NCBI RefSeq assembly: GCF_016026235.1
Contig: NZ_CP065613.1
DNA from: Escherichia coli
GTDB lineage: Bacteria > Pseudomonadota > Gammaproteobacteria > Enterobacterales > Enterobacteriaceae
Reading direction: 5' to 3' (one strand)
Length of the DNA: 64,000 nucleotides
Below the pieces are notes generated by a model that saw only the letters and a program-made list of their open reading frames with translations, ran no database searches and was not told the DNA's origin. This document shows, piece after piece, positions 1 through 64,000 of the stretch. The translations under genes were made by a program, and so were the position numbers. The number at the start of each line of letters is the position of its first letter. Position 1 is the stretch's first letter.

Positions 1-306
1 TAACACCTCACTCGAAAACACCAGAGTGAGTAACATAAGAATCATCGCCCCATATCGTCGTATGGGAGTCAAAATCATCAGGTCTCCTGGTCGGATTTAA
101 TCATTCCAACACCTTATATTTTTCACAAATTTGAGAGTTGAATCTCAAATCATATCAAAAATAGCTGTCAAGAGCACCCCAAGGAATAGTCCAAATCTGA
201 AACTATGTCACGTGTTAACGATTCAGATTGGCGCTAAATCGCAGAAAATGTGGGGTTTATCGCAAAATTCAGCCGTTTTTTGCGCGAGATCGCTCACCCT
301 TGCTTC

Positions 307-336
307 TCATCCTGTGGACTTACCGCTCAGGGATGA
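307..336 (+). promoter_or_regulatory. Candidate MalT boxes upstream of malS (TCATCC at 307-312, GGATGA at 331-336)
   Basis: Hexamers matching the MalT box GGA(T/G)GA lie 60-90 bp upstream of the malS start; malS is a known MalT-dependent gene. Assignment by motif only. Confidence 0.3.
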
Positions 337-397
337 GTTTTGTCTGGCTTATCGCTGGCAAACTGTCTGAAATCGCAGCAATAAGGACTCATCCGCC

Positions 398-2428
398 ATG
401 AAACTCGCCGCCTGTTTTCTGACACTCCTTCCTGGCTTCGCCGTTGCCGCCAGCTGGACTTCTCCGGGGTTCCCTGCCTTTAGTGAACAGGGAACGGGAA
501 CATTTGTCAGCCACGCGCAGTTGCCCAAAGGTACGCGTCCACTAACGCTACATTTTGACCAACAGTGCTGGCAGCCTGCGGATGCGATAAAACTCAATCA
601 GATGCTTTCCCTGCAACCCTGTAGCAACACGCCGCCTCAATGGCGATTGTTCAGGGACGGCGAATATACGCTGCAAATAGACACCCGCTCCGGCACGCCA
701 ACATTGATGATTTCCATCCAGAACGCCGCCGAACCGGTAGCAAGCCAGGTCCGTGTATGCCCGAAATGGGATGGATTACCGCTCACGCTGGATGTCAGCG
801 CCACTTTCCCGGAAGGAGCCGCCGTACGGGATTATTACAGCCAGCAAATTGCGATAGTGAAGAACGGTCAAATAACGTTACAACCCGCTGCCACCAGCAA
901 CGGTTTACTCCTGCTGGAACGGGCAGAAACTGACGCCTCTGCCCCTTTCGACTGGCATAACGCCACGGTTTACTTTGTGCTGACAGATCGTTTCGAAAAC
1001 GGCGATCCCAGTAATGACCAGAGTTACGGACGTCATAAAGACGGTATGGCGGAAATTGGCACTTTTCACGGCGGCGATTTACGCGGCCTGACCAACAAAC
1101 TGGATTACCTCCAGCAGTTGGGCGTTAATGCTTTATGGATAAGCGCCCCATTTGAGCAAATTCACGGCTGGGTCGGCGGCGGTACAAAAGGCGATTTCCC
1201 GCATTATGCCTACCACGGTTATTACACACAGGACTGGACGAATCTTGATGCCAATATGGGCAACGAAGCCGATCTACGGACGCTGGTTGATAGCGCACAT
1301 CAGCGCGGTATTCGTATTCTCTTTGATGTCGTGATGAACCACACCGGCTATGCCACGCTGGCGGATATGCAGGAGTATCAGTTTGGCGCGTTATATCTTT
1401 CTGGTGACGAAGTGAAAAAAACGCTGGGTGAACGCTGGAGCGACTGGAAACCTGCCGCCGGGCAAACCTGGCATAGCTTTAACGATTACATTAATTTCAG
1501 CGACAAAACAGGCTGGGATAAATGGTGGGGAAAAAACTGGATCAGAACGGATATCGGCGATTACGACAATCCTGGATTTGACGATCTCACTATGTCGCTG
1601 GCCTTTTTGCCGGATATCAAAACCGAATCAACTACCGCTTCTGGTCTGCCGGTGTTCTATAAAAACAAAACGGATACTCACGCTAAAGTCATCGAAGGCT
1701 TTACACCTCGCGATTACTTAACCCACTGGTTAAGTCAGTGGGTCCGCGACTATGGGATTGATGGTTTTCGGGTCGATACCGCCAAACATGTTGAGTTGCC
1801 CGCCTGGCAGCAACTGAAAACCGAAGCCAGCGCCGCGCTTCGCGAATGGAAAAAAGCTAACCCCGACAAAGCATTAGATGACAAACCTTTCTGGATGACC
1901 GGTGAAGCCTGGGGCCACGGCGTGATGCAAAGTGACTACTATCGCCACGGCTTCGATGCGATGATCAATTTCGATTATCAGGAGCAGGCGGAGAAAGCTG
2001 TCGATTGTATTGCGCAGATGGATACGACCTGGCAGCAAATGGCGGAGAAATTGCAGGGTTTCAACGTGTTGAGCTACCTCTCGTCGCATGATACCCGTCT
2101 GTTCCGTGAAGGGGGCGACAAAGCAGCAGAGTTATTACTATTAGCGCCAGGCGCGGTACAAATCTTTTATGGCGATGAATCCTCGCGTCCGTTCGGTCCT
2201 ACAGGTTCTGATCCGCTGCAAGGTACACGTTCGGATATGAACTGGCAGGATGTTAGCGGTAAATCTGCCGCCAACGTCGCGCACTGGCAGAAAATCAGCC
2301 AGTTCCGCGCCCGCCATCCCGCAATTGGCGCGGGCAAACAAACGACACTTTCGCTGAAGCAGGGCTACGGCTTTGTTCGTGAGCATGGCGACGATAAAGT
2401 GCTGGTCATCTGGGCTGGGCAACAGTGA
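398..2428 (+). CDS. malS: Periplasmic alpha-amylase MalS
   Basis: 676-aa ORF with a signal peptide (MKLAACFLTLLPGFAVAAS) and GH13 alpha-amylase motifs (DVVMNHTG, GFRVDTAKH); length matches E. coli MalS. Confidence 0.9.
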   Translation: MKLAACFLTLLPGFAVAASWTSPGFPAFSEQGTGTFVSHAQLPKGTRPLTLHFDQQCWQPADAIKLNQMLSLQPCSNTPPQWRLFRDGEYTLQIDTRSGTPTLMISIQNAAEPVASQVRVCPKWDGLPLTLDVSATFPEGAAVRDYYSQQIAIVKNGQITLQPAATSNGLLLLERAETDASAPFDWHNATVYFVLTDRFENGDPSNDQSYGRHKDGMAEIGTFHGGDLRGLTNKLDYLQQLGVNALWISAPFEQIHGWVGGGTKGDFPHYAYHGYYTQDWTNLDANMGNEADLRTLVDSAHQRGIRILFDVVMNHTGYATLADMQEYQFGALYLSGDEVKKTLGERWSDWKPAAGQTWHSFNDYINFSDKTGWDKWWGKNWIRTDIGDYDNPGFDDLTMSLAFLPDIKTESTTASGLPVFYKNKTDTHAKVIEGFTPRDYLTHWLSQWVRDYGIDGFRVDTAKHVELPAWQQLKTEASAALREWKKANPDKALDDKPFWMTGEAWGHGVMQSDYYRHGFDAMINFDYQEQAEKAVDCIAQMDTTWQQMAEKLQGFNVLSYLSSHDTRLFREGGDKAAELLLLAPGAVQIFYGDESSRPFGPTGSDPLQGTRSDMNWQDVSGKSAANVAHWQKISQFRARHPAIGAGKQTTLSLKQGYGFVREHGDDKVLVIWAGQQ

Positions 2429-2605
2429 CTTTTCCGGCTTCCCGTTCGTCAGTACCTCGGGAAGCCGCCAACCAGGATAAAATGTCAGCCCTAATCAGCG
2501 TTGCAGGATAAAGCACCGCTCACTCTTCAACAGACCGATTTGCACCCCAGCAAATGTAGCGTTATTGTTACCTTCCTTGCTACAGAGTTCGACAGATATC
2601 CCGCT

Positions 2606-3859
2606 ATGACATTCTCCCTTTTTGGTGACAAATTTACCCGCCACTCCGGCATTACGCTGCTGATGGAAGATCTGAACGACGGTTTACGCACGCCTGGCGC
2701 GATTATGCTCGGCGGCGGTAATCCGGCGCAGATCCCGGAAATGCAGGACTACTTCCAGACGCTACTGACCGACATGCTGGAAAGTGGCAAAGCGACTGAT
2801 GCACTGTGCAATTACGACGGTCCACAGGGGAAAACGGAGCTACTCACACTGCTTGCCGGAATGCTGCGCGAGAAGTTGGGTTGGGATATCGAAGCACAGA
2901 ATATTGCACTAACAAACGGCAGCCAGAGCGCGTTTTTCTACTTATTTAATCTGTTTGCCGGACGCCGTGCCGATGGTCGGGTCAAAAAAGTGCTGTTCCC
3001 GCTGGCACCGGAATACATTGGCTACGCTGACGCCGGACTGGAAGAAGATCTGTTTGTCTCTGCGCGTCCGAATATTGAACTGCTGCCGGAAGGCCAGTTT
3101 AAATACCACGTCGATTTTGAGCATCTGCATATTGGCGAAGAAACCGGGATGATTTGCGTCTCCCGGCCGACGAATCCAACAGGCAATGTGATTACTGACG
3201 AAGAGTTGCTGAAGCTTGACGCGCTGGCGAATCAACACGGCATTCCGCTGGTGATTGATAACGCTTATGGCGTCCCGTTCCCGGGTATCATCTTCAGTGA
3301 AGCGCGCCCGCTATGGAATCCGAATATCGTGCTGTGCATGAGTCTTTCCAAGCTGGGGCTGCCTGGCTCCCGCTGCGGCATTATCATCGCCAATGAAAAA
3401 ATCATCACTGCCATCACCAATATGAACGGCATTATCAGCCTGGCACCTGGCGGTATTGGTCCGGCGATGATGTGTGAAATGATTAAGCGTAACGATCTGC
3501 TGCGCCTGTCTGAAACAGTCATCAAACCGTTTTACTACCAGCGTGTTCAGGAAACTATCGCCATCATTCGCCGCTATTTACCGGAAGATCGCTGCCTAAT
3601 TCATAAACCAGAAGGAGCCATTTTCCTCTGGCTATGGTTTAAGGATTTGCCCATTACGACCGAGCAACTCTACCAGCGCCTGAAAGCACGCGGCGTGCTG
3701 ATGGTGCCGGGGCACAACTTCTTCCCGGGACTGGATAAACCGTGGCCGCATACGCATCAATGTATGCGCATGAACTACGTACCAGAGCCGGAGAAAATTG
3801 AGGCGGGGGTGAAGATTCTGGCGGAAGAGATAGAAAGAGCCTGGGCTGAAAGTCACTAA
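2606..3859 (+). CDS. avtA: Valine-pyruvate aminotransferase (alanine-valine transaminase)
   Basis: The ORF-track ORF 2501..3859 has an unsupported 5' extension; the internal ATG at 2606 gives a 417-aa product starting MTFSLFGDKF, matching the AvtA N-terminus. Class I/II aminotransferase with the SLSKLG PLP-lysine motif. Confidence 0.9.
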   Translation: MTFSLFGDKFTRHSGITLLMEDLNDGLRTPGAIMLGGGNPAQIPEMQDYFQTLLTDMLESGKATDALCNYDGPQGKTELLTLLAGMLREKLGWDIEAQNIALTNGSQSAFFYLFNLFAGRRADGRVKKVLFPLAPEYIGYADAGLEEDLFVSARPNIELLPEGQFKYHVDFEHLHIGEETGMICVSRPTNPTGNVITDEELLKLDALANQHGIPLVIDNAYGVPFPGIIFSEARPLWNPNIVLCMSLSKLGLPGSRCGIIIANEKIITAITNMNGIISLAPGGIGPAMMCEMIKRNDLLRLSETVIKPFYYQRVQETIAIIRRYLPEDRCLIHKPEGAIFLWLWFKDLPITTEQLYQRLKARGVLMVPGHNFFPGLDKPWPHTHQCMRMNYVPEPEKIEAGVKILAEEIERAWAESH

Positions 3860-3862
3860 AAA

Positions 3863-3965
3863 TTGCCTGATGCGCTACGCTTATCAGGCCTACATAATTT
3901 CTGCAATATATTGAATTTGGAAGAATTTGTAGGCCGGATAAGGCGTTTACGCCGCATCTGGCATA
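3863..3965. repeat. REP/BIME palindromic units
   Basis: Inverted copies of the REP consensus (GCCTGATGCGCTACGCTTATCAGGCCTAC … GTAGGCCGGATAAGGCGTTTACGCCGCATC) downstream of avtA. Confidence 0.8.
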
Positions 3966-4009
3966 AACAAAGCGCACTATTCCGGCGTTGAGAAACGCCG
4001 GAAAACGTT

Positions 4010-4489
4010 TCAAACAGGCTGCTGCCGTAGCCGATGCCGCTGCACTTTCTCGACATCCATGCACTGCAACGCCTTTGTCGGGCAGGCTTCAACACAGGCC
4101 GGCCCCGTCTCCCGATGCCAGCACAGATCGCACTTAATCGCCCTCGCCTTTTTGCGCGAAGAAACGACCTCCATCGCACCAAACGGGCAAGCCAGCATAC
4201 AGCTTTTACAGCCAATGCAACGTGTTTGTTCAACGAAAATATGCCCATGTTCGCGGCTTATCGCGTCAACAGGGCAGACATTCGCGCACGGTGCATCTTC
4301 ACACTGATGACAGGCTACTGCCGTGGTCCAGCTGTGGTCTTTAATGACACGAATACGGGAAATAAACTCGTCTGGTGACAACGCAGCGCAATCCTGATTC
4401 TCCTGATGCGACACTGCGCAAGCCACTTCACAGGTACGGCAACCGATACATTTCGTCGCATCCGCAATAATAAACCGGTTCATGATCAC
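4010..4489 (-). CDS. ysaA: 4Fe-4S ferredoxin-type protein
   Basis: 159-aa ORF with four CxxCxxCxxxCP cluster motifs; position downstream of avtA matches ysaA in E. coli. Confidence 0.8.
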   Translation of the reverse strand: MIMNRFIIADATKCIGCRTCEVACAVSHQENQDCAALSPDEFISRIRVIKDHSWTTAVACHQCEDAPCANVCPVDAISREHGHIFVEQTRCIGCKSCMLACPFGAMEVVSSRKKARAIKCDLCWHRETGPACVEACPTKALQCMDVEKVQRHRLRQQPV

Positions 4490-4726
4490 TCCTTTGCACT
4501 AAAACAGCAGAGTGCCAGAGAGCGCGTCCCTACTGCTTTGATCCAACGAAGGAAATGTTAAAGTTTTGGCACTTGTCCAAAGCGTTATGTGATCGCGCCC
4601 TGGTCGTCCCTGACAGTAAACCCCAGTTCATTAGAAATAGCCTGCGCGGTTTCACGCAGAGGTTTCAGGAGATTTTTCTCTCCCACCTGTTTCAGACGTG
4701 ATGTCGAAAGCGAAATCGACACGGCA

Positions 4727-5542
4727 CTACGAATTGATATGTTCCTTGCTGTAACGCCGCTTCCACGCTGCTGGCGTTAAACCGGTGTGTTTGCGAAAAA
4801 TCTGCCGGAAATAGCCAACGTCATTAAACCCGCACAACGCCGCCACTTCCGTGAGCGATCGCGCTTCGCTAATTAACAGCTTTTCGGCTTCGCGCACCCG
4901 CTGGCGATGGATTGCTTCTGTTAACGTCAGATGAAACACCCACCGGTAGACGCGCCCAAGATAATCGGCATTGCAGTACAGCTCGCGGGCCAGAAGCGCC
5001 GTAGAAAGCGGGCGATGATATTGCGTGCGGATCAGTTTCTGCGCTTTCCAGGCAAGGGTGGTGCCTGCGCCATCGGCCTGTTCATCAAGACGCGCGTCAC
5101 GGGTGAGCTGCTGCAAAATGAGCAGCACAATAAACTCCAGCGCCGGAGTGCGTTGATGCTTTTCCTGTTCGCTTAAGAACTGGCGAAACAGGGCCACCAG
5201 CGCCTGCGGATCGACAACCTTCGTTTGTTGCGGCACGCTAAGATGAGTAAGCCAGCGAGGGTCGTTGTCCGGCGCTTTAACCTCAAAATGCAGCCAGTAA
5301 AATTTGAGATCGGCGGGAAAATCCTCCACCCCAACATGTTGTCGGTTCGGCCAGAGTAATAAACTCTCTCCCGCATCGACCAGAAATATCCGTTCTTCTT
5401 CCTGAATCGTTAATCGACCTTTTTCGACAAAGATAATTTCCCATGACTCCAGCCGCCTTGCAGGATGCCTCCCTACGCCACGGGAAATAAATAATCCACC
5501 ATTTTGCACTTTAATCGGTAACGTCATGGATAATTCGAGCAT
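4727..5542 (-). CDS. AraC/XylS-family transcriptional regulator (cupin sensor domain plus C-terminal HTH)
   Basis: 271-aa ORF with a C-terminal AraC-type HTH signature (…TEVAALCGFNDVGYFRQIFRKHTGLTPAAWKR); divergent from the adjacent transporter gene. Confidence 0.8.
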   Translation of the reverse strand: MLELSMTLPIKVQNGGLFISRGVGRHPARRLESWEIIFVEKGRLTIQEEERIFLVDAGESLLLWPNRQHVGVEDFPADLKFYWLHFEVKAPDNDPRWLTHLSVPQQTKVVDPQALVALFRQFLSEQEKHQRTPALEFIVLLILQQLTRDARLDEQADGAGTTLAWKAQKLIRTQYHRPLSTALLARELYCNADYLGRVYRWVFHLTLTEAIHRQRVREAEKLLISEARSLTEVAALCGFNDVGYFRQIFRKHTGLTPAAWKRRYSKEHINS

Positions 5543-5591
5543 TGATATGTAATTTCCCGCTTATTCATTAATGATTAAACACATTACCTTT

Positions 5592-5604
5592 TGATTATTA
5601 ATCA
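5592..5604. promoter_or_regulatory. Perfect 13-bp palindrome TGATTATTAATCA in the divergent promoter region (candidate operator)
   Basis: Seen directly in the 225-bp AT-rich spacer between the AraC-family gene and the GPH transporter gene; a second TTAATGATTAA half-palindrome lies about 25 bp upstream. Confidence 0.3.
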
Positions 5605-5767
5605 AAAATATTAATTTCACCTGATCCATTTCACACTTTTAAATTCAGGTCGGAATCGTCACCTTTTTTTACTCTTTTCTCGCCTTGTTGATATTCCCGT
5701 TCACGGCAGAATTAATCAGGTCATTTCAATAAAACTAAAAATTGCTCCCTATTCACGAGGAATATCT

Positions 5768-7168
5768 ATGACCTCTACACCGATTACTACCGCTGATATC
5801 GCTAAAGGTAAAATTGACGATGCGTTATCTGTACGGGAAAAAATAGGCTACGGCCTGGGTGACGCAGGCGGCACCGTAATAACTTGCCTGATCATGAATT
5901 TTCTCACCTTTTTCTACACCGACGTTTTTGGATTAACTCCGGCGCTGGTTGGCACGCTGTTTATTGCACTGCGCGTGTTTGATGCCATCTCCGACCCGGT
6001 GATGGGCGTCATTGCCGACCGGACGCAAAGTCGCTGGGGGCGCTTTCGCCCGTGGCAGCTATGGATTGCCATTCCCATCGGCATTATCGGCATCCTGACG
6101 TTCACCGTGCCAGATGCCAGCATGGGAGTAAAAATCGCCTGGGCGTTCGGTACTTACCTGCTCCTTTCAGTCGGTTATACCGCCATCAACGTACCGTACT
6201 GCGCGCTGATCAACACCATGACCACCCGCCACAATGAAGTGATCTCCTGCCAGTCCTGGCGATTCGTTCTCTGTGGCGTAGCGGGATTTCTGGTTTCGGT
6301 AGGCTTACCGTGGATGGTAGATCTCTTCGGTCAGGGTAATGCCGCGCGCGGCTATCAATTGGGCGTCGGCGTGCTGTGCGCCATTGCCGTGGTGATGTTC
6401 CTGTGCTGTTTTTTCTGGGTTCGTGAACGGGTGCCACTCTCCACAATGGGGAAATTTACCCTGCGCGAACATCTTGCCGAGCTGCGGAACAACGACCAAC
6501 TGCTGCTGATGCTGGTCATGTCTTTCCTGCTGATTAACGTCTTTAACATTCGCGGCGGTGGGTATATGTACTTCATTACCTACGTCTTACAAGGCAGTAC
6601 GGGCTACACGTCGCTGTTCTTCACCATGGTCACCTTCGCCTCCATTATCGGCTCGGTGATTGTCAGCCCGTTAACGCGGCGTTTCGATACCGTCAAAATT
6701 TACTACTACACCAACCTGCTCCTCGCTGCGCTGGCGGTGTTGATGTGGTTCCTGCCCTCCGGCCCGGCTTATCAAACGCTGTGGCTGGCGGTGATCCTCG
6801 GTAATGGCGTAATTCTTGGCTTCACATTGCCACTGCACTTCTCATTGATGGCCTTTGCCGATGACTACGGCGAGTGGAAAACCCGCGTACGTTCTTCCGG
6901 CATGAACTTCGCCTTCAATCTGTTTTTCATCAAGCTGGCCTGGGCCTCCAGCGCCGGGATCATCAGCCTGCTGTTTATTTTTGTCGCCTACCAGCCAGGC
7001 GTGGAAAACCAGACCACCAGTTCGCTTGGCGGGATCGCGGCGATGGAAACATTACTGCCTGCGCTATTCCACCTGCTGCTGGCAGGGGCGATCCGCTTTT
7101 GCAAACTCAATAATCCTATGATGTCACGCATAGCTACCGACCTGCGTCAGCGTCATGTACAGCCTTAA
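5768..7168 (+). CDS. Glycoside-pentoside-hexuronide (GPH/MelB-like) cation symporter
   Basis: 466-aa ORF with about 12 predicted hydrophobic helices and the GPH N-terminal signature ([12 protein letters not shown] … [25 protein letters not shown]); resembles the YicJ/MelB family. Confidence 0.8.
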
Positions 7169-7178
7169 GGAGCACAAG

Positions 7179-9158
7179 ATGAACATTTCGGAAGTCGATC
7201 TGCATAAACTGACGGTCAGCGATCCGTTCCTCGGTCAGTACCAACAACTGGTCCGCGACGTGGTGATTCCTTATCAGTGGGATGCCTTGAACGATCGTAT
7301 CCCAGAAGCGGAACCCAGCCATGCGATTGAAAACTTTCGCATTGCCGCCGGACTTCAGGAGGGTGAATTTTACGGGATGGTGTTTCAGGACAGCGACGTC
7401 GCCAAATGGCTGGAAGCGGTAGCCTGGTCGCTGTGCCAGAAGCCGGACGCCGAACTGGAAAAAACCGCCGACGAGGTAATCGAACTGATCGCCTCCGCCC
7501 AATGCGAAGACGGCTATCTCAATACTTACTTTACGGTAAAAGCACCCGAAGAACGCTGGAGCAATCTGGCGGAGTGTCATGAACTTTACTGCGCAGGTCA
7601 TCTGATTGAAGCCGGAGTCGCCTTCTTCCAGGCCACGGGAAAACGGCGCTTGCTGGGGGTCGTTTGCCGCCTGGCCGATCATATCGACAGCGTATTTGGT
7701 CCAGATGAAAGTAAGTTACACGGTTATCCTGGTCACCCGGAAATTGAACTGGCACTAATGCGCCTGTATGAAGTGACTGAAGAGCCGCGCTACCTGGCGC
7801 TGACGAACTATTTTGTCGAACAGCGTGGTGCGCAACCGCACTATTACGACCAGGAATATGAAAAGCGCGGGCAGACATCGCACTGGCACACCTACGGCCC
7901 GGCGTGGATGGTGAAAGACAAAGCCTACAGCCAGGCACATTTGCCCCTTGCGCAACAGCAAACCGCCATCGGTCACGCGGTACGTTTTGTCTATCTGATG
8001 ACCGGCGTCGCGCATCTCGCGCGTTTAAGTCACGATGACAGCAAGCGTCAGGACTGCCTGCGGCTGTGGAACAATATGGCCCAGCGTCAGTTATATATTA
8101 CCGGCGGCATTGGCTCGCAAAGCAGCGGCGAAGCGTTCACTAGCGATTACGATCTGCCGAATGACACGGTATACGCTGAAAGTTGCGCCTCCATCGGCCT
8201 GATGATGTTTGCCCGACGAATGCTGGAAATGGAAGGCGACAGTCAATATGCCGATGTGATGGAGCGCGCACTGTACAACACCGTGCTCGGCGGCATGGCG
8301 CTGGATGGCAAACATTTCTTCTATGTGAATCCGCTGGAAGTACATCCAAAATCGCTGAAATTCAACCATATCTACGATCACGTTAAACCGATCCGCCAGC
8401 GTTGGTTTGGCTGCGCTTGTTGTCCGCCAAATATCGCCCGCGTGCTGACCTCGATTGGTCATTATCTCTACACGCCGCGTGAAGATGCGTTGTATATCAA
8501 CATATACGCAGGAAACAGCATGGAAGTGCCGGTAGAAAATGGCACGCTGCGCCTGCGGGTTAGCGGGAACTATCCGTGGCAGGAGCAGGTGACGATTGCG
8601 GTTGAATCGCCCCAGCCGGTACGTCATACGCTGGCTTTACGTCTGCCGGACTGGTGCACACAGCCGCAGATCATATTGAATGGGGAAGAGGTCGAGCAGG
8701 ATATTCGTAAAGGGTATTTGCACATTACCCGCGAATGGCAGGAGGGCGATACGCTGAATCTGACTTTGCCGATGCCGGTACGCCGCGTTTACGGTAACCC
8801 GCTGGTGCGTCACGTCGCCGGAAAAGTGGCGATTCAGCGCGGCCCGCTGGTGTATTGCCTGGAACAGGCCGACAACGGCGAGTCACTGCATAATCTGTGG
8901 CTGCCCACCGATGCGCCATTTACGACATTTGAAGGCAAGGGATTGTTTAGCCATAAGATCTTAATCCAGGCACCGGGTTACCGGTATGAACAGAGCAATC
9001 CAGAGCAGCAACCGCTGTGGCATTACGACAGCGCGCCAGCCAAACGCCAGCCGCAAACTCTGACCTTTATCCCGTGGTTTAGCTGGGCTAACCGGGGCGA
9101 AGGCGAAATGCGGATCTGGGTGAATGAGGAAAAGCATCGCCATCCGGAGGTTGGATAA
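7179..9158 (+). CDS. Glycoside hydrolase family 127-like protein (DUF1680, beta-L-arabinofuranosidase family)
   Basis: A start at ATG 7179 is preceded by an AAGGAG RBS; the ORF-track start at 7155 overlaps the transporter stop. The 659-aa product contains a Cys-rich CACCPPN motif of the kind found in GH127 enzymes. Confidence 0.7.
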   Translation: MNISEVDLHKLTVSDPFLGQYQQLVRDVVIPYQWDALNDRIPEAEPSHAIENFRIAAGLQEGEFYGMVFQDSDVAKWLEAVAWSLCQKPDAELEKTADEVIELIASAQCEDGYLNTYFTVKAPEERWSNLAECHELYCAGHLIEAGVAFFQATGKRRLLGVVCRLADHIDSVFGPDESKLHGYPGHPEIELALMRLYEVTEEPRYLALTNYFVEQRGAQPHYYDQEYEKRGQTSHWHTYGPAWMVKDKAYSQAHLPLAQQQTAIGHAVRFVYLMTGVAHLARLSHDDSKRQDCLRLWNNMAQRQLYITGGIGSQSSGEAFTSDYDLPNDTVYAESCASIGLMMFARRMLEMEGDSQYADVMERALYNTVLGGMALDGKHFFYVNPLEVHPKSLKFNHIYDHVKPIRQRWFGCACCPPNIARVLTSIGHYLYTPREDALYINIYAGNSMEVPVENGTLRLRVSGNYPWQEQVTIAVESPQPVRHTLALRLPDWCTQPQIILNGEEVEQDIRKGYLHITREWQEGDTLNLTLPMPVRRVYGNPLVRHVAGKVAIQRGPLVYCLEQADNGESLHNLWLPTDAPFTTFEGKGLFSHKILIQAPGYRYEQSNPEQQPLWHYDSAPAKRQPQTLTFIPWFSWANRGEGEMRIWVNEEKHRHPEVG

Positions 9159-9262
9159 GGCGCTCGCGCCGCATCCAACGTAGGGAGCACATTGCCTGAT
9201 GCGACGCTTAATACGTCTTATCAGGCATACGAGTCGGTGCGAGAGCGTAGGCCAGCCGCACC
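9159..9262. repeat. REP-like palindromic units
   Basis: GCCTGATGCGACGCTTAATACGTCTTATCAGGCATAC and flanking GC-rich inverted repeats between the GH127-like gene and yiaT. Confidence 0.6.
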
Positions 9263-9278
9263 GACATCCACCGGTGAA

Positions 9279-10019
9279 TTAAAAACGCCAGCTCACGCCG
9301 GTGACAAAGGTAAAACTCTCATTACGATCAATCATCGGGCTGTCGGTAACCTCTTCCGGCAGCTCGCTGTATCCTGCGCTCGCCATCAATACGACGTGCT
9401 CTCCTATCGGGTATTTTGCCGTCAGGCTGACATAGGGCACCCAGGCATCCTGCGCGGAATAACTTGCCAGACCGCTACGACGGGACTCACTCTCTGAAAT
9501 GCCATAGTAATAGTCACTGAAATTCTCGTCATAATAGAGAACGCCCAGCGCAGGTGTCAGCGACAGACGACCTATCTGCATTTTGTGGAATACCGATAGC
9601 TCCCCCACCCAGCCGTTGCTGTTATCCAGAACGTCCGCAGCTGCAGAGGCTTTCACGGTTCCCCAACGCTCGTGGTGATACCAGGCAACCCCCGCCATAG
9701 CCGTACTATCACGCTTATCAAGCTGTTGCATGACATAATCGTCATTATCGGCAGGGTCAAATTCCAGCGGCATCCAGGATGCGGTCAGGCTAAGTTCATT
9801 TTTTTCACTTTGCGACAGAATAAAACCTAACGTGGTCTGACGAACATAAAAAGTATCACCTTCATAGCTAATCAGCGGAATTGCCTTTGTATTTTCATTA
9901 TAACCGCGATAAGGTGATTCATTATAAGCCGCACCGGCACCAATGGATAATTCAGGAGCAGTTGCGCTTGCCATAAAAGGCAACGCAAATAACGCCACAA
10001 TATTGCGGTTAATTAACAT
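9279..10019 (-). CDS. yiaT: MipA/OmpV-family outer-membrane protein
   Basis: 246-aa ORF with a signal peptide (MLINRNIVALFALPFMASATA) and a C-terminal aromatic residue (…GVSWRF) typical of beta-barrels; length and position match YiaT. Confidence 0.8.
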   Translation of the reverse strand: MLINRNIVALFALPFMASATAPELSIGAGAAYNESPYRGYNENTKAIPLISYEGDTFYVRQTTLGFILSQSEKNELSLTASWMPLEFDPADNDDYVMQQLDKRDSTAMAGVAWYHHERWGTVKASAAADVLDNSNGWVGELSVFHKMQIGRLSLTPALGVLYYDENFSDYYYGISESESRRSGLASYSAQDAWVPYVSLTAKYPIGEHVVLMASAGYSELPEEVTDSPMIDRNESFTFVTGVSWRF

Positions 10020-10142
10020 GTCCGGTATTCCATTTTAAAATAAGATAAAAAAGAGTCGGCATAGTAATGCTTACAATTTCTCCGGTGCAAGATTCATATT
10101 TATATAGTAATATATAAAATTATATATAATTGGGCTGTTGCG

Positions 10143-11117
10143 ATGACAAAATTACAACTTAAGTACCGGGAGTTAAAAATTATCTCGGTAATCGCTGCCA
10201 GTGAAAATATCAGCCATGCCGCGACTGTACTTGGCATCGCACAGGCCAACGTCAGCAAATACCTTGCTGATTTTGAATCAAAAGTGGGTTTAAAAGTCTT
10301 TGACCGAACCACCCGGCAGCTGATGCTCACACCTTTTGGTACCGCGCTGTTACCGTACATCAACGACATGCTGGACAGAAACGAGCAGCTTAATAATTTT
10401 ATTGCAGATTATAAGCATGAGAAACGTGGTCGGGTCACCATCTACGCCCCAACCGGCATAATTACCTATTTATCCAAACATGTAATCGATAAAATTAAAG
10501 ATATCGGTGATATCACCTTATCGCTAAAAACCTGCAATCTTGAGCGTAATGCCTTTTATGAAGGCGTCGAATTTCCTGATGATTGTGATGTTTTAATCAG
10601 CTATGCCCCACCAAAAGATGAATCGCTGGTTGCCAGTTTTATTACCCAATATGCCGTAACCGCTTATGCCAGCCAGCGCTATCTTGAGAAACATCCCATT
10701 AGCCGTCCTGACGAACTCGAACATCACTCCTGTATTTTGATCGACTCGATGATGATCGACGACGCGAATATCTGGCGCTTCAACGTCGCTGGGAGTAAAG
10801 AGGTGCGGGATTATCGCGTGAAGGGAAATTACGTTTGCGACAACACGCAATCGGCGCTGGAGCTGGCACGAAATCACCTGGGGATTGTGTTTGCGCCAGA
10901 CAAAAGTGTGCAGAGCGATCTGCAAGACGGCACGCTGGTGCCCTGCTTTCAGCACCCGTATGAATGGTGGCTGGATCTGGTGGCTATCTTCCGTAAACGG
11001 GAATACCAGCCCTGGCGGGTCCAGTATGTGCTGGATGAAATGCTGCGTGAAATTCGCCACCAGCTTGCTCAGTCGCAGCAACTGCGGCCTGAACAAGCGG
11101 CGGAAAGCGAAGATTAA
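10143..11117 (+). CDS. yiaU: LysR-family transcriptional regulator
   Basis: 324-aa ORF with an N-terminal LysR HTH; divergent from yiaT across an AT-rich spacer. Confidence 0.85.
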
Positions 11118-12250
11118 TGATCGAGATAAAGGTAATGCACCCAGCTGGTCATGCGTAATAACACTTTGCGCATCACCGAGACATGGCTGAAATGATCAGA
11201 GTAGACCGCCACCTGGGCGTAAATACCGTCTGGTAAAGCGCTCAAATCAGTGTGCTCATTCAGTTCAATGGTCGCGATAACGCCATCTGAACCCGGCGCT
11301 GTGTTTAACGTCTGTAAGGTGCCGGTCGACTGATAAGCTCCGCTGGGAACAGCTGGACTAATGGCTGCCAGCTTACCGCTGAACACTTTGCCTGGCAGAG
11401 CGTTAAATACCACTTCCGCATCATCGCCGGGAGCCAGGCGCAGCAAGGAGTTCTGACGGAACTGCGCCACGATTTGTCGTTTCTGATCGGGTATAAACAC
11501 CATCACCGGACGTAGCGGCAGCGACGCGGCATAGGTACCCGGACGAATCAGCACCTGGGTCACATAACCATCGCTCGGCGCACGCACTATCGTCTGCTCA
11601 AGGTTATATTTTGCTTCCGCGAGCTGCGCTTTCAGGCTGGCGATTTGAGAATGTTCACCCAGCACCAGGCTATCCAGCTGGCTCTGGATCTGTTTTTGTT
11701 CCGCCGCTGATGACTTCACGGAGGCTTCCTGCGCCAGATAATTTTGCCGCGCCACATCGATATCGCGTTCTGAAAACGGGTTTACTTTCGCCTGGCTGCC
11801 GCGTGCGTAACGCTGATACTCTTTAGCGAATTTATCCCGCGTGGCCTTTGCCTGCTGAGTATTCGCCGCCATCTCATCTAACTCTGCGCCCAACGCCCGC
11901 TGTTTATGTTCTGCGGTAACGATATCCGCCATCAGCCGATCCACCCGCGCCTGATAACGCGTCGGGTCCAGTCGAAATAGCACTTCACCTTTTTTAATCA
12001 GCGTATTTTTCTTATCCGTCACTTCAATCACCACACCAGTCACCTGTGGGACAACAGGAATAGAAATAACCGCTTTTTGCGCTTTAAAGGTATACGGATG
12101 GTTATAGTTCATTAACAGAATTAGACCGCTGACAATAAATATTCCACCCAGGGCCGCTGTGGGAATGGTCCATTTATTTACGGGAATTTTGAAGATCTTA
12201 AACATTGCCCATGCAAAAGCCACATAGGTCAAAATAATCAGTAAATCCAT
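11114..12250 (-). CDS. yiaV: HlyD-family membrane-fusion-like inner-membrane protein
   Basis: 378-aa ORF with one N-terminal transmembrane helix and a long coiled-coil region; paralog of the ORF at 20176..21312. Confidence 0.8.
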
Positions 12251-12255
12251 AAGTA

Positions 12256-12579
12256 TTACTCGGCAGAAGAGGATTTGATGTCGGCGAGCTGTTTCTCCAG
12301 CCCGGCAATGCGCTGTTGCAGTTGCATAACGGATGAATCATGGCTTTGCATTCCCCATCCCCGCTCCGGGCGGTAAAGCGTGGCCCAAATCCACAAAAAC
12401 GGCCAGATAACATGTAACGTAAAAAGACTCACCCAACCAGCAACATGAATGGCGTCGGCATGAGGATGATTACGTTTTTTAGCAATCAGGTAGGGAATAT
12501 CATGTAAAATAATAATCCCATAAAATATCACCAGAAATACAAAAATAAGCACTCCCAGCGCAAAATAGTCTAGGAACAT
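12256..12579 (-). CDS. yiaW: Small inner-membrane protein (DUF3302 family)
   Basis: Start chosen at the internal Met ([13 protein letters not shown]…) by alignment with the paralog at 21315..21677; two transmembrane helices followed by a C-terminal coiled coil. Confidence 0.7.
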
Positions 12580-12989
12580 ATTTCCCTCAAAGAATATAAA
12601 AAAGAACAATTAACGCATATTATGAAATGCCATGATGCAGTGCAATTTCCTTATTTATATAACGACATATTGTTTTTATATACTTTCTGAAGTGTGCTGC
12701 GTGGCTTTTCAACAGGTCGAGGTTTATCATATTGAAATAATGGAACTATTGACCAAGCTAATGAATAACTCCAGTAAAACATCCACAGTACAGATAAAGC
12801 GTATTAAACCTTCAATTATCTACCGTTTATTGCTGATTGGCCTCGAAACGCCACTGGTGATTTACGGCCTGGTTTGCCCGCTCACCATCGAAACGCGAGA
12901 TTAAACTCCTGGCAAAACACGCCCCAGAAACGCACTTCTGTTGGCGTAGTCTGGGTTATTGCGCACGTAGGTTTAAAACGTAAATTGTA

Positions 12990-13095
12990 ACAACGTGCGC
13001 TTTGTTTATGCCGGATGCGGCGTGTACGCCTTATCCGGCCTACGGTCAGGTCCCCGTAGGCATGATAAGACGAGTAAGCGTCGCATCAGGCAATG
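12990..13095. repeat. REP/BIME palindromic units
   Basis: GCCGGATGCGGCGTGTACGCCTTATCCGGCCTAC and an inverted partner downstream of aldB. Confidence 0.75.
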
Positions 13096-13122
13096 AATAC
13101 CCAATGCGACCAGCTTCTTATA

Positions 13123-14661
13123 TCAGAACAGCCCCAACGGTTTATCCGAGTAGCTCACCAGCAGACACTTGGTTTGCTGATAATGCTCCAGCATCATCTT
13201 ATGGGTTTCGCGTCCGATGCCCGACTGTTTGTAGCCGCCAAACGCCGCATGTGCCGGGTAAGCGTGATAACAGTTGGTCCACACGCGCCCAGCCTGAATG
13301 CCGCGCCCCATCTTATAGGCCAGATTACCGTTGCGGCTCCAGACGCCCGCGCCCAAGCCATATTGCGTATCGTTCGCCAGCTCCAGAGCTTCTTCCATCG
13401 TTTTGAAGGTGGTTACCGCCAGCACCGGGCCAAAAATCTCCTCCTGGAACACGCGCATATTGTTCTGACCAAACAGAATCGTCGGTTCGAGGTAGTAGCC
13501 GTCTTTCAGTTCACCTTCCAGCAGCTTGCGCCGCCCGCCGGTGAGCACGTCTGCGCCCTCTTTTTTACCGATATCAATGTAGTTGAGGATGGTTTCCAGT
13601 TGCCCGTGAGAAACCTGCGCGCCCATTTGCGTCACGCTGTCGAGTGGGTTACCGCTGCGAATGCTTTCGACACGGCGGATGGCGCGTTCCATAAAGCGTT
13701 CGTAGATTGACTCCTGCACTAAGGCACGACTCGGACAGGTGCAAACTTCACCCTGGTTAAAGGCAAACAGTGCAAAGCCTTCCAGCGCTTTATCGAAAAA
13801 GGCATCTTCTTCATCCATCACATCAGCAAAGAAGATATTTGGCGATTTGCCGCCCAGCTCCAGCGTCACCGGAATAATGTTTTGCGTTGCGTATTGCATA
13901 ATTTGTTGGCCCACTTCCGTTGAGCCGGTAAACGCCACTTTGGCGATGCGTTTCGAGGTCGCCAGATATTCGCCAATTTCCCCACCAGCGCCATTGACCA
14001 CGTTCACCACGCCCGGCGGCAGTAAATCACCGACGATTTCCATTAGCAGCAGTACAGAAAGCGGGGTAAGACGTGCGGGTTTCAGCACCACACAGTTGCC
14101 CGCCGCCAGCGCGGGAGCCATTTTCCAGCTCGCCATCAGCAGCGGGAAGTTCCACGGGATAATCTGCCCCACCACGCCTAACGGTTCATGGAAATGATAG
14201 GCCACGGTTTCGCTATCAACTTCACTGATCCCACCTTCCTGCGCCCGAATACACGAGGCGAAATAGCGGAAATGGTCAATCGCCAGCGGTACATCCGCAG
14301 CACTGGTTTCGCGAATGGGTTTGCCGTTATCCCAGGTTTCAGCTGTCGCTAACAGCTCGAGGTTTTGTTCCATTCGATCGGCAATCTTAAACAGAATCGC
14401 CGCGCGATCCTGCACCGAGGTGTGCGCCCATTTATCTTTCACTTTGTGCGCAGCATCCAGCGCCAGATCGATGTCTCGTTTGCCCGAAGACGCCACTTCG
14501 CACAGCAGCTGCCCGGTCACCGGCGTCAGGTTCTGGTAATACTCACCATCGGCAGGGACTACCCATTCGCCACCAATAAAGTTGTCGTAGCGGGCTTTTA
14601 ACTTGAGGGGGAAACCATACTCGCCGGGCTTAATCTGTGCTGAAGGGGGATTATTGGTCAT
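13123..14661 (-). CDS. aldB: Aldehyde dehydrogenase B
   Basis: The 558-aa ORF-track ORF was trimmed to the Met giving [19 protein letters not shown]… (512 aa), matching AldB; ALDH catalytic Cys region present. Confidence 0.9.
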
Positions 14662-14825
14662 GATCATCTCCTTGCGGTGTGAGGTATAACAAGGGTAGAC
14701 GTGACTGGCGAAATCTTCGCCAGCCGGTAACAGCTTTACGACAGCTATCACGAATTTACGGGCAAGGATTACAGAGATAGTTGAAAAAGCGGCTGACAAT
14801 TTGCCAGCCGTTGTTGGAATGATGA

Positions 14826-15977
14826 TTACATTGCGGCGCGATAAATCGCCACAATTTCTTCGTGAGTTGCCTGGGTCGGGTTAGTAAAGCCACAGGCATC
14901 TTTCAGGGCATTAGTCGCCAGAACCGCGAAATCTTCTTCTTTCACGTTCAGGTCACGCAGGCCTGCCGGGATATTCACTTTCTTCGCCAGTTCACGGATG
15001 GCATTGATGCACGCTTCTGCGCCTTCCGCGTCATTTTTGCCTGTCACGTTAACGCCCATGGCAGCAGCGCAGTCACGCAGACGCGCAGCAGCGACTTTGC
15101 TGTTGAACACCTGAACGTGCGGCAGCAGAACAGCATTACATACACCGTGTGGCAGGTTGTAGAAACCTCCCAGCTGGTGTGCCATCGCATGAACATAACC
15201 AAGAGATGCGTTGTTGAACGCCATACCAGCGAGGAACTGGGCATAAGCCATTGCTTCACGCGCTTTAGCATTGCTGCCATCTTCAACGGCTAATGGCAGG
15301 TTTTCGGCAATCATGGTCACCGCTTTCAGTGCGCAAGCGTCAGTGATCGGCGTTGCAGCGATAGAAACATACGCTTCGATAGCGTGTGTTAAGGCGTCCA
15401 TACCAGTGGCGGCGGTCAGTGACTTCGGCATACCGATCATCAGAGATGAGTCATTGACAGAAAGCAGCGGAGTCACGTGCTTATCAACAATCGCCATTTT
15501 GATGTGACGCGCTTCGTCGGTGATGATGCAGAAACGAGTCATTTCTGATGCTGTACCCGCAGTGGTATTGATGGCGATCATCGGCAGCTGCGGTTTTGCA
15601 GAGCGGTCAACGCCTTCATAATCACGGATATCACCACCATTGGCTGCCACCAGCGCAATACCTTTTGCACAGTCATGCGGAGAACCACCGCCTAAGGAAA
15701 TCACGCTATCGCAATTATTTTCTTTAAGTAATTTCAAACCTGCGGCGACGTTTTCCGTGGTTGGGTTAGGTTGGGTGCCATCATAAATAACGCTAAAAAT
15801 ATTGCGTTCTTCCAGTGCTTTTTGCACATCACCCGCCATACCTAATTTCGTTAACATATTGTCAGTGACAATTAATGTACGGGTAAATCCATAATCTGCC
15901 ATCATATTCATTGCATCAATCAATGAACCAGCGCCGATGACATTCACAGAAGGAATAAAGAACGTTGAAGCTGCCAT
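14826..15977 (-). CDS. yiaY: Iron-containing (group III) alcohol dehydrogenase
   Basis: 383-aa ORF of the Fe-ADH family (GGGSPHD motif); position matches yiaY. Confidence 0.88.
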
Positions 15978-16075
15978 AACACACTCCTGAAAGTGTAAAA
16001 AAGGGTGGGCAGCTTACTGAGGATTTTCATTCGAAAATATGATCATTATTATTGATTATCAAAATTAATCTAATA

Positions 16076-16113
16076 AAAAGCACATTGTATTCATTAAACA
16101 ATGTGCTTTTTTT
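16076..16113. terminator. Bidirectional rho-independent terminator downstream of selB
   Basis: Hairpin CACATTGT-(loop)-ACAATGTG flanked by an A-run on one side and a T-run on the other, inside an AT-rich spacer. Confidence 0.6.
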
Positions 16114-16166
16114 AAAATCATAAGAAATTTGTATTAATTTATTTTAAAAATTAATTAATCATTTCC

Positions 16167-18011
16167 TTATTTTTCCGGAAATAATAATGCGTCGCGCAAT
16201 AAATGATCATTTCCGCGACGCCGCGTAAAGCCAATGCGGTCAAAATATTCCAGGATTTGAATCGCCAGTTTTCGCCCAACCCCTAAGCGATCGCGGAAAT
16301 CCGCCGCGCAGGTTGAACCACATTCCTGATCGAGATCGCGGATCATATTGGCAAACTCGACAATCCGATCGTTACGGTAATAACGATCTTTGACGATCGC
16401 GGTAATTATCCCCTGTTGGGCCGCCTGGCGTAGCGTCAGGCGCATTGCCTGCTCGTCGGTTCCCGTCTCTTTTGCCAGGTCACGCACCCACCACGGTTCG
16501 TCACCAAACAGCGGCTCTGCTTTTTGCCAGATGGCCTGCTGCTCTTCGCTGAAGCCCGCTTTGTGATCCGGCAGATGCAGCCAACCGTGATGACTGAGGA
16601 TGTCGCCGCTTTCGCGCATCTTTTCAATCAGCAACAGTACCAGCGCTTCATCTTCCATTGGCAACGCCATACGTCGCAGACGTTCGCGCCCAGGACCAGG
16701 TTCATCACGATGTTGCTCATGATAAGTCGCTAATGTGTCGAGAATTTTCCGCTGCCAGCGGGCGGCAACCGGCGCATTCAACAAGCTATAACCAGCCTGA
16801 ATATAGCCAGGCTGTTGCAGCAGTTCGCGCATCCCTTCGCCGTTGAGCTGGCGCGCCCAGGCGAAATCCGCAAGGTTAACCGCTCCGCGTTCCAGATGAA
16901 CAGATAACGCATCGGCATCGCTCTGCGCCCGTGCAAGAGACGCCAGCCATTGCAGATATTCCGGCTTACGTTTACCGCGACGCGGCGGGTTAAGCATCAC
17001 CACACGCGCCCCCGCCAGCGTATTGCGGGCCGAGATATCGCGCAACACTAAGCGATCGTTATCCGCCAGCCACAGCGGCGTGTCGAACACCAGCTCGGCA
17101 AGGTTATCTTCCAGCAACGAAACGCGTCCCGTAACGTGGCTGGCGGCGTGGTGAATATGCAGCGGCTGCCACTGGGTCAGCGGCGTATGGGTTTGAAGCT
17201 CGACAATAACCCGCGTGAACGGCTCTGGCGGCACATCGGCAAGCAGCCAGTCGCCACGGTTAATCTGCTCTTTTTCCGCATCCCCCGCGATGTTAAGCGC
17301 GATACGCTGGCCGGCATGAGCGGTTTCTGTTGGCTGGTTTTGTGCATGCAGCGCACGTACACGCATCGGTTTATTTACACCAGTCAGCCATAGTGAATCG
17401 CCTACCTTCACTTCCCCGCTTAACGCCGTACCGGTGACCACCAGCCCGGCACCTTTTACGGTAAATGCGCGGTCGATCGCGAGGCGGAAACTATGTTGGC
17501 TGGCGTGTTCACGTTCTGGTAACTGAAGTAGATGCTCGCGCAGGGCATCAATTCCCCGACCTTCGGTTGCTGCGGTGATAAACAGTTTTGCCTCAGCAAA
17601 ACCGTATTCCCGCAGAACCTCCTTTACCTGGCGTTCAACCTCATCAACACGCGCTTCGTCCACGCGATCAGCTTTGGTCAGCGCCACTGTCAGCATCGGG
17701 TTACCGGTCAGCTGCAAAATCGCCAGATGCTCACGGGTCTGTGCCATCACGCCGTCATCGCACGCCACCACCAACAGCGCGTGATCGATACCACCAACGC
17801 CCGCCAGCATGTTGGAAAGAAACTTTTCATGACCGGGTACGTCGATAAAACCAGGCACGCGACCATCCGGCTGCGGCCAGTAGGCATAGCCGAGATCGAT
17901 GGTCATGCCGCGCTTTTTTTCTTCCGGCAGACGGTCAGCATTTACGCCAGTAATCGCCTGCAATAAGGTTGTTTTGCCGTGGTCAACGTGTCCGGCAGTC
18001 GCAATAATCAT
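16167..18011 (-). CDS. selB: Selenocysteine-specific translation elongation factor SelB
   Basis: 614-aa ORF with an N-terminal GTPase G1 motif ([10 protein letters not shown]); overlaps the selA stop, indicating an operon. Confidence 0.92.
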
Positions 18012-19399
18012 TTCAACAACATCTCCAAAAACCGTTGCTCATCTTCAAGGCAGCGTAAATCCAGCCACAATCGTCCGTCATAAATACGACCAATCACCGG
18101 CACTGGCAATTCACGCCAGCGGGCGGCTAATGACTCAAGGTGGCTACCGCGTCCATCATGGGGTGTAAACGTTAATGCCGCGCTCGGCAGGCGATCAACC
18201 GGCAGCGAACCACTGCCAATCTGCGAAAGACATGGCATAACCTGTACCGCAAACTCCGCGCCGTAATGTGCGGCAAGGGGAGCCTGTAAATGTTGTGCCT
18301 GGATTTGAATGACCTCTGCGCTGCGGGTAAGCAGGCGCAGGGTCGGTAATTTTTCACTCAGAGCTTCAGGGTGTAAATAAAGACGCAACGTGGCTTCCAG
18401 CGCCGCGAGGGTCATTTTATCCGCGCGTAATGCACGCTTCAGCGGGTGGCTTTGCAGGCGGGCGATCATCTCTTTTTTACCAACGATAATCCCTGCCTGC
18501 GGCCCGCCTAACAACTTGTCGCCGGAGAAGCTCACCAGACTGACGCCCGCCGCAATCAACTCCTGCGGCATTGGCTCTTTCGGCAAACCGTACTGGCTAA
18601 GATCGACCAGCGAGCCACTGCCTAAATCAGTCACTACGGGAACATCCAGCTCTTTGCCGAGCGCCACCAGTTCAGCTTCGTCTATCGCTTTGGTGAACCC
18701 CTGAATGCTGTAGTTACTGGTATGTACTTTCATCAACAGTGCGGTATTTTCATTCACCGCCTGACGATAATCATTCGCGTGCGTGCGGTTGGTGGTCCCT
18801 ACTTCGTGTAGTGTGCAGCCTGCCTGACGCATAACATCGGGAATACGAAACGCGCCGCCAATCTCCACCAATTCGCCGCGAGAAACCACCACCTCTTTCC
18901 CGCTGGCAGTGGCCGCCAACATCAATAACACCGCCGCCGCATTGTTATTAACGATACAGGCATCTTCCGCCCCCGTAATACGGCACAGCAACTGTGCCAG
19001 CGCACGATCGCGATGTCCGCGTCCGGCGTCGTCCAGATCGTACTCGAGGGTCACTGGCGAACGCATAGCCTGCGCAACGGCTTCCACCGCGGCTTCCGCC
19101 TGTAAAGCTCGCCCAAGGTTGGTATGCAGCACGGTTCCCGTCAGGTTGATCACCGGACGCAGCGCACTCTGCGCCTCTTTCGTCAACCGGGCATCGACTT
19201 CTTGCGCCCAGTTTTCACACCACGCAGGCAGCGTCTGGCTGCCACGAATCACTTCTCGCGCTTCGTCGAGCATCTGACGCAACAATTCCACCACGCGGGT
19301 GTGACCATAAGTATCACGCAAAGAAAGGAAGGAGCTATCGCGCAATAAGCGATCAATAGCCGGAAGTTGACTATAGAGGGAACGCGTTTCGGTTGTCAT
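18008..19399 (-). CDS. selA: L-seryl-tRNA(Sec) selenium transferase (selenocysteine synthase) SelA
   Basis: 463-aa ORF; PLP enzyme; length and context match SelA. Confidence 0.92.
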
Positions 19400-19496
19400 A
19401 GGAAACCTGGCTGATCAAGGCCCTCTCACACGGAGAAGGGCGTTTAACATAACCACGGATTGTAACGTGAGATGGGTCAGGAGGACATATCGCGCA

Positions 19497-20105
19497 TCAA
19501 GCCTTTGGCGGTTCGGTGCGAGCAAAACTTTCGCGGCTAAACAGGTTTTCGACCAGTTTGACTAAGTGTGGGCGGTCGACACACCAACCTGGCGCAACGC
19601 GGCGGAAATTGAGATATCCGACGGCACAGGCAATAGCGATAGTCGCCAGATTGACCGTATCGGTTTTGAGTGTGCCATCGACCAGATATCCTTCCAGCAC
19701 ATCCAGACTGCGGTTGATTTTCTCCCGCTGGCGTAACAATTCATCTTCAGACTGCTGCGCCGCTGGACGCGCCTGTTCACGCACCGATACCAGCCCAGCA
19801 TCCATAATGCCATCCGCCAGTGCCTCAATTTTGCGCACCCGCAACGACTCCAGCGGATCGCGCGGCAACATCGCCGGAGCGACATTCATTAATTCAATAT
19901 ATTCAGCGATGATCGGCGAATCAAACCAGCATTCGCCCTCTTCGGTCACCAGCACCGGCACTTTTCCTAACGGGTTAAATTGCGCCACGCCGTTGTCCGC
20001 GTTATAGGGCAGTTCATTAATAAATTCGAAAGTTATGCCCTTTTCTAACAACAGAATAGAAAGTTTGCGTACAAACGGGCTGGTGTAGCTACCGACGAGT
20101 TTCAT
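19497..20105 (-). CDS. yibF: Glutathione S-transferase family protein
   Basis: 202-aa ORF with a GST N-terminal thioredoxin-like fold; position matches yibF. Confidence 0.85.
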
Positions 20106-20175
20106 GCCGAGTCCTTTGTGCGAGGAAAAATATCAGTATGGCTCAGGCTCACGCAAAACACAGGTGATATAAGTC

Positions 20176-21312
20176 TCAATGATCCAAATAAAGATAATGC
20201 ATCCAGCTGGTCATTCTTAGCAGCACTTTTCGCATCACCGAAACATGGCTGAAATGGTCGGAGTAAACTGCCACCTGGGCGTAAATGCCGTCGGGTAAGG
20301 CATCGATATCATCGTTAGGGTCCAGTTCAATGGTTCCCAGCACACCGTCCGTGCCGGGCACGACCGTTAATGATTGCAATACCCCCTGCGCCTGATAAGA
20401 ACCGCCTGGCACGACAGGTAAAATACTGGTCAGTTTGCCGTGGAACACCTGCCCAGGTAGCGCGTTAAACACCACTTCCGCATCATCGCCAGGTTTCAGA
20501 CGTAACAGCGAGTTTTGCCGAAATTGGGCGACAATTTGCCGTTTTTGCTCGGGGATGAAGACCATCACCGGACGCAGCGGCAAGGCAGCGGCGTATGTGC
20601 CTGGGCGGATCAGTACCTGAGTGACGTAGCCATTGCTCGGTGCGCGAATGACGGTCTGTTCAAGGTTATATTTTGCTTCTGTAAGTTGCGCTCTTAAGCT
20701 CACAATCTGCGATTGCTCGCCGTTAACCATACTGTCGAGCTGGCTCTGGATCTGCGCCTGCTCCGCCACCGAGCCTTTCACCAGCGCATCCTGCGCGAGG
20801 AAATTTTGCCGCGCATCGTCGATGTCACGTTCCGAGAACGGATTCACCGCCGCCTGGCTGCCTTTCAGATAACGTTGATAATTTTTAAACAGACGGTCGC
20901 GCTCCGCTGAAACCTGGGTGGTGTTGGCCTGCGCTTCAGTGAGCTGCGCGCGCAGCGTCTTTATATTATGCGTCGCCGTCATCAGGTCAGCCTGAAGTCT
21001 GTCAACTCGCGCCTGGTAACGAACCGGGTCGAGCTTAAAAAGCACCTCGCCCTTTTGAATAAGCTGATTATTCTTGTCAGTGACTTCAGTAACAATTCCC
21101 GTCACCTGTGGCGTGATGGGGATCGCTATCACAGCCTTTTGCGCGGTAAAAGTGTAAGGGTGGTTGTAGTTCATCAACAAAATCAAACCACTCACCAGAA
21201 ACACGCCTCCCAGCGCCGCCGTCGCCAGCGTCCACTGATTCACCGGAATACGAAAGATTTTAAAGACCGCCCACGCCAGCGCCACATAAGTTAAAACAAT
21301 CAATAGATCCAT
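20176..21312 (-). CDS. yibH: HlyD-family membrane-fusion-like inner-membrane protein (yiaV paralog)
   Basis: 378-aa ORF with high protein and nucleotide similarity to 11114..12250 (same length, same start MDLLI(V/I)LTYVA…). Confidence 0.8.
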
Positions 21313-21314
21313 AA

Positions 21315-21677
21315 TTAGATCTCCGGGAACGTGGAATAGTCAGTCTTTTTCTCGGCGGCGAGTTGGTGCTCCAGCCGGGAAATTCGGTCAGAAAGTGCGG
21401 CGATTTCCGGGTCAGTCGCTTTCTCCTGCGACGCAACATGTGACTGCATACCCCAGCCACGCTCCGGTTGATAGAGCGTCGCCCAGATCCACAGAAACGG
21501 CCAGATAACATGCAGAGTAAACAGGCTCACCCAGCCCGCCGTATGAATAGCGTCGGCATGGGGATGGTTGCGCTTTTTGGCAATCAGATAAGGGATGTCA
21601 TGTATCGCGATGATTCCATAAAAAATCACCAGAAAGACGAAGATCAGCACTCCCAACGCGAAATAGTTTAGAAACAT
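21315..21677 (-). CDS. yibI: Small inner-membrane protein (DUF3302; yiaW paralog)
   Basis: 120-aa ORF; the first roughly 75 residues are near-identical to the yiaW product. Confidence 0.75.
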
Positions 21678-21893
21678 ATTTGCCTCGGATTCACGTTTAT
21701 CAGTGTTGTTTTTTGGCTGGCAGCCAGAAGGGAGTCAGGCTGATATTTTGACAATAATCCGGGTTCGCGATTCTCGCCATAACACCAAAGAATAATTTTT
21801 AGAGGTGATGAGTTGCTTAGTTACATAACGATTGTATGACGAAGGCATAACATGCTGTAGATCACATCAGGTGAACGCCGTAAGAAAATATCT

Positions 21894-22070
21894 TGTGATT
21901 CAGATCACAAAGATTCAACAAACCATCAAAACAAAAATGTGACATTAGTCACATTTAAATGCCATTTTTAGCGAAAATCGCCGCCTTGTGGCTTTTTTAC
22001 ACAAGCGTTTTGTGATGAACATCACGCCAATTACCTCTCTACCCCCTATATTTATGTGATTGATATCACA
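21894..22070 (+). promoter_or_regulatory. mtlA promoter region with four consensus-like CRP sites (21894-21909, 21938-21953, 22011-22026, 22055-22070)
   Basis: TGTGA-N6-TCACA read directly: TGTGATTCAGATCACA, TGTGACATTAGTCACA, TGTGATGAACATCACG, TGTGATTGATATCACA. The mtl promoter is known to carry multiple CRP sites. Confidence 0.7.
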
Positions 22071-22213
22071 CAAAAGGCCGTCGACTGGACAGTTAACCGA
22101 TTCAGTGCCAGATTTCGCAGTATCTACAAGGTCCGGCTACCTCTGCCGCCACATTAACAAAAAACCTCGGGCTTCCAGCCTGCGCGACAGCAAACATAAG
22201 AAGGGGTGTTTTT

Positions 22214-24121
22214 ATGTCATCCGATATTAAGATCAAAGTGCAAAGCTTTGGTCGTTTCCTCAGCAACATGGTGATGCCAAATATCGGCGCGTTTATCGCG
22301 TGGGGTATCATCACCGCGTTATTTATTCCAACAGGGTGGTTACCGAACGAGACGCTGGCGAAGCTGGTCGGGCCGATGATCACTTATCTCCTGCCGCTGC
22401 TGATCGGTTATACCGGTGGTAAGCTGGTAGGCGGCGAACGTGGCGGCGTAGTCGGTGCCATCACCACCATGGGCGTTATCGTCGGCGCAGACATGCCGAT
22501 GTTCCTCGGTTCTATGATTGCAGGTCCGCTGGGCGGCTGGTGCATTAAGCACTTCGACCGCTGGGTAGACGGTAAGATCAAATCCGGTTTTGAGATGCTG
22601 GTGAACAACTTCTCCGCAGGCATCATCGGGATGATCCTCGCCATTCTGGCATTTCTCGGCATTGGCCCGATTGTTGAAGCCCTGTCCAAAATGCTGGCTG
22701 CGGGCGTTAACTTCATGGTTGTCCATGACATGCTGCCGCTGGCGTCTATCTTTGTTGAACCGGCGAAAATCCTGTTCCTCAACAACGCCATTAACCACGG
22801 TATCTTCTCGCCGCTGGGTATTCAGCAGTCCCATGAACTGGGTAAATCCATATTCTTCCTGATTGAAGCTAACCCAGGTCCGGGTATGGGGGTGCTGCTG
22901 GCGTACATGTTCTTTGGTCGTGGTAGCGCTAAACAGTCTGCGGGCGGTGCGGCAATTATCCACTTCCTGGGTGGTATCCACGAAATTTACTTCCCGTATG
23001 TGTTGATGAATCCGCGTCTGATCCTGGCCGTTATCCTCGGCGGTATGACTGGCGTGTTCACGCTGACTATCCTGGGCGGTGGTCTGGTTTCTCCGGCATC
23101 TCCGGGTTCTATCCTTGCTGTACTGGCGATGACACCAAAAGGTGCTTATTTCGCTAACATCGCGGGTGTGTGTGCGGCGATGGCTGTCTCCTTTGTTGTC
23201 TCTGCTATTTTGCTGAAAACCAGCAAAGTGAAAGAAGAAGATGATATTGAAGCAGCAACTCGTCGTATGCAGGACATGAAAGCTGAGTCTAAAGGTGCAT
23301 CTCCGCTGTCTGCGGGCGATGTGACTAACGACCTGAGCCACGTACGTAAAATCATCGTTGCCTGTGACGCCGGTATGGGTTCAAGTGCGATGGGCGCAGG
23401 CGTGCTGCGTAAGAAAATTCAGGATGCAGGTCTGTCGCAGATTTCTGTTACTAACAGCGCGATCAACAACCTGCCGCCAGATGTGGACCTCGTCATCACT
23501 CACCGTGACCTGACCGAACGCGCTATGCGCCAGGTTCCGCAGGCACAGCATATTTCGCTGACCAACTTCCTCGACAGCGGCCTGTACACCAGCCTGACCG
23601 AACGTCTGGTTGCTGCCCAGCGCCATACTGAAAACGAAGTGAAAGTGAAAGTGAAAGACAGCTTTGACGATTCCAGTGCTAACCTGTTCAAACTGGGCGC
23701 GGAGAACATCTTCCTCGGTCGCAAAGCTGCCACCAAAGAAGAAGCGATTCGTTTTGCTGGCGAGCAGTTGGTGAAAGGCGGTTACGTTGAGCCGGAATAC
23801 GTTCAGGCGATGCTGGATCGTGAAAAACTGACCCCGACTTATCTGGGTGAGTCTATCGCGGTGCCACACGGTACGGTTGAAGCGAAAGATCGCGTACTGA
23901 AAACGGGCGTGGTGTTCTGCCAGTACCCGGAAGGCGTGCGCTTCGGTGAAGAAGAAGATGACATTGCCCGTCTGGTGATTGGTATTGCTGCCCGTAACAA
24001 CGAGCACATTCAGGTTATCACCAGCCTGACCAATGCACTGGATGATGAGTCCGTCATCGAGCGTCTGGCACACACCACCAGCGTGGATGAAGTGCTGGAA
24101 CTGCTGGCAGCTCGTAAGTAA
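22214..24121 (+). CDS. mtlA: PTS mannitol-specific EIICBA component
   Basis: 635-aa ORF starting [27 protein letters not shown]…, matching the MtlA N-terminus. Confidence 0.93.
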
Positions 24122-24149
24122 TCCAATCCCACCCTCTCCACATGGAGAA

Positions 24150-24265
<116 letters not shown>

Positions 24266-24350
24266 CCCCTCTCCTCACGGAGAGGGTTTGGGTGAGGGAA
24301 AAGCCTCACCCCAGCCCTCTCGGGTAAAAACATTGATGAAGGTTAATACT

Positions 24351-25499
24351 ATGAAAGCATTACATTTTGGCGCAGGTAATATCGGTCGTGGCTTTATCGG
24401 TAAACTGCTGGCAGACGCGGGTATACAACTGACGTTTGCCGATGTCAATCAGGTGGTACTTGATGCCCTGAATGCCCGTCATAGCTATCAGGTTCATGTG
24501 GTCGGTGAAACCGAGCAGGTAGATACCGTTTCTGGCGTCAATGCTGTCAGCAGCATTGGTGATGATGTCGTTGATCTCATTGCTCAGGTTGATTTAGTCA
24601 CTACCGCCGTTGGCCCGGTAGTGCTGGAACGTATTGCTCCGGCTATCGCCAAAGGGCTGGTGAAACGTAAAGAACAAGGTAATGAATCTCCGCTGAACAT
24701 CATCGCTTGTGAAAACATGGTCCGCGGCACCACGCAACTGAAAGGCCATGTGATGAACGCCCTGCCGGAAGACGCCAAAGCGTGGGTAGAAGAACACGTT
24801 GGCTTTGTCGATTCCGCCGTTGACCGCATCGTACCGCCTTCGGCTTCTGCAACTAACGATCCGCTGGAAGTGACGGTAGAAACCTTCAGCGAATGGATTG
24901 TCGATAAAACTCAGTTCAAAGGCGCACTGCCGAACATCCCAGGCATGGAGTTAACCGACAACCTGATGGCATTTGTCGAACGTAAACTCTTCACCCTGAA
25001 CACGGGTCATGCTATAACCGCGTACCTCGGAAAACTGGCCGGTCATCAGACCATTCGTGACGCGATTCTCGACGAGAAAATCCGCGCGGTGGTAAAAGGT
25101 GCGATGGAAGAAAGTGGTGCAGTATTGATCAAGCGCTACGGCTTTGACGCTGACAAGCATGCGGCGTACATCCAGAAAATCCTCGGCCGTTTTGAGAACC
25201 CGTATCTGAAAGATGATGTAGAGCGCGTAGGCCGTCAGCCGCTGCGTAAACTGAGCGCAGGCGACCGTCTGATCAAGCCACTGCTCGGTACGCTGGAATA
25301 CGGCCTCCCGTACAAAAATCTGATTCAGGGAATTGCCGCTGCAATGCACTTCCGCAGTGAAGATGATCCGCAGGCTCAGGAACTGGCAGCACTGATCGCC
25401 GACAAAGGTCCGCAGGCGGCGCTGGCACAGATTTCCGGGCTTGATGCCAACAGCGAGGTTGTATCTGAGGCGGTAACCGCTTATAAAGCAATGCAATAA
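24351..25499 (+). CDS. mtlD: Mannitol-1-phosphate 5-dehydrogenase
   Basis: The ORF-track ORF 24033..25499 reads through the REP region; the true start at ATG 24351 ([17 protein letters not shown], Rossmann motif) gives 382 aa. Confidence 0.9.
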
Positions 25500-26086
25500 T
25501 GGTGGACCAGGCGCAGGACACCCTGCGCCCGAATAACAGATTGTCAGATATGCAGGCAACAATGGAACAAACCCAGGCCTTTGAAAACCGTGTGCTTGAG
25601 CGTCTGAATGCTGGCAAAACCGTGCGAAGCTTTCTGATCACCGCCGTCGAGCTCCTGACCGAGGCGGTAAATCTTCTGGTGCTTCAGGTATTCCGCAAAG
25701 ACGATTACGCGGTGAAGTATGCTGTAGAACCGTTACTCGACGGCGATGGTCCGCTGGGCGATCTTTCTGTGCGTTTAAAACTCATTTACGGGTTGGGCGT
25801 CATTAACCGCCAGGAATACGAAGATGCGGAGCTGCTGATGGCATTGCGTGAAGAACTAAATCACGACGGCAACGAGTACGCCTTTACCGACGACGAGATC
25901 CTTGGACCCTTTGGTGAACTGCACTGCGTGGCGGCGTTACCACCGCCGCCACAGTTTGAACCAGCAGACTCCAGTTTGTATGCAATGCAAATTCAGCGCT
26001 ATCAACAGGCTGTGCGATCAACAATGGTCCTTTCACTGACAGAGCTGATTTCCAAAATCAGCTTAAAAAAAGCCTTTCAAAAGTAA
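25499..26086 (+). CDS. mtlR: Mannitol operon repressor
   Basis: 195-aa ORF whose start overlaps the mtlD stop; position matches mtlR. Confidence 0.85.
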   Translation: MVDQAQDTLRPNNRLSDMQATMEQTQAFENRVLERLNAGKTVRSFLITAVELLTEAVNLLVLQVFRKDDYAVKYAVEPLLDGDGPLGDLSVRLKLIYGLGVINRQEYEDAELLMALREELNHDGNEYAFTDDEILGPFGELHCVAALPPPPQFEPADSSLYAMQIQRYQQAVRSTMVLSLTELISKISLKKAFQK

Positions 26087-26097
26087 GCAACGTCTGC

Positions 26098-26307
26098 TTA
26101 CTGCCCCTCTACCTGCTTCGGCCGATAAAGCCGACGATAATACTCCAGACGTTGTAGATATAACGGCACGCTTTCATCGGGTATTCCGGACGGAATCGCG
26201 TTACGGGGAGGAAGTTTTTTCAGATACTCCCGGAACGCCTGGCTTGATGCCATGAAATCTACGGCTTTATCGATAAGAAGCGGAACGTTTTCACCTAATT
26301 TGCCCAT
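26098..26307 (-). CDS. yibT: Small uncharacterised protein
   Basis: 69-aa ORF convergent with mtlR; identified by position and size only. Confidence 0.55.
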
Positions 26308-26591
26308 GATGATATCTCCGTATTACCCCGCGCCGGGAATGCGCGGCCGCCAATTTTAGTTTAGGTTCCCGGTAAAGATGACATTAAGGAAAACGTGCTG
26401 AATCCTCAATAATCATCCGCTTCTGTTTATTATCTTTTTTCTATAGATTTCTTAATTAATCAATAAATTGCGTAGTTTTTAAGCATATTAATGATTACGT
26501 TGCGGAACTATTGCAATGTCATCAGTTGTGAACAAAGCACCTGGTCGCGCATACTAGGGGCTATAAATTTATCTTTATCAGAAGCCATCAC

Positions 26592-26954
26592 ATGAAAGAA
26601 GTCGAAAAAAACGAAATCAAACGTCTCAGCGATCGTCTGGACGCCATCCGCCACCAGCAGGCCGATCTGTCGCTGGTTGAAGCCGCAGACAAATATGCCG
26701 AGCTGGAAAAAGAGAAAGCCACGCTGGAAGCAGAAATTGCCCGCCTGCGTGAAGTTCACAGCCAGAAACTGAGTAAAGAAGCACAGAAGCTGATGAAGAT
26801 GCCGTTTCAGCGCGCAATTACCAAAAAAGAGCAGGCTGATATGGGCAAACTGAAGAAAAGTGTTCGCGGACTGGTGGTTGTGCACCCAATGACCGCGCTG
26901 GGCCGCGAAATGGGCCTGGAAGAGATGACTGGATTCTCTAAGACTGCGTTTTAA
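26592..26954 (+). CDS. yibL: Conserved protein of unknown function (DUF2810-like), coiled-coil
   Basis: 120-aa ORF with a charged coiled-coil region; position matches yibL. Confidence 0.7.
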
Positions 26955-27018
26955 GCCCCTCAGACGATTGGTACGATCGTATCAACCCGCATCTGGCTTG
27001 CGTTAGCTGGTCAATGCG

Positions 27019-27028
27019 GGGACTCCCC
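27019..27028. repeat. Target-site duplication, left copy (GGGACTCCCC)
   Basis: Directly repeated at 28323..28332, immediately outside the IS terminal inverted repeats; a 9-bp TSD is expected for IS10-group elements, and the exact boundary is ambiguous by 1 bp. Confidence 0.7.
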
Positions 27029-28322
27029 CTGAGGGATCCCCAGAAAATTTAGTAAACCATTATCATATTGGTATACCGTTGCTGTAGAACTTTCAGCCCT
27101 GCGTCAAGTGACAGTGTGTTTAGTATGAGTGGAGAATGTCGAATCACATTCTCCGCCAGTTTTAATAACGAGATGACTCGCCTGTGCTTCACTGTATTTG
27201 CCTGATATTTATGATGTATCCCTTTGTTTTCCAGGCTGAAACCGCTTAACCACATAATGATACTGGCTAATGTTGCGATCAGACTCAATACCGTGACCCG
27301 CCCGGATGAATGACTGGCACCAAACCGTAGTCCAAATCCCCAGCGAGGATTTTTTTCATCCCTGAAATTTTGCTCAATTTGCATTCTACGGCTGTATAAT
27401 TTCATTACCTGTTTTGGCGAGAACTCAGTACTGTTTGTGAAAATAAACCATGGTGATTTCCCGGCAGTACGAGCTTTAGCCGTCACCGATGGTCTGGTTG
27501 CTCTTTCCTTCGAGCGTTTAAATCTACGACCTTTAGGCTTACTTTTATAAAGATAAAAATGCCCTTCATGTTGTGCATTTTTATCTCGACCCAGCAGGCC
27601 TTCACCTAAATAAATTGCTGTCGTTGATGCTTTTGTGCCTGAGTCCGACACCTTTTCCCAGCCATTACCAACATTGTAATAATGATTGCCCAGTACCCGG
27701 CAAATATAGGTCCAGCCACGGGAGCGGAGCTGTTGGAACCATCGCCCCTGAAAACCGGCATCTGTAATAACAATGACATCAGTCCCGGGGGAAAAGCACT
27801 CAGCAAGCGATTCCAGAAAACGCTCATGTACATCTGCATTCGCTGTCTGTGATGATGGAACGACACAACTCATCAACGGTAAAGAACGCCCGTCACATGC
27901 CAGGCTTGCCCGCAAAAGCTGAAAACGAGAGGCATGATAAGCACTCCAGTCAATGAGTATCACAACACGAGACATTCCCCGCGTAATCTTTTGGGTAATT
28001 CGCTGAAAAATGGTGGAAACCTCATTTTGCAAATGTCGATTCCCCAACAGTCGATCCACCCGCTTTATTTTGTTTTTAACTGATGCCGTACCGGTTAAAT
28101 GACGCCCGATACTGGTAAGTGTGAGGGAAGCGCCATTTATTACAGCATTAGTTGCGTCAATCAGTGATTTTTGACGGTAAAGATGCAAAGGGGCCAGTAT
28201 GTTGTTAAGGAAATTTTGGCATAATGAACGTGCAGGCATAGTGGTGATCTCCTTGAAATTGTTAGCACAATCAATTAGATCACATCTCACTATGCCTGTC
28301 TTGTTTTCTGGGGATTCCTCAG
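27029..28322 (-). mobile_element. IS10-like insertion sequence (IS4 family), apparently intact
   Basis: About 1.29 kb bounded by imperfect terminal inverted repeats (left CTGAGGGATCCCCAGAAAA…, right …TTTTCTGGGGATTCCTCAG) resembling IS10 ends (CTGATGAATCCCC), with a single transposase ORF and flanking direct repeats. Confidence 0.85.
27049..28239 (-). CDS. IS4-family (IS10-group) DDE transposase
   Basis: Protein aligns from MPARSLCQNF… with the IS10 transposase as I recall it (shared LTLT…GR…NKIKR(V/I)DRLLGNRHL, YSRRMQIEQNFRDEK, HKYQANTVKHRRVIS blocks). The start was trimmed to the Met preceded by a GGAG RBS. Confidence 0.85.
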   Translation of the reverse strand: MPARSLCQNFLNNILAPLHLYRQKSLIDATNAVINGASLTLTSIGRHLTGTASVKNKIKRVDRLLGNRHLQNEVSTIFQRITQKITRGMSRVVILIDWSAYHASRFQLLRASLACDGRSLPLMSCVVPSSQTANADVHERFLESLAECFSPGTDVIVITDAGFQGRWFQQLRSRGWTYICRVLGNHYYNVGNGWEKVSDSGTKASTTAIYLGEGLLGRDKNAQHEGHFYLYKSKPKGRRFKRSKERATRPSVTAKARTAGKSPWFIFTNSTEFSPKQVMKLYSRRMQIEQNFRDEKNPRWGFGLRFGASHSSGRVTVLSLIATLASIIMWLSGFSLENKGIHHKYQANTVKHRRVISLLKLAENVIRHSPLILNTLSLDAGLKVLQQRYTNMIMVY

Positions 28323-28332
28323 GGGACTCCCC
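28323..28332. repeat. Target-site duplication, right copy (GGGACTCCCC)
   Basis: See the left copy at 27019..27028. Confidence 0.7.
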
Positions 28333-28801
28333 TGTCTGCTCGCCTAATTACTGAACAATCCACTCCCTCTACATCAATTTACCGCTGGTTGATATTCTGA
28401 AAATGTATTTTCACCGAAATAGCAACCTATAAACAATAAAAATATATAGAAGATATCATTTGTTAATTAACAAGCATTTACGTCTCTTTTTTTCGGATTT
28501 AATTGTGAAATTTTAATCATCATATTCATAAAATCAATTATCCGTAAAAATTTTTCCAGATATGGTTTCTTCCATATTTGACATTTATTAATAATCATCA
28601 TTAGAATCCACGAAAAATAATATATTCATACAAACACAGACATATTTTGAAACGAATGATACATTTTTATGATGAATGCTTAAAACAATATTTAATCGAC
28701 ACCCATCACTGTCATTAATGTAAAGCAACATAGATCACCAATAATACAATGGACAACTCTACCGGCATTGATCGCTGGTCGGAGGCAATAAGGATTTTTA
28801 C

Positions 28802-29485
28802 ATGAACTTGAAGAAGATTTTTTTCAGTGCTGTCACTGTTTCAGTTCTCTGCACATTAACGGGATGTGACTACATTGAAGAAGGCAAGCCAGAAAGTAGT
28901 TTACTGAAACAACAAGAAGAACATAACAATAAAATTGAGCTAATTGAAAAACAACAAGCACAGCTAAAGAGTCAACTGGAAACTATTCAAAAACAACAAA
29001 CTGGCATAATAACCAGTACAAAGACTTTAACTCACGTAATTAAATCCGTTAAAGAACAACAAAACACTTTTATTTTTACCGAGTTTAATCCGGCAAAAAC
29101 GAAGTATTTCATCCTGAACAATGGTTCGGTGGCTTTAGCGGGCCGAGTGTTATCTATTGACGCAACAGAGAATGGCAGTGTTATTCATATTTCACTGGTC
29201 AACTTATTAAGTATACCAATCTCAAACATTGGTTTTAATGCGACATGGGGTGGTGAAAAACCTGTCGATGCCAAAGAGTTTGCCCGGTGGCAACAATTAC
29301 TTTTCAACACATCAATGAAATCCACATTGAAATTATTACCAGGTCAATGGCAAGACATTAATTTGACACTGAAGGGTGTATCGCCGAATAACCTGGGATA
29401 TCTGAAGTTAGCCATCAATATGGAGAATATTCAGTTTGACAACCTTCCCTCTGCTGAAAATCGGCAGAAAAGAAGCAAAAAATAA
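28802..29485 (+). CDS. SadB-like inner-membrane lipoprotein (putative trimeric autotransporter biogenesis helper)
   Basis: 227-aa ORF with a lipoprotein signal peptide and lipobox (…VLCTLTGC), followed by a Q/E/K-rich coiled coil. It sits immediately upstream of the adhesin gene, as sadB does with sadA in Salmonella. The gene is AT-rich. Confidence 0.6.
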   Translation: MNLKKIFFSAVTVSVLCTLTGCDYIEEGKPESSLLKQQEEHNNKIELIEKQQAQLKSQLETIQKQQTGIITSTKTLTHVIKSVKEQQNTFIFTEFNPAKTKYFILNNGSVALAGRVLSIDATENGSVIHISLVNLLSIPISNIGFNATWGGEKPVDAKEFARWQQLLFNTSMKSTLKLLPGQWQDINLTLKGVSPNNLGYLKLAINMENIQFDNLPSAENRQKRSKK

Positions 29486-29528
29486 ATGCAGCTTCTGCGC
29501 TTATATCAAGGAATAGAGAACATCATTA

Positions 29529-32500
29529 ATGAACAAAATATTTAAAGTTATCTGGAACCCTGCGACAGGGAATTATACTGTTACCAGCGAAACGGCAAAA
29601 AGCCGTGGTAAGAAATCTGGTCGCAGTAAGCTGTTAATTTCTGCCCTGGTCGCGGGTGGAATGTTTTCGTCGTTTGGGGCATTGGCGAATGCCGGGAATG
29701 ACAACGGTCAGGGTGTTGATTACGGTAGTGGATCAGCTGGCGACGGCTGGGTTGCTATAGGCAAAGGGGCGAAAGCAAATACTTTTATGAACACCAGTGG
29801 TTCCAGTACTGCTGTGGGTTATGAAGCTATAGCTGAAGGCCAATATAGCTCTGCCATCGGTTCAAAAACCCATGCGATTGGTGGTGCATCAATGGCGTTT
29901 GGGGTTAGTGCAATATCAGAAGGCGATAGAAGTATAGCACTGGGTGCCTCTTCGTATTCATTGGGCCAATACTCAATGGCCCTCGGCCGTTATTCAAAAG
30001 CATTGGGTAAATTGTCTATTGCTATGGGGGACTCTTCCAAAGCGGAAGGAGCAAACGCCATTGCGCTGGGAAATGCCACTAAAGCTACTGAGATTATGAG
30101 TATTGCTCTTGGCAACACCGCCAATGCGTCAAAAGCGTATTCAATGGCGCTGGGAGCAAGTAGCGTCGCATCTGAAGAAAACGCGATTGCCCTGGGGCGT
30201 AGCAGTGCAGCTAATGGTACTGACAGCCTCGCATTAGGCAGACTATCCGTCGCCAGCGCAGCAAACGCCATTACGATAGGTGCTGAGAGCAAAGCCGCTG
30301 AAAATGCGACGGCCGTTGGTACCAAAGCGGAGGCCAATGGACTTAATAGTATCGCGTTGGGCTCTGGGGGTATTGCAGATGCCGATAACACGATTGCTCT
30401 GGGCAATCAAAGCCTGGCAGTAGCTGCTGGTGCAATTGCCATCGGTCAGGGGAATAAAGCTGACGGCGCAAATGCTATCGCGCTGGGTAATGGTAGTGTT
30501 ACAGGTGGCGCAAATGCTATTGCTCTTGGACAAGGTAGTTATGCCGGTTTAGAAAATGGCATTGCAATTGGTGGTCAAGCCAGTGCTCAAGGGACAAATT
30601 CCGTTGCTCTGGGTGCGGGTTCTGTAGCGACTGAAGATAATTCCGTCTCTGTGGGTAACACAACAGATCAGCGAAAAATTGTCAATATGGCAGCAGGTGA
30701 TATCAGCACTAGCAGTACTGATGCCATAAATGGATCACAGCTTTATGCTATCAGTAAGTCAGTAGCGGACCGTCTTGGTGGGGGGGCTACCGTCAATGCG
30801 CAAGGTGTCGTTACTGCCCCGAATTACAGACTGAAAAATGGTATTTATGGCAATGTTGGCGATGCTTTAGCGGATCTAAACAATAACACGATACAATGGG
30901 ACTCCGTTAAAAAGGGATATAGTGCGGCACATGGTACAGATGCCACCAGCACCATCACCAACGTTAAAGCCGGCACTATTTCTGCTACCAGTACGGATGC
31001 GGTTAACGGTTCCCAACTGAAAGCTACCAATGACGATGTCGAAGCCAACACCGCCAATATCGCTACTAATACCAGCAACATTGCCACGAATACGGCAAGT
31101 ATTGCCACCAACACCACCAATATCACCAACCTGACGAATTCCGTTGGTGACCTTAAGGATGATGCCCTGCTGTGGAATGATGCTAAAAATGCATTCAGTG
31201 CAGCTCACGACCAGGATACCACCAGCAAAATCACCAACGTTAAAGATGGCGACCTGACGGCTGGCAGCACCGATGCCGTTAATGGCTCTCAGCTGAAAAC
31301 CACCAACGATGCCGTGGCGACGAATACCACCAATATCGCCACTAACACTTCCAATATTGCCACTAACACTTCCAACATCTCTACCCTGACTGAGACGGTG
31401 ACTAATCTTGGTGAGGATGCGCTGAAATGGGATAAGGACAGTGGTGTCTTCACGGCAGCACACGGCACCGAGGCCACCAGCAAAATCACCAACGTTAAAG
31501 ATGCCGACCTGACGGCTGACAGCACCGATGCCGTTAACGGCTCTCAGCTGAAAACCACCAACGATGCTGTGGCGACGAATACCACCAATATCGCCAATAA
31601 CACCTCCAATATTGCCACTAACACCACCAACATCTCTAACCTGACTGAGACGGTGACTAACCTTGGTGAAGATGCGCTGAAATGGGATAAGGACAATGGT
31701 GTATTCACGGCAGCTCATGGCAACAACGCCACCAGCAAAATCACCAACGTTAAAGATGGCGACCTGACGGCTGGCAGCACCGATGCCGTTAACGGCTCTC
31801 AGCTGAAGACCACCAACGATGCCGTGGCGACGAATACCACCAATATTGCCACTAACACCACCAACATCTCTACCCTGACTGAGACGGTGACTAATCTTGG
31901 TGAGGATGCGCTGAAATGGGATAAGGACAATGGTGTATTCACGGCAGCTCATGGCAACAACACCGCCAGCAAAATCACCAATATCCTGGACGGCACAGTC
32001 ACTGCAACCAGTTCCGATGCCATTAACGGCAGCCAGCTTTATGACTTAAGCAGCAATATCGCCAGCTACTTCGGCGGCAACGCTTCTGTGAATACTGACG
32101 GTGTGTTTACCGGTCCAACCTACAAAATCGGTGAAACAAATTATTATAACGTCGGCGATGCACTGGCTGCGATTAACTCCTCATTTAGCACGTCTCTCGG
32201 CGATGCCCTGCTTTGGGACGCTTCCGTAGATAAATTTAGTGCCAAACACGGTACTAATGGTGACGCAAGCGTGATCACTGATGTCGCAAACGGGGATGTT
32301 TCAAGCACAAGCTCTGATGCTGTGAACGGCTCGCAACTCTATACCACCAATAAGTACGTCGTAGATGCGCTGGGTGGTGGTGCCGAAGTCAATGCTGACG
32401 GCAGCATCAGTGCGCCGACTTACACTATCGCAAACGCAGATTACGATAATGTCGGTGATGCCCTGAATGCTATCGATACCACTCTTGATGACGCTCTGCT

Positions 32501-34625
32501 CTGGGATGCAGACGCCGGTGAAAATGGTGCATTTAGCGCCGCTCACGGAAAAGATAAAACTGCCAGTGTAATCACTAACGTCGCTAACGGTGCAATCTCT
32601 GCTGCCAGCAGCGACGCGATTAACGGCTCACAACTCTATACCACCAATAAGTACATCGCTGATGCGCTGGGTGGTGACGCAGAAGTCAACGCTGACGGCA
32701 CCATCACCGCACCGACTTACACCATTGCGAACGCCGAGTACAACAACGTCGGTGACGCCCTGGATGCGCTTGATGATAACGCCCTGCTGTGGGATGAGAC
32801 TGCCAACGGCGGTGCTGGAGCCTACAATGCCAGCCATGACGGTAAAGCCAGCATCATCACTAATGTCGCTAATGGCAGTATTAGTGAGGACAGCACCGAT
32901 GCAGTGAATGGTTCTCAGTTGAATGCGACGAATTTGATGATTGAGCAGAACAGCCAAATCATCAATCAGCTTGCTGGTAACACCGACACAACCTATATCG
33001 AAGAAAATGGCGCTGGTATCAACTACGTTCGTACTAACGACAACGGTTTAGCCTTTAACGATGCAAGCGCCTCTGGTGTCGGCGCTACAGCTGTAGGTTA
33101 TAACGCTGTCGCGTCTGGTGCCAGCAGCGTAGCCATTGGTCAGAACAGCAGCAGCACCGTTGATACCGGTATTGCGCTGGGTAGCAGCTCCGTTTCCAGC
33201 CGTGTGATTGCCAAAGGTTCTCGTGATACCAGCGTGTCAGAAGAAGGTGTTGTGATTGGTTATGACACCACGGATGGCGAACTGCTCGGTGCATTGTCGA
33301 TTGGTGATGATGGCAAGTACCGTCAAATTATCAACGTAGCCGATGGTTCCGAAGCCCATGACGCCGTTACGGTTCGCCAGTTGCAGAACGCTATTGGAGC
33401 GGTCGCCACTACGCCAACCAAGTACTATCACGCCAACTCAACGGCAGAAGACTCACTGGCCGTTGGTGAAGACTCGCTGGCAATGGGTGCGAAAACTGTC
33501 GTTAATGGTAATGCAGGTATTGGTATCGGTTTGAACACTCTGGTTCTGGCTGATGCGATCAACGGTATTGCTATCGGCAGTAACGCACGCGCAAACCATG
33601 CAAACAGTATTGCAATGGGTAACGGTTCTCAGACCACCCGTGGTGCACAGACTGGCTACACCGCCTACAACATGGACGCACCGCAGAACTCTGTAGGTGA
33701 GTTTTCTGTCGGTAGTGAAGACGGTCAACGCCAGATCACCAACGTCGCAGCTGGTTCAGCGGATACCGATGCGGTTAACGTGGGTCAGTTGAAAGTCACT
33801 GATGAGCGCGTAGCGCAAAATACCCAGAGCATTACTAACCTGAACAATCAGGTCACTAATCTGGATACTCGCGTTACTAATATCGAAAACGGTATTGGCG
33901 ATATCGTGACCACCGGTAGCACCAAGTACTTCAAGACCAACACCGATGGCGTAGATGCCAACGCCCAGGGTAAAGATAGCGTTGCGATTGGTTCTGGTTC
34001 CATTGCTGCCGCTGACAACAGCGTCGCTCTGGGTACAGGCTCCGTGGCCAACGAAGAAAACACGATCTCTGTGGGTTCTTCTACCAACCAGCGCCGTATC
34101 ACCAACGTAGCTGCCGGTGTTAATGCCACCGATGCGGTTAACGTGTCGCAGCTGAAATCTTCTGAAGCAGGCGGCGTTCGCTACGACACCAAAGCGGATG
34201 GCTCTATCGACTACAGCAACATCACTCTCGGTGGTGGCAACGGAGGTACGACTCGCATCAGCAACGTTTCCGCAGGTGTGAACAACAACGACGCGGTGAA
34301 CTACGCGCAGTTGAAGCAAAGCGTGCAGGAAACAAAGCAATACACCGATCAGCGCATGGTTGAGATGGATAACAAACTGTCTAAAACTGAAAGCAAGTTG
34401 AGCGGTGGTATCGCTTCTGCAATGGCAATGACCGGTCTGCCGCAGGCTTACACTCCAGGTGCCAGCATGGCTTCTATTGGTGGCGGTACTTACAACGGTG
34501 AATCGGCAGTTGCTTTAGGTGTATCGATGGTGAGCGCCAATGGTCGTTGGGTCTACAAATTACAAGGTAGTACCAATAGCCAGGGTGAATACTCCGCCGC
34601 ACTCGGTGCCGGTATTCAGTGGTAA
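29529..34625 (+). CDS. ehaG: Trimeric autotransporter adhesin (YadA-like head, repetitive stalk, C-terminal YadA anchor); EhaG/UpaG-like
   Basis: 1698-aa ORF with the extended TAA signal peptide ([18 protein letters not shown]…), a head of repeated GxxAxAxG/SIALG motifs, neck motifs (NSVSVG…[10 protein letters not shown]…DAVNVSQL), DALLWD…FSAAHG stalk repeats and a C-terminal anchor ending …AALGAGIQW. The symbol is assigned by locus position between yibL and lldP; upaG is equally possible. Confidence 0.85.
30890..32040 (+). repeat. Tandem 240-252-bp coding repeats inside the adhesin stalk (about five near-identical copies)
   Basis: Unit …[17 protein letters not shown]…[42 protein letters not shown]… recurs with unit starts at about 30893, 31160, 31417, 31669 and 31909; degenerate copies continue to about 32800. 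Confidence 0.85.
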
Positions 34626-34654
34626 TGATCCATTAAGTTAGTGTGACTAAGGGC

Positions 34655-34760
34655 AAACGCCAAATTGCCTGATGCGCTACGCTTATCAGGCCTACAGGGT
34701 GATTCTGCACATTCCTATAGGCCGGGTAAGGTGTTCACGCCGCATCTGGCAAGATAAGGC
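34655..34760. repeat. REP/BIME palindromic units
   Basis: TTGCCTGATGCGCTACGCTTATCAGGCCTACAGG … TAGGCCGGGTAAGGTGTTCACGCCGCATCTGGC downstream of the adhesin gene. Confidence 0.8.
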
Positions 34761-34779
34761 GCTCCGGGTCAACAATCTA

Positions 34780-34812
34780 AGGGCAATTCTCTGATGAGGA
34801 TTGCCCTTTTCT
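34780..34812 (+). terminator. Rho-independent terminator downstream of the adhesin gene
   Basis: Hairpin AGGGCAAT-(loop)-ATTGCCCT followed by TTTTCTTT. Confidence 0.6.
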
Positions 34813-35051
34813 TTACCAGACATCTCCCCCCACAAGAATTGGCCCTACCAATTCTTCGCTTATCTGACCTCTGGTTCACAATTCCCCAATTAAAACTCAC
34901 ATCAATGTTGCCAATACATAACATTTAGTTAACCATTCATTGTCATTATCCCTACACAACACAATTGGCAGTGCCACTTTTACACAACGTGTGACAAGTA
35001 GATGAGCAACAGACTCATTACACGATGTGCGTGGACTCCAGGAGACCTGCA

Positions 35052-36707
35052 ATGAATCTCTGGCAACAAAACTACGATCCCGCCGGGAATATCTGGCTTT
35101 CCAGTCTGATAGCATCGCTTCCCATCCTGTTTTTCTTCTTTGCGCTGATTAAGCTCAAACTGAAAGGATACGTCGCCGCTTCATGGACAGTGGCAATCGC
35201 CCTTGCCGTGGCTTTGCTGTTCTATAAAATGCCGGTCGCTAACGCGCTGGCCTCGGTGGTTTATGGCTTCTTCTATGGTTTGTGGCCCATCGCGTGGATC
35301 ATTATTGCAGCGGTGTTCGTCTATAAGATCTCGGTGAAAACCGGGCAGTTTGACATCATTCGCTCGTCAATTCTTTCGATAACCCCTGACCAGCGTCTGC
35401 AAATGCTGATCGTCGGTTTCTGTTTCGGCGCTTTCCTTGAAGGAGCCGCAGGCTTTGGCGCACCGGTAGCAATTACCGCCGCATTGCTGGTCGGTCTGGG
35501 CTTTAAACCGTTATACGCCGCCGGGCTGTGCCTGATTGTTAACACCGCGCCAGTGGCATTTGGTGCGATGGGCATTCCAATTCTGGTTGCCGGACAGGTA
35601 ACAGGCATCGACAGCTTTGAGATTGGCCAGATGGTGGGGCGTCAGCTACCGTTTATGACCATTATCGTGCTGTTCTGGATCATGGCGATTATGGACGGCT
35701 GGCGCGGTATCAAAGAGACGTGGCCTGCGGTCGTGGTTGCGGGCGGCTCGTTTGCCATCGCTCAGTACCTTAGCTCTAACTTCATTGGGCCGGAGCTGCC
35801 GGACATTATCTCTTCGCTGGTATCACTGCTCTGCCTGACGCTGTTCCTCAAACGCTGGCAGCCAGTGCGCGTATTCCGTTTTGGTGATTTGGGGGCGTCA
35901 CAGGTTGATATGACGCTGGCCCACACCGGTTACACTGCGGGTCAGGTGTTACGTGCCTGGACACCGTTCCTGTTCCTGACCGCTACCGTAACACTGTGGA
36001 GTATCCCGCCGTTTAAAGCCCTGTTCGCTTCGGGCGGCGCGCTTTATGAATGGGTGATCAACATTCCGGTGCCGTATCTCGACAAACTGGTTGCTCGTAT
36101 GCCGCCGGTCGTCAGCGAAGCTACCGCTTACGCCGCCGTATTTAAGTTTGACTGGTTCTCTGCCACCGGTACCGCCATTCTGTTTGCTGCGCTGCTCTCG
36201 GTTGTCTGGCTGAAGATGAAACCGTCTGACGCTATCAGCACCTTCGGCAGCACGCTGAAAGAACTGGCTCTGCCCATCTACTCCATCGGTATGGTGCTGG
36301 CATTCGCCTTTATTTCGAACTATTCCGGACTGTCATCAACACTGGCGCTGGCACTGGCGCACACCGGTCATGCATTCACCTTCTTCTCGCCGTTCCTCGG
36401 CTGGCTGGGGGTATTCCTGACCGGGTCGGATACCTCATCTAACGCCCTGTTCGCCGCGCTGCAAGCCACCGCAGCACAACAAATTGGCGTCTCTGATCTG
36501 TTGCTGGTTGCCGCCAATACCACCGGTGGCGTCACCGGTAAGATGATCTCCCCGCAATCTATCGCTATCGCCTGTGCGGCGGTAGGCCTGGTGGGCAAAG
36601 AGTCTGATTTGTTCCGCTTTACTGTCAAACACAGCCTGATCTTCACCTGTATGGTGGGCGTGATCACCACGCTTCAGGCCTATGTCTTAACGTGGATGAT
36701 TCCTTAA
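35052..36707 (+). CDS. lldP: L-lactate permease
   Basis: Start trimmed to [18 protein letters not shown]… (551 aa), matching LldP; multi-pass membrane protein. Confidence 0.9.
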
Positions 36708-37483
36708 TGATTGTTTTACCCAGACGCCTGTCAGACGAGGTTGCCGATCGTGTGCGGGCGCTGATTGATGAAAAAAACCTGGAAGCGGGCATGAAGTTGC
36801 CCGCTGAGCGCCAACTGGCGATGCAACTCGGCGTATCACGTAATTCACTGCGCGAGGCGCTGGCAAAACTGGTGAGCGAAGGCGTGCTGCTCAGTCGACG
36901 CGGCGGCGGGACGTTTATTCGCTGGCGTCATGACACATGGTCGGAGCAAAACATCGTCCAGCCGCTAAAAACGCTGATGGCCGATGATCCGGATTACAGT
37001 TTCGATATTCTGGAAGCCCGCTACGCCATTGAAGCCAGCACCGCATGGCATGCGGCAATGCGCGCCACACCTGGCGACAAAGAAAAGATTCAGCTTTGCT
37101 TTGAAGCAACGCTAAGTGAAGACCCGGATATCGCCTCACAAGCGGACGTTCGTTTTCATCTGGCGATTGCCGAAGCCTCACATAACATCGTGCTGCTGCA
37201 AACCATGCGCGGTTTCTTCGATGTCCTGCAATCCTCAGTGAAGCATAGCCGTCAGCGGATGTATCTGGTGCCACCGGTTTTTTCACAACTGACCGAACAA
37301 CATCAGGCTGTCATTGACGCCATTTTTGCTGGTGATGCCGACGGGGCGCGTAAAGCAATGATGGCGCACCTTAGTTTTGTTCACACCACCATGAAACGAT
37401 TCGATGAAGATCAGGCTCGCCACGCACGGATTACCCGCCTGCCCGGTGAGCATAATGAGCATTCGAGGGAGAAAAACGCATGA
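36707..37483 (+). CDS. lldR: GntR-family L-lactate operon regulator
   Basis: Start at the Met giving [20 protein letters not shown]… (258 aa), overlapping the lldP stop; GntR HTH plus FCD domain. Confidence 0.88.
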
Positions 37484-38670
37484 TTATTTCCGCAGCCAGC
37501 GATTATCGCGCCGCAGCGCAACGCATTCTGCCGCCGTTCCTGTTCCACTATATGGATGGTGGTGCATATTCTGAATACACGCTGCGCCGCAACGTGGAAG
37601 ATTTGTCAGAAGTGGCACTGCGCCAGCGTATTCTGAAAAACATGTCTGACTTAAGCTTGGAAACGACGCTGTTTAATGAGAAATTGTCGATGCCGGTAGC
37701 ACTGGCACCGGTGGGTTTGTGTGGCATGTATGCGCGTCGTGGCGAAGTTCAGGCAGCCAAAGCGGCGGACGCGCATGGCATTCCGTTTACTCTCTCGACG
37801 GTTTCCGTTTGCCCGATTGAAGAAGTCGCGCCAGCCATCAAGCGCCCAATGTGGTTCCAGCTTTATGTACTGCGCGATCGCGGCTTTATGCGTAACGCGC
37901 TGGAGCGAGCAAAAGCAGCGGGTTGTTCGACGCTGGTTTTCACCGTGGATATGCCGACACCGGGCGCACGCTACCGTGATGCGCATTCAGGTATGAGCGG
38001 CCCAAATGCGGCAATGCGCCGCTACTTGCAGGCGGTGACGCATCCGCAATGGGCGTGGGATGTGGGCCTGAACGGTCGTCCACATGATTTAGGTAATATC
38101 TCAGCTTATCTCGGCAAACCGACCGGACTGGAAGATTACATCGGCTGGCTGGGGAATAACTTCGATCCGTCCATCTCATGGAAAGACCTTGAGTGGATCC
38201 GCGATTTCTGGGATGGCCCGATGGTGATCAAAGGGATCCTCGATCCGGAAGATGCGCGCGATGCAGTACGTTTTGGTGCTGATGGAATTGTGGTTTCTAA
38301 CCACGGTGGCCGCCAGCTGGACGGTGTACTCTCTTCCGCTCGTGCGTTGCCCGCTATTGCAGATGCGGTGAAAGGTGATATCGCCATTCTGGCGGATAGC
38401 GGAATTCGTAACGGGCTTGATGTCGTGCGTATGATTGCGCTCGGTGCCGACACCGTACTGCTGGGTCGTGCTTTCCTGTATGCGCTGGCAACAGCGGGCC
38501 AGGCGGGTGTAGCTAACCTGCTAAATCTGATCGAGAAAGAGATGAAAGTGGCAATGACGCTGACTGGCGCGAAATCGATCAGTGAAATTACGCAAGATTC
38601 GCTGGTGCAGGGGCTGGGTAAAGAGTTGCCTACGGCACTGGCTCCGATGGCGAAAGGGAATGCGGCATAG
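37480..38670 (+). CDS. lldD: FMN-dependent L-lactate dehydrogenase
   Basis: 396-aa ORF of the alpha-hydroxy-acid oxidase family; overlaps the lldR stop. Confidence 0.92.
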
Positions 38671-38681
38671 TCGTTTGAGCC

Positions 38682-38775
38682 CCCTCACCCTAACCCTCTC
38701 CCTCAGGGAGCTGTCTCTTGATCAGATCTCCTGATCAAGAGACAGGGGGAGGGCCGGGGTGAGGGGAAAAGGCCG
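38682..38775. repeat. Compound GC-rich palindrome containing a 19/19 match to the IS50 (Tn5) inside-end sequence
   Basis: CCCCTCACCC…CTCAGGGAG-CTGTCTCTTGATCAGATCT-C-CTGATCAAGAGACAG-GGGGAGGGCCGGGGTGAGGGG: a 15-bp inverted repeat with a 5-bp spacer, nested in outer inverted repeats. Positions 38711-38729 equal the IS50 inside end as I recall it. Confidence 0.6.
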
Positions 38776-38824
38776 CACGGTTCACCAATTTTCTGCTATC
38801 CTGCCCCCGCACTAAGGGGGCAGT

Positions 38825-39298
38825 ATGCTAAACATCGTACTTTACGAACCAGAAATTCCGCCAAATACTGGCAACATCATCCGTCTTTGCGCTAATACCG
38901 GCTTTCGTCTGCATATCATCGAACCGATGGGATTTGCCTGGGACGATAAGCGCCTGCGCCGCGCGGGGCTGGACTATCACGAGTTTACCGCCGTTACGCG
39001 TCATCATGACTACAGCGCGTTCCTCGAAGCAGAAAATCCCCAGCGCCTGTTTGCCCTCACCACGAAAGGTACGCCTGCTCACAGCGCCGTAAGCTATCAG
39101 GATGGCGATTATCTGATGTTCGGCCCGGAAACACGCGGCCTGCCAGCGAGCATTCTTGATGCCCTGCCCGCTGAACAAAAAATTCGGATTCCGATGGTGC
39201 CAGACAGCCGCAGCATGAACCTGTCCAATGCGGTGTCGGTAGTGGTGTATGAAGCCTGGCGGCAGCTGGGATATCCGGGAGCGTTGTTGAGAGATTAG
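38825..39298 (+). CDS. trmL: tRNA (cytidine/uridine-2'-O)-methyltransferase, SpoU family
   Basis: 157-aa ORF of the SPOUT methyltransferase family; position matches trmL (yibK). Confidence 0.88.
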
Positions 39299-39350
39299 TG
39301 ACGCCATGCCGGATAGATGATTACATCGCATCCGGCACGATCACAGGACA

Positions 39351-40172
39351 TCAGATCCCATCCCCATACTCAAATGTATGGTTAATACCGTTGAAATGCT
39401 GGTCCATATCCATTGATGGCTTATCGCTGTCTGGTTTACCGACAATGCGTGCCGGAACACCGGCGGCGGTGGTATGCGGCGGCACCGGTTGCAGCACCAC
39501 GGAACCTGCGCCAATCTTCGCGCCGCGACCAACTTCAATATTGCCGAGAATCTTCGCGCCCGCGCCAATCATCACGCCTTCACGAATTTTCGGGTGACGG
39601 TCGCCGCTAGTTTTCCCAGTACCGCCAAGGGTGACGGATTGCAGAATCGACACGTCGTTTTCAATCACCGCCGTTTCACCCACAACGATACCCGTGGCGT
39701 GGTCAAGCATGATACCGCGACCAATTTTTGCTGCCGGGTGAATATCAACCTGGAACGTCACAGAAACCTGGTTTTGCAGAAAGATTGCCAGTGCGCGACG
39801 TCCCTGATTCCACAACCAGTGACCGATGCGATACGCCTGCAAGGCATGAAAACCCTTCAGGTATAACAACGGCGTTGAGTATTTATCCACCGCCGGGTCG
39901 CGGGTACGCACCGCCTGAATATCACAGGCCGCAGAGGCGATCATTTCCGGGTCAGCGGCGTAGGCTTCTTCCACCACTTCACGGATAGCAATAGCAGGCA
40001 TAATTGGCGATGACAGCTTGTTCGCCAGCATGTAGCTCAGTGCACTGCCAAGGTTTTCGTGCTTGAGTAGCGTCGCGTGGTAAAAACTGGCCAGCATTGG
40101 CTCACAGTCCGCCAGCGTTCTGGCTTCGGCTTTAATATTGTTCCAGACAATTTCCAGTTCTTCACACGACAT
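39351..40172 (-). CDS. cysE: Serine O-acetyltransferase
   Basis: 273-aa ORF starting MSCEELEIVWNNIKAEAR… with C-terminal hexapeptide repeats and …INHTFEYGDGI tail, matching CysE. Confidence 0.93.
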   Translation of the reverse strand: MSCEELEIVWNNIKAEARTLADCEPMLASFYHATLLKHENLGSALSYMLANKLSSPIMPAIAIREVVEEAYAADPEMIASAACDIQAVRTRDPAVDKYSTPLLYLKGFHALQAYRIGHWLWNQGRRALAIFLQNQVSVTFQVDIHPAAKIGRGIMLDHATGIVVGETAVIENDVSILQSVTLGGTGKTSGDRHPKIREGVMIGAGAKILGNIEVGRGAKIGAGSVVLQPVPPHTTAAGVPARIVGKPDSDKPSMDMDQHFNGINHTFEYGDGI

Positions 40173-40251
40173 TGCTTACTCCACACGATGAGATAATGAC
40201 CGGCCCGTTCTGCGCGGGCCGGGTCATAGCGGTAACAAAGGTTCCCTGGGG

Positions 40252-41271
40252 TTAGTGGCTGCTGCGCTCGTCCTTGCGTGCACGACCTAATAACGTCAAT
40301 GCTGCCTCGCGCGCGTTTTTTCCGCAATATAATACTTGATAAATTTCCTCGGTTATTGGCATTTCAACGCCGAAGCGATGCGCCAGTTCGCGGACTTCTT
40401 TCGTATTGCGGTAGCCTTCCACCACCTGACCAATCTTCTCCTGCGCGCTTTGTACATCCATGCCCTGACCGAGCATCATGCCAAAACGGCGGTTACGCGA
40501 CTGGTTGTCGGTACAGGTAAGCACCAGATCCCCCAGCCCCGCCATGCCCATAAAGGTGGCAGGATCGGCACCCAGCGCCGCGCCAAGACGCGACATTTCA
40601 GCCAGGCCACGGGTGATTAGCGCCGTACGCGCATTCGCGCCAAAACCGATACCGTCGGACATCCCCGCGCCAATGGCAATGACGTTTTTCACCGCGCCGC
40701 CAAGCTGCACGCCAATGAAATCCGGGTTACTGTAAACGCGGAAACTTTTACCGCAGTGCAGCAGCTGCTGGAGATCATCGGCAAAGGTCTGATCGGTCGA
40801 GGCCAGCGAAATAGCCGTCGGTAAACCTGCCGCCAGTTCTTTCGCAAACGTTGGGCCAGAGATAACCGCCAGCGGAATTTGATCGCCTAACGCCTCGCGG
40901 GCCACGTCCTGTAACAGACGCCCGGTTTCCGCTTCCAGCCCTTTGGTCGCCCACACCAGACGCGCATCAGGACGCATCAGCGGTTTAATCTGGCGCAGCA
41001 CTTCACCAAAGACATGGCTGGGTACGACGACGAGAATATTACGGCTGGCTGCCAGCGCAGTGGCGAGATCGCTTTCAAGATGGAGCGTATCGGGAAAAGG
41101 CACATCGGGGAGAAACGCGGCGTTACAGCGGTCGCGTTCAAGCGTTGCAATATGTTCAGGGTCATGGCCCCAGAGGACAACCTCGTGGCCATTTCTTGCC
41201 AGGGTAATGGCAAGAGCGGTGCCGTACGAGCCGGCACCGATCACAGTCATTGAAGCATTACGTTGGTTCAT
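40252..41271 (-). CDS. gpsA: NAD(P)H-dependent glycerol-3-phosphate dehydrogenase
   Basis: 339-aa ORF with an N-terminal [10 protein letters not shown] Rossmann motif. Confidence 0.93.
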
Positions 41272-41738
41272 CAGGCATCCTGATGTTCTTCAGTACCTTC
41301 GCCAGCCTGCTGCTGCAAATAGTTCATGAACAGCGCATCGAAGTTAACCGGCGCAAGGTTCAGTTGCGGGAATGTACCGCGGGATACCATGCTGGTGATG
41401 CACTCACGAGCATACGGGAACAGAATGTTCGGGCAGTATGCGCCCAGGCAATGTGCCATCTGGGTGCCTTCGATACCCGCGATGGAGAAAATACCGCCCT
41501 GCTGAACTTCACACAGGAACGCGGTTTCTTCGCCCAAGGAGGCCGTTACGGTAACACGCAGTACCACTTCGTAAACGTCATCTGCCAGTTGAGTAGATGC
41601 CGTATCCAGATCAAGTTTAACTTCTGGCTGCCAATCTTTCTGGAAAACGTGCGGCGCGTTCGGCGCTTCGAAAGAAATATCCTTGGTATAAATACGTTGG
41701 ATCTGGAAAGTCATTTCGGTGTTGTTTTGTTCTGACAT
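41271..41738 (-). CDS. secB: Protein-export chaperone SecB
   Basis: 155-aa ORF starting [29 protein letters not shown]…, matching SecB. Confidence 0.93.
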
Positions 41739-41800
41739 GTGTAGAAAACCCTTAAGTGTTGTCCTTAAATACTGCGCAATGTAATGCCAACGTTCACACG

Positions 41801-42052
41801 TTATTTCAGCAGGGGATCCAGTCCACCACGTGCATCCAATGCATACAAGTCATCACAGCCGCCAATGTGCTGTGCGTCAATAAAAATCTGGGGAACCGTG
41901 GTGCGACCGCTGCGTTTGATCATCTCTTCACGCTTAGCGGCGTTGCCATCGATCGGCAACTCCTGAAAACTCACGCCCTTGCTGCTCAGCAGTGCTTTTG
42001 CACGATGGCAATACGGGCAGGTTTCTTTGGTATAGATTTCAACATTGGCCAT
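41801..42052 (-). CDS. grxC: Glutaredoxin 3
   Basis: 83-aa ORF with a CPYC active site ([19 protein letters not shown]). Confidence 0.92.
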
Positions 42053-42192
42053 AACTTAGCTCCTGTTTTTTACCCTGAAATTTCATGTTGCAGGGCGGCA
42101 GCAAAATGGAGTGTCCCCAGAAGCTTATAACAATAAGTCGCTGGGGGCCTAATTGCAGCTAACGGCCTGCATCATGAAAGACGACAGGTGAA

Positions 42193-42624
42193 TTATTTGC
42201 CGCGCACCAAAGGCAAGTTTTCGCCAGCCCAGCCAGCGACGCCCTCTTTCAGCACGAATACTTGCGCAAAACCAGCTTTCGTCAGCGCGTTTGCAGGCTC
42301 CTGGCATTGCATGCCAGAACCGTCTACCACGATAACCGGTTTGTCTTTGTGCTTCTCAAGCTCACCAACATTGTTGGCTTTGATTTCGCTCGGCAACAGA
42401 TTGATAGAACCTGCGATATGGCCTTTACGGAAGTCATCACGCTGACGTAAATCCACAACCACAGCGTCTTCTTTGTTGATCAGACGCGTAGCTTCACCAC
42501 GAGTAATCACCTTCACTTTCGAGGTCAGGCTCTTAAACGTAGTCACAAGAACCGCCACCAGTAACGCGATCCAAGCGATACTCAGTATGGGATGACGGCC
42601 AACAAATTGCATAATTTCTTGCAT
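42193..42624 (-). CDS. yibN: Rhodanese-domain membrane protein
   Basis: Start trimmed to [12 protein letters not shown]… (143 aa); N-terminal transmembrane helix plus rhodanese domain. Confidence 0.8.
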
Positions 42625-42868
42625 GGGGGGTAACAACTCCCGACGTAGTGATTAAAAAAACCAGGAAAGGAGTATACCTGCGCGGTGCGGCAAATACAGC
42701 CAGCGCGTTAACTGGAATGCAATTTTGCGGGGCGCGACGAAAAAAAAGCGCAAATCTGGCATCGGCTTGCCGCGAGCGGTCGTATATTTTGATCTTCAGA
42801 GGCTATTTTATCGATTCAGCTGTAGTAAAATTACGCAAATTTTGACTCTTGAGTATGAGGTTGTCGCA

Positions 42869-44413
42869 ATGTCGGTTTCTAAAAAACCTATGGTGCTGGT
42901 GATTCTGGATGGCTATGGCTATCGCGAAGAACAGCAGGATAACGCCATTTTTAGTGCTAAAACCCCAGTAATGGATGCACTGTGGGCCAATCGTCCGCAT
43001 ACCCTGATCGACGCTTCCGGTCTGGAAGTCGGTCTGCCTGACCGTCAGATGGGTAACTCCGAAGTAGGCCACGTTAACCTGGGTGCCGGCCGCATCGTGT
43101 ATCAGGACCTGACTCGTCTGGACGTTGAAATCAAAGACCGCGCTTTCTTTGCTAATCCGGTGCTGACTGGCGCGGTAGATAAAGCGAAAAACGCAGGTAA
43201 AGCAGTACACATTATGGGTCTGCTCTCCGCAGGCGGCGTACACAGCCACGAAGATCACATCATGGCGATGGTAGAACTGGCAGCTGAACGCGGCGCAGAA
43301 AAAATCTACCTGCACGCATTCCTTGACGGTCGCGACACACCGCCGCGCAGTGCTGAATCCTCGCTGAAAAAATTTGAAGAGAAATTTGCTGCGCTGGGTA
43401 AAGGCCGCGTAGCGTCCATCATTGGTCGTTACTACGCGATGGACCGCGATAACCGTTGGGATCGCGTTGAAAAAGCTTATGACCTGCTGACTCTGGCGCA
43501 GGGTGAGTTCCAGGCCGATACCGCCGTTGCTGGTTTGCAGGCTGCTTATGCTCGCGACGAAAACGACGAGTTCGTGAAAGCGACCGTTATTCGTGCAGAA
43601 GGTCAGCCAGATGCGGCAATGGAAGACGGCGATGCGCTGATTTTCATGAACTTCCGTGCTGACCGTGCGCGTGAAATCACTCGTGCTTTCGTGAACGCTG
43701 ATTTCGATGGCTTCGCGCGTAAGAAAGTGGTTAACGTGGATTTCGTGATGCTGACCGAATACGCCGCTGACATCAAAACTGCGGTTGCTTACCCACCCGC
43801 TTCCCTGGTTAACACCTTCGGCGAGTGGATGGCGAAAAACGACAAAACTCAGCTGCGAATTTCCGAAACCGAAAAATATGCCCACGTCACTTTCTTCTTT
43901 AACGGTGGTGTAGAAGAGTCGTTCAAAGGCGAAGACCGCATTCTGATCAACTCACCGAAAGTGGCAACTTACGATCTGCAACCGGAAATGAGCTCCGCAG
44001 AGCTGACCGAAAAACTGGTTGCGGCAATCAAGAGCGGCAAATACGACACCATCATCTGTAACTACCCGAACGGTGACATGGTAGGTCACACCGGGGTGAT
44101 GGAAGCAGCAGTTAAAGCCGTTGAAGCGCTGGATCACTGCGTGGATGAAGTTGCGAAAGCGGTTGAGTCTGTAGGTGGACAACTGCTGATCACCGCTGAC
44201 CACGGTAACGCTGAACAGATGCGCGATCCGGCAACGGGTCAGGCGCACACAGCACACACCAACCTGCCAGTTCCGCTGATTTACGTTGGTGATAAGAACG
44301 TGAAAGCGGTTGAAGGCGGCAAACTTTCTGACATCGCGCCGACCATGTTGTCGCTGATGGGTATGGAAATCCCGCAAGAGATGACTGGTAAGCCGCTGTT
44401 CATCGTGGAATAA
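42869..44413 (+). CDS. gpmI: 2,3-bisphosphoglycerate-independent phosphoglycerate mutase
   Basis: The ORF-track ORF 42725..44413 is extended; the start at ATG 42869 ([19 protein letters not shown]) gives 514 aa, matching GpmI. Confidence 0.92.
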
Positions 44414-44446
44414 TCCCTCCCCATGAGGGGAAAGGCGATTAATACC

Positions 44447-45706
44447 ATGACACGGGCCGTGAAACCGCGCAGGTTTGCAATCAGGCCCATCATCTACGCC
44501 AGCGTTCTTAGCGCTGGCGTATTGTTGTGCGCCTTTTCCGCCCACGCGGATGAGCGTGACCAACTCAAATCTATTCAGGCCGATATCGCCGCGAAAGAGC
44601 GCGCGGTACGCCAAAAGCAACAACAACGCGCAAGCCTGCTCGCACAATTGAAAAAGCAGGAAGAAGCGATCTCGGAAGCCACCCGTAAGCTGCGCGAAAC
44701 GCAAAACACGCTCAATCAACTCAATAAACAGATTGATGAGATGAACGCGTCGATTGCCAAACTGGAGCAGCAAAAAGCCGCCCAGGAGCGCAGCCTCGCC
44801 GCACAACTGGATGCCGCATTCCGTCAGGGCGAGCATACCGGTATTCAGCTGATTCTCAGCGGTGAAGAAAGCCAGCGTGGACAGCGTTTACAGGCTTATT
44901 TCGGCTATCTCAACCAGGCGCGACAAGAAACCATTGCCCAGTTGAAGCAAACGCGTGAAGAAGTCGCCATGCAGCGTGCTGAACTGGAAGAGAAACAGAG
45001 CGAGCAACAAACGCTGTTATATGAGCAGCGCGCCCAACAGGCGAAACTGACTCAGGCGCTGAACGAGCGTAAAAAGACGCTGGCAGGGCTGGAGTCTTCC
45101 ATCCAGCAAGGTCAGCAACAGTTGAGCGAGCTGCGCGCCAACGAATCCCGTCTGCGTAACAGCATTGCCCGTGCGGAAGCCGCGGCGAAAGCGCGTGCAG
45201 AACGAGAAGCACGTGAGGCCCAGGCGGTTCGCGACCGCCAGAAAGAAGCGACGCGTAAAGGCACCACCTACAAACCGACTGAAAGCGAAAAATCGCTGAT
45301 GTCCCGTACCGGTGGTCTGGGCGCGCCGCGTGGTCAGGCATTCTGGCCGGTTCGCGGGCCGACGCTGCATCGCTATGGCGAGCAGCTACAGGGTGAATTA
45401 CGCTGGAAAGGGATGGTGATTGGTGCCTCTGAAGGTACTGAAGTTAAAGCGATTGCCGACGGTCGGGTGATTCTGGCTGACTGGCTGCAAGGCTACGGTC
45501 TGGTGGTGGTGGTTGAGCATGGTAAAGGCGACATGAGTCTTTATGGCTATAATCAGAGCGCACTGGTGAGCGTTGGTTCGCAGGTTCGCGCGGGCCAGCC
45601 AATTGCACTGGTGGGCAGCAGTGGCGGTCAGGGTCGGCCTTCACTCTATTTCGAAATTCGCCGCCAGGGTCAGGCGGTCAATCCACAGCCGTGGTTGGGA
45701 AGATAA
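44447..45706 (+). CDS. envC: Murein hydrolase activator EnvC (LytM/M23-domain, coiled-coil)
   Basis: Start trimmed to MTRAVKPRRFAIRPIIYASVLSAG… (419 aa); long coiled coil plus C-terminal M23 domain. Confidence 0.9.
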   Translation: MTRAVKPRRFAIRPIIYASVLSAGVLLCAFSAHADERDQLKSIQADIAAKERAVRQKQQQRASLLAQLKKQEEAISEATRKLRETQNTLNQLNKQIDEMNASIAKLEQQKAAQERSLAAQLDAAFRQGEHTGIQLILSGEESQRGQRLQAYFGYLNQARQETIAQLKQTREEVAMQRAELEEKQSEQQTLLYEQRAQQAKLTQALNERKKTLAGLESSIQQGQQQLSELRANESRLRNSIARAEAAAKARAEREAREAQAVRDRQKEATRKGTTYKPTESEKSLMSRTGGLGAPRGQAFWPVRGPTLHRYGEQLQGELRWKGMVIGASEGTEVKAIADGRVILADWLQGYGLVVVVEHGKGDMSLYGYNQSALVSVGSQVRAGQPIALVGSSGGQGRPSLYFEIRRQGQAVNPQPWLGR

Positions 45707-45709
45707 GTT

Positions 45710-46669
45710 TTGTTTCCATTTCGTCGTAACGTTCTTGCATTTGCCGCTCTGTTGGCGCTCTCCTCCCCCGTACTTGCTGGCAAACTTGCCATCGTCATTG
45801 ATGATTTTGGGTATCGCCCGCACAACGAAAACCAGGTGCTGGCGATGCCTTCCGCTATCTCCGTCGCTGTATTACCCGATTCACCGCACGCCAGAGAGAT
45901 GGCGACCAAAGCGCATAACAGCGGTCACGAAGTGTTGATTCATCTCCCGATGGCACCGTTGAGTAAACAGCCGCTGGAGAAAAATACGCTACGCCCGGAG
46001 ATGAGCAGCGACGAAATTGAGCGCATTATTCGTAGTGCGGTCAATAACGTGCCCTATGCCGTGGGGATCAACAACCACATGGGCAGCAAGATGACCTCTA
46101 ACCTGTTTGGTATGCAGAAAGTGATGCAGGCGCTGGAGCGTTACAATCTTTACTTCCTCGACAGCGTAACCATTGGTAATACCCAGGCGATGCGCGCCGC
46201 GCAAGGCACTGGCGTGAAGGTTATTAAACGGAAGGTGTTCCTCGACGATTCACAGAACGAAGCGGACATCCGTGTGCAGTTCAATCGCGCAATTGATCTG
46301 GCGCGTCGCAACGGTTCAACCATTGCCATTGGGCATCCTCACCCTTCAACGGTACGCGTGCTACAACAGATGGTTTATAACCTGCCGCCAGACATTACGC
46401 TGGTGAAAGCCAGCAGCCTGCTGAATGAACCGCAGGTTGATACGTCTACACAGCCGAAAAACACTGTGCCCGACACACCGCGTAATCCGTTCCGTGGCGT
46501 GAAGCTGTGCAAACCGAAGAAACCGATAGAACCTGTTTATGCTAATCGCTTCTTTGAAGTATTAAGCGAAAGTATCAGCCAGAGCACGCTGATCGTTTAC
46601 TTCCAGCATCAGTGGCAAGGCTGGGGCAAACAGCCCGAAGCGGCGAAACTTAACGCTAGCGCAAATTAA
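45710..46669 (+). CDS. yibQ: Divergent polysaccharide deacetylase family protein
   Basis: 319-aa ORF with a signal peptide; position after envC matches yibQ. Confidence 0.8.
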   Translation: MFPFRRNVLAFAALLALSSPVLAGKLAIVIDDFGYRPHNENQVLAMPSAISVAVLPDSPHAREMATKAHNSGHEVLIHLPMAPLSKQPLEKNTLRPEMSSDEIERIIRSAVNNVPYAVGINNHMGSKMTSNLFGMQKVMQALERYNLYFLDSVTIGNTQAMRAAQGTGVKVIKRKVFLDDSQNEADIRVQFNRAIDLARRNGSTIAIGHPHPSTVRVLQQMVYNLPPDITLVKASSLLNEPQVDTSTQPKNTVPDTPRNPFRGVKLCKPKKPIEPVYANRFFEVLSESISQSTLIVYFQHQWQGWGKQPEAAKLNASAN

Positions 46670-47690
46670 AGGCGCTACGCGTAATGCGATGGTGCGACCG
46701 CGTTTTGTCGCGCCATTGCCATAAGCGGAAAGACCACAGTAACGCCTGGTAACCCACCTTCACGCTGCGCACATTGGTAATCAGGCGCTTATACATACCG
46801 GAAGTAAATATCTCGGCAATCATCCGTTGGCGGGTAAGAATATCCGGCTCTTTGCGCACCGCATGGCAAACACGCAATGCTTCGTAAGTTATTTGCTGAT
46901 GAAATTCCGGATAAATCGTAATTTTGTCGGCATAATTTCGATTTAATTTCTCCAGCAGGCGGGTAATCTTAATATAGTGACGTTGATAATTAAGGTTTTT
47001 ATTCCCTTGTCTATGCAACCGACTCACTGACGTATTATGCAGATAATATTTATATAATGATTGCTCGGTATATCGCGCACGCAGCGCATTAAACATGAAT
47101 TCTGTTGTCCAGACAATATCCTGATGATGTAATCCGGCAATAAATTTAATGTTATTTTTAACAATAACATCGCGGCGATAAACCCCCATCCAGACAACGT
47201 GAGTCCAACGGCGCGAAGAAAGCCCCATCCGCAGCCAGTCCGGGCCGGTTAATACACCGGTTGAGCGAAGGCGATCGCTGGGGATGGATTGCCAGGTTTC
47301 TCCCGTTTCACGAAAACACCAGTCAGCGTTGCACTGCGCCACGTCGAGGTCGTCCTCTAACGCCATGGTCATCAGCGTTTCGTACATGGTGGGATAGACT
47401 TCATCGTCAGCATCGACAAAAGCGACATATTTGTCCGTTGCCACTTCAATCCCACGATTACGCGCCACCGATGCGCCAGCATTCGCCTGATGCAACAAAC
47501 GAACGTGCGGATAGTTTTCTGCGTAATGCTTTGCTATTTCAACAGAATTATCCGTTGAACCATCGTTAATAATAATGATTTCCAGAGCAGTCCAGGTTTG
47601 CGTAATTAAAGATTCCATACAAGTGCGGAAATCATCGCCCGCATTATATAACGGAATAATAACACTAAGTTTATTGGTGCTGTTCATCAT
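46656..47690 (-). CDS. waaH: GT2-family LPS core glucuronosyltransferase
   Basis: 344-aa ORF with the N-terminal GT2 signature (LSVIIPLYNAGDDF…IIINDGSTDNS); position matches waaH (yibD); 14-bp convergent overlap with yibQ. Confidence 0.8.
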   Translation of the reverse strand: MMNSTNKLSVIIPLYNAGDDFRTCMESLITQTWTALEIIIINDGSTDNSVEIAKHYAENYPHVRLLHQANAGASVARNRGIEVATDKYVAFVDADDEVYPTMYETLMTMALEDDLDVAQCNADWCFRETGETWQSIPSDRLRSTGVLTGPDWLRMGLSSRRWTHVVWMGVYRRDVIVKNNIKFIAGLHHQDIVWTTEFMFNALRARYTEQSLYKYYLHNTSVSRLHRQGNKNLNYQRHYIKITRLLEKLNRNYADKITIYPEFHQQITYEALRVCHAVRKEPDILTRQRMIAEIFTSGMYKRLITNVRSVKVGYQALLWSFRLWQWRDKTRSHHRITRSAFNLR

Positions 47691-47900
47691 AAATTACCGA
47701 CGACCTCTGAAGTTATCCTGACGTTTTACAGGCTTTGTATTAAGAAACTATTAAGCCTGTGAGATATTCTTTTTACAGGTGAGAGAGTCACTTCAGGGTA
47801 GAGAGATAATGAGAGCAGCTATATAAGAGATCAGCACAATTACGAACTCTTTATTACACTGACAGGATTTTACATATTTAACAGATTATCCTCAGATAAA

Positions 47901-47920
47901 AGGGCTGGAATACCAGCCCT
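47901..47920 (-). terminator. Candidate terminator downstream of tdh
   Basis: Hairpin AGGGCTGG-AATA-CCAGCCCT immediately after the tdh stop; a T-rich tract follows on the minus strand. Confidence 0.5.
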
Positions 47921-47928
47921 TGTTCGTG

Positions 47929-48954
47929 TTAATCCCAGCTCAGAATAACTTTCCCAGACTGGCCCGAACGCATAGCGTCAAAGCCCTTCTGGAAATCATC
48001 GATAGAGAAACGATGGGTAATGATCGGCGAGAGATCGAGGCCAGACTGAATCAGCGCCGCCATCTTGTACCAGGTTTCAAACATCTCACGACCGTAAATG
48101 CCTTTAATGAACAAGCCCTTAAAGATCACTTTTGTCCAGTCTATCGACATGTCAGAAGGTGGAATACCCAGCATCGCAATACGACCGCCGTGGTTCATGG
48201 TGTCGAGCATGGTACGAAACGCTGGCGGCGCACCGGACATTTCCAGACCGACATCAAAGCCTTCGGTCATGCCCAGTTCTGCCATCACATCATTAAGGTT
48301 TTCTTTAGCGACGTTGACCGCACGGGTGATACCCATTTTGCGCGCCAGCTCAAGGCGGTATTCGTTAACATCGGTGATCACCACATTGCGTGCACCAACG
48401 TGTTTCGCCACCGCCGCAGCCATAATACCTATCGGACCTGCACCAGAAACCAGCACATCTTCGCCCACCAGATCGAACGACAGCGCGGTATGCACGGCGT
48501 TACCGAAGGGATCAAAAATGGAAGCCAGGTCGTCGGAGATATTGTCGGGGATTTTGAAAGCGTTGAACGCCGGAATCACCAGATATTCGGCGAAGCAGCC
48601 CGGACGGTTAACACCGACACCAATGGTGTTGCGGCACAGATGGGTACGACCGCCACGACAGTTGCGACAGTGACCGCAGGTGATATGGCCTTCGCCAGAA
48701 ACGCGATCGCCGATTTTGAAGCCTTTCACTTCCTGACCAATACCTACCACTTCACCGACATATTCATGGCCTACGACCATCGGCACCGGGATGGTTTTTT
48801 GCGACCACTCATCCCAGTTATAGATGTGAACGTCAGTCCCGCAGATGGCTGTTTTACGGATTTTAATCAGCAGATCGTTATGCCCGAGTTCCGGTACAGG
48901 AACGTCGGTCATCCAGATGCCCTCTTCCGCTTTCAGTTTGGATAACGCTTTCAT
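47929..48954 (-). CDS. tdh: L-threonine 3-dehydrogenase
   Basis: 341-aa ORF starting [32 protein letters not shown]… (zinc-ADH family), matching Tdh. Confidence 0.93.
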
Positions 48955-48963
48955 TTCACATCC

Positions 48964-50160
48964 TCAGGCGATAACGCCCAGTTGTTTACCAATACGCGTG
49001 AATGCTTCTACTGCGCGCGTAATTTGCTCAGGGGTATGCGCCGCAGACATCTGGGTACGAATACGCGCCTGACCTTTCGGAACGACCGGATAGAAGAAAC
49101 CGGTGACGTAAATCCCCTCTTTTTGCAGCTCACGAGCAAATTTCTGCGCCACTACCGCATCACCAAGCATGACCGGAATAATGGCGTGATCGGCTCCCGC
49201 CAGGGTAAAGCCCGCTGCCGACATTTGCTCACGGAACTGACGCGCGTTCGCCCACAGACGGTCACGCAGCTCGCTACCCGCTTCAACCATCTCCAGCACT
49301 TTGATGGAAGCGGCAACAATGGCCGGCGCCAGCGAGTTGGAGAACAGGTACGGACGAGAACGCTGGCGCAGCCACTCAACCACTTCTTTGCGCGCCGCGG
49401 TATAACCACCAGAAGCCCCGCCTAAGGCTTTACCGAGCGTGCCGGTGATGATGTCGACACGCCCCATCACATCGCAGTATTCATGGGAACCACGACCATT
49501 TTCACCGACAAAACCGACCGCGTGGGAGTCGTCTACCATCACCAGGGCATCGTATTTATCTGCCAGATCGCAAACGCCCTTCAGATTGGCAATCACGCCG
49601 TCCATTGAGAACACACCATCGGTGGCAATCAGCACATGACGCGCACCGGCTTCACGCGCTTCTTTCAGACGTGCTTCCAGCTCCTGCATATCGTTGTTGG
49701 CATAGCGATAGCGTTTAGCTTTGCACAGACGCACACCATCAATAATAGACGCGTGGTTCAGTGCGTCGGAGATAATGGCGTCTTCCGCACCCAGCAGCGT
49801 TTCAAACAGTCCACCGTTAGCATCAAAGCAGGAAGAGTAGAGAATCGCATCTTCCATCCCCAGGAATGCCGCCAGTTTTTGTTCAAGCTCTTTATGGCTG
49901 TCCTGAGTGCCGCAAATAAAACGCACCGAAGCCATGCCGAAACCGTGAGAATCCATTCCCGCCTTTGCTGCCGCAATCAGATCCGGATGATTCGCCAGCC
50001 CGAGATAGTTGTTGGCACAAAAGTTAATGACGTGGCTTCCATCAGCCACAGTGATATCTGCTTGCTGCGCAGACGTAATAATGCGCTCTTCTTTAAACAA
50101 CCCTTCCGCCCGTGCGGTTTCCAGATCGTTGGTTAACTGCTGATAAAATTCTCCACGCAT
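48964..50160 (-). CDS. kbl: 2-amino-3-ketobutyrate CoA ligase (glycine C-acetyltransferase)
   Basis: 398-aa ORF, PLP-dependent; upstream of tdh in the same orientation (kbl-tdh operon). Confidence 0.93.
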
Positions 50161-50361
50161 TGCGATTCTCCAGACAGGGCAAATTCCAGCACATATTACC
50201 CAAACTTATACGTCGCGACGAGATGACGCGTTAACACTTCTGCAAAATTCAGGATAAATAACGTGTAACTTGATGTCTCTCAACACCTACAGATAGTAGA
50301 AAAACTGTACAGTTTTGGCTGGGCATAATGATGATTGATTTTACTGCATTGATATAAAAAG

Positions 50362-50388
50362 AAAAAATGATGCCAAAGCATCATTTTT
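50362..50388. terminator. Bidirectional rho-independent terminator downstream of htrL
   Basis: A-run, hairpin ATGATGC-CAAA-GCATCAT, T-run. Confidence 0.55.
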
Positions 50389-50434
50389 CCTATCTCAGTT
50401 GGTATCAAAACGCTACCCACTAATGGAGGGAAAC

Positions 50435-51307
50435 CTATTTTCTTGAAAGGAAAATTCTCAGCGCCTGCATTTTTGCCCCTAAAGTGTTACTCCTGAAGCA
50501 GCGAAACAAATCGAACCATTTTCCTCTCCCCAGATAGTTTAGGTTGAAGAGATCGGGGCGTTTGTAATAGCACATGACAAAAATGCCCTGGTCATCATCC
50601 ACAATGTTATTATTTAGTGTTATTTTTTGACTTTCCAGAACTAATTTATAGAATTCTTTCCATTTATGCTGTGAACCAACAATTGCGCCCCCAATAATAT
50701 ATACATGATTGCCAATCATGAAATCAAAAACCTGTTGTTGAGATGTGACAGTAAGCCCTTTTTTTATAGTGAAAAGATGCATCTTACTTTCATCAAATGG
50801 GAAATCCCAAATTTTCAATCCTCGAGTTACATTTGGCTTACGGCAATAGCCAAAATCTATCCACGCAACAAGAGGCGTTTTCACTAAGCCCATGTTGATA
50901 GCTTTATTTACAAAATAGGCCTTAAGGTTACATACCAATACATACTCTGGTGACCAGTACTCTGGGTTTTTTAATTGTCGAGGCTCAAGTCTATTTGTAA
51001 ACGACTCATCTTTTTGAATTTTTTCGATACGACTTCTGATATATCTAAATTTCTTTTTTATATCGATAACGATAACCGTTGTTGGTTTTCCGTTGCGAAT
51101 CGCTTCAACCCTTGGTTTCAAATCGGGAGAAGTGAAAATAATCATCTCATTTTCAAGTGCGGCCAGACGCTCAAAGTAACTAAAATAAACATCAACTGAA
51201 CGAGCTAGTTTTTCACGGAACCCTTTATTAGCAGTCCAATCCCCTCTACCAATGTCAAAATATGCAGTGATAATTGTGGTGGATGATTTCATTACTAATA
51301 AGACCAT
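50435..51307 (-). CDS. htrL: HtrL/YibB-family protein (LPS-locus associated, function unclear)
   Basis: 290-aa ORF, AT-rich, located between kbl and hldD as htrL is in E. coli. Confidence 0.7.
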   Translation of the reverse strand: MVLLVMKSSTTIITAYFDIGRGDWTANKGFREKLARSVDVYFSYFERLAALENEMIIFTSPDLKPRVEAIRNGKPTTVIVIDIKKKFRYIRSRIEKIQKDESFTNRLEPRQLKNPEYWSPEYVLVCNLKAYFVNKAINMGLVKTPLVAWIDFGYCRKPNVTRGLKIWDFPFDESKMHLFTIKKGLTVTSQQQVFDFMIGNHVYIIGGAIVGSQHKWKEFYKLVLESQKITLNNNIVDDDQGIFVMCYYKRPDLFNLNYLGRGKWFDLFRCFRSNTLGAKMQALRIFLSRK

Positions 51308-51595
51308 TAATATAAAAAAAGAATTATATCATAAATATTAACAGAATGTATACTGTATATTATCCATTCAAATGCTTCCGTTATTTATCATACATCGGAA
51401 TATTGATACTAAAGCACTATTCACATGCAAAACCAACATCCGCCATGAAGGACTAGCTAAAACCCAAACTAGTTTGTTGCAATTAGCATCCTTGCACCTC
51501 TATGTAAAGGGCTGAAGGGATTCGGATGTGATGGTATGATTACAGACATTCGTGTCTGAGATTGTCTCTGACTCCATAATTCGAAGGTTACAGTT

Positions 51596-52528
51596 ATGAT
51601 CATCGTTACCGGCGGCGCGGGCTTTATCGGCAGCAACATCGTTAAAGCCCTGAATGATAAAGGCATCACCGATATTCTGGTGGTGGACAACCTGAAAGAC
51701 GGCACCAAGTTTGTGAACCTGGTGGATCTGAATATCGCAGACTATATGGATAAGGAAGACTTCCTGATCCAGATTATGGCTGGCGAAGAGTTCGGCGATG
51801 TCGAAGCGATTTTCCACGAAGGCGCGTGCTCTTCCACCACCGAGTGGGACGGCAAGTATATGATGGATAACAACTATCAATACTCCAAGGAGCTGCTGCA
51901 CTACTGCCTGGAGCGTGAAATCCCGTTCCTGTACGCTTCTTCCGCAGCCACCTACGGCGGACGCACCTCCGACTTTATTGAATCCCGCGAGTACGAAAAA
52001 CCGTTGAACGTCTACGGTTACTCAAAATTCCTGTTTGATGAATATGTTCGCCAAATCCTGCCGGAAGCGAACTCGCAGATTGTTGGCTTCCGCTATTTCA
52101 ACGTTTATGGACCGCGTGAAGGCCATAAAGGCAGCATGGCGAGCGTCGCTTTCCATCTCAACACCCAGCTTAATAACGGTGAATCACCGAAGCTGTTCGA
52201 AGGTAGCGAGAACTTTAAACGCGACTTCGTCTATGTTGGCGACGTGGCAGATGTAAACCTGTGGTTCCTGGAAAATGGCGTTTCCGGCATCTTCAACCTC
52301 GGCACCGGTCGTGCGGAATCCTTCCAGGCTGTAGCTGATGCTACGCTGGCTTATCACAAGAAAGGCCAGATCGAATACATTCCGTTCCCGGATAAGCTGA
52401 AAGGCCGCTACCAGGCGTTCACTCAGGCAGATCTGACAAATCTGCGCGCGGCGGGTTACGACAAACCGTTCAAAACCGTTGCTGAAGGTGTAACGGAATA
52501 CATGGCCTGGCTGAATCGCGACGCATAA
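51596..52528 (+). CDS. hldD: ADP-L-glycero-D-manno-heptose-6-epimerase
   Basis: 310-aa ORF starting [23 protein letters not shown]… (NAD-binding Rossmann fold), matching HldD/RfaD. Confidence 0.93.
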
Positions 52529-52537
52529 GAGCTCTGC

Positions 52538-53584
52538 ATGAAAATACTGGTGATCGGCCCGTCTTGGGTTGGCGACATGATGATGTCGCAAAGTCTCTAT
52601 CGCACGCTCCAGGCGCGCTATCCCCAGGCGATAATCGATGTGATGGCACCGGCATGGTGCCGTCCATTATTATCGCGGATGCCGGAAGTTAACGAAGCTA
52701 TCCCTATGCCTCTCGGTCACGGAGCGCTGGAAATCGGCGAACGCCGCAAACTGGGTCATAGCCTGCGTGAAAAGCGCTACGACCGCGCCTACGTCTTACC
52801 TAACTCCTTCAAATCCGCATTAGTGCCTTTCTTCGCGGGTATTCCTCATCGCACCGGCTGGCGCGGCGAGATGCGCTACGGTTTACTCAACGATGTACGC
52901 GTGCTCGATAAAGAAGCCTGGCCGCTAATGGTGGAACGCTATGTCGCGCTGGCCTATGACAAAGGCGTGATGCGTACCGCACAAGATCTACCAAAACCGT
53001 TGTTATGGCCGCAATTGCAGGTGAGCGAAGGTGAAAAATCATATACCTGTAATCAATTTTCGCTTTCATCAGAACGTCCGATGATTGGCTTTTGCCCGGG
53101 TGCGGAGTTTGGTCCGGCAAAACGCTGGCCACACTACCACTATGCGGAGCTGGCAAAGCAGCTGATTGATGAAGGTTATCAGGTGGTTCTGTTTGGCTCG
53201 GCGAAAGATCATGAAGCGGGCAATGAGATTCTTGCCGCTTTGAATACCGAGCAGCAGGCATGGTGTCGGAACCTGGCGGGGGAAACACAGCTTGATCAAG
53301 CGGTTATCCTGATTGCAGCCTGTAAAGCCATTGTCACTAACGATTCTGGCCTGATGCACGTTGCGGCGGCGCTCAATCGTCCGCTGGTTGCCCTGTATGG
53401 TCCGAGTAGCCCGGACTTCACACCGCCGCTATCCCATAAAGCGCGCGTGATCCGTCTGATTACCGGCTATCACAAAGTGCGTAAAGGTGACGCTGCGGAG
53501 GGTTATCACCAGAGCTTGATCGACATGACTCCCCAGCGCGTACTGGAAGAACTCAACGCGCTATTGTTACAAGAGGAAGCCTGA
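52538..53584 (+). CDS. waaF: LPS heptosyltransferase II
   Basis: 348-aa ORF of the GT9 family starting MKILVIGPSWVGDMMMSQ…. Confidence 0.9.
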   Translation: MKILVIGPSWVGDMMMSQSLYRTLQARYPQAIIDVMAPAWCRPLLSRMPEVNEAIPMPLGHGALEIGERRKLGHSLREKRYDRAYVLPNSFKSALVPFFAGIPHRTGWRGEMRYGLLNDVRVLDKEAWPLMVERYVALAYDKGVMRTAQDLPKPLLWPQLQVSEGEKSYTCNQFSLSSERPMIGFCPGAEFGPAKRWPHYHYAELAKQLIDEGYQVVLFGSAKDHEAGNEILAALNTEQQAWCRNLAGETQLDQAVILIAACKAIVTNDSGLMHVAAALNRPLVALYGPSSPDFTPPLSHKARVIRLITGYHKVRKGDAAEGYHQSLIDMTPQRVLEELNALLLQEEA

Positions 53585-53587
53585 CGG

Positions 53588-54580
53588 ATGCGGGTTTTGA
53601 TCGTTAAAACATCGTCGATGGGTGATGTTCTCCATACGTTGCCCGCACTCACTGATGCCCAGCAGGCAATCCCAGGGATTAAGTTTGACTGGGTGGTGGA
53701 AGAAGGGTTCGCACAGATTCCTTCCTGGCACGCTGCCGTTGAGCGAGTTATTCCTGTGGCAATACGTCGCTGGCGTAAAGCCTGGTTCTCGGCCTCCATA
53801 AAAGCTGAACGCAAAGCGTTTCGTGAAGCGCTACAAGCAGAGAACTATGACGCAGTTATCGACGCTCAGGGGCTGGTAAAAAGCGCGGCGCTGGTGACGC
53901 GTCTGGCGCATGGCGTAAAGCATGGCATGGACTGGCAAACCGCTCGCGAACCTTTAGCCAGCCTGTTTTACAATCGTAAGCATCATATTGCAAAACAGCA
54001 GCACGCCGTAGAACGCACCCGCGAACTGTTTGCCAAAAGTTTGGGCTATAGCAAACCGCAAACCCAGGGCGATTATGCTATCGCACAGCATTTTCTGACG
54101 AACCTGCCTACAGATGCTGGCGAATATGCCGTATTTCTTCATGCGACGACCCGTGATGATAAACACTGGCCGGAAGAACACTGGCGAGAATTGATTGGTT
54201 TACTGGCTGATTCAGGAATACGGATTAAACTTCCGTGGGGCGCGCCGCATGAGGAAGAACGGGCGAAACGACTGGCGGAAGGATTTGCTTATGTTGAAGT
54301 ATTGCCGAAGATGAGTCTGGAAGGCGTTGCCCGCGTGCTGGCCGGGGCTAAATTTGTAGTGTCGGTGGATACGGGGTTAAGCCATTTAACGGCGGCACTG
54401 GATAGACCCAATATCACGGTTTATGGACCAACCGATCCGGGATTAATTGGTGGGTATGGGAAGAATCAAGTAGAGTGTCGTTCTACAAGTATGTCTCTTG
54501 CAGATTTGCCAGCTCAAACCGTTTTTCAAAATTTAAATCTTGAAATAATAACCAATAAGTTGACATCGGAGATAAGATGA
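53588..54580 (+). CDS. waaC: LPS heptosyltransferase I
   Basis: 330-aa ORF of the GT9 family starting MRVLIVKTSSMGDVLHTLPALTDA…. Confidence 0.9.
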   Translation: MRVLIVKTSSMGDVLHTLPALTDAQQAIPGIKFDWVVEEGFAQIPSWHAAVERVIPVAIRRWRKAWFSASIKAERKAFREALQAENYDAVIDAQGLVKSAALVTRLAHGVKHGMDWQTAREPLASLFYNRKHHIAKQQHAVERTRELFAKSLGYSKPQTQGDYAIAQHFLTNLPTDAGEYAVFLHATTRDDKHWPEEHWRELIGLLADSGIRIKLPWGAPHEEERAKRLAEGFAYVEVLPKMSLEGVARVLAGAKFVVSVDTGLSHLTAALDRPNITVYGPTDPGLIGGYGKNQVECRSTSMSLADLPAQTVFQNLNLEIITNKLTSEIR

Positions 54581-55785
54581 CCTCAACATTATTTTTCTCT
54601 CTCGAGAAAAAAAACTGGATAGCGTACTGGAACAGAGCTCTCGTATTCTTATTCATTACCACCTATTTTTTGGGTGGGATTACAAGGTATAAACATCTTA
54701 TTGTTATTCTTATGACAATAACGACAATCGTCTATCTCTGCAAACGGCCAAAACACTATCTCTCACTATTTAAAACATTTCTTTTTGGTAGTGTTGCCAT
54801 ATTAACTATTGCTGCATTGCTGTCACTTCTTCAATCCCCTGATGCAGGTGCTAGCATGAAGGAAATTTTCAAAGCTATTATTGAGAATACTTTACTATGC
54901 ACAATAGCAATACCGATCATATTGAGAGACGAGAAAAGAGAAGATGTCGAAAAAATCGTTTTCTTCTCATTTATTAGTGCGTTGGGCTTACGCTGTTTTT
55001 CTGAATTGATTACCTATTATAAGGACTATCAACAAGGGATAATGCCATTCGCAGATTATAGACACCGTAGCATTTCTGACTCGATGGTCTTTTTATTCCC
55101 TGCATTGTTAAATCTCTGGCTTATCAAATCAGCAAAATACCGCATTTCTTTTGTGGTTCTAAGCGTTATTTTTATTTTTCTGATATTAGGAACTTTATCC
55201 AGAGGGGCCTGGCTTTCCGTGTTAGTCATTGGATTAATATGGATTCTGATGTTTAAACAATGGAAGTTACTATTAGTAGGAGTAATGGTTGCCATCATTG
55301 CATTGTCGGTTATTTTCACACATAAGGAGATGACCGCAAAGCTAACGTATAAACTTCAACAAACTAATAGTTCTTATCGCTATGCAAATGGTACTCAAGG
55401 CAGCGCACTCGATCTAATATTAGAAAATCCTGTTATTGGTTATGGTTACGGTAACGTTGCATATAAAGATGTCTATAATAAACGTGTCATTGATTATCCA
55501 GAATGGACCTTTAGACAATCAATAGGGCCACATAATTTTGCGCTATTCATCTGGTTTGGCACTGGTTTATTAGGGCTGGTAAGTCTTATGATGCTATACT
55601 GTGCAATATTGAAAGAGTGTATAAAAAATGGCGTCAAGAATAAATATCGCTCACCATATAATGCATATTATATAATCTTACTATCTTTTATAGGTTATTT
55701 TGTTATCCGTGGAAACGTAGAACAAATTGAACCAAATTTATTAGGCGTTTACGCCGGCTTATTATTAGCGATGAAAAACAAGTAA
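54577..55785 (+). CDS. waaL: O-antigen ligase
   Basis: 402-aa polytopic membrane protein, AT-rich, downstream of waaC and overlapping its stop. Confidence 0.8.
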   Translation: MTSTLFFSLEKKNWIAYWNRALVFLFITTYFLGGITRYKHLIVILMTITTIVYLCKRPKHYLSLFKTFLFGSVAILTIAALLSLLQSPDAGASMKEIFKAIIENTLLCTIAIPIILRDEKREDVEKIVFFSFISALGLRCFSELITYYKDYQQGIMPFADYRHRSISDSMVFLFPALLNLWLIKSAKYRISFVVLSVIFIFLILGTLSRGAWLSVLVIGLIWILMFKQWKLLLVGVMVAIIALSVIFTHKEMTAKLTYKLQQTNSSYRYANGTQGSALDLILENPVIGYGYGNVAYKDVYNKRVIDYPEWTFRQSIGPHNFALFIWFGTGLLGLVSLMMLYCAILKECIKNGVKNKYRSPYNAYYIILLSFIGYFVIRGNVEQIEPNLLGVYAGLLLAMKNK

Positions 55786-55820
55786 AAAATAAAAAAGGCT
55801 GCATAATGCGGCCTTTTTAT

Positions 55821-56963
55821 TTATTCAAACCAATTATGAATAACCTCTTCGAATCTTTGAGTTACGCCATCCCAACTGTAGTGATTAAACACAAAGTCCT
55901 GACCTTGCTTTGCAACTGCTGTTAATTCAGGATTCGCTAACGTTTTTAAAATATCGCTGCTTATGGAGTCTGCAGTCATAGGTTCTTTTAAATGGAATCC
56001 CGTAGTATTTTCTTTGACAAATTCCGTCATCCCCCCACGCGTACTCACTAAAACAGGCTTACCAGCACCCATAGCTTCAATTGCCACCATGCAAAATGGT
56101 TCCTGGAACTGGGAAGGAATGACGACTAAATCTGCCAGTGGGTAATAACAATGCATCTTTTCAGGCGGTATGCTTCCTAACATAATGCAACGATCCTTCA
56201 AACGTTTTGCAATTTCCCTGACATTGCGTTGATATGCACCTTTGTCACTTTTACTCATTTCTGTATAATCACCAATCACAACTAATTTTAAATTTTTGTG
56301 AGCAGCGGCCAATTTTTCGAATGATTGCATCAACAGCAATATGCCTTTGTCAGGGACGATACGCCCAGCATAAAAAATAATTTTCTCTTCAGGGGAGATA
56401 TTAAGTTCGCTTCTAGTGATCGGCTGAAAATTAGATTGATAGGTTTCTAAATCAATTCCATTTGGTACAATCTCAATATCTGCATTTGCTAAATAAGATT
56501 GGTAATACTTTTTCAAGTATAAACTAGGCACTATCATTTTAACATTTTGCTCAAGCAATTTTGGTTCAAATGCATTATGCATATGTATAACCACTCTTGC
56601 CTGAGGAGCTCGCTTACGAATTTGAGTGTATAGCTTCATGCTATTATGAACTACAATAACACTTTCTTTCGTTATAGGAAAATCATGTGCAATATTCAAT
56701 ATTCTCTGTGAATATGGAAGAGGATCAAGTCTTGTCCATTTTTGAAATAACCGCTTATATATGCGACTGAATCCAACCCTATGAATACTACAATTATCAT
56801 TAACAAAGGTGTAATTTGAGTATCCTGGATTTTTGATACAAACAATACGATTTGGAAAATTGGTACGCTGAGCAACCTGATACATCCACGTTTCAACAGC
56901 AGCCGCTCCGCGAGGAGGAATTGAAAAAATAGGAGTAACCGTAAATATTATTTTATCAACCAT
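55821..56963 (-). CDS. waaD: GT4-family LPS outer-core glycosyltransferase (WaaD/WaaK-like)
   Basis: 380-aa ORF with a GT4 C-terminal motif (…FQEPFCMVAIEAMGAGKPVLVSTRGGMTEFV); the symbol is inferred from R3-type gene order only. Confidence 0.6.
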   Translation of the reverse strand: MVDKIIFTVTPIFSIPPRGAAAVETWMYQVAQRTNFPNRIVCIKNPGYSNYTFVNDNCSIHRVGFSRIYKRLFQKWTRLDPLPYSQRILNIAHDFPITKESVIVVHNSMKLYTQIRKRAPQARVVIHMHNAFEPKLLEQNVKMIVPSLYLKKYYQSYLANADIEIVPNGIDLETYQSNFQPITRSELNISPEEKIIFYAGRIVPDKGILLLMQSFEKLAAAHKNLKLVVIGDYTEMSKSDKGAYQRNVREIAKRLKDRCIMLGSIPPEKMHCYYPLADLVVIPSQFQEPFCMVAIEAMGAGKPVLVSTRGGMTEFVKENTTGFHLKEPMTADSISSDILKTLANPELTAVAKQGQDFVFNHYSWDGVTQRFEEVIHNWFE

Positions 56964-56971
56964 CTCGTATA

Positions 56972-57985
56972 TTAACCTTTCATAACATTATATTTAATTG
57001 CTGTAAAAACACCATCGAGAAATTTTTTCTGGTAAAGCAAGTGTTTATATTTTTCTTTGTACTCATGTTTTTTAACAGCTTTTTTATAAGGTATATTTCT
57101 CCATGGTGATATATTATAAATATTACGAAAATAATCTGCAGAGGCGTAGTTCGCCCAATCATGCCATGGCTTAGTTATACCAGTATAATGTATGAAGACA
57201 GTGTCATCATTAATAAACCGGGTGTAATATTCACTATTTTTTTCTTCAAATTCTGACTTTATAGTATAAATACAATTATATTTTCTCGGTAATATTTTAG
57301 CATGATGTAGAAACATTAAGTTTAAAATATCTTGATCCGGGTACTTTAATTTTTTTATAATTGACTCATCTGATAATAGATCAAAGAATTTTTCCGTTAG
57401 TCTTTGTTTTAACCATTCCCGTAAATTAATATACATTACACCAGAGTTAAAATAGCTACCGTTAAAATCCTCATTACACAAACGCTCAGCGCTTTTACTT
57501 TGCATAGCATCTACATCAATTACCACTGCCCCATATTCATCTTTAAACTCTAATGCTATTAACTCGTTCAATGAACCCTTACAGACGATATCAGCATCAA
57601 GATATAATAATGAATCCAATCGCGCAGAAAAATAATCAAATGAAAGCAAACGATAATAAATAGATACTGGCCAGATATTTGATTGAGGTAGCGCCTTCAA
57701 TGGCTCAGAATCAATATGATATAATTTAATTACTGTTTGATACTTCGTTGCTAATTGTGATAATAATTCAATATACTCTTTGTCTAAGTAATCAGCGATT
57801 ATGTGAAAGGTAAATTTGTTTTGTTTATTATTTTCAAGAATTGAAGCAATTGAAATCGCAGCCCCAACCTGGTAGTTCTCATCAATACCCCATGAGACAT
57901 TAAACGTTTCCCGTTCATCAAGTTTAACGGGGCGCTTGTCCAGTTCAATTATATCTTTAAATTGAGTAAGATGTTTAAAATCCAA
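56972..57985 (-). CDS. waaJ: GT8-family LPS outer-core glycosyltransferase (WaaJ-like)
   Basis: 337-aa ORF of the GT8 family (DxD-containing), paralogous to 58743..59750; symbol by gene order. Confidence 0.6.
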   Translation of the reverse strand: MDFKHLTQFKDIIELDKRPVKLDERETFNVSWGIDENYQVGAAISIASILENNKQNKFTFHIIADYLDKEYIELLSQLATKYQTVIKLYHIDSEPLKALPQSNIWPVSIYYRLLSFDYFSARLDSLLYLDADIVCKGSLNELIALEFKDEYGAVVIDVDAMQSKSAERLCNEDFNGSYFNSGVMYINLREWLKQRLTEKFFDLLSDESIIKKLKYPDQDILNLMFLHHAKILPRKYNCIYTIKSEFEEKNSEYYTRFINDDTVFIHYTGITKPWHDWANYASADYFRNIYNISPWRNIPYKKAVKKHEYKEKYKHLLYQKKFLDGVFTAIKYNVMKG

Positions 57986-58009
57986 TTTAATTACCCTTCA
58001 TCATAATCA

Positions 58010-58717
58010 TTATTTGCTCTTCAATCCTAGTTTGACTTTTACATCCCTGATTACTTTTTTAATTTTCTTTTTGAATATAAGATATGTATAGCCAAAGTCT
58101 TTCAATTCATTTTTTATATTATAGTGCCGTTCAAGATCAATGCGATCTTTTGCTTTTAAAACAGCGGTTGTTTTTTTACCTGAAAGGTCAATTAGTCTTA
58201 AACCTTTTTCGGATACTATAAAATTTCCTTTATGAGGATCGCCAGACACCATTCCATGCTGATGCAACTCTTTTATCGATTCTGATAATTGATCCTTCAG
58301 ATCTTCAGAAATTTCCAAATACTCATTTAACCCGACACCTTCAATATACTCAATGAGCATAATATAATAATGAGCGAAATTTAATGTTTTACGTTCAGCT
58401 AGCAAAAAATAGTCATTAATTGATTGGATGCCTTCACCACGTACCCGATCGGTTTGATAAATTAAATTTTCATAATAATCTTTTTTTATGCAAGATTTTA
58501 AGAAACGTTCGGTCATTTTATGCTTTGGCGCATAAACTTTAAGTACAAGAGGTCCACGAGCAGTGTCAATAAGAATGACTTTAGTATCATCAATAGAACG
58601 AAAAACTTTTAATGTTTTAACCCTGCAAGTTAAAAAGTCATTTAGAACTTGCTCATAAAAGGGATCATTATCTTTTATGAAAACTTTCAACCCATTTATC
58701 GTTTTATTATATATCAT
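58010..58717 (-). CDS. waaY: LPS core heptose(II) kinase
   Basis: 235-aa kinase-like ORF (…HQHGMVSGDPHKGNFIV…) between two GT8 genes. Confidence 0.75.
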   Translation of the reverse strand: MIYNKTINGLKVFIKDNDPFYEQVLNDFLTCRVKTLKVFRSIDDTKVILIDTARGPLVLKVYAPKHKMTERFLKSCIKKDYYENLIYQTDRVRGEGIQSINDYFLLAERKTLNFAHYYIMLIEYIEGVGLNEYLEISEDLKDQLSESIKELHQHGMVSGDPHKGNFIVSEKGLRLIDLSGKKTTAVLKAKDRIDLERHYNIKNELKDFGYTYLIFKKKIKKVIRDVKVKLGLKSK

Positions 58718-58742
58718 AATGAATTATTTTAACCTTAAATCT

Positions 58743-59750
58743 TTAGAAGCATTTTTCTTTATAATACTTTAAATAATTAAAAATGCCTGCCATATAATGC
58801 TTTTGTTTAAATTTATGTTTTGCACAATACCGATACTGATTGCTATTTACAGGTTTAAGTAAATCTTCTTTACTCCACGGAGAAGCTGCTTTGGCGATCA
58901 AAAAACTACGTGACACCGGATAGTCAGCCCACTCATGCCAGGGTTTTGTAGGTCCCACATAGTGTATAAACACGGTGTCATCATTGACTGGATTATCAAC
59001 TTTGTCTTTTAATTCATAGTTAATACTATATCGGGTATTATATTTCTCCGAAATAAACTTCACTTTACCATTCAATAATACATTCAGTACATCTTGATCA
59101 AGGTGGGTGATTTTACTTACCCAATCTGGGTCACGCAACATTTCAATAGCTTTTGACGAAATATTATTTAGATTCCACTCATCAATATTTATCAGTAAAA
59201 AACCAGCATTGAAATATCCAGAAGCTAACTGTGGTGTAGTTAATACCGAGGCTCGATTTTGCCACCATTCAACATCTCTTTCAGCTACAACTGCGGCAAT
59301 TTCATTAGTAGAAAATTGATAATCTAAGAGTTCTTTAATACTACCCTTGCAAGCAATATCTGCATCAAGATATAGTATTTTTTCATGTTTATGATAGAAA
59401 TAATCTGCAATTATAAATCGAAAATATGTTGCGTAAGTCCAGTTTTTCGTGCTTGGTAATGACTTCAGCTTATCACAATTGATAACATAAATATTAATTC
59501 TTGAATTATATTGTTTTGCCAAATCAGAAAAATATAATTTGTCTTTATCACTGATATAATCTGTGAAAACATGAAATTCACAAGAGATTTCTCTATTGTT
59601 TAATAGAATAGATGCGATGGCTACACCACATCCAAAAAGAAAATTTCTGTCAATACCAAATGCTATATCAAGAGTATTTTTAGATCTTATATTTTGATAA
59701 TGAAAATTATACTCAAAAAGGATGATGTCACTATCATTGAGTTGAGACAT
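58743..59750 (-). CDS. waaI: GT8-family LPS outer-core glycosyltransferase (WaaI/WaaO-like)
   Basis: 335-aa ORF of the GT8 family; symbol by R3-type gene order. Confidence 0.6.
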   Translation of the reverse strand: MSQLNDSDIILFEYNFHYQNIRSKNTLDIAFGIDRNFLFGCGVAIASILLNNREISCEFHVFTDYISDKDKLYFSDLAKQYNSRINIYVINCDKLKSLPSTKNWTYATYFRFIIADYFYHKHEKILYLDADIACKGSIKELLDYQFSTNEIAAVVAERDVEWWQNRASVLTTPQLASGYFNAGFLLINIDEWNLNNISSKAIEMLRDPDWVSKITHLDQDVLNVLLNGKVKFISEKYNTRYSINYELKDKVDNPVNDDTVFIHYVGPTKPWHEWADYPVSRSFLIAKAASPWSKEDLLKPVNSNQYRYCAKHKFKQKHYMAGIFNYLKYYKEKCF

Positions 59751-59792
59751 ATTTATTCTGTATCCAAAATTTTGGCAAAAATAAGTTACGGG

Positions 59793-60599
59793 TTACAACG
59801 ATTTTCGAATCGTTCTTTCCCTGATTTTTGTGGCTTTTGCTTCTGCTTGCGACAGCAGTCCTTGTTCCTGCTTGAGAATGTCTTTAAGCGGGGCGGCAAA
59901 ATACACCTTCATAAAGCGCCAGATATCCCGCTGAGTCAGGCCAATATTCATTGAAGAAAAATAAAGCCCTATAAGATCTTTATCGCGCCAACGACGTGGA
60001 ACGCGCGTGCGAAGCTGCGCCCGGTGTAGGTCAATTACCGAAATTTTTAACTCCTCTTCCTTACCGGAAAAAGGCAAGTGCAGCAGGAAATGACAGATAT
60101 AACAGTCACGATGGTTAATGCCCGCAGCATGCATATCGCGCACCATCGTCGCGACACGCTTAATAAGCATACGCTTTACGCGAACATCTGGTGGGTTGGT
60201 CGCCCAGTCAGCACAGTAATCTTCCAGACTGATGGTTGGTGTCAGATCTTCGGTAATAATAAACGAGGTTCTGGTCAGCGGATTCATGCCTTTTTCGCCG
60301 AATGCCACCCCATACATAGTATCAACGCCGACATCCCGCAGTCGATGAATCGCATTCCATTCGCGGTCTGCGCCTAATACTGGCATCCGCAATGAGAGTA
60401 AATTTTTGATTATCTCTTTCAGGGTCGTGCCGCGATGCCATTTGAGAAAATAGCTTTTGCCCGCCATTTCAAAGCGCAGAGTACGGCGAGTTTCCAGTTC
60501 ACGAAATACCTCACCCTGCAAGGTTTTAACTTCCTCAAAAGGATCTTTGCCGCGCCATAACGTGGCAAACGGCTCTTTAAGTTCAACCATCCAGACCAC
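59793..60599 (-). CDS. waaP: LPS core heptose(I) kinase
   Basis: 268-aa ORF starting [33 protein letters not shown]…, matching WaaP. Confidence 0.9.
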
Positions 60600-61707
60600 C
60601 CGTTATGATATCCGCCGCTTTCTCTGGCAGACTGTATAAATCTTGTGTATCAGCATAATGTCGCGCATTTTCCGCCCAAGCCTGGCGCAATGAAGATTGC
60701 GTTAACGCTTTGCGTAAAATCTCATTCAATGTTTCCTGGCGGAATGGCTCAGCAATAGCCTCGCCGCAATTAGCGTCGACAATATAATGCGCATAGCCAC
60801 AAACGGCAGTTGTTAGTACCGGTAATCCTGCAGTAATCGCTTCCAGCAGCACAATTCCCGCCGCTTCCTGGTAGGCAGGATGCAGTAATAAATCCGCCGC
60901 CGCCATTAATTCCGAGACATCGTTGCGCCCCGAGAAGAAGTGAACATTACTGCGCACGCCGCGTTTTTCTGCCAGTGCCTCAAATTTTCGCGGTTTATCC
61001 TGCCCAACAACATATAGCAATGTGTTGTGGCGCAGCGAATCCGGTAACGAAGCAAGTGCTTCAATGGAACGATCGACACCTTTACGCGTGAAGTCTGAAC
61101 CGACCTGCAACAATAAATATTGTTGTTCGGTTATTCCATTCTTCTTACGGAAGATTTCACGGCTATTGGCTGGCTGCTGGCTATATTTACGATCAGGATA
61201 AATCCCCGGTGGCAGAATATGAAAACGCTCCGCTTCAGTCTGATAATGTTTCTGGAAATCGGCGATTTGCTTATCTGTCAGCATCAGCAGCTGTGTCGGC
61301 TTGCCCTGTTCGAAGGTTGCCCGCTCAAAGGCGGCATAATGGCGATAACGTGACGTCAGGCGATAGAAAAAGCCTTTTTCCTGCGCTACTTTCTCGGCAT
61401 AACAAACATCAGCGGCATAATAAACGTCCAGCCCCGGCATTTTGTTGAATCCAACGACTTTATCGACGGGATGTTCGCGTAAATGTTTTTGCACCCAGGC
61501 AAAATACTCCGCATTGCGCCCGTGATTGGTATGCGATTTAACCGGCACTTTGATCAGTTCAAATACATCAGGGCATTCGCCTTCCCACGACTGGGTATAA
61601 ACCCGAACATGATGACCTCGGGCGGCGACTGTCTGAGCAATACGCATAAAATCGCGCTGCAAACCGCCAAAGGGAAAATATTTATATAAACAAAAAGCAA
61701 CGATCAT
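60583..61707 (-). CDS. waaG: LPS core glucosyltransferase I
   Basis: 374-aa GT4 ORF starting [24 protein letters not shown]…, matching WaaG. Confidence 0.9.
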
Positions 61708-62762
61708 AACGACGTACCTGTCGTGGAGGAGGGCAGTAATTTATCGACAGCAGCAATGACATCTGCCGCCGGAATAACCGAAAGATACATCTCATTTCGG
61801 TCACGCTGATCGCGCGTTGGCATTTCCCGGTAATCTCCCGCCCAGAATTGAATCATGTTATTTGACCAGGGACGCCAGAAAATATGGTCTGTCGCACCAA
61901 ACAGCGATATCAGCGGCGTATTAACTGCAGCGGCAATATGCGCCGGTGCGGAATCAACGCCAATAAACAGCTGCGCATGATCGATTAACGCACCAAGTTC
62001 CGGGAAGGTCACCTTTCCAGCCAGCGCCGTTACTGGTAGCGTCTGGCATCCCTGCGCAATTTCATTGACGCAGGCCAGATCGTCTTTATCTGGGCCGGAC
62101 GTCAGAACAACTTCATAACCACGAGCATGTAAGGCATCAATCACAGCGGAAAACTTGGCGTTGTCCCAGCATTTGAAGATTTGCCGCGCCGTAGGTTGGA
62201 TAACCACATAATTTTGTCCAACACCAGCGTGATCAAGTTCGCAACGCATACGTTTCCAGCTTGCAGGCGGGTAACTCATGGTTGTCTGCTTCACCAACGA
62301 ATCAACTCCCAATGGGGTCAGCACGGATAAGTTACTTTCCACCACATTTCCACCCTGCAACGGCACCAAATGGGTGAAACTTTTACGCCAAAAAGCAGAC
62401 TGCCGATGATGATAATCCTGGGAAATTTTCACACGGGCATTTAATAAGCGAACCAGTATAGCAACCATCCATTGATCGGTGAGATTGACGATAAGGTCAT
62501 ACTTATTGGCACGTAATACCTTGATGAGATGAAAAAAGTTGGCAATTTTTTCTGAGGCTTTTGCTTTTTTATTTTTTATGCCGTAGAGCGCGTTAATCTC
62601 TGGATTTTCAGACAGGATCGGGATGGTGTCCTGATAAAGCAGCACATCGATTTTTGCGTCAGGGTAATTTTTTTTCAGCGAACTAATGACGGGAGTAGTT
62701 AATAACATATCCCCATGAAAACGCATCTTAATGAGCAAAATTCTTCGAAATGGCTTATCCAC
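61704..62762 (-). CDS. waaQ: LPS heptosyltransferase III
   Basis: 352-aa GT9 ORF; first gene of the divergent waaQ operon. Confidence 0.85.
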   Translation of the reverse strand: MDKPFRRILLIKMRFHGDMLLTTPVISSLKKNYPDAKIDVLLYQDTIPILSENPEINALYGIKNKKAKASEKIANFFHLIKVLRANKYDLIVNLTDQWMVAILVRLLNARVKISQDYHHRQSAFWRKSFTHLVPLQGGNVVESNLSVLTPLGVDSLVKQTTMSYPPASWKRMRCELDHAGVGQNYVVIQPTARQIFKCWDNAKFSAVIDALHARGYEVVLTSGPDKDDLACVNEIAQGCQTLPVTALAGKVTFPELGALIDHAQLFIGVDSAPAHIAAAVNTPLISLFGATDHIFWRPWSNNMIQFWAGDYREMPTRDQRDRNEMYLSVIPAADVIAAVDKLLPSSTTGTSL

Positions 62763-62811
62763 AAGTAACTCTTTTTGTTGAGATTATCCGATTAAGGTGA
62801 AGCAGAAAAAG

Positions 62812-62823
62812 CACGCTACCGCC
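62812..62823 (-). promoter_or_regulatory. ops element (RfaH recruitment site, part of JUMPStart) in the waaQ leader
   Basis: The plus strand reads CACGCTACCGCC, the reverse complement of the ops consensus GGCGGTAGCGTG, about 50 bp upstream of the waaQ start codon on the waaQ strand. Confidence 0.8.
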
Positions 62824-63173
62824 CCAGGCTCAACAGCTACCTGAATACTGATACCGCACTGATATTGACGCGCTAGTGTATCACTTCTTTCGCGGCAATC
62901 CGACCCGAATGATTTTTAAGCACATTGTTGATTTTCAATAAAGAAATCAATCAAATAAAATCATTAGCAACCATATTCTTTCACTGTTGCTCTGCGATTC
63001 CTTCCTGCACGTACAGCAGAAATCAATGAATCGCATAAAAATACAAAAAAAGTATAGATGTTCAGCAAGAATTGGCGGGTAAATTGCTATTTAAGTCAAA
63101 AACGGGAAAAGTAATGGTAAAGCCACAGCTAAATACATAGAATCCCCAGCACATCCATAAGTCAGCTATTTAC

Positions 63174-64000
63174 TATGCTCGAATTGCTTTACACCGCCCT
63201 TCTCTACCTTATTCAGCCGCTGATCTGGATACGGCTCTGGGTGCGCGGACGTAAGGCTCCGGCCTATCGAAAACGCTGGGGTGAACGTTACGGTTTTTAC
63301 CGCCATCCGCTAAAACCAGGCGGCATTATGCTGCACTCCGTCTCCGTCGGTGAAACTCTGGCGGCGATCCCGTTGGTGCGCGCGCTGCGTCATCGTTATC
63401 CTGATTTACCGATTACCGTAACAACCATGACGCCAACCGGTTCGGAGCGCGTACAATCGGCTTTCGGGAAGGATGTTCAGCACGTTTATCTGCCGTATGA
63501 TCTGCCCGATGCACTCAACCGTTTCCTGAATAAAGTCGACCCTAAACTGGTGTTGATTATGGAAACCGAACTATGGCCTAACCTGATTGCGGCGCTACAT
63601 AAACGTAAAATTCCGCTGGTGATCGCTAACGCGCGACTCTCTGCCCGCTCGGCCGCAGGTTATGCCAAACTGGGTAAATTCGTCCGTCGCTTGCTGCGTC
63701 GTATTACGCTGATTGCCGCCCAAAATGAAGAAGATGGTGCACGTTTTGTGGCGCTGGGCGCAAAAAATAACCAGGTAACCGTTACCGGTAGCCTGAAATT
63801 CGATATTTCTGTAACACCGCAGTTGGCTGCTAAAGCCGTGACGCTGCGCCGCCAGTGGGCACCACACCGCCCGGTATGGATTGCCACCAGCACTCACGAA
63901 GGTGAAGAGAGCGTGGTCATTGCCGCACATCAGGCTTTATTACAGCAATTCCCTAATTTATTGCTCATCCTGGTACCCCGTCATCCAGAACGCTTCCCGG
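63174..64000 (+). CDS. waaA: Kdo transferase (3-deoxy-D-manno-octulosonic acid transferase), 5' part; runs off the window
   Basis: Open frame from ATG 63174 reads MLELLYTALLYLIQPLIWIRLWVRGRKAPAYRKRWGERYGF…, matching the WaaA/KdtA N-terminus; no stop before the window end, so it is absent from the ORF track. Confidence 0.85.

Follow-up and report, generated by a model that had tools for sequence, protein, structure and literature searches.

The waaH (yibD) promoter of Escherichia coli: a repeated 9-mer, the PmrA/BasR box and possible routes of PhoB control

The gene waaH, formerly yibD, encodes UDP-glucuronate:LPS(HepIII) glycosyltransferase (RefSeq annotation) and responds to phosphate limitation. 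Which elements of its upstream region carry this response, and does PhoB act on them directly or through another factor? We addressed this question in a 64-kb stretch of E. coli DNA (referred to as the window; all positions are those of this stretch). A previous sequence-only reading of the window had taken the spacer upstream of waaH for the control region of this gene, had noted that waaH is reported to be induced through PhoB at low phosphate, and had flagged two copies of a short repeat as weak candidates for Pho-box half-sites.

The spacer (47691-47928) is the whole 238-bp tdh-waaH (yibD) intergenic region, with both genes on the minus strand. The following features delimit it:

46656-47690, minus strand: waaH (yibD) coding sequence, 344 aa (open reading frame list and RefSeq annotation of the matching stretch).
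47691-47716, minus strand: predicted leader of 26 nt with the start at A47716, positioned from the -10 hexamer at 47728-47723.
47893-47921, minus strand: intrinsic terminator of tdh, a 9-bp G+C-rich stem with a 4-nt loop (47921-47900), then UUUUAUCU.
47929, minus strand: tdh stop codon (open reading frame list).

Bases 47600-48000 were matched in 5423 of 5426 complete E. coli genomes, where the RefSeq labels are waaH and tdh, and K-12 is 99.5% identical to the window across 401 bases around the spacer. Annotation and identity together bear out the assignment of this region to the control of waaH. What the spacer contains is the waaH (yibD) promoter, which has been characterised before; it is the known system itself and not a relative of one (Baek & Lee 2006; Yoshida 2011; Marchal 2004; Tamayo 2005; Guckes 2017). 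The spacer is AT-rich (38% G+C), and five diverse E. coli strains do not differ in its proximal 90 bp. A natural variant is found at 47769, where the plus strand has C here and A in K-12 (T-to-G on the waaH strand); it is shared with strain Res13-Sevr-PER07-33. The predicted 26-nt leader is unstructured according to RNA folding, and GGTAA directly before the waaH ATG is conserved. At the other end of the spacer, the tdh terminator (-16.6 kcal/mol, z -4.25 for the RNA fold of the minus strand) combines a G+C-rich hairpin and a U tract straight after the stop codon, as is typical of intrinsic terminators.

The PhoB-dependent induction of waaH at low phosphate agrees with published microarrays and RNA-seq, which are consistent on this point. 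The gene was 46-fold up in a pst mutant of APEC and 81-fold up at low phosphate in strain EDL933 (15-fold relative to the phoB mutant), and it was induced in a pstCA mutant of Citrobacter rodentium. RNA-seq of a K-12 phoB mutant revealed a decrease from ~12,700 to ~3,000 normalised waaH reads (log2 2.1, q = 1.6e-22), i.e., about a quarter of the expression persists without PhoB; eptA, basR, eptC and qseB were unchanged in this mutant. The promoter (yibDp) is widely used as a phosphate-depletion autoinduction part. As to binding, a PhoB footprint with binding sites in the yibD promoter (Yoshida et al. 2011) and a dose-dependent PhoB gel shift on the waaH promoter (Vogeleer et al. 2019) are reported, whereas a PhoB signal upstream of waaH was absent both in ChIP-chip (Yang 2012) and in ChIP-seq (Fitzgerald 2023). 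In the latter study the regulation of waaH was judged to be indirect, with the reservation that tagged PhoB might miss low-affinity sites; the FLAG-tagged PhoB used there was partly active (pstS expression 8-fold lower).

Furthermore, the promoter belongs to the PmrA regulon. The UPEC yibD promoter carries a PmrA consensus and is gel-shifted by PmrA~P and, more weakly, by QseB~P, and the ferric-iron induction of yibD is lost in a UPEC pmrA mutant. Salmonella yibD is activated by PmrA and PreA(QseB), and the published PmrA motif consensus was derived from PmrA-regulated genes including yibD.

The repeated 9-mer and the conserved core

The sequence TTTTACAGG is found at two places in the window and no others: 47724-47732 and 47771-47779, both on the plus strand. 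On the waaH strand the two copies are:

47724-47732, minus strand: proximal copy of CCTGTAAAA, consisting of the first five bases of the -10 hexamer and the four bases upstream of them.
47771-47779, minus strand: distal copy of CCTGTAAAA, containing TGTAAAA (47777-47771), a moderate PhoB-type half-site.

Both copies and the coordinate of the first one (47724) had been recognised correctly. The second copy exists as well, but 11 bp from the position of about 47782 given for it, and the two are separated by 47 bp rather than by about 60 bp. A spacing of 47 bp (4 x 11 + 3) puts the copies out of helical phase with each other.

Measured against the whole 64 kb, the repeat is mildly unusual (0.43 copies of TTTTACAGG expected; at least two copies in 7 of 100 shuffles). 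The relevant null is, however, the AT-rich spacer itself. Of 2000 dinucleotide shuffles of the 238-bp spacer, 272 (13.6%) contained a perfect direct repeat of 9 nt or longer, and the TTTTACAGG repeat is therefore not beyond chance; the identity of the two 9-mers is coincidental. In a divergent Escherichia (L001) both copies are altered (CTCGTAAAA and TCTGTACAA). In other genera the proximal copy retains only GTAnAA, and the distal copy is found as xGTAAAA in a few close relatives. As a pair, the copies are not conserved, even within Escherichia.

We examined 54 loci encoding WaaH relatives (one genome per species), and for 17 loci from ~12 enterobacterial genera we aligned the stretch of 260 nt that precedes the start codon. 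The conserved element, present in 15 of the 17 aligned regions, is CTTAAT-N5-CTTAAT followed after 10 nt by TAAAAC, and it comprises two features:

47739-47755, minus strand: PmrA/BasR box CTTAATAGTTTCTTAAT, a direct repeat (period 11 bp) that spans -39 to -23 relative to the predicted start.
47723-47728, minus strand: -10 hexamer TAAAAC (consensus TAnAAn across genera; TATAAA in Salmonella).

The pattern YTTAAK-N5-YTTAAK has a single match in the 64 kb (0.16 expected), and this match lies at 47755-47739 on the waaH strand. Among the 22 closest orthologous loci, 18 have the exact box pattern at -65 to -71 from the ATG; the other four contain near matches or were not resolved (one mismatch in C. 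sedlakii, a degenerate box in Silvania). The near-invariant columns of the gapless alignment of the 17 promoters are confined to CTTAA, to TT.A of the second repeat and to T, A, A and A of the hexamer, and the cross-genus form of the proximal block reads CTTAAT-nnnTT-CTTAAT, 10 nt, TAnAAn. The hexamer columns (T42, A43, A45, A46) are at least 90% conserved in these promoters and stand at a fixed distance of 10 nt from the box. In its repeat pattern, its placement over the -35 region and its conservation in orthologous promoters the element corresponds to a PmrA/BasR box. The conserved control element is thus the PmrA/BasR box with its -10, and not the repeats. The earlier flag had directed interest to the 9-mers and had missed the dominant conserved element between them. 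The proximal copy, seen in its context, is part of the conserved -10 and neither an activator site nor a Pho half-site; it is shifted by 3 bp from the helical phase of the box (phase 3).

The distant waaH homologues of the Citrobacter freundii group, Pantoea and Rahnella (52-67% identity) were left out of this footprinting, and their upstream regions revealed neither a PmrA box nor a Pho box. A sigma-70 consensus scan of 47500-48100 returned no promoter, as expected for a promoter without a -35, and is uninformative for an activator-dependent one.

The box is also enclosed by an inverted repeat:

47728-47760, minus strand: inverted repeat ACAGGCTT / AAGCCTGT around the box (arms 47753-47760 and 47728-47735).

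If transcribed, its 8-bp arms would fold with -10 kcal/mol (z -3.9). Palindromes with different letters surround the box in C. amalonaticus, C. sedlakii, Leclercia and Salmonella. Over the 17 sequences, 58% of the cells were paired compared with 49% in shuffled and 35-47% in slid alignments, i.e., the covariation is weak and lineage-restricted. With 58% against 49% being too weak, the palindrome was dropped as a candidate conserved structure. An Rfam scan at E <= 1 matched nothing.

PhoB matrix matches and the distal block

The spacer was scanned with two PhoB matrices. The ChIP matrix holds log-odds from 59 18-mers in the PhoB ChIP-seq peaks of Fitzgerald et al. 2023 (training sites: minimum 6.5 bits, median 14.9), and the classic matrix was built from the 12 Pho boxes tabulated by Chekabab et al. 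2014 (training minimum 13.5 bits). The 18-mers concerned, and the conserved block in which one of them lies, are:

47755-47738, minus strand: best ChIP-matrix 18-mer in the spacer, CTTAATAGTTTCTTAATA, 6.7-6.8 bits; it is the PmrA/BasR box itself.
Starting at 47777, minus strand: 18-mer from the distal copy, 3.4-3.6 bits (ChIP matrix).
Starting at 47730, minus strand: 18-mer from the proximal copy, -8.6 bits (ChIP matrix).
47884-47867, minus strand: best classic-matrix 18-mer, CTGTTAAATATGTAAAAT, 8.1 bits, under the training minimum of 13.5.
47825-47884, minus strand: distal conserved block with a cluster of TGTNA motifs, conserved in ~10 genera.

Neither matrix found a canonical Pho box in the spacer. 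ChIP-matrix matches of at least 6.65 bits number 62 in the 64-kb window; because they arise about once per kb, the best match in the spacer is not significant alone. In K-12, two adjacent 18-mers of the array score 6.2 and 6.8 bits, which is the floor of the ChIP-verified sites, and the variant at 47769 lowers the upstream one from 6.2 bits (K-12) to 3.6 bits here. Note that the PhoB ChIP site at yibT/yibL of K-12 carries three substitutions in this strain and is therefore unusable as a positive control within the window.

The scan, which had been proposed together with the repeats as candidate Pho-box half-sites, speaks against them, as the 18-mers of the two copies (3.6 and -8.6 bits) both fall below the minimum of 6.5 bits. 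The spacing is not that of a Pho box either, in which two 7-bp direct repeats close to CTGTCAT flank an A/T-rich spacer of 4 bp (period 11 bp): the copies are 47 bp apart and have no partner half-site 11 bp away, the would-be partner of the distal copy, TATCTCA, having -2.5 bits as a half-site. As to position, a Pho box takes the place of the -35 and ends about 9-10 nt ahead of the -10, whereas the proximal copy coincides with the -10 and the distal one lies at -61 to -55 from the predicted start. The repeats are thus no Pho box in spacing, score or position, and the CTTAAT array, going by the predicted start, would have only the positional feature of one (18-mer, 9 nt, TAAAAC).

The TGTAAAA of the distal copy deserves separate consideration. 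It is located exactly 22 bp, i.e., two helical turns, upstream of the CTTAAT box, and with the half-site matrix it scores 6.0 bits in phase 0 relative to the box (training median 7.6). Its surroundings are much less conserved than the proximal block. Averaged over the orthologues, the half-site score peaks only once, at offset -22. The motif at this offset, xGTAAAA or TTTAAAA, is carried by Escherichia, C. sedlakii, Silvania and one of two C. amalonaticus loci, whereas Salmonella, Leclercia, Enterobacter, Cedecea and others lack it.

The distal block reads TGTCAT-TGTCATAAAtAnTTCGTAATTG...TCTTAT in other genera. It contains five TGTNA motifs in 45 bp, spaced by 9, 10, 6 and 14 bp and never by 11. 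The summit of an NsrR ChIP-seq peak in strain CFT073 lies 191 bp upstream of the waaH ATG (~47881), and NsrR ChIP-chip in K-12 was positive as well; the motif scan made by the authors of the ChIP-seq study lists none for the waaH peak. In the 'modified yibDp', a part from the Lynch lab that corresponds to 47709-47844, most of the distal block was deleted as an NsrR site. This part is devoid of 47845-47884, including all TGTNA motifs upstream of CGTAAT, and is still tightly and strongly induced at low phosphate. Since the truncated promoter stays regulated, the distal block is dispensable for low-phosphate induction. Furthermore, because the part retains native sequence down to 47709, transcription has to start upstream of this position.

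Direct or indirect action of PhoB

We lean, by a small degree, towards a direct, low-affinity action of PhoB on the phased array of the waaH promoter. The core of waaH is a sigma-70 promoter without a -35 that depends on response regulators, with the direct repeat CTTAAT-N5-CTTAAT (47755-47739) placed 10 nt upstream of the weak -10 TAAAAC (47728-47723); transcription should begin near A47716 and yield a leader of 26 nt. As established by others, PmrA/BasR, assisted by QseB, activates this promoter on ferric iron, NsrR occupies the distal block, and PhoB is needed for low-phosphate induction, for which ~135 bp (about 47709-47844) are enough. In the model, PhoB~P may bind cooperatively and weakly to the array TGTAAAA-N4-TATCTCA-N4-CTTAATA-N4-CTTAATA (47777-47738). 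The proximal 9-mer represents the -10 and its flank, and the distal 9-mer supplies TGTAAAA two turns above the box. Indeed, the half-site-like 7-mers at 47777, 47755 and 47744 share one 11-bp phase. An array score at the bottom of the verified PhoB range would explain why PhoB is detected in vitro by footprint and gel shift without a ChIP signal.

Several observations count against the direct model. All promoter matrix scores are marginal, and the second unit of the array (TATCTCA, -2.5 bits) is poor. Besides, there are the two negative ChIP studies and the quarter of expression that remains without PhoB, and the start is a predicted one only.

The main alternative, to which we give a clearly smaller though still appreciable chance, is that PhoB controls waaH only indirectly. 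PhoB would then never bind the spacer; a PhoB-dependent factor or physiological change would act on the promoter, perhaps via the PmrA/BasR box, and the 9-mers would have no role beyond the -10. This is the conclusion as published, and it accords with the negative ChIP-chip and ChIP-seq, with the lack of a canonical Pho box by both matrices, with the substantial PhoB-independent expression of waaH and with a promoter clearly built for another regulator. However, the obvious intermediaries (eptA, basR, eptC, qseB) are not PhoB-dependent, a PhoB footprint and gel shift on this promoter are reported in the papers cited above, the box stands in the exact geometry of a Pho box with an in-phase TGTAAAA 22 bp upstream, and the tagged PhoB of the ChIP-seq study was partly defective. 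Since eptA, basR and qseB keep their expression when phoB is mutated, general BasR/QseB activity does not account for the PhoB effect. A route via BasR or QseB was considered as a simple explanation and rejected as unlikely, given that none of eptA, basR, eptC and qseB responded to the mutation.

An improbable alternative is that the distal block (CTGTTAAATATGTAAAAT with the TGTCAG / TGTAAT motifs, 47884-47838) houses the functional Pho box and drives a promoter with a long leader. The block does hold the top match of the classic 12-site matrix in the spacer (8.1 bits) besides its five TGTNA motifs in 45 bp, and TGTCAT-TGTCATAAA is kept in ~10 genera, with scores that reach 11.9 bits for one locus of C. 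amalonaticus. Nevertheless, 8.1 bits is under the training minimum of 13.5, the motif spacings do not include 11 bp, a usable -10 is missing 9-10 nt downstream, the NsrR ChIP summit maps to this block, and yibDp truncated by 47845-47884 remains strongly and tightly inducible.

We consider it very improbable that the two CCTGTAAAA copies, flagged as half-site-like in the sequence-only reading, are paired Pho-box half-sites that jointly recruit PhoB. CTGTAAA agrees with CTGTCAT at 5 of 7 positions, each TGTAAAA alone scores 6.0 bits, and waaH is PhoB-dependent; but the 47-bp spacing is out of phase (4 x 11 + 3), the 18-mers reach no more than 3.6 and -8.6 bits, the proximal copy coincides with the conserved -10, and a repeat of this length is reached in 13.6% of the shuffles and as such is not conserved even within Escherichia. 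Hardly any credence can be given to a role at the RNA level, in which both CCUGU copies would pair with the central ACAGG (47760-47756) and form alternative hairpins in a long leader: the 8-bp inverted repeat ACAGGCTT / AAGCCTGT (-10 kcal/mol, z -3.9) and some covariation among Escherichia, Citrobacter, Leclercia and Salmonella are in its favour, but the distal pairing amounts to just 5 bp and lacks conservation, the structure precedes the conserved -10 and would hence be absent from the main transcript, 58% of the cells are paired against 49% after shuffling, and Rfam gave no match.

The direct, low-affinity action of PhoB can be extended to a broader proposal, which we put forward tentatively and would sooner doubt than accept: one 11-bp-phased array at waaH may serve PmrA/BasR, QseB and PhoB, all of the OmpR family, and Escherichia, C. 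amalonaticus, C. sedlakii and Silvania may have gained PhoB through an in-phase TGTAAAA 22 bp upstream of an ancestral PmrA box. If true, such a three-regulator array would reconcile the footprint-positive and ChIP-negative record, and membership in a regulon could evolve by the addition of one half-site beside the box of another regulator.

Nothing here is new in kind: the waaH promoter already counts as a textbook example of control by phosphate starvation, and it is known both as a target of PmrA and as a commercial-style part for autoinduction. What is added is a corrected map of its elements, with the PmrA/BasR box and the -10 in place of the repeats, and the restriction of the PhoB-like half-site at -22 to some lineages. 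The analysis also offers a testable architecture for the disagreement in the literature on whether PhoB acts at waaH directly (footprint, gel shift) or indirectly (ChIP-negative). The array at 47738-47777, the half-site at -22 and the variant at 47769 are the specific positions that bear on direct versus indirect PhoB control.

Relation to known promoters

The promoter in the window is the same locus as the published yibD promoter of K-12, UPEC and Salmonella, and it differs from that of K-12 by the variant at 47769. Its core resembles other PmrA-dependent promoters of K-12. The arnB (pmrH) promoter consists of CTTAAGGTTAAGTTAAT, 10 nt and TAAAAT, so that the spacing is identical to that in waaH and the -10 nearly so, and the box of eptA (pmrC), CTTAAGGTTGGCTTAAT, is likewise a YTTAAK direct repeat with an 11-bp period. 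In contrast to eptA, which together with basR is unchanged in a phoB mutant, waaH responds strongly to PhoB, and unlike the arnB and eptA promoters it carries, 22 bp upstream of its box, a TGTAAAA that is in phase with it.

The promoters of the Pho regulon (pstS, phoA, phoB, ugpB) share with waaH the lack of a -35 and an 11-bp-phased direct repeat that ends 9 nt before the -10. Thus, phoA has TGTCATAAAGTTGTCACG, 9 nt and TATAGT, and waaH has CTTAATAGTTTCTTAATA, 9 nt and TAAAAC; phoB shows the same geometry with TTTCATAAATCTGTCATA, 9 nt and CATAAT. What sets waaH apart from canonical Pho boxes is its half-sites (CTTAAT instead of TGTCAT), its score (6.8 bits compared with a median of 14.9) and its ChIP-negative record. 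Even so, the pstS3 entry of the classic 12-site matrix, CTTACATATAACTGTCAC, opens with a CTTACAT unit that resembles the CTTAATA of waaH.

Range of the PmrA-box promoter and the inverted repeat at the box

Upstream of the more distant WaaH homologues of the Citrobacter freundii group, Kluyvera, Pantoea and Rahnella (52-67% identity; compared loci L017-L026 and L031-L048), the PmrA box is absent and there is no good match to the PhoB matrix. The PmrA-box promoter is therefore restricted to the closest orthologous loci (>=73% identity), which belong to about 12 genera around Escherichia. The box itself is flanked on both sides by an inverted repeat:

47728-47735 and 47753-47760, arms of an 8-bp inverted repeat (ACAGGCTT / AAGCCTGT) flanking the PmrA/BasR box

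If transcribed, this repeat would fold with -10 kcal/mol. Sequence comparison showed that the palindrome is retained with other letters in several relatives, e.g., as CAGCCTT/AAGGCTG in C. sedlakii and one C. amalonaticus locus, or as GTGGCT/AGCCAC, offset by 2 nt, in Salmonella. Across the relatives, the pairing of the arms (58% paired vs 49% in shuffled sequences) lends the repeat weak overall support.

Natural variation at waaH and at the yibT/yibL PhoB site

E. coli strain 06_3235 (L060) carries a 12-bp tandem duplication, TGTAAAAATAAT, which aligns to window positions ~47766-47777, exactly at the distal copy, and adds one more TGTAAAA half-site about one helical turn off. This natural variant could be altered in its PhoB responsiveness. 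A further difference concerns position 47769, which is C on the plus strand (G on the waaH strand) in the window and in strain Res13-Sevr-PER07-33, and A/T in K-12 and in four further strains. With the window's base, the upstream 18-mer (the PhoB-like sequence starting at 47777) scores 3.6 instead of 6.2 bits with the PhoB matrix. The annotation of E. coli O157:H7 strain Z1830 (L058) lists waaH as a pseudogene with a frameshift, and this may be connected with a remark in the literature that the addition of glucuronic acid in O157 LPS is not associated with WaaH.

A PhoB site known from K-12 ChIP-seq corresponds to a second region of the window:

26498-26515, minus strand, PhoB site in the yibT/yibL interval (K-12, TGTAATAGTTCTGTAACG; window, TGCAATAGTTCCGCAACG)

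Three T-to-C changes in the window affect conserved TGT positions in both half-sites. The 1 kb around the site is 97.3% identical to K-12; this transcriptionally inert site has probably been lost from the window's strain. Immediately downstream of yibL, the window contains ~7.7 kb of extra DNA (~26955-34692) compared with K-12 MG1655, in which positions 1029 and 1040 of the compared stretch (L061) correspond to window positions 26955 and 34692.

Distal conserved block

Another conserved element lies farther upstream of waaH:

47825-47884, minus strand, distal block conserved in ~10 genera (gTAAA-N5-TGTCAt-TGTCATAAAtAnTTCGTAATTG...TCTTAT)

The ChIP summit reported for NsrR, which lies 191 bp before the waaH ATG, falls within this block; the authors of that study gave no NsrR motif for the peak. 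The half-sites of the block are spaced by 9/10/6/14 bp, which does not fit PhoB. The GTAAA-N5-GTCAT spacing is reminiscent of a CpxR-type repeat.

Follow-up and report, generated by a model that had tools for sequence, protein, structure and literature searches.

The waa locus of an Escherichia coli chromosome: an R3 core gene set essentially identical to that of O157:H7

Gene content and organization

The window (the whole 64,000-nucleotide stretch of E. coli DNA analyzed here) carries the genes of the lipopolysaccharide (LPS) core, with the following features in and around them.

50435-51292, minus strand: htrL/yibB (NCBIfam PRK11346, 551 bits; Pfam HtrL_YibB), 37.1% GC
51596-52528, plus strand: rfaD/gmhD, heptose synthesis; conserved left flank
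52538-53584, plus strand: waaF, heptosyltransferase II; conserved left flank
53588-54580, plus strand: waaC, heptosyltransferase I; conserved left flank
54469-59792: R3-specific cassette, 5,324 bp and 33.1% GC, spanning the 3' end of waaC and the genes waaL, waaD, waaJ, waaY and waaI, and ending at the base that adjoins the waaP stop codon
54577-55785, plus strand: waaL, O-antigen ligase of 402 aa, R3 allele, last gene of the rfaD operon (NCBIfam RfaL, 692.7 bits; Pfam Wzy_C, ligase)
55792-55818, between the convergent waaL and waaD: palindromic stem-loop with A and T runs on its sides, from a terminator scan
55821-56963, minus strand: waaD, GT4 outer-core glycosyltransferase of 380 aa (Pfam Glycos_transf_1)
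56972-57985, minus strand: waaJ (= waaR), GT8 protein of 337 aa with a TTG start (Pfam Glyco_transf_8 and 8C)
58010-58717, minus strand: waaY, heptose II kinase of 235 aa, R3 allele (NCBIfam RfaY, 390 bits; WaaY also confirmed by Pfam)
58743-59750, minus strand: waaI (= waaO), GT8 protein of 335 aa (NCBIfam PRK15171, 619.6 bits, above the cutoff; GT8 also by Pfam)
59793-60590, minus strand: waaP, in the promoter-proximal conserved part of the waaQ operon
60583-61707, minus strand: waaG, in the same conserved part
61704-62762, minus strand: waaQ, in the same conserved part
62812-62850, minus strand: JUMPstart element carrying ops GGCGGTAGCGTG (GGCGGTAGnnTG), part of the waaQ leader and 50 nt upstream of the gene
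from 63175, plus strand: waaA, divergent from the waaQ operon

The initial annotation had read the divergent operon as Q-G-P-I-Y-J-D, with waaL on the opposite strand after waaC, and this order is confirmed by the open reading frames, by their Pfam and NCBIfam families and by collinearity of the window with the annotations of O157 strain 493/89 and of FDAARGOS_943. The start of waaL overlaps the waaC stop by 4 bp.

The JUMPstart element scores 55.2 bits against Rfam RF01707 (gathering score 35; E = 1.4e-10), and JUMPstart and ops are invariant in the K-12, R1 and R3 leaders. The ops motif is a predicted RfaH loading site and would serve antitermination of the long waaQ operon. The stem-loop between waaL and waaD, AAAAAGGCTGCATAATGCGGCCTTTTT, forms 12 pairs and is a match to the terminator consensus only; it is likely to act as a bidirectional intrinsic terminator. 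A promoter scan returned 32 matches against 30.7 expected.

Core typing

The 8,186 bp from waaL through waaQ (54577-62762) are matched over their full length, at 99.4-100% nucleotide identity, in 1,363 E. coli genomes out of the 5,426 complete ones compared, O157:H7 and O157:H- strains among them. Proteins were compared with five reference clusters (R1, R2, R3, R4 and K-12), the type of each having itself been verified by primer typing. WaaL is 100% identical in amino acid sequence to the O157 493/89 ligase (WP_000204742.1) and 51.5% identical to that of R2, with no match in the R1, R4 and K-12 clusters. WaaI and WaaY are likewise 100% identical to their 493/89 counterparts, compared with 54-58% and 52-57%, respectively, for the other core types, and WaaJ is the same as O157 WP_000346017.1 except for its TTG start (40-44% to other types). 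WaaD is 99.7% identical to the O157 protein and 57% identical to R2 WaaK; elsewhere WaaG alone was matched, at ~23%. The best matches of the GT8 and GT4 proteins, WaaL and WaaY thus all fall in the R3 cluster (99.7-100%), as the initial annotation had predicted for the glycosyltransferases, while their best counterparts in R1, R2, R4 and K-12 are 22-58% identical or not detectable.

The same comparison was made in the opposite direction by tblastn of reference proteins of the other core types against the whole window. WaaS, WaaB, WaaZ, WaaU, WaaX and the R1, R4 and K-12 ligases had no counterpart there; WaaV matched only waaH, weakly, and WaaT and WaaW matched just as GT8 paralogues (37-43%). 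Two published markers of the R3 type are also present: a waaD gene, the GT4 gene reported in R3 strains only (PMC3899070), lies at 55821-56963, with no counterpart in the R1, R4 and K-12 clusters, and the waaL of the window is the R3-specific allele that Leclercq et al. use for in silico typing (PMC8715443).

In silico PCR with the nine published typing primers of the LPSTyper scheme (PMC13293308), in which R3-F and R3-R are expected to yield a product of 1,021 bp, gave the same assignment. R3-F matches exactly at 56881-56900 on the plus strand, inside waaD, and R3-R at 57879-57901 on the minus strand, inside waaJ, so that the pair spans 56881 to 57901, exactly the expected 1,021 bp and the same as the O157 reference amplicon. 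The remaining seven primers had no site in the 64 kb with up to 3 mismatches allowed, and the control reference clusters were typed correctly by the same primers. Typing in silico therefore returned R3 alone, in agreement with the type first read from gene order.

We consider it nearly certain that these genes make up an intact chromosomal waa (rfa) locus of the R3 type, with hardly any difference from its O157:H7 counterpart. Nothing found in the analysis contradicts the R3 genotype. A locus that resembles R3 superficially in gene order might nevertheless be of another type or a hybrid (R1, R2, R4, K-12 or R2/K-12-style), given that hybrid loci exist in E. coli (PMC13293308) and that the nearest non-R3 relatives of WaaL and WaaD are both those of R2. 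This reading was rejected through the two-way comparison with reference clusters together with primer typing, and its probability appears to be practically nil: the five cassette proteins are near-identical or identical to O157 R3 proteins, the R3 primers alone match, the diagnostic genes of other types are nowhere in the window, and the whole segment aligns to R3 genomes as a single piece. An R3 locus could also be present but non-functional, with a hidden lesion that leaves a rough or truncated core, and lesions are common: IS1 interrupts the waa locus of LB19b, Ec55 has frameshifted waaZ and waaS genes, and the R3 locus of O157 strain Z1814 is 1 bp shorter. Here, however, none of the eight open reading frames is truncated, each can be aligned with its O157 protein over the entire length, their start and stop codons are intact, and the JUMPstart/ops leader is intact and the same as that of other strains, all of which makes such a lesion extremely unlikely.

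A low-GC cassette between conserved flanks

The limits of the R3-specific cassette were set by blastn against the five reference clusters and by alignment of the junctions. Both breakpoints are sharp, at 54468/54469 on the left and 59792/59793 on the right; by blastn the left one is common to R1, R4 and K-12 and the right one to R1 and R4. The 3' end of waaC, ~37 codons beginning at 54469, is R3-specific, and waaY lies inside the low-GC, type-specific block, with waaP, waaG and waaQ outside it. GC content is 30.5-36.9% in waaL, waaD, waaJ, waaY and waaI, with GC3 of 24-34%, and 46.8-54.3% in rfaD, waaF, waaC, waaP, waaG, waaQ, kbl and tdh. Windows of equal length elsewhere in the 64 kb have a mean GC of 51.1% (sd 2.6, minimum 44.3), so the cassette, at 33.1%, is ~7 sd lower, a difference far beyond chance. 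The AT-richness of the outer-core genes and waaL relative to their flanks, which the initial annotation had pointed out, is thus borne out.

The flanks are shared more widely. RfaD and WaaF are 98.9-100% identical in amino acid sequence across all core types among the five references, and WaaC is 99.4% identical over 330 aa to that of R3 only, compared with 93-95% over 314-327 aa for the other types. WaaP, WaaG and WaaQ are 98-99.7% identical to those of R1, R3 and R4, compared with 73-90% for MG1655 and R2, and the waaP-waaG-waaQ segment (59793-62762) is matched in 4,474 of the 5,426 genomes. The same RfaP (WP_001295235.1) and WaaG (WP_000634246.1) proteins lie beside the R3 cassette in FDAARGOS_943 and beside an R1 cassette in E189, and this RfaP also adjoins an R1 cassette in an O121 strain. 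Identical flank proteins beside different cassettes, together with sharp, shared breakpoints, argue for horizontal exchange of the outer-core cassette, as suggested by the initial annotation and already published (PMC8715443). Homologous recombination within the conserved waaC and waaP flanks would have exchanged the 5.3-kb AT-rich segment between lineages of E. coli.

Composition points to a foreign origin for the cassette, for which no donor is known (PMC8715443). AT-richness need not mean recent import, however, and it is possible, if somewhat doubtful, that the five cassettes are ancient alleles maintained at one Escherichia site by diversifying selection from phages, predators or immunity, their low GC being long-standing and due to an old foreign origin or to functional or regulatory bias. 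All core types do lie at one site with the same breakpoints, R3 cassettes of different lineages differ by just 0-1.7%, and GC3 of the cassette genes has not shifted toward that of the host. The annotations of O157 493/89 and FDAARGOS_943 and published work (PMC8715443) place no IS, phage or transposon remnants beside the cassette, and homologues outside Escherichia and Shigella are not reported (PMC8715443). Ancient alleles are nevertheless compatible with, not opposed to, the inter-lineage exchange seen in identical flank alleles beside different cassettes, and a patchy distribution among phylogroups also indicates exchange among lineages (PMC13293308). The age of the alleles thus matters only for when, and from which source, the cassettes were first acquired.

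A separate low-GC gene, htrL

The initial annotation had grouped htrL with the outer-core genes. Its low GC is real, but its membership in the exchanged cassette was rejected: htrL sits between kbl and rfaD, 3.2 kb from the cassette, and the conserved rfaD-waaF-waaC genes intervene. It is present in 1,948 of the 5,426 complete genomes (36%), in both R3 references examined and in K-12 MG1655; the R1, R2 and R4 references lack it, as does the K-12-type genome Ec55. Because of this separation and these absences, htrL is best treated as an independent low-GC presence/absence indel. A PDB sequence search with HtrL gave a best E value of 0.32, and a single-sequence AlphaFold model (mean pLDDT 32.3) was unusable. 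That htrL is a candidate LPS-modifying enzyme whose presence or absence would divide the five canonical core types into unrecognized sub-variants is a long shot; it could conceivably supply the R3-core substitution whose enzyme a 2019 preprint leaves unassigned.

Predicted core assembly and its implications

The pathway steps set out here follow the established biosynthesis of the LPS core. Products of the rfaD-waaF-waaC-waaL operon would make ADP-heptose and add Hep I and Hep II, with an R3-specific ligase encoded at the end. From the divergent waaQ operon, predicted to depend on RfaH/ops, WaaQ would add Hep III and WaaG Glc I, and WaaP is predicted to phosphorylate Hep I. In the R3 outer core, built next, WaaI/O, an alpha-1,3-galactosyltransferase, would transfer Gal I onto Glc I and WaaY would phosphorylate Hep II; WaaJ/R would add Glc II, the O-antigen attachment site, and WaaD the terminal Glc III, and WaaL would then ligate the undecaprenyl-PP-linked O-antigen onto the completed R3 acceptor. 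Near-identity to characterized O157 and Shigella orthologues suggests that the enzymes have these activities, and intact genes suggest an LPS phenotype with R3 core chemistry (Glc I-Gal I[GlcNAc]-Glc II-Glc III) that would react with R3-specific antibody.

The enzyme roles are quoted second-hand from four sources (PMC3899070, PMC12323348, PMC3184986 and bioRxiv 10.1101/536201), which disagree in part on WaaD and the GlcNAc residues. WaaD is given as the glucosyltransferase for alpha-1,2 transfer of the terminal Glc III (PMC3899070), while GlcNAc is described as missing from a delta-waaD mutant (PMC3184986) and the NCBI name for the protein, given by homology, is N-acetylglucosaminyltransferase. 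A complete R3 core also requires wabB, which lies outside the waa locus and is plasmid-borne in O157 (bioRxiv 10.1101/536201).

According to PMC13293308, 25.8% of genomes have the R3 core, as do 97.9% of EHEC; roughly half of the strains in phylogroup B1 and most of those in phylogroup E are also R3. The source strain can now be typed as R3, and core type is relevant to predicting recognition by core-binding phages, anti-core antibodies or vaccines once the O-antigen is absent or short. The view that core type constrains which O-antigens a strain presents was, however, too strong, since the donor specificity of WaaL is broad and a number of O-antigens are found attached to several different cores (PMC13293308; PMC8715443).

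Comparison with known core loci

Earlier work already covers the order of the R3 genes, the functions of their enzymes and the low-GC block with its recombinational exchange; PMC8715443 reports both the genes of the R3 type and the variable region of low GC. The cluster itself is without novelty.

K-12 (waaQ-G-P-S-B-O-J-Y-Z-U, waaL; this order, quoted in the initial annotation, is that of the MG1655 annotation) shares the three-operon architecture and the JUMPstart/ops leader, and its htrL is 99.6% identical. Its waaQ operon, however, has ten genes compared with seven here, where waaS, waaB, waaZ and waaU are missing, and its WaaL is unrelated; waaQ, waaG and waaP of MG1655 are just 73-90% identical. 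R1 and R4 (waaQ-G-P-O-T-Y-W-V/X-L) have nearly identical flanks (97-99% nucleotide identity), share both breakpoints and the GT8-GT8-waaY-GT8 theme, but have an unrelated waaL on the opposite strand, a third GT8 and a GT2 (waaV) or GT25 (waaX) gene in place of the R3 GT4, and htrL is absent from the references examined.

The R2/Salmonella-type locus (waaQ-G-P-[GT8]-B-O-J-Y-Z-K, waaL) has waaL after waaC on the same strand as here, and its terminal GT4 WaaK and its WaaL are the nearest non-R3 homologues (57% and 51.5% in amino acid sequence); it nonetheless carries waaB, waaZ and an extra GT8, none of which is found here, and its waaQ, waaG and waaP are just 73-89% identical. The R3 locus of O157:H7 and O157:H- (for example 493/89, NZ_CP038412.1) and of Shigella flexneri 2a agrees with the window in gene order and strands, in the overlaps of genes and in the spacing between them. 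Nucleotide identity to the O157 R3 locus is 99.4% over 12.6 kb, with HtrL also identical, and the differences amount to a few flank substitutions (WaaF, WaaC, WaaP, WaaG and WaaQ are 98.9-99.7% identical) and nothing structural.

Organization and core type of the locus

An R3-type arrangement of the lipopolysaccharide (LPS) core genes had been proposed in the initial annotation for 54577-62762, an interval of 8,186 bp that runs from the start of waaL to the start of waaQ, and the genes called here from an ORF map together with NCBIfam and Pfam scans match that order (Q-G-P-I-Y-J-D) exactly. The K-12 order with which it was contrasted, Q-G-P-S-B-O-J-Y-Z-U and then waaL, is indeed the one carried by MG1655.

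Genes of the waa (rfa) locus and its surroundings
no coordinates listed, minus strand: tdh and kbl (ORF map)
50435-51292, minus: htrL/yibB (PF09612)
51596-52528, plus: rfaD (ORF map)
52538-53584, plus: waaF (ORF map)
53588-54580, plus: waaC (ORF map)
54577-55785, plus: waaL (RfaL, 692.7 bits; Wzy_C)
55821-56963, minus: GT4 gene, waaD (Glycos_transf_1; PRK15484, 769.8 bits)
56972-57985, minus: GT8 gene, waaJ (TTG start)
58010-58717, minus: waaY (RfaY, 390 bits)
58743-59750, minus: GT8 gene, waaI/waaO (PRK15171, 619.6 bits)
59793-60590, minus: waaP (ORF map)
60583-61707, minus: waaG (ORF map)
61704-62762, minus: waaQ (ORF map)
from 63175, plus: waaA (ORF map)

Four independent tests agree in predicting the R3 core type. 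A megablast search of 5,426 complete E. coli genomes with the 8,186 bp interval gave full-length matches at 98.3-100% identity in 1,363, including O157:H7 strains, O157 strain 493/89 and FDAARGOS_943 (100%), the closest complete genome, and the annotations of the last two are collinear with the window; in the remaining matching genomes the alignment covered waaP-waaG-waaQ only. More than a thousand public genomes carry the locus at 99.4-100% identity. The encoded proteins were also compared with one reference locus per type, namely 536 (R1), XYEH3934 (R2), O157 493/89 (R3), MSHS 133 (R4) and MG1655 (K-12), all of which typed as expected with published typing primers. Identity was near complete to R3 alone (WaaL, WaaI and WaaY 100%, WaaD 99.7%, WaaJ identical except for its TTG start) and at most 58% elsewhere, so that no GT8 or GT4 protein had its best match in R1, R2, R4 or K-12: WaaJ is 40-44%, WaaI 54-58% and WaaY 52-57% identical to the proteins of the four other types, the sole non-R3 match of WaaD is R2 WaaK (57%), and WaaL is 51.5% identical to the R2 ligase with no match in the R1, R4 and K-12 reference loci. 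Reciprocal searches of the whole window found no counterpart of WaaS, WaaB, WaaZ, WaaU or WaaX, nor of the R1, R4 and K-12 ligases. Finally, in silico PCR with the nine primers of the LPSTyper scheme (PMC13293308) gave exact matches for R3-F (56881-56900) and R3-R (57879-57901) and hence the 1,021 bp product expected for R3, while no other primer matched the window with up to three mismatches allowed. The observation is thus confirmed and its R3 interpretation supported.

Composition, boundaries and exchange of the cassette

The AT-richness attributed to the outer-core genes, waaL and htrL is real. G+C content is 35.2% in waaL, 36.9% in waaD, 30.7% in waaJ, 30.5% in waaY, 31.3% in waaI and 37.1% in htrL, as against 46.8-54.3% in rfaD, waaF, waaC, waaP, waaG, waaQ, kbl and tdh; waaP, waaG and waaQ are therefore not part of the AT-rich set. 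The type-specific cassette as a whole (54469-59792, 5,324 bp) has 33.1% GC, with GC3 of 24-34% in its genes, which is the lowest value of all equal-length windows and about 7 sd below the mean of those elsewhere in the 64 kb (51.1%, sd 2.6, minimum 44.3).

The horizontal exchange that had been read from this composition is backed by common breakpoints and identical flank alleles. By blastn against the references, the R1, R4 and K-12 alignments share one left breakpoint, 54468/54469, within the 3' portion of waaC, and those of R1 and R4 break on the right at 59792/59793, the stop codon of waaP; in the junction alignment the five types are identical as far as the breakpoint column and mutually unalignable beyond it. 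The flanks are 97-99% identical among R3, R1 and R4, and the same RfaP (WP_001295235.1) and WaaG (WP_000634246.1) proteins flank an R3 cassette in FDAARGOS_943 and an R1 cassette in E189, this RfaP being found also in an R1-type O121 strain. Identical flank proteins beside different cassettes are direct evidence that homologous recombination in the conserved flanks has replaced one cassette by another. The cassette is not bordered by remnants of IS elements or phages. That the variable block is poor in G+C and is exchanged in this way has been published (Leclercq et al. 2021, PMC8715443); given that no donor is known outside Escherichia and Shigella (same source), it is from composition that we infer an ultimately foreign origin.

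The waaQ-waaG-waaP block (59793-62762) is 'conserved', yet it exists as two deep alleles. WaaQ, WaaG and WaaP of the window are 98-99.7% identical to those of R1 and R4 strains, but against MG1655 and the R2 reference the values fall to only 73% for WaaQ, 88-90% for WaaG and 84% for WaaP. Ec55, although of K-12 type, has the R1-like version of the block (97.6% identical at the nucleotide level), which indicates that flank allele and cassette type have themselves reassorted.

For htrL, the low G+C stands, but its inclusion in the exchanged cassette does not: the gene occupies a separate low-GC indel of ~1.2 kb between kbl and rfaD, whose presence or absence is independent of the outer-core cassette. 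It occurs in 1,948 of the 5,426 complete genomes; the R3 references and MG1655 have it, whereas R1 strains 536, E189, LB19b and O121, R4 MSHS 133, R2 XYEH3934 and K-12-type Ec55 lack it. HtrL belongs to a family of unknown function (PF09612), a member of which lies in the LOS outer-core locus of Acinetobacter baumannii (PMC4172580); neither a search of the PDB by sequence nor an AlphaFold model built from the single sequence yielded anything usable on its function.

Predicted regulation and core assembly

Two putative regulatory elements accompany the locus.

62812-62850, minus: JUMPstart with ops sequence GGCGGTAGCGTG (Rfam RF01707, 55.2 bits, gathering score 35)
55792-55818, between convergent waaL and waaD: palindrome, 12-bp stem with A and T runs on either side (terminator scan)

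The first lies 50 nt upstream of waaQ and shows no variation among the leaders of the window, K-12, R1 and O157; we take the ops element to be a predicted site for loading RfaH onto RNA polymerase, which would suppress termination across the long AT-rich operon. The palindrome is a plausible bidirectional terminator. A promoter scan gave hits no better than in shuffled sequence.

Roles can be assigned by near-identity to characterised orthologues (PMC12323348, PMC3899070, PMC3184986). WaaG would add Glc I, WaaI/O Gal I, WaaJ/R Glc II (the residue carrying O-antigen) and WaaD the terminal Glc III, with WaaP and WaaY phosphorylating Hep I and Hep II, WaaQ adding Hep III and WaaL ligating the O-antigen. 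Because no ORF of the locus is disrupted or shortened compared with its O157 counterpart, the strain would be expected to make a complete R3 core. Sources disagree on the sugar specificity of WaaD: a passage of PMC3899070 citing Kaniuk 2004 makes it a glucosyltransferase, a delta-waaD mutant was reported to lack GlcNAc (PMC3184986), and the NCBI family name, 'lipopolysaccharide N-acetylglucosaminyltransferase', derives from homology to WaaK. A separate confusion is one of names, waaD versus rfaD: the 2025 LPSTyper paper (PMC13293308) gives the R3-F target 'waaD' as ADP-heptose 6-epimerase, whereas the site lies inside the GT4 gene and not in rfaD.

By collinearity with FDAARGOS_943, waaH, the gene for UDP-glucuronate:LPS(HepIII) glycosyltransferase, lies at ~45850-46900, upstream of tdh. 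According to a preprint (10.1101/536201), the R3 core of O157 did not show GlcUA addition, its Hep III being taken by wabB-dependent GlcNAc. Any action of WaaH in the source strain would depend on wabB, an accessory gene outside the window.

Other features of the window

An IS4-family transposase gene (27049-28290, minus; NF033591, 360 bits) lies inside a ~1.3 kb insertion (27028-28322), intergenic between yibL and a DUF3251 gene, that is missing from the otherwise 99.96% identical FDAARGOS_943. That genome has an IS1 and, associated with it, a ~6.3 kb deletion relative to 9528-15830, with loss of mipA-like, LysR, HlyD-like, aldB and yiaY-like genes that are intact in the window, and a second IS1 between tdh and waaH (~47865) that the window lacks. 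These IS1 differences mark the window as coming from a related but distinct strain. The DUF3251-type gene (28802-29485, plus) falls in a low-GC patch (28250-29500, 30-39% GC) upstream of a 1,698-aa ORF (29529-34625, plus). The FDAARGOS_943 counterpart of this ORF bears the annotation YadA-like trimeric autotransporter, and the ORF has internal repeats offset by ~250 bp at about 31068-31981.

Distribution and comparison with known core types

That the core type constrains which O-antigens are presented, as first suggested, is too strong a statement: WaaL has broad donor specificity, associations between O-antigen and core are statistical, and O1, O5, O83 and other O-antigens are found on several cores (PMC8715443, PMC13293308). 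R3 frequencies of 97.9% in EHEC, 84% in phylogroup E and 50% in B1 have been reported (PMC13293308), and a B1, E or D background would be typical for an R3 core. The census of complete E. coli genomes (R3 1,363, or 25%; R1 ~1,832; R4 ~695; K-12 ~1,032; R2 ~500) matches the published frequencies of 25.8%, 35.4%, 12.3%, 18.4% and 8.2%, respectively (PMC13293308). Every aspect raised in the initial annotation is already in the literature, and the locus, as judged from its sequence, is a textbook R3 waa cluster of a kind already known.

Follow-up and report, generated by a model that had tools for sequence, protein, structure and literature searches.

The spacer between waaQ and waaA in the stretch of E. 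coli DNA analyzed here (64 kb in total, hereafter referred to as the window) contains a well-known site at which, with a probability of approximately 95%, RfaH is recruited to the LPS core (waaQ/rfaQ) operon of E. coli. This feature is already known as the rfaQ/waaQ ops-JUMPstart and has been annotated also as rirA. An RfaH ChIP-seq signal has been found on rfa in strain CFT073; in K-12, two operons recruit RfaH, and rfaQ/waaG is given as one of its known targets (PMC9765446). Regulation of the waa operon by RfaH has likewise been described (PMC5449661), and loss of rfaH results in a truncated LPS core, as covered in reviews (PMC6358824). The functional evidence on RfaH at the waa operon comes from K-12 and CFT073. 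A sequence-only reading of the window had proposed RfaH-dependent antitermination of the long waaQ operon, and this proposal is supported by the presence of a full JUMPstart element, the conservation of the leader in other genomes and the published K-12 and CFT073 data. Nothing in the sequence argues against recruitment of RfaH at this site.

The ops 12-mer GGCGGTAGCGTG is found at 62812–62823 on the minus strand, which is the sense strand of waaQ, and this copy is the only exact one in the window, as the sequence-only reading had reported. The exact 12-mer was recovered in 0 of 100 dinucleotide-preserving shuffles of the window. That reading had also suggested a scan with a JUMPstart/ops model, and cmscan returns a full-length match to Rfam RF01707 (62812–62850, minus strand; model positions 1–38 of 38) that scores 55.2 bits, compared with a gathering score of 35, with an E value of 6.4e-10 over the entire window. 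Structural and functional work on RfaH has used an ops12 oligonucleotide whose sequence, GGCGGTAGCGTG, is identical to the window copy (PMC5995543). The same study indicates that RfaH recruitment needs the ops bases G4, G5, A7, and G8, and describes the requirement for a T11-G12 dinucleotide. The window copy follows the ops sequence rule GGCGGTAGnnTG with the central G4 G5 T6 A7 G8 intact, and it ends in CGTG, such that the pause-inducing T11-G12 dinucleotide is present. Downstream of the promoter and ahead of the first gene of a long operon, the element occupies a part of the 5' leader that is transcribed and not translated, with the start site placed by homology. It is found 51 nt past a conserved extended -10 sequence and 49 nt before the GTG start codon of waaQ (previously estimated as about 50 bp), a distance that becomes 85 nt if the internal ATG of the MG1655 annotation is used instead. 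Two further GGCGGTAG 8-mers are present in the window, at 24601–24608 (minus strand) and 36578–36585 (plus strand), giving 3 in total compared with 1.3 expected by chance. Both are located inside long ORFs (24033–25499 and 35025–36707) and lack the CGTG tail and a JUMPstart context; consequently, they were rejected as ops sites and taken as chance occurrences. Elsewhere in the window, gathering-level Rfam matches were also observed for naRNA4 (RF02564, 63.3 bits; 9149–9227, plus strand) and ES036 (RF02751, 50.3 bits; 3886–3928, minus strand).

Features of the waaQ-waaA region. Coordinates are those of the window; a dot marks a feature without strand.
Feature	Coordinates	Strand	Details
ops element	62812..62823	-	12 nt; waaQ leader, non-template (sense) strand; positions +46 to +57 from the predicted start
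JUMPstart element (RF01707)	62812..62850	-	39 nt; its 3' end is ops
JUMPstart hairpin	62825..62843	-	Rfam consensus structure: 5' arm CAGGU 62839–62843, 9-nt loop, 3' arm GCCUG 62825–62829
T-run right after ops (GCTTTTTC)	62806..62810	-	Kept in most waaQ leaders
rirA homologue	62797..62868	-	72 nt, compared with 73 nt in K-12; 5' part of the waaQ mRNA; 62868 is the predicted transcription start
waaQ promoter, putative extended -10	62875..62883	-	TG 62882–62883 and TACACT 62875–62880
Candidate waaQ -35, TCGGAT	62898..62903	-	17-nt spacer to the putative -10; poor match to the sigma-70 consensus, yet conserved
waaQ translation start	62760..62773	-	Weak Shine-Dalgarno-like AAGAG 62769–62773, 6-nt spacer, GTG 62760–62762
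waaQ operon	55821..62762	-	7 tightly packed same-strand genes, approximately 6.9 kb, with small gaps or overlaps
waaQ operon genes, in order		-	rfaQ, waaG, rfaP, waaO, rfaY, GT8 glycosyltransferase, GlcNAc transferase; names from the annotation of the O157:H7 record
waaQ-waaA divergent control region	62763..63174	.	412 bp, 38% GC
Near-invariant block adjoining waaA	63104..63174	+	Candidate promoter: -35 TGGTAA 63115–63120, 17-nt spacer, -10 TAGAAT 63138–63143
waaA (Kdo transferase) CDS	63175..64000	+	ATG 63175–63177; runs off the end of the window; annotation of a 100%-identical record

The 5' end of the waaQ transcript can be approximated from an annotated small RNA. The MG1655 genome (NC_000913.3) carries the ncRNA gene rirA (b4760), which is 73 nt long (3808166..3808238, minus strand) and lies on the waaQ strand. 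Reviews place RirA in the 5' UTR of waaQ, where it contains ops/JUMPstart and binds RfaH (PMC6358824, PMC5736990, PMC8745692), and report one start site for both RirA and the waaQ mRNA (PMC5736990, PMC8745692). Reviews citing Klein et al. 2016 further report that over-expression of RirA mimics an rfaH deletion and that its binding to RfaH with RNAP is ops-dependent (PMC6358824, PMC5736990, PMC8745692). The details of RirA and of the promoter given here are drawn from these reviews and from the MG1655 annotation. Alignment of the MG1655 gene with the window reveals approximately 5 substitutions and one missing T, none of which is located in JUMPstart or ops. The annotated 5' end of rirA maps to position 62868, which is 7 nt past the conserved TACACT and coincides with the +1 predicted from the extended -10 promoter, and its last base maps to 62797, so that the homologous segment ends 9 nt beyond the T-run. 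Because the rirA 5' end maps to 62868 and because RirA and the waaQ mRNA share their start, the waaQ 5' UTR would be approximately 106 nt long, with +1 near 62868 and ops at +46 to +57. The annotation of this leader as an sRNA was absent from the sequence-only reading.

Conservation and the MG1655 rirA annotation together suggest that the waaQ promoter is located at 62875–62903, just beyond JUMPstart. In an alignment of 27 leaders from approximately 20 genera, the -10 hexamer is invariant or nearly so at its T/A positions, as are the TG before it and the TCGG at 62900–62903. The near-invariant columns of this alignment comprise the TCGG, the TG, TAcAcT, JUMPstart with ops, the T-run after ops, AAGAG, and GTG. 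A generic sigma-70 and terminator scan of 62650–63250 returned 2 promoter-like matches compared with 1.7 expected, missed both the conserved extended -10 and the sites on the waaA side, and called no intrinsic terminator in this interval; because of the missed promoter, it was not counted as evidence.

The waaQ ORF spans 61704–62762 on the minus strand and begins with GTG, which is also the start used by RefSeq/PGAP in a 100%-identical O157:H7 record. The MG1655 annotation instead begins waaQ at an internal ATG (344 aa), with the PGAP GTG located 36 nt upstream (62726–62762 of the window, minus strand). The GTG is the better start call, because it is invariant in 53/53 orthologues and because the 12 codons that lead from it to the internal Met show conservation at the protein level (VEKPFRKILVIK), with the third codon position approximately twice as variable as the first two. 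The AAGAG at 62769–62773 is nearly invariant across waaQ leaders, and the combination of GTG with this weak sequence agrees with published descriptions of RfaH-controlled operons as having no canonical ribosome-binding site. The final 17.3 kb of the window are collinear with, and 99.2% identical to, an annotated O157:H7 record (BLAST), and the waa cluster of the window is O157-like.

Within E. coli, the region is almost universally present. Over 501 bp surrounding the spacer, the window matches E. coli O157:H7, W, 042, and numerous further strains at 100% identity, and the spacer region was found in 5424 of the 5426 complete E. coli genomes, the other 2 being without it. The same number of genomes (5424/5426) match an 86-nt leader query running from the -10 to ops at 90% identity or higher. 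One of the 5436 spacer-matching places in E. coli genomes is located in a record labelled as a plasmid. At least three E. coli spacer alleles can be distinguished (the window type, the K-12 type and a third type), which are approximately 80% identical overall; the window type accounts for 4432 records at 99% or more. Comparison of these alleles, including the K-12 leader with which the sequence-only reading had proposed a comparison, shows that 38 of 39 JUMPstart positions are identical. Conservation of the spacer is a mosaic, in which a near-invariant island of approximately 115 nt containing the promoter, JUMPstart, and ops is accompanied by approximately 100 bp of freely diverged sequence in the middle of the spacer.

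The leader was also compared across other Enterobacterales, using a scan with the WaaQ protein in one genome per species that provided 71 usable loci. The exact GGCGGTAG is present in 46/71 waaQ leaders and the exact 12-mer in 45/71. Ops-positive genera include Escherichia, Salmonella, Citrobacter, Kluyvera, Silvania, Pluralibacter, Pseudocitrobacter, Kosakonia, Shimwellia, Leminorella, Cedecea, Buttiauxella, and Intestinirhabdus, among others. The sequence-only reading had named absence of the motif from orthologous leaders as evidence that would speak against it; the motif is instead conserved in the three E. coli alleles and in 46 of these 71 loci. None of the 46 positive leaders deviates at the central bases G4–G8, ops and GTG lie 34–50 nt apart (43–50 nt in 39/46), and a TGnTAnAnT sequence is found upstream of ops in every ops-positive leader, at a distance of 48–53 nt in 42/47.

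The remaining 25 of the 71 loci have no ops directly upstream of waaQ, indicating that the ops-before-waaQ arrangement is not universal in Enterobacterales. These exceptions are informative, not contradictory. In 4 of them (Brenneria, Superficieibacter), ops is located one gene upstream: Brenneria has a perfect ops/JUMPstart approximately 1.45 kb upstream of waaQ (L062 1010–1048, L068 256–267), and 2/3 loci of the Superficieibacter group have a one-mismatch ops approximately 1.3 kb upstream (L063 1169–1205, L065 ~1210). The single intervening gene encodes 385–452 aa in these loci; the head of the operon differs, and ops still leads the operon. No ops was found within 2.5 kb in Providencia, Moellerella, Arsenophonus, and Hartigia. 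Siccibacter (L018 and L037, upstream of 2501) has an unrelated leader without ops in which a similar TGGTACAAT motif (-10), AAGAG, and GTG are kept. Decayed copies of ops are present in Kluyvera intermedia (AGCGGTAGCGTA; L012 2445–2456) and in K. cryocrescens (AGCAGTAGCGTA; L073 ~2445–2456), the latter including a change at G4 (G4A). Substitution of G4, the base changed in K. cryocrescens, abolished RfaH recruitment in vitro (PMC5995543). The decay or absence of ops in the two Kluyvera species and Siccibacter may represent lineage-specific loss of RfaH control.

Taken together with published work on RfaH, these features suggest how the leader would function. Transcription would start at the conserved extended -10 promoter, with +1 near 62868, and RNA polymerase would reach ops after approximately 56 nt. 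The later steps have been established by published work on this element: ops is a consensus pause (PMC5995543), and the polymerase pauses at U11, exposing the non-template ops bases as a small hairpin; autoinhibited RfaH binds both this hairpin and the paused polymerase. The C-terminal domain of RfaH refolds into a β-barrel, and RfaH remains on the elongation complex, where it excludes NusG and suppresses both pausing and Rho-dependent termination. RfaH is also described as able to tether a ribosome, via protein S10, to an mRNA whose start site is weak. In the waaQ leader, where the GTG preceded by AAGAG is 49 nt downstream of ops, these steps would lead to full-length expression of the seven-gene operon of approximately 6.9 kb.

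Several other explanations for the conserved leader were weighed against RfaH recruitment. That the 12-mer is a functionless chance occurrence has next to no probability: the element was not reproduced in the 100 shuffles, the JUMPstart covariance-model match has an E value of 6.4e-10, and the element occupies a fixed position across genera, such that chance occurrence is refuted by the conservation data. It is very unlikely that ops acts solely as a strong consensus class II backtracking pause that synchronizes transcription with translation of the weak GTG, with RfaH being inessential at the waaQ operon. The spacing of 43–50 nt between ops and GTG that is held in most genera speaks for such a pause; however, an RfaH ChIP signal on rfa and LPS phenotypes of rfaH mutants have been published, and the central G4–G8 bases, which are invariant in the 46 positive leaders, are dispensable for pausing and required for RfaH binding (PMC5995543).

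Two further explanations assign the conservation to RNA. The main role of the leader could be to encode RirA as a trans-acting sRNA, a decoy that titrates RfaH; in that case, ops would be kept as part of this RNA and not because it acts in cis as DNA. We consider this rather unlikely, while noting that MG1655 rirA is annotated exactly at the waaQ leader, that the ops-dependent binding of RirA to RfaH with RNAP and the effect of its over-expression described in the reviews would fit a decoy, and that the T-run and approximately 15 nt past ops are fairly conserved as well. A cis role of ops stays compatible with all of these points, however, and the RirA effects have been described under over-expression. 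Additionally, the single-sequence fold of the whole leader is no better than that of shuffles (z = 0.78). The same ops/JUMPstart heads other RfaH-controlled operons (rfb, kps, hly), for which we know of no described RirA. Furthermore, RfaH has been described as being recruited by contacting the non-template strand of the DNA (PMC5995543). Alternatively, JUMPstart could be a structured cis-regulatory RNA that acts via its 5-bp hairpin independently of or besides RfaH loading, for example by giving the nascent RNA a shape suited to ribosome loading or processing. This would be in keeping with its classification in Rfam as a cis-regulatory RNA with a hairpin and with the alignment of 27 leaders, in which 99.2% of the stem cells are paired; all 12 variant cells are one-sided and wobble-compatible (G-U/A-U or U-G/C-G switches), so that pairing is kept, compared with 4–62% pairing when the partner is slid. 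In these 27 leaders, however, no stem pair has changed on both sides in a compensatory manner, and the shuffle control carries no information, as the shuffles equal the observed values. Recognition at the DNA level could explain the conserved primary sequence just as well, and the mutational work in PMC5995543 concerned the 12 ops bases only. The hairpin data neither prove nor disprove a role of JUMPstart at the RNA level, and we regard an action through the hairpin as improbable. Recruitment of RfaH by ops is the preferred explanation for the leader.

The spacing of promoter, ops, and start codon that is kept in most of the 46 orthologous leaders (approximately 20 genera) raises a separate question concerning the architecture of the leader. 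Tentatively, and against the odds in our estimation, the waaQ leader might be a rigid module whose geometry matters, composed of the extended -10, 48–53 nt, ops, 43–50 nt, the weak AAGAG, and the invariant GTG. If so, loading of an RfaH-tethered ribosome on waaQ would need a fixed spacing between ops and the start codon, and K. cryocrescens (G4A), K. intermedia, and Siccibacter would have rewired their LPS-core expression to be RfaH-independent.

The waaA side of the spacer has also been analyzed. The sequence-only reading had given the spacer as 410 bp (62763–63173); this is corrected to 412 bp (62763–63174), since the waaA ATG occupies 63175–63177. The AT-richness that was claimed for the remainder of the spacer is borne out, as the spacer is 38% GC compared with 49% for the window, and the waaA-proximal 254 bp (62921–63174) are 34% GC; JUMPstart is 59% GC. 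Spacer length is approximately 385–412 bp in most of the genera examined, and a divergent waaA was detected by tblastn in 48/71 waaQ loci. The spacer was also predicted to hold both divergent promoters, and it appears to do so, with the conserved extended -10 promoter for waaQ (62875–62903) on one side and a near-invariant block before waaA on the other. In this block (63104–63174), most columns are 90–100% identical across the window, K-12, and a further 19 species; positions 63123–63129 form a variable gap of 7 nt. This pattern would fit a waaA promoter followed by a short leader of approximately 25 nt. The near-invariance of approximately 70 bp before the waaA ATG exceeds the needs of a minimal promoter. 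No conserved RNA structure was found in the block (consensus fold -0.86 kcal/mol), and it has no Rfam match. A mini-ORF at 63114–63140 (MVKPQLNT) was rejected as coding, as the variable columns at 63123–63129 show no codon periodicity and fit a promoter spacer better. Sigma-32 and sigma-E promoters upstream of waaA were likewise rejected, as matches to their consensus sequences, judged by eye, are poor.

Two other observations were made in the spacer. A second, more weakly conserved AT-rich block, TCAATGAATCGCATAAAAATACAAAAAAAG, is located mid-spacer at 63023–63050 and is identical in the three E. coli alleles, which differ around it; this block could be a site for a regulator or a nucleoid protein, or a second promoter. 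In E. coli strain E2 (NZ_CP104509.1; L004 ~1718–3100), an IS4-like ISVsa5 element interrupts the waaQ-waaA spacer at approximately window position 62918/62919. This places it approximately 15 bp upstream of the waaQ -35, and the waaQ promoter is cut off from the remaining control region.

The importance of the ops site is that it explains the full-length expression of the outer-core LPS genes of E. coli, and with it outer-membrane integrity, resistance to detergents and antibiotics, and virulence; this is textbook knowledge. For annotation, the value of the analysis is that the spacer can be labelled with ops/JUMPstart, the rirA homologue, the waaQ promoter, and a waaQ GTG start that differs from that of MG1655. 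The points that are mildly new are comparative only, and consist of the fixed promoter-ops-GTG geometry, the few lineages with a decayed or missing ops, and the unexpectedly strong conservation of approximately 70 bp before waaA.

The window site can be compared with several known systems. Within the ops/RfaH regulon of E. coli and Salmonella, which includes the rfaQ/waaQ, rfb, kps, hly, and tra leaders, it is the rfaQ member. The site shares the identical 12 nt on the sense strand, the placement in a 5' leader before a long cell-envelope operon and the TG pause dinucleotide, and differs in nothing of substance; the window has the majority E. coli spacer allele (O157/W/042-like), whereas the K-12 allele differs outside of JUMPstart and ops. 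Similar to the JUMPstart family (RF01707), which it matches at full length above the gathering score, the element retains the GGTAGC...GGCGGTAGC repeat and the 5-bp hairpin, with a loop that is one nucleotide longer than the Rfam consensus. The homologue of MG1655 RirA (b4760) has the same locus, promoter and inferred 5' end, is approximately 92% identical over 73 nt and has ops and JUMPstart inside; in contrast to the MG1655 RNA, it is 72 nt long owing to one T fewer in the T-run, has approximately 5 substitutions outside of JUMPstart, and is known here by homology. More distantly, the site resembles lambda nut/N, put of HK022, Q-binding sites and the systems of other NusG paralogues (LoaP), in that a signal in the leader produces a termination-resistant RNA polymerase for a long operon. 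The nut and put sites are RNA elements, and Q uses a promoter-proximal DNA site. In contrast to these other antiterminator sites, ops is read as non-template DNA by the NusG paralogue RfaH, as described in the RfaH papers.
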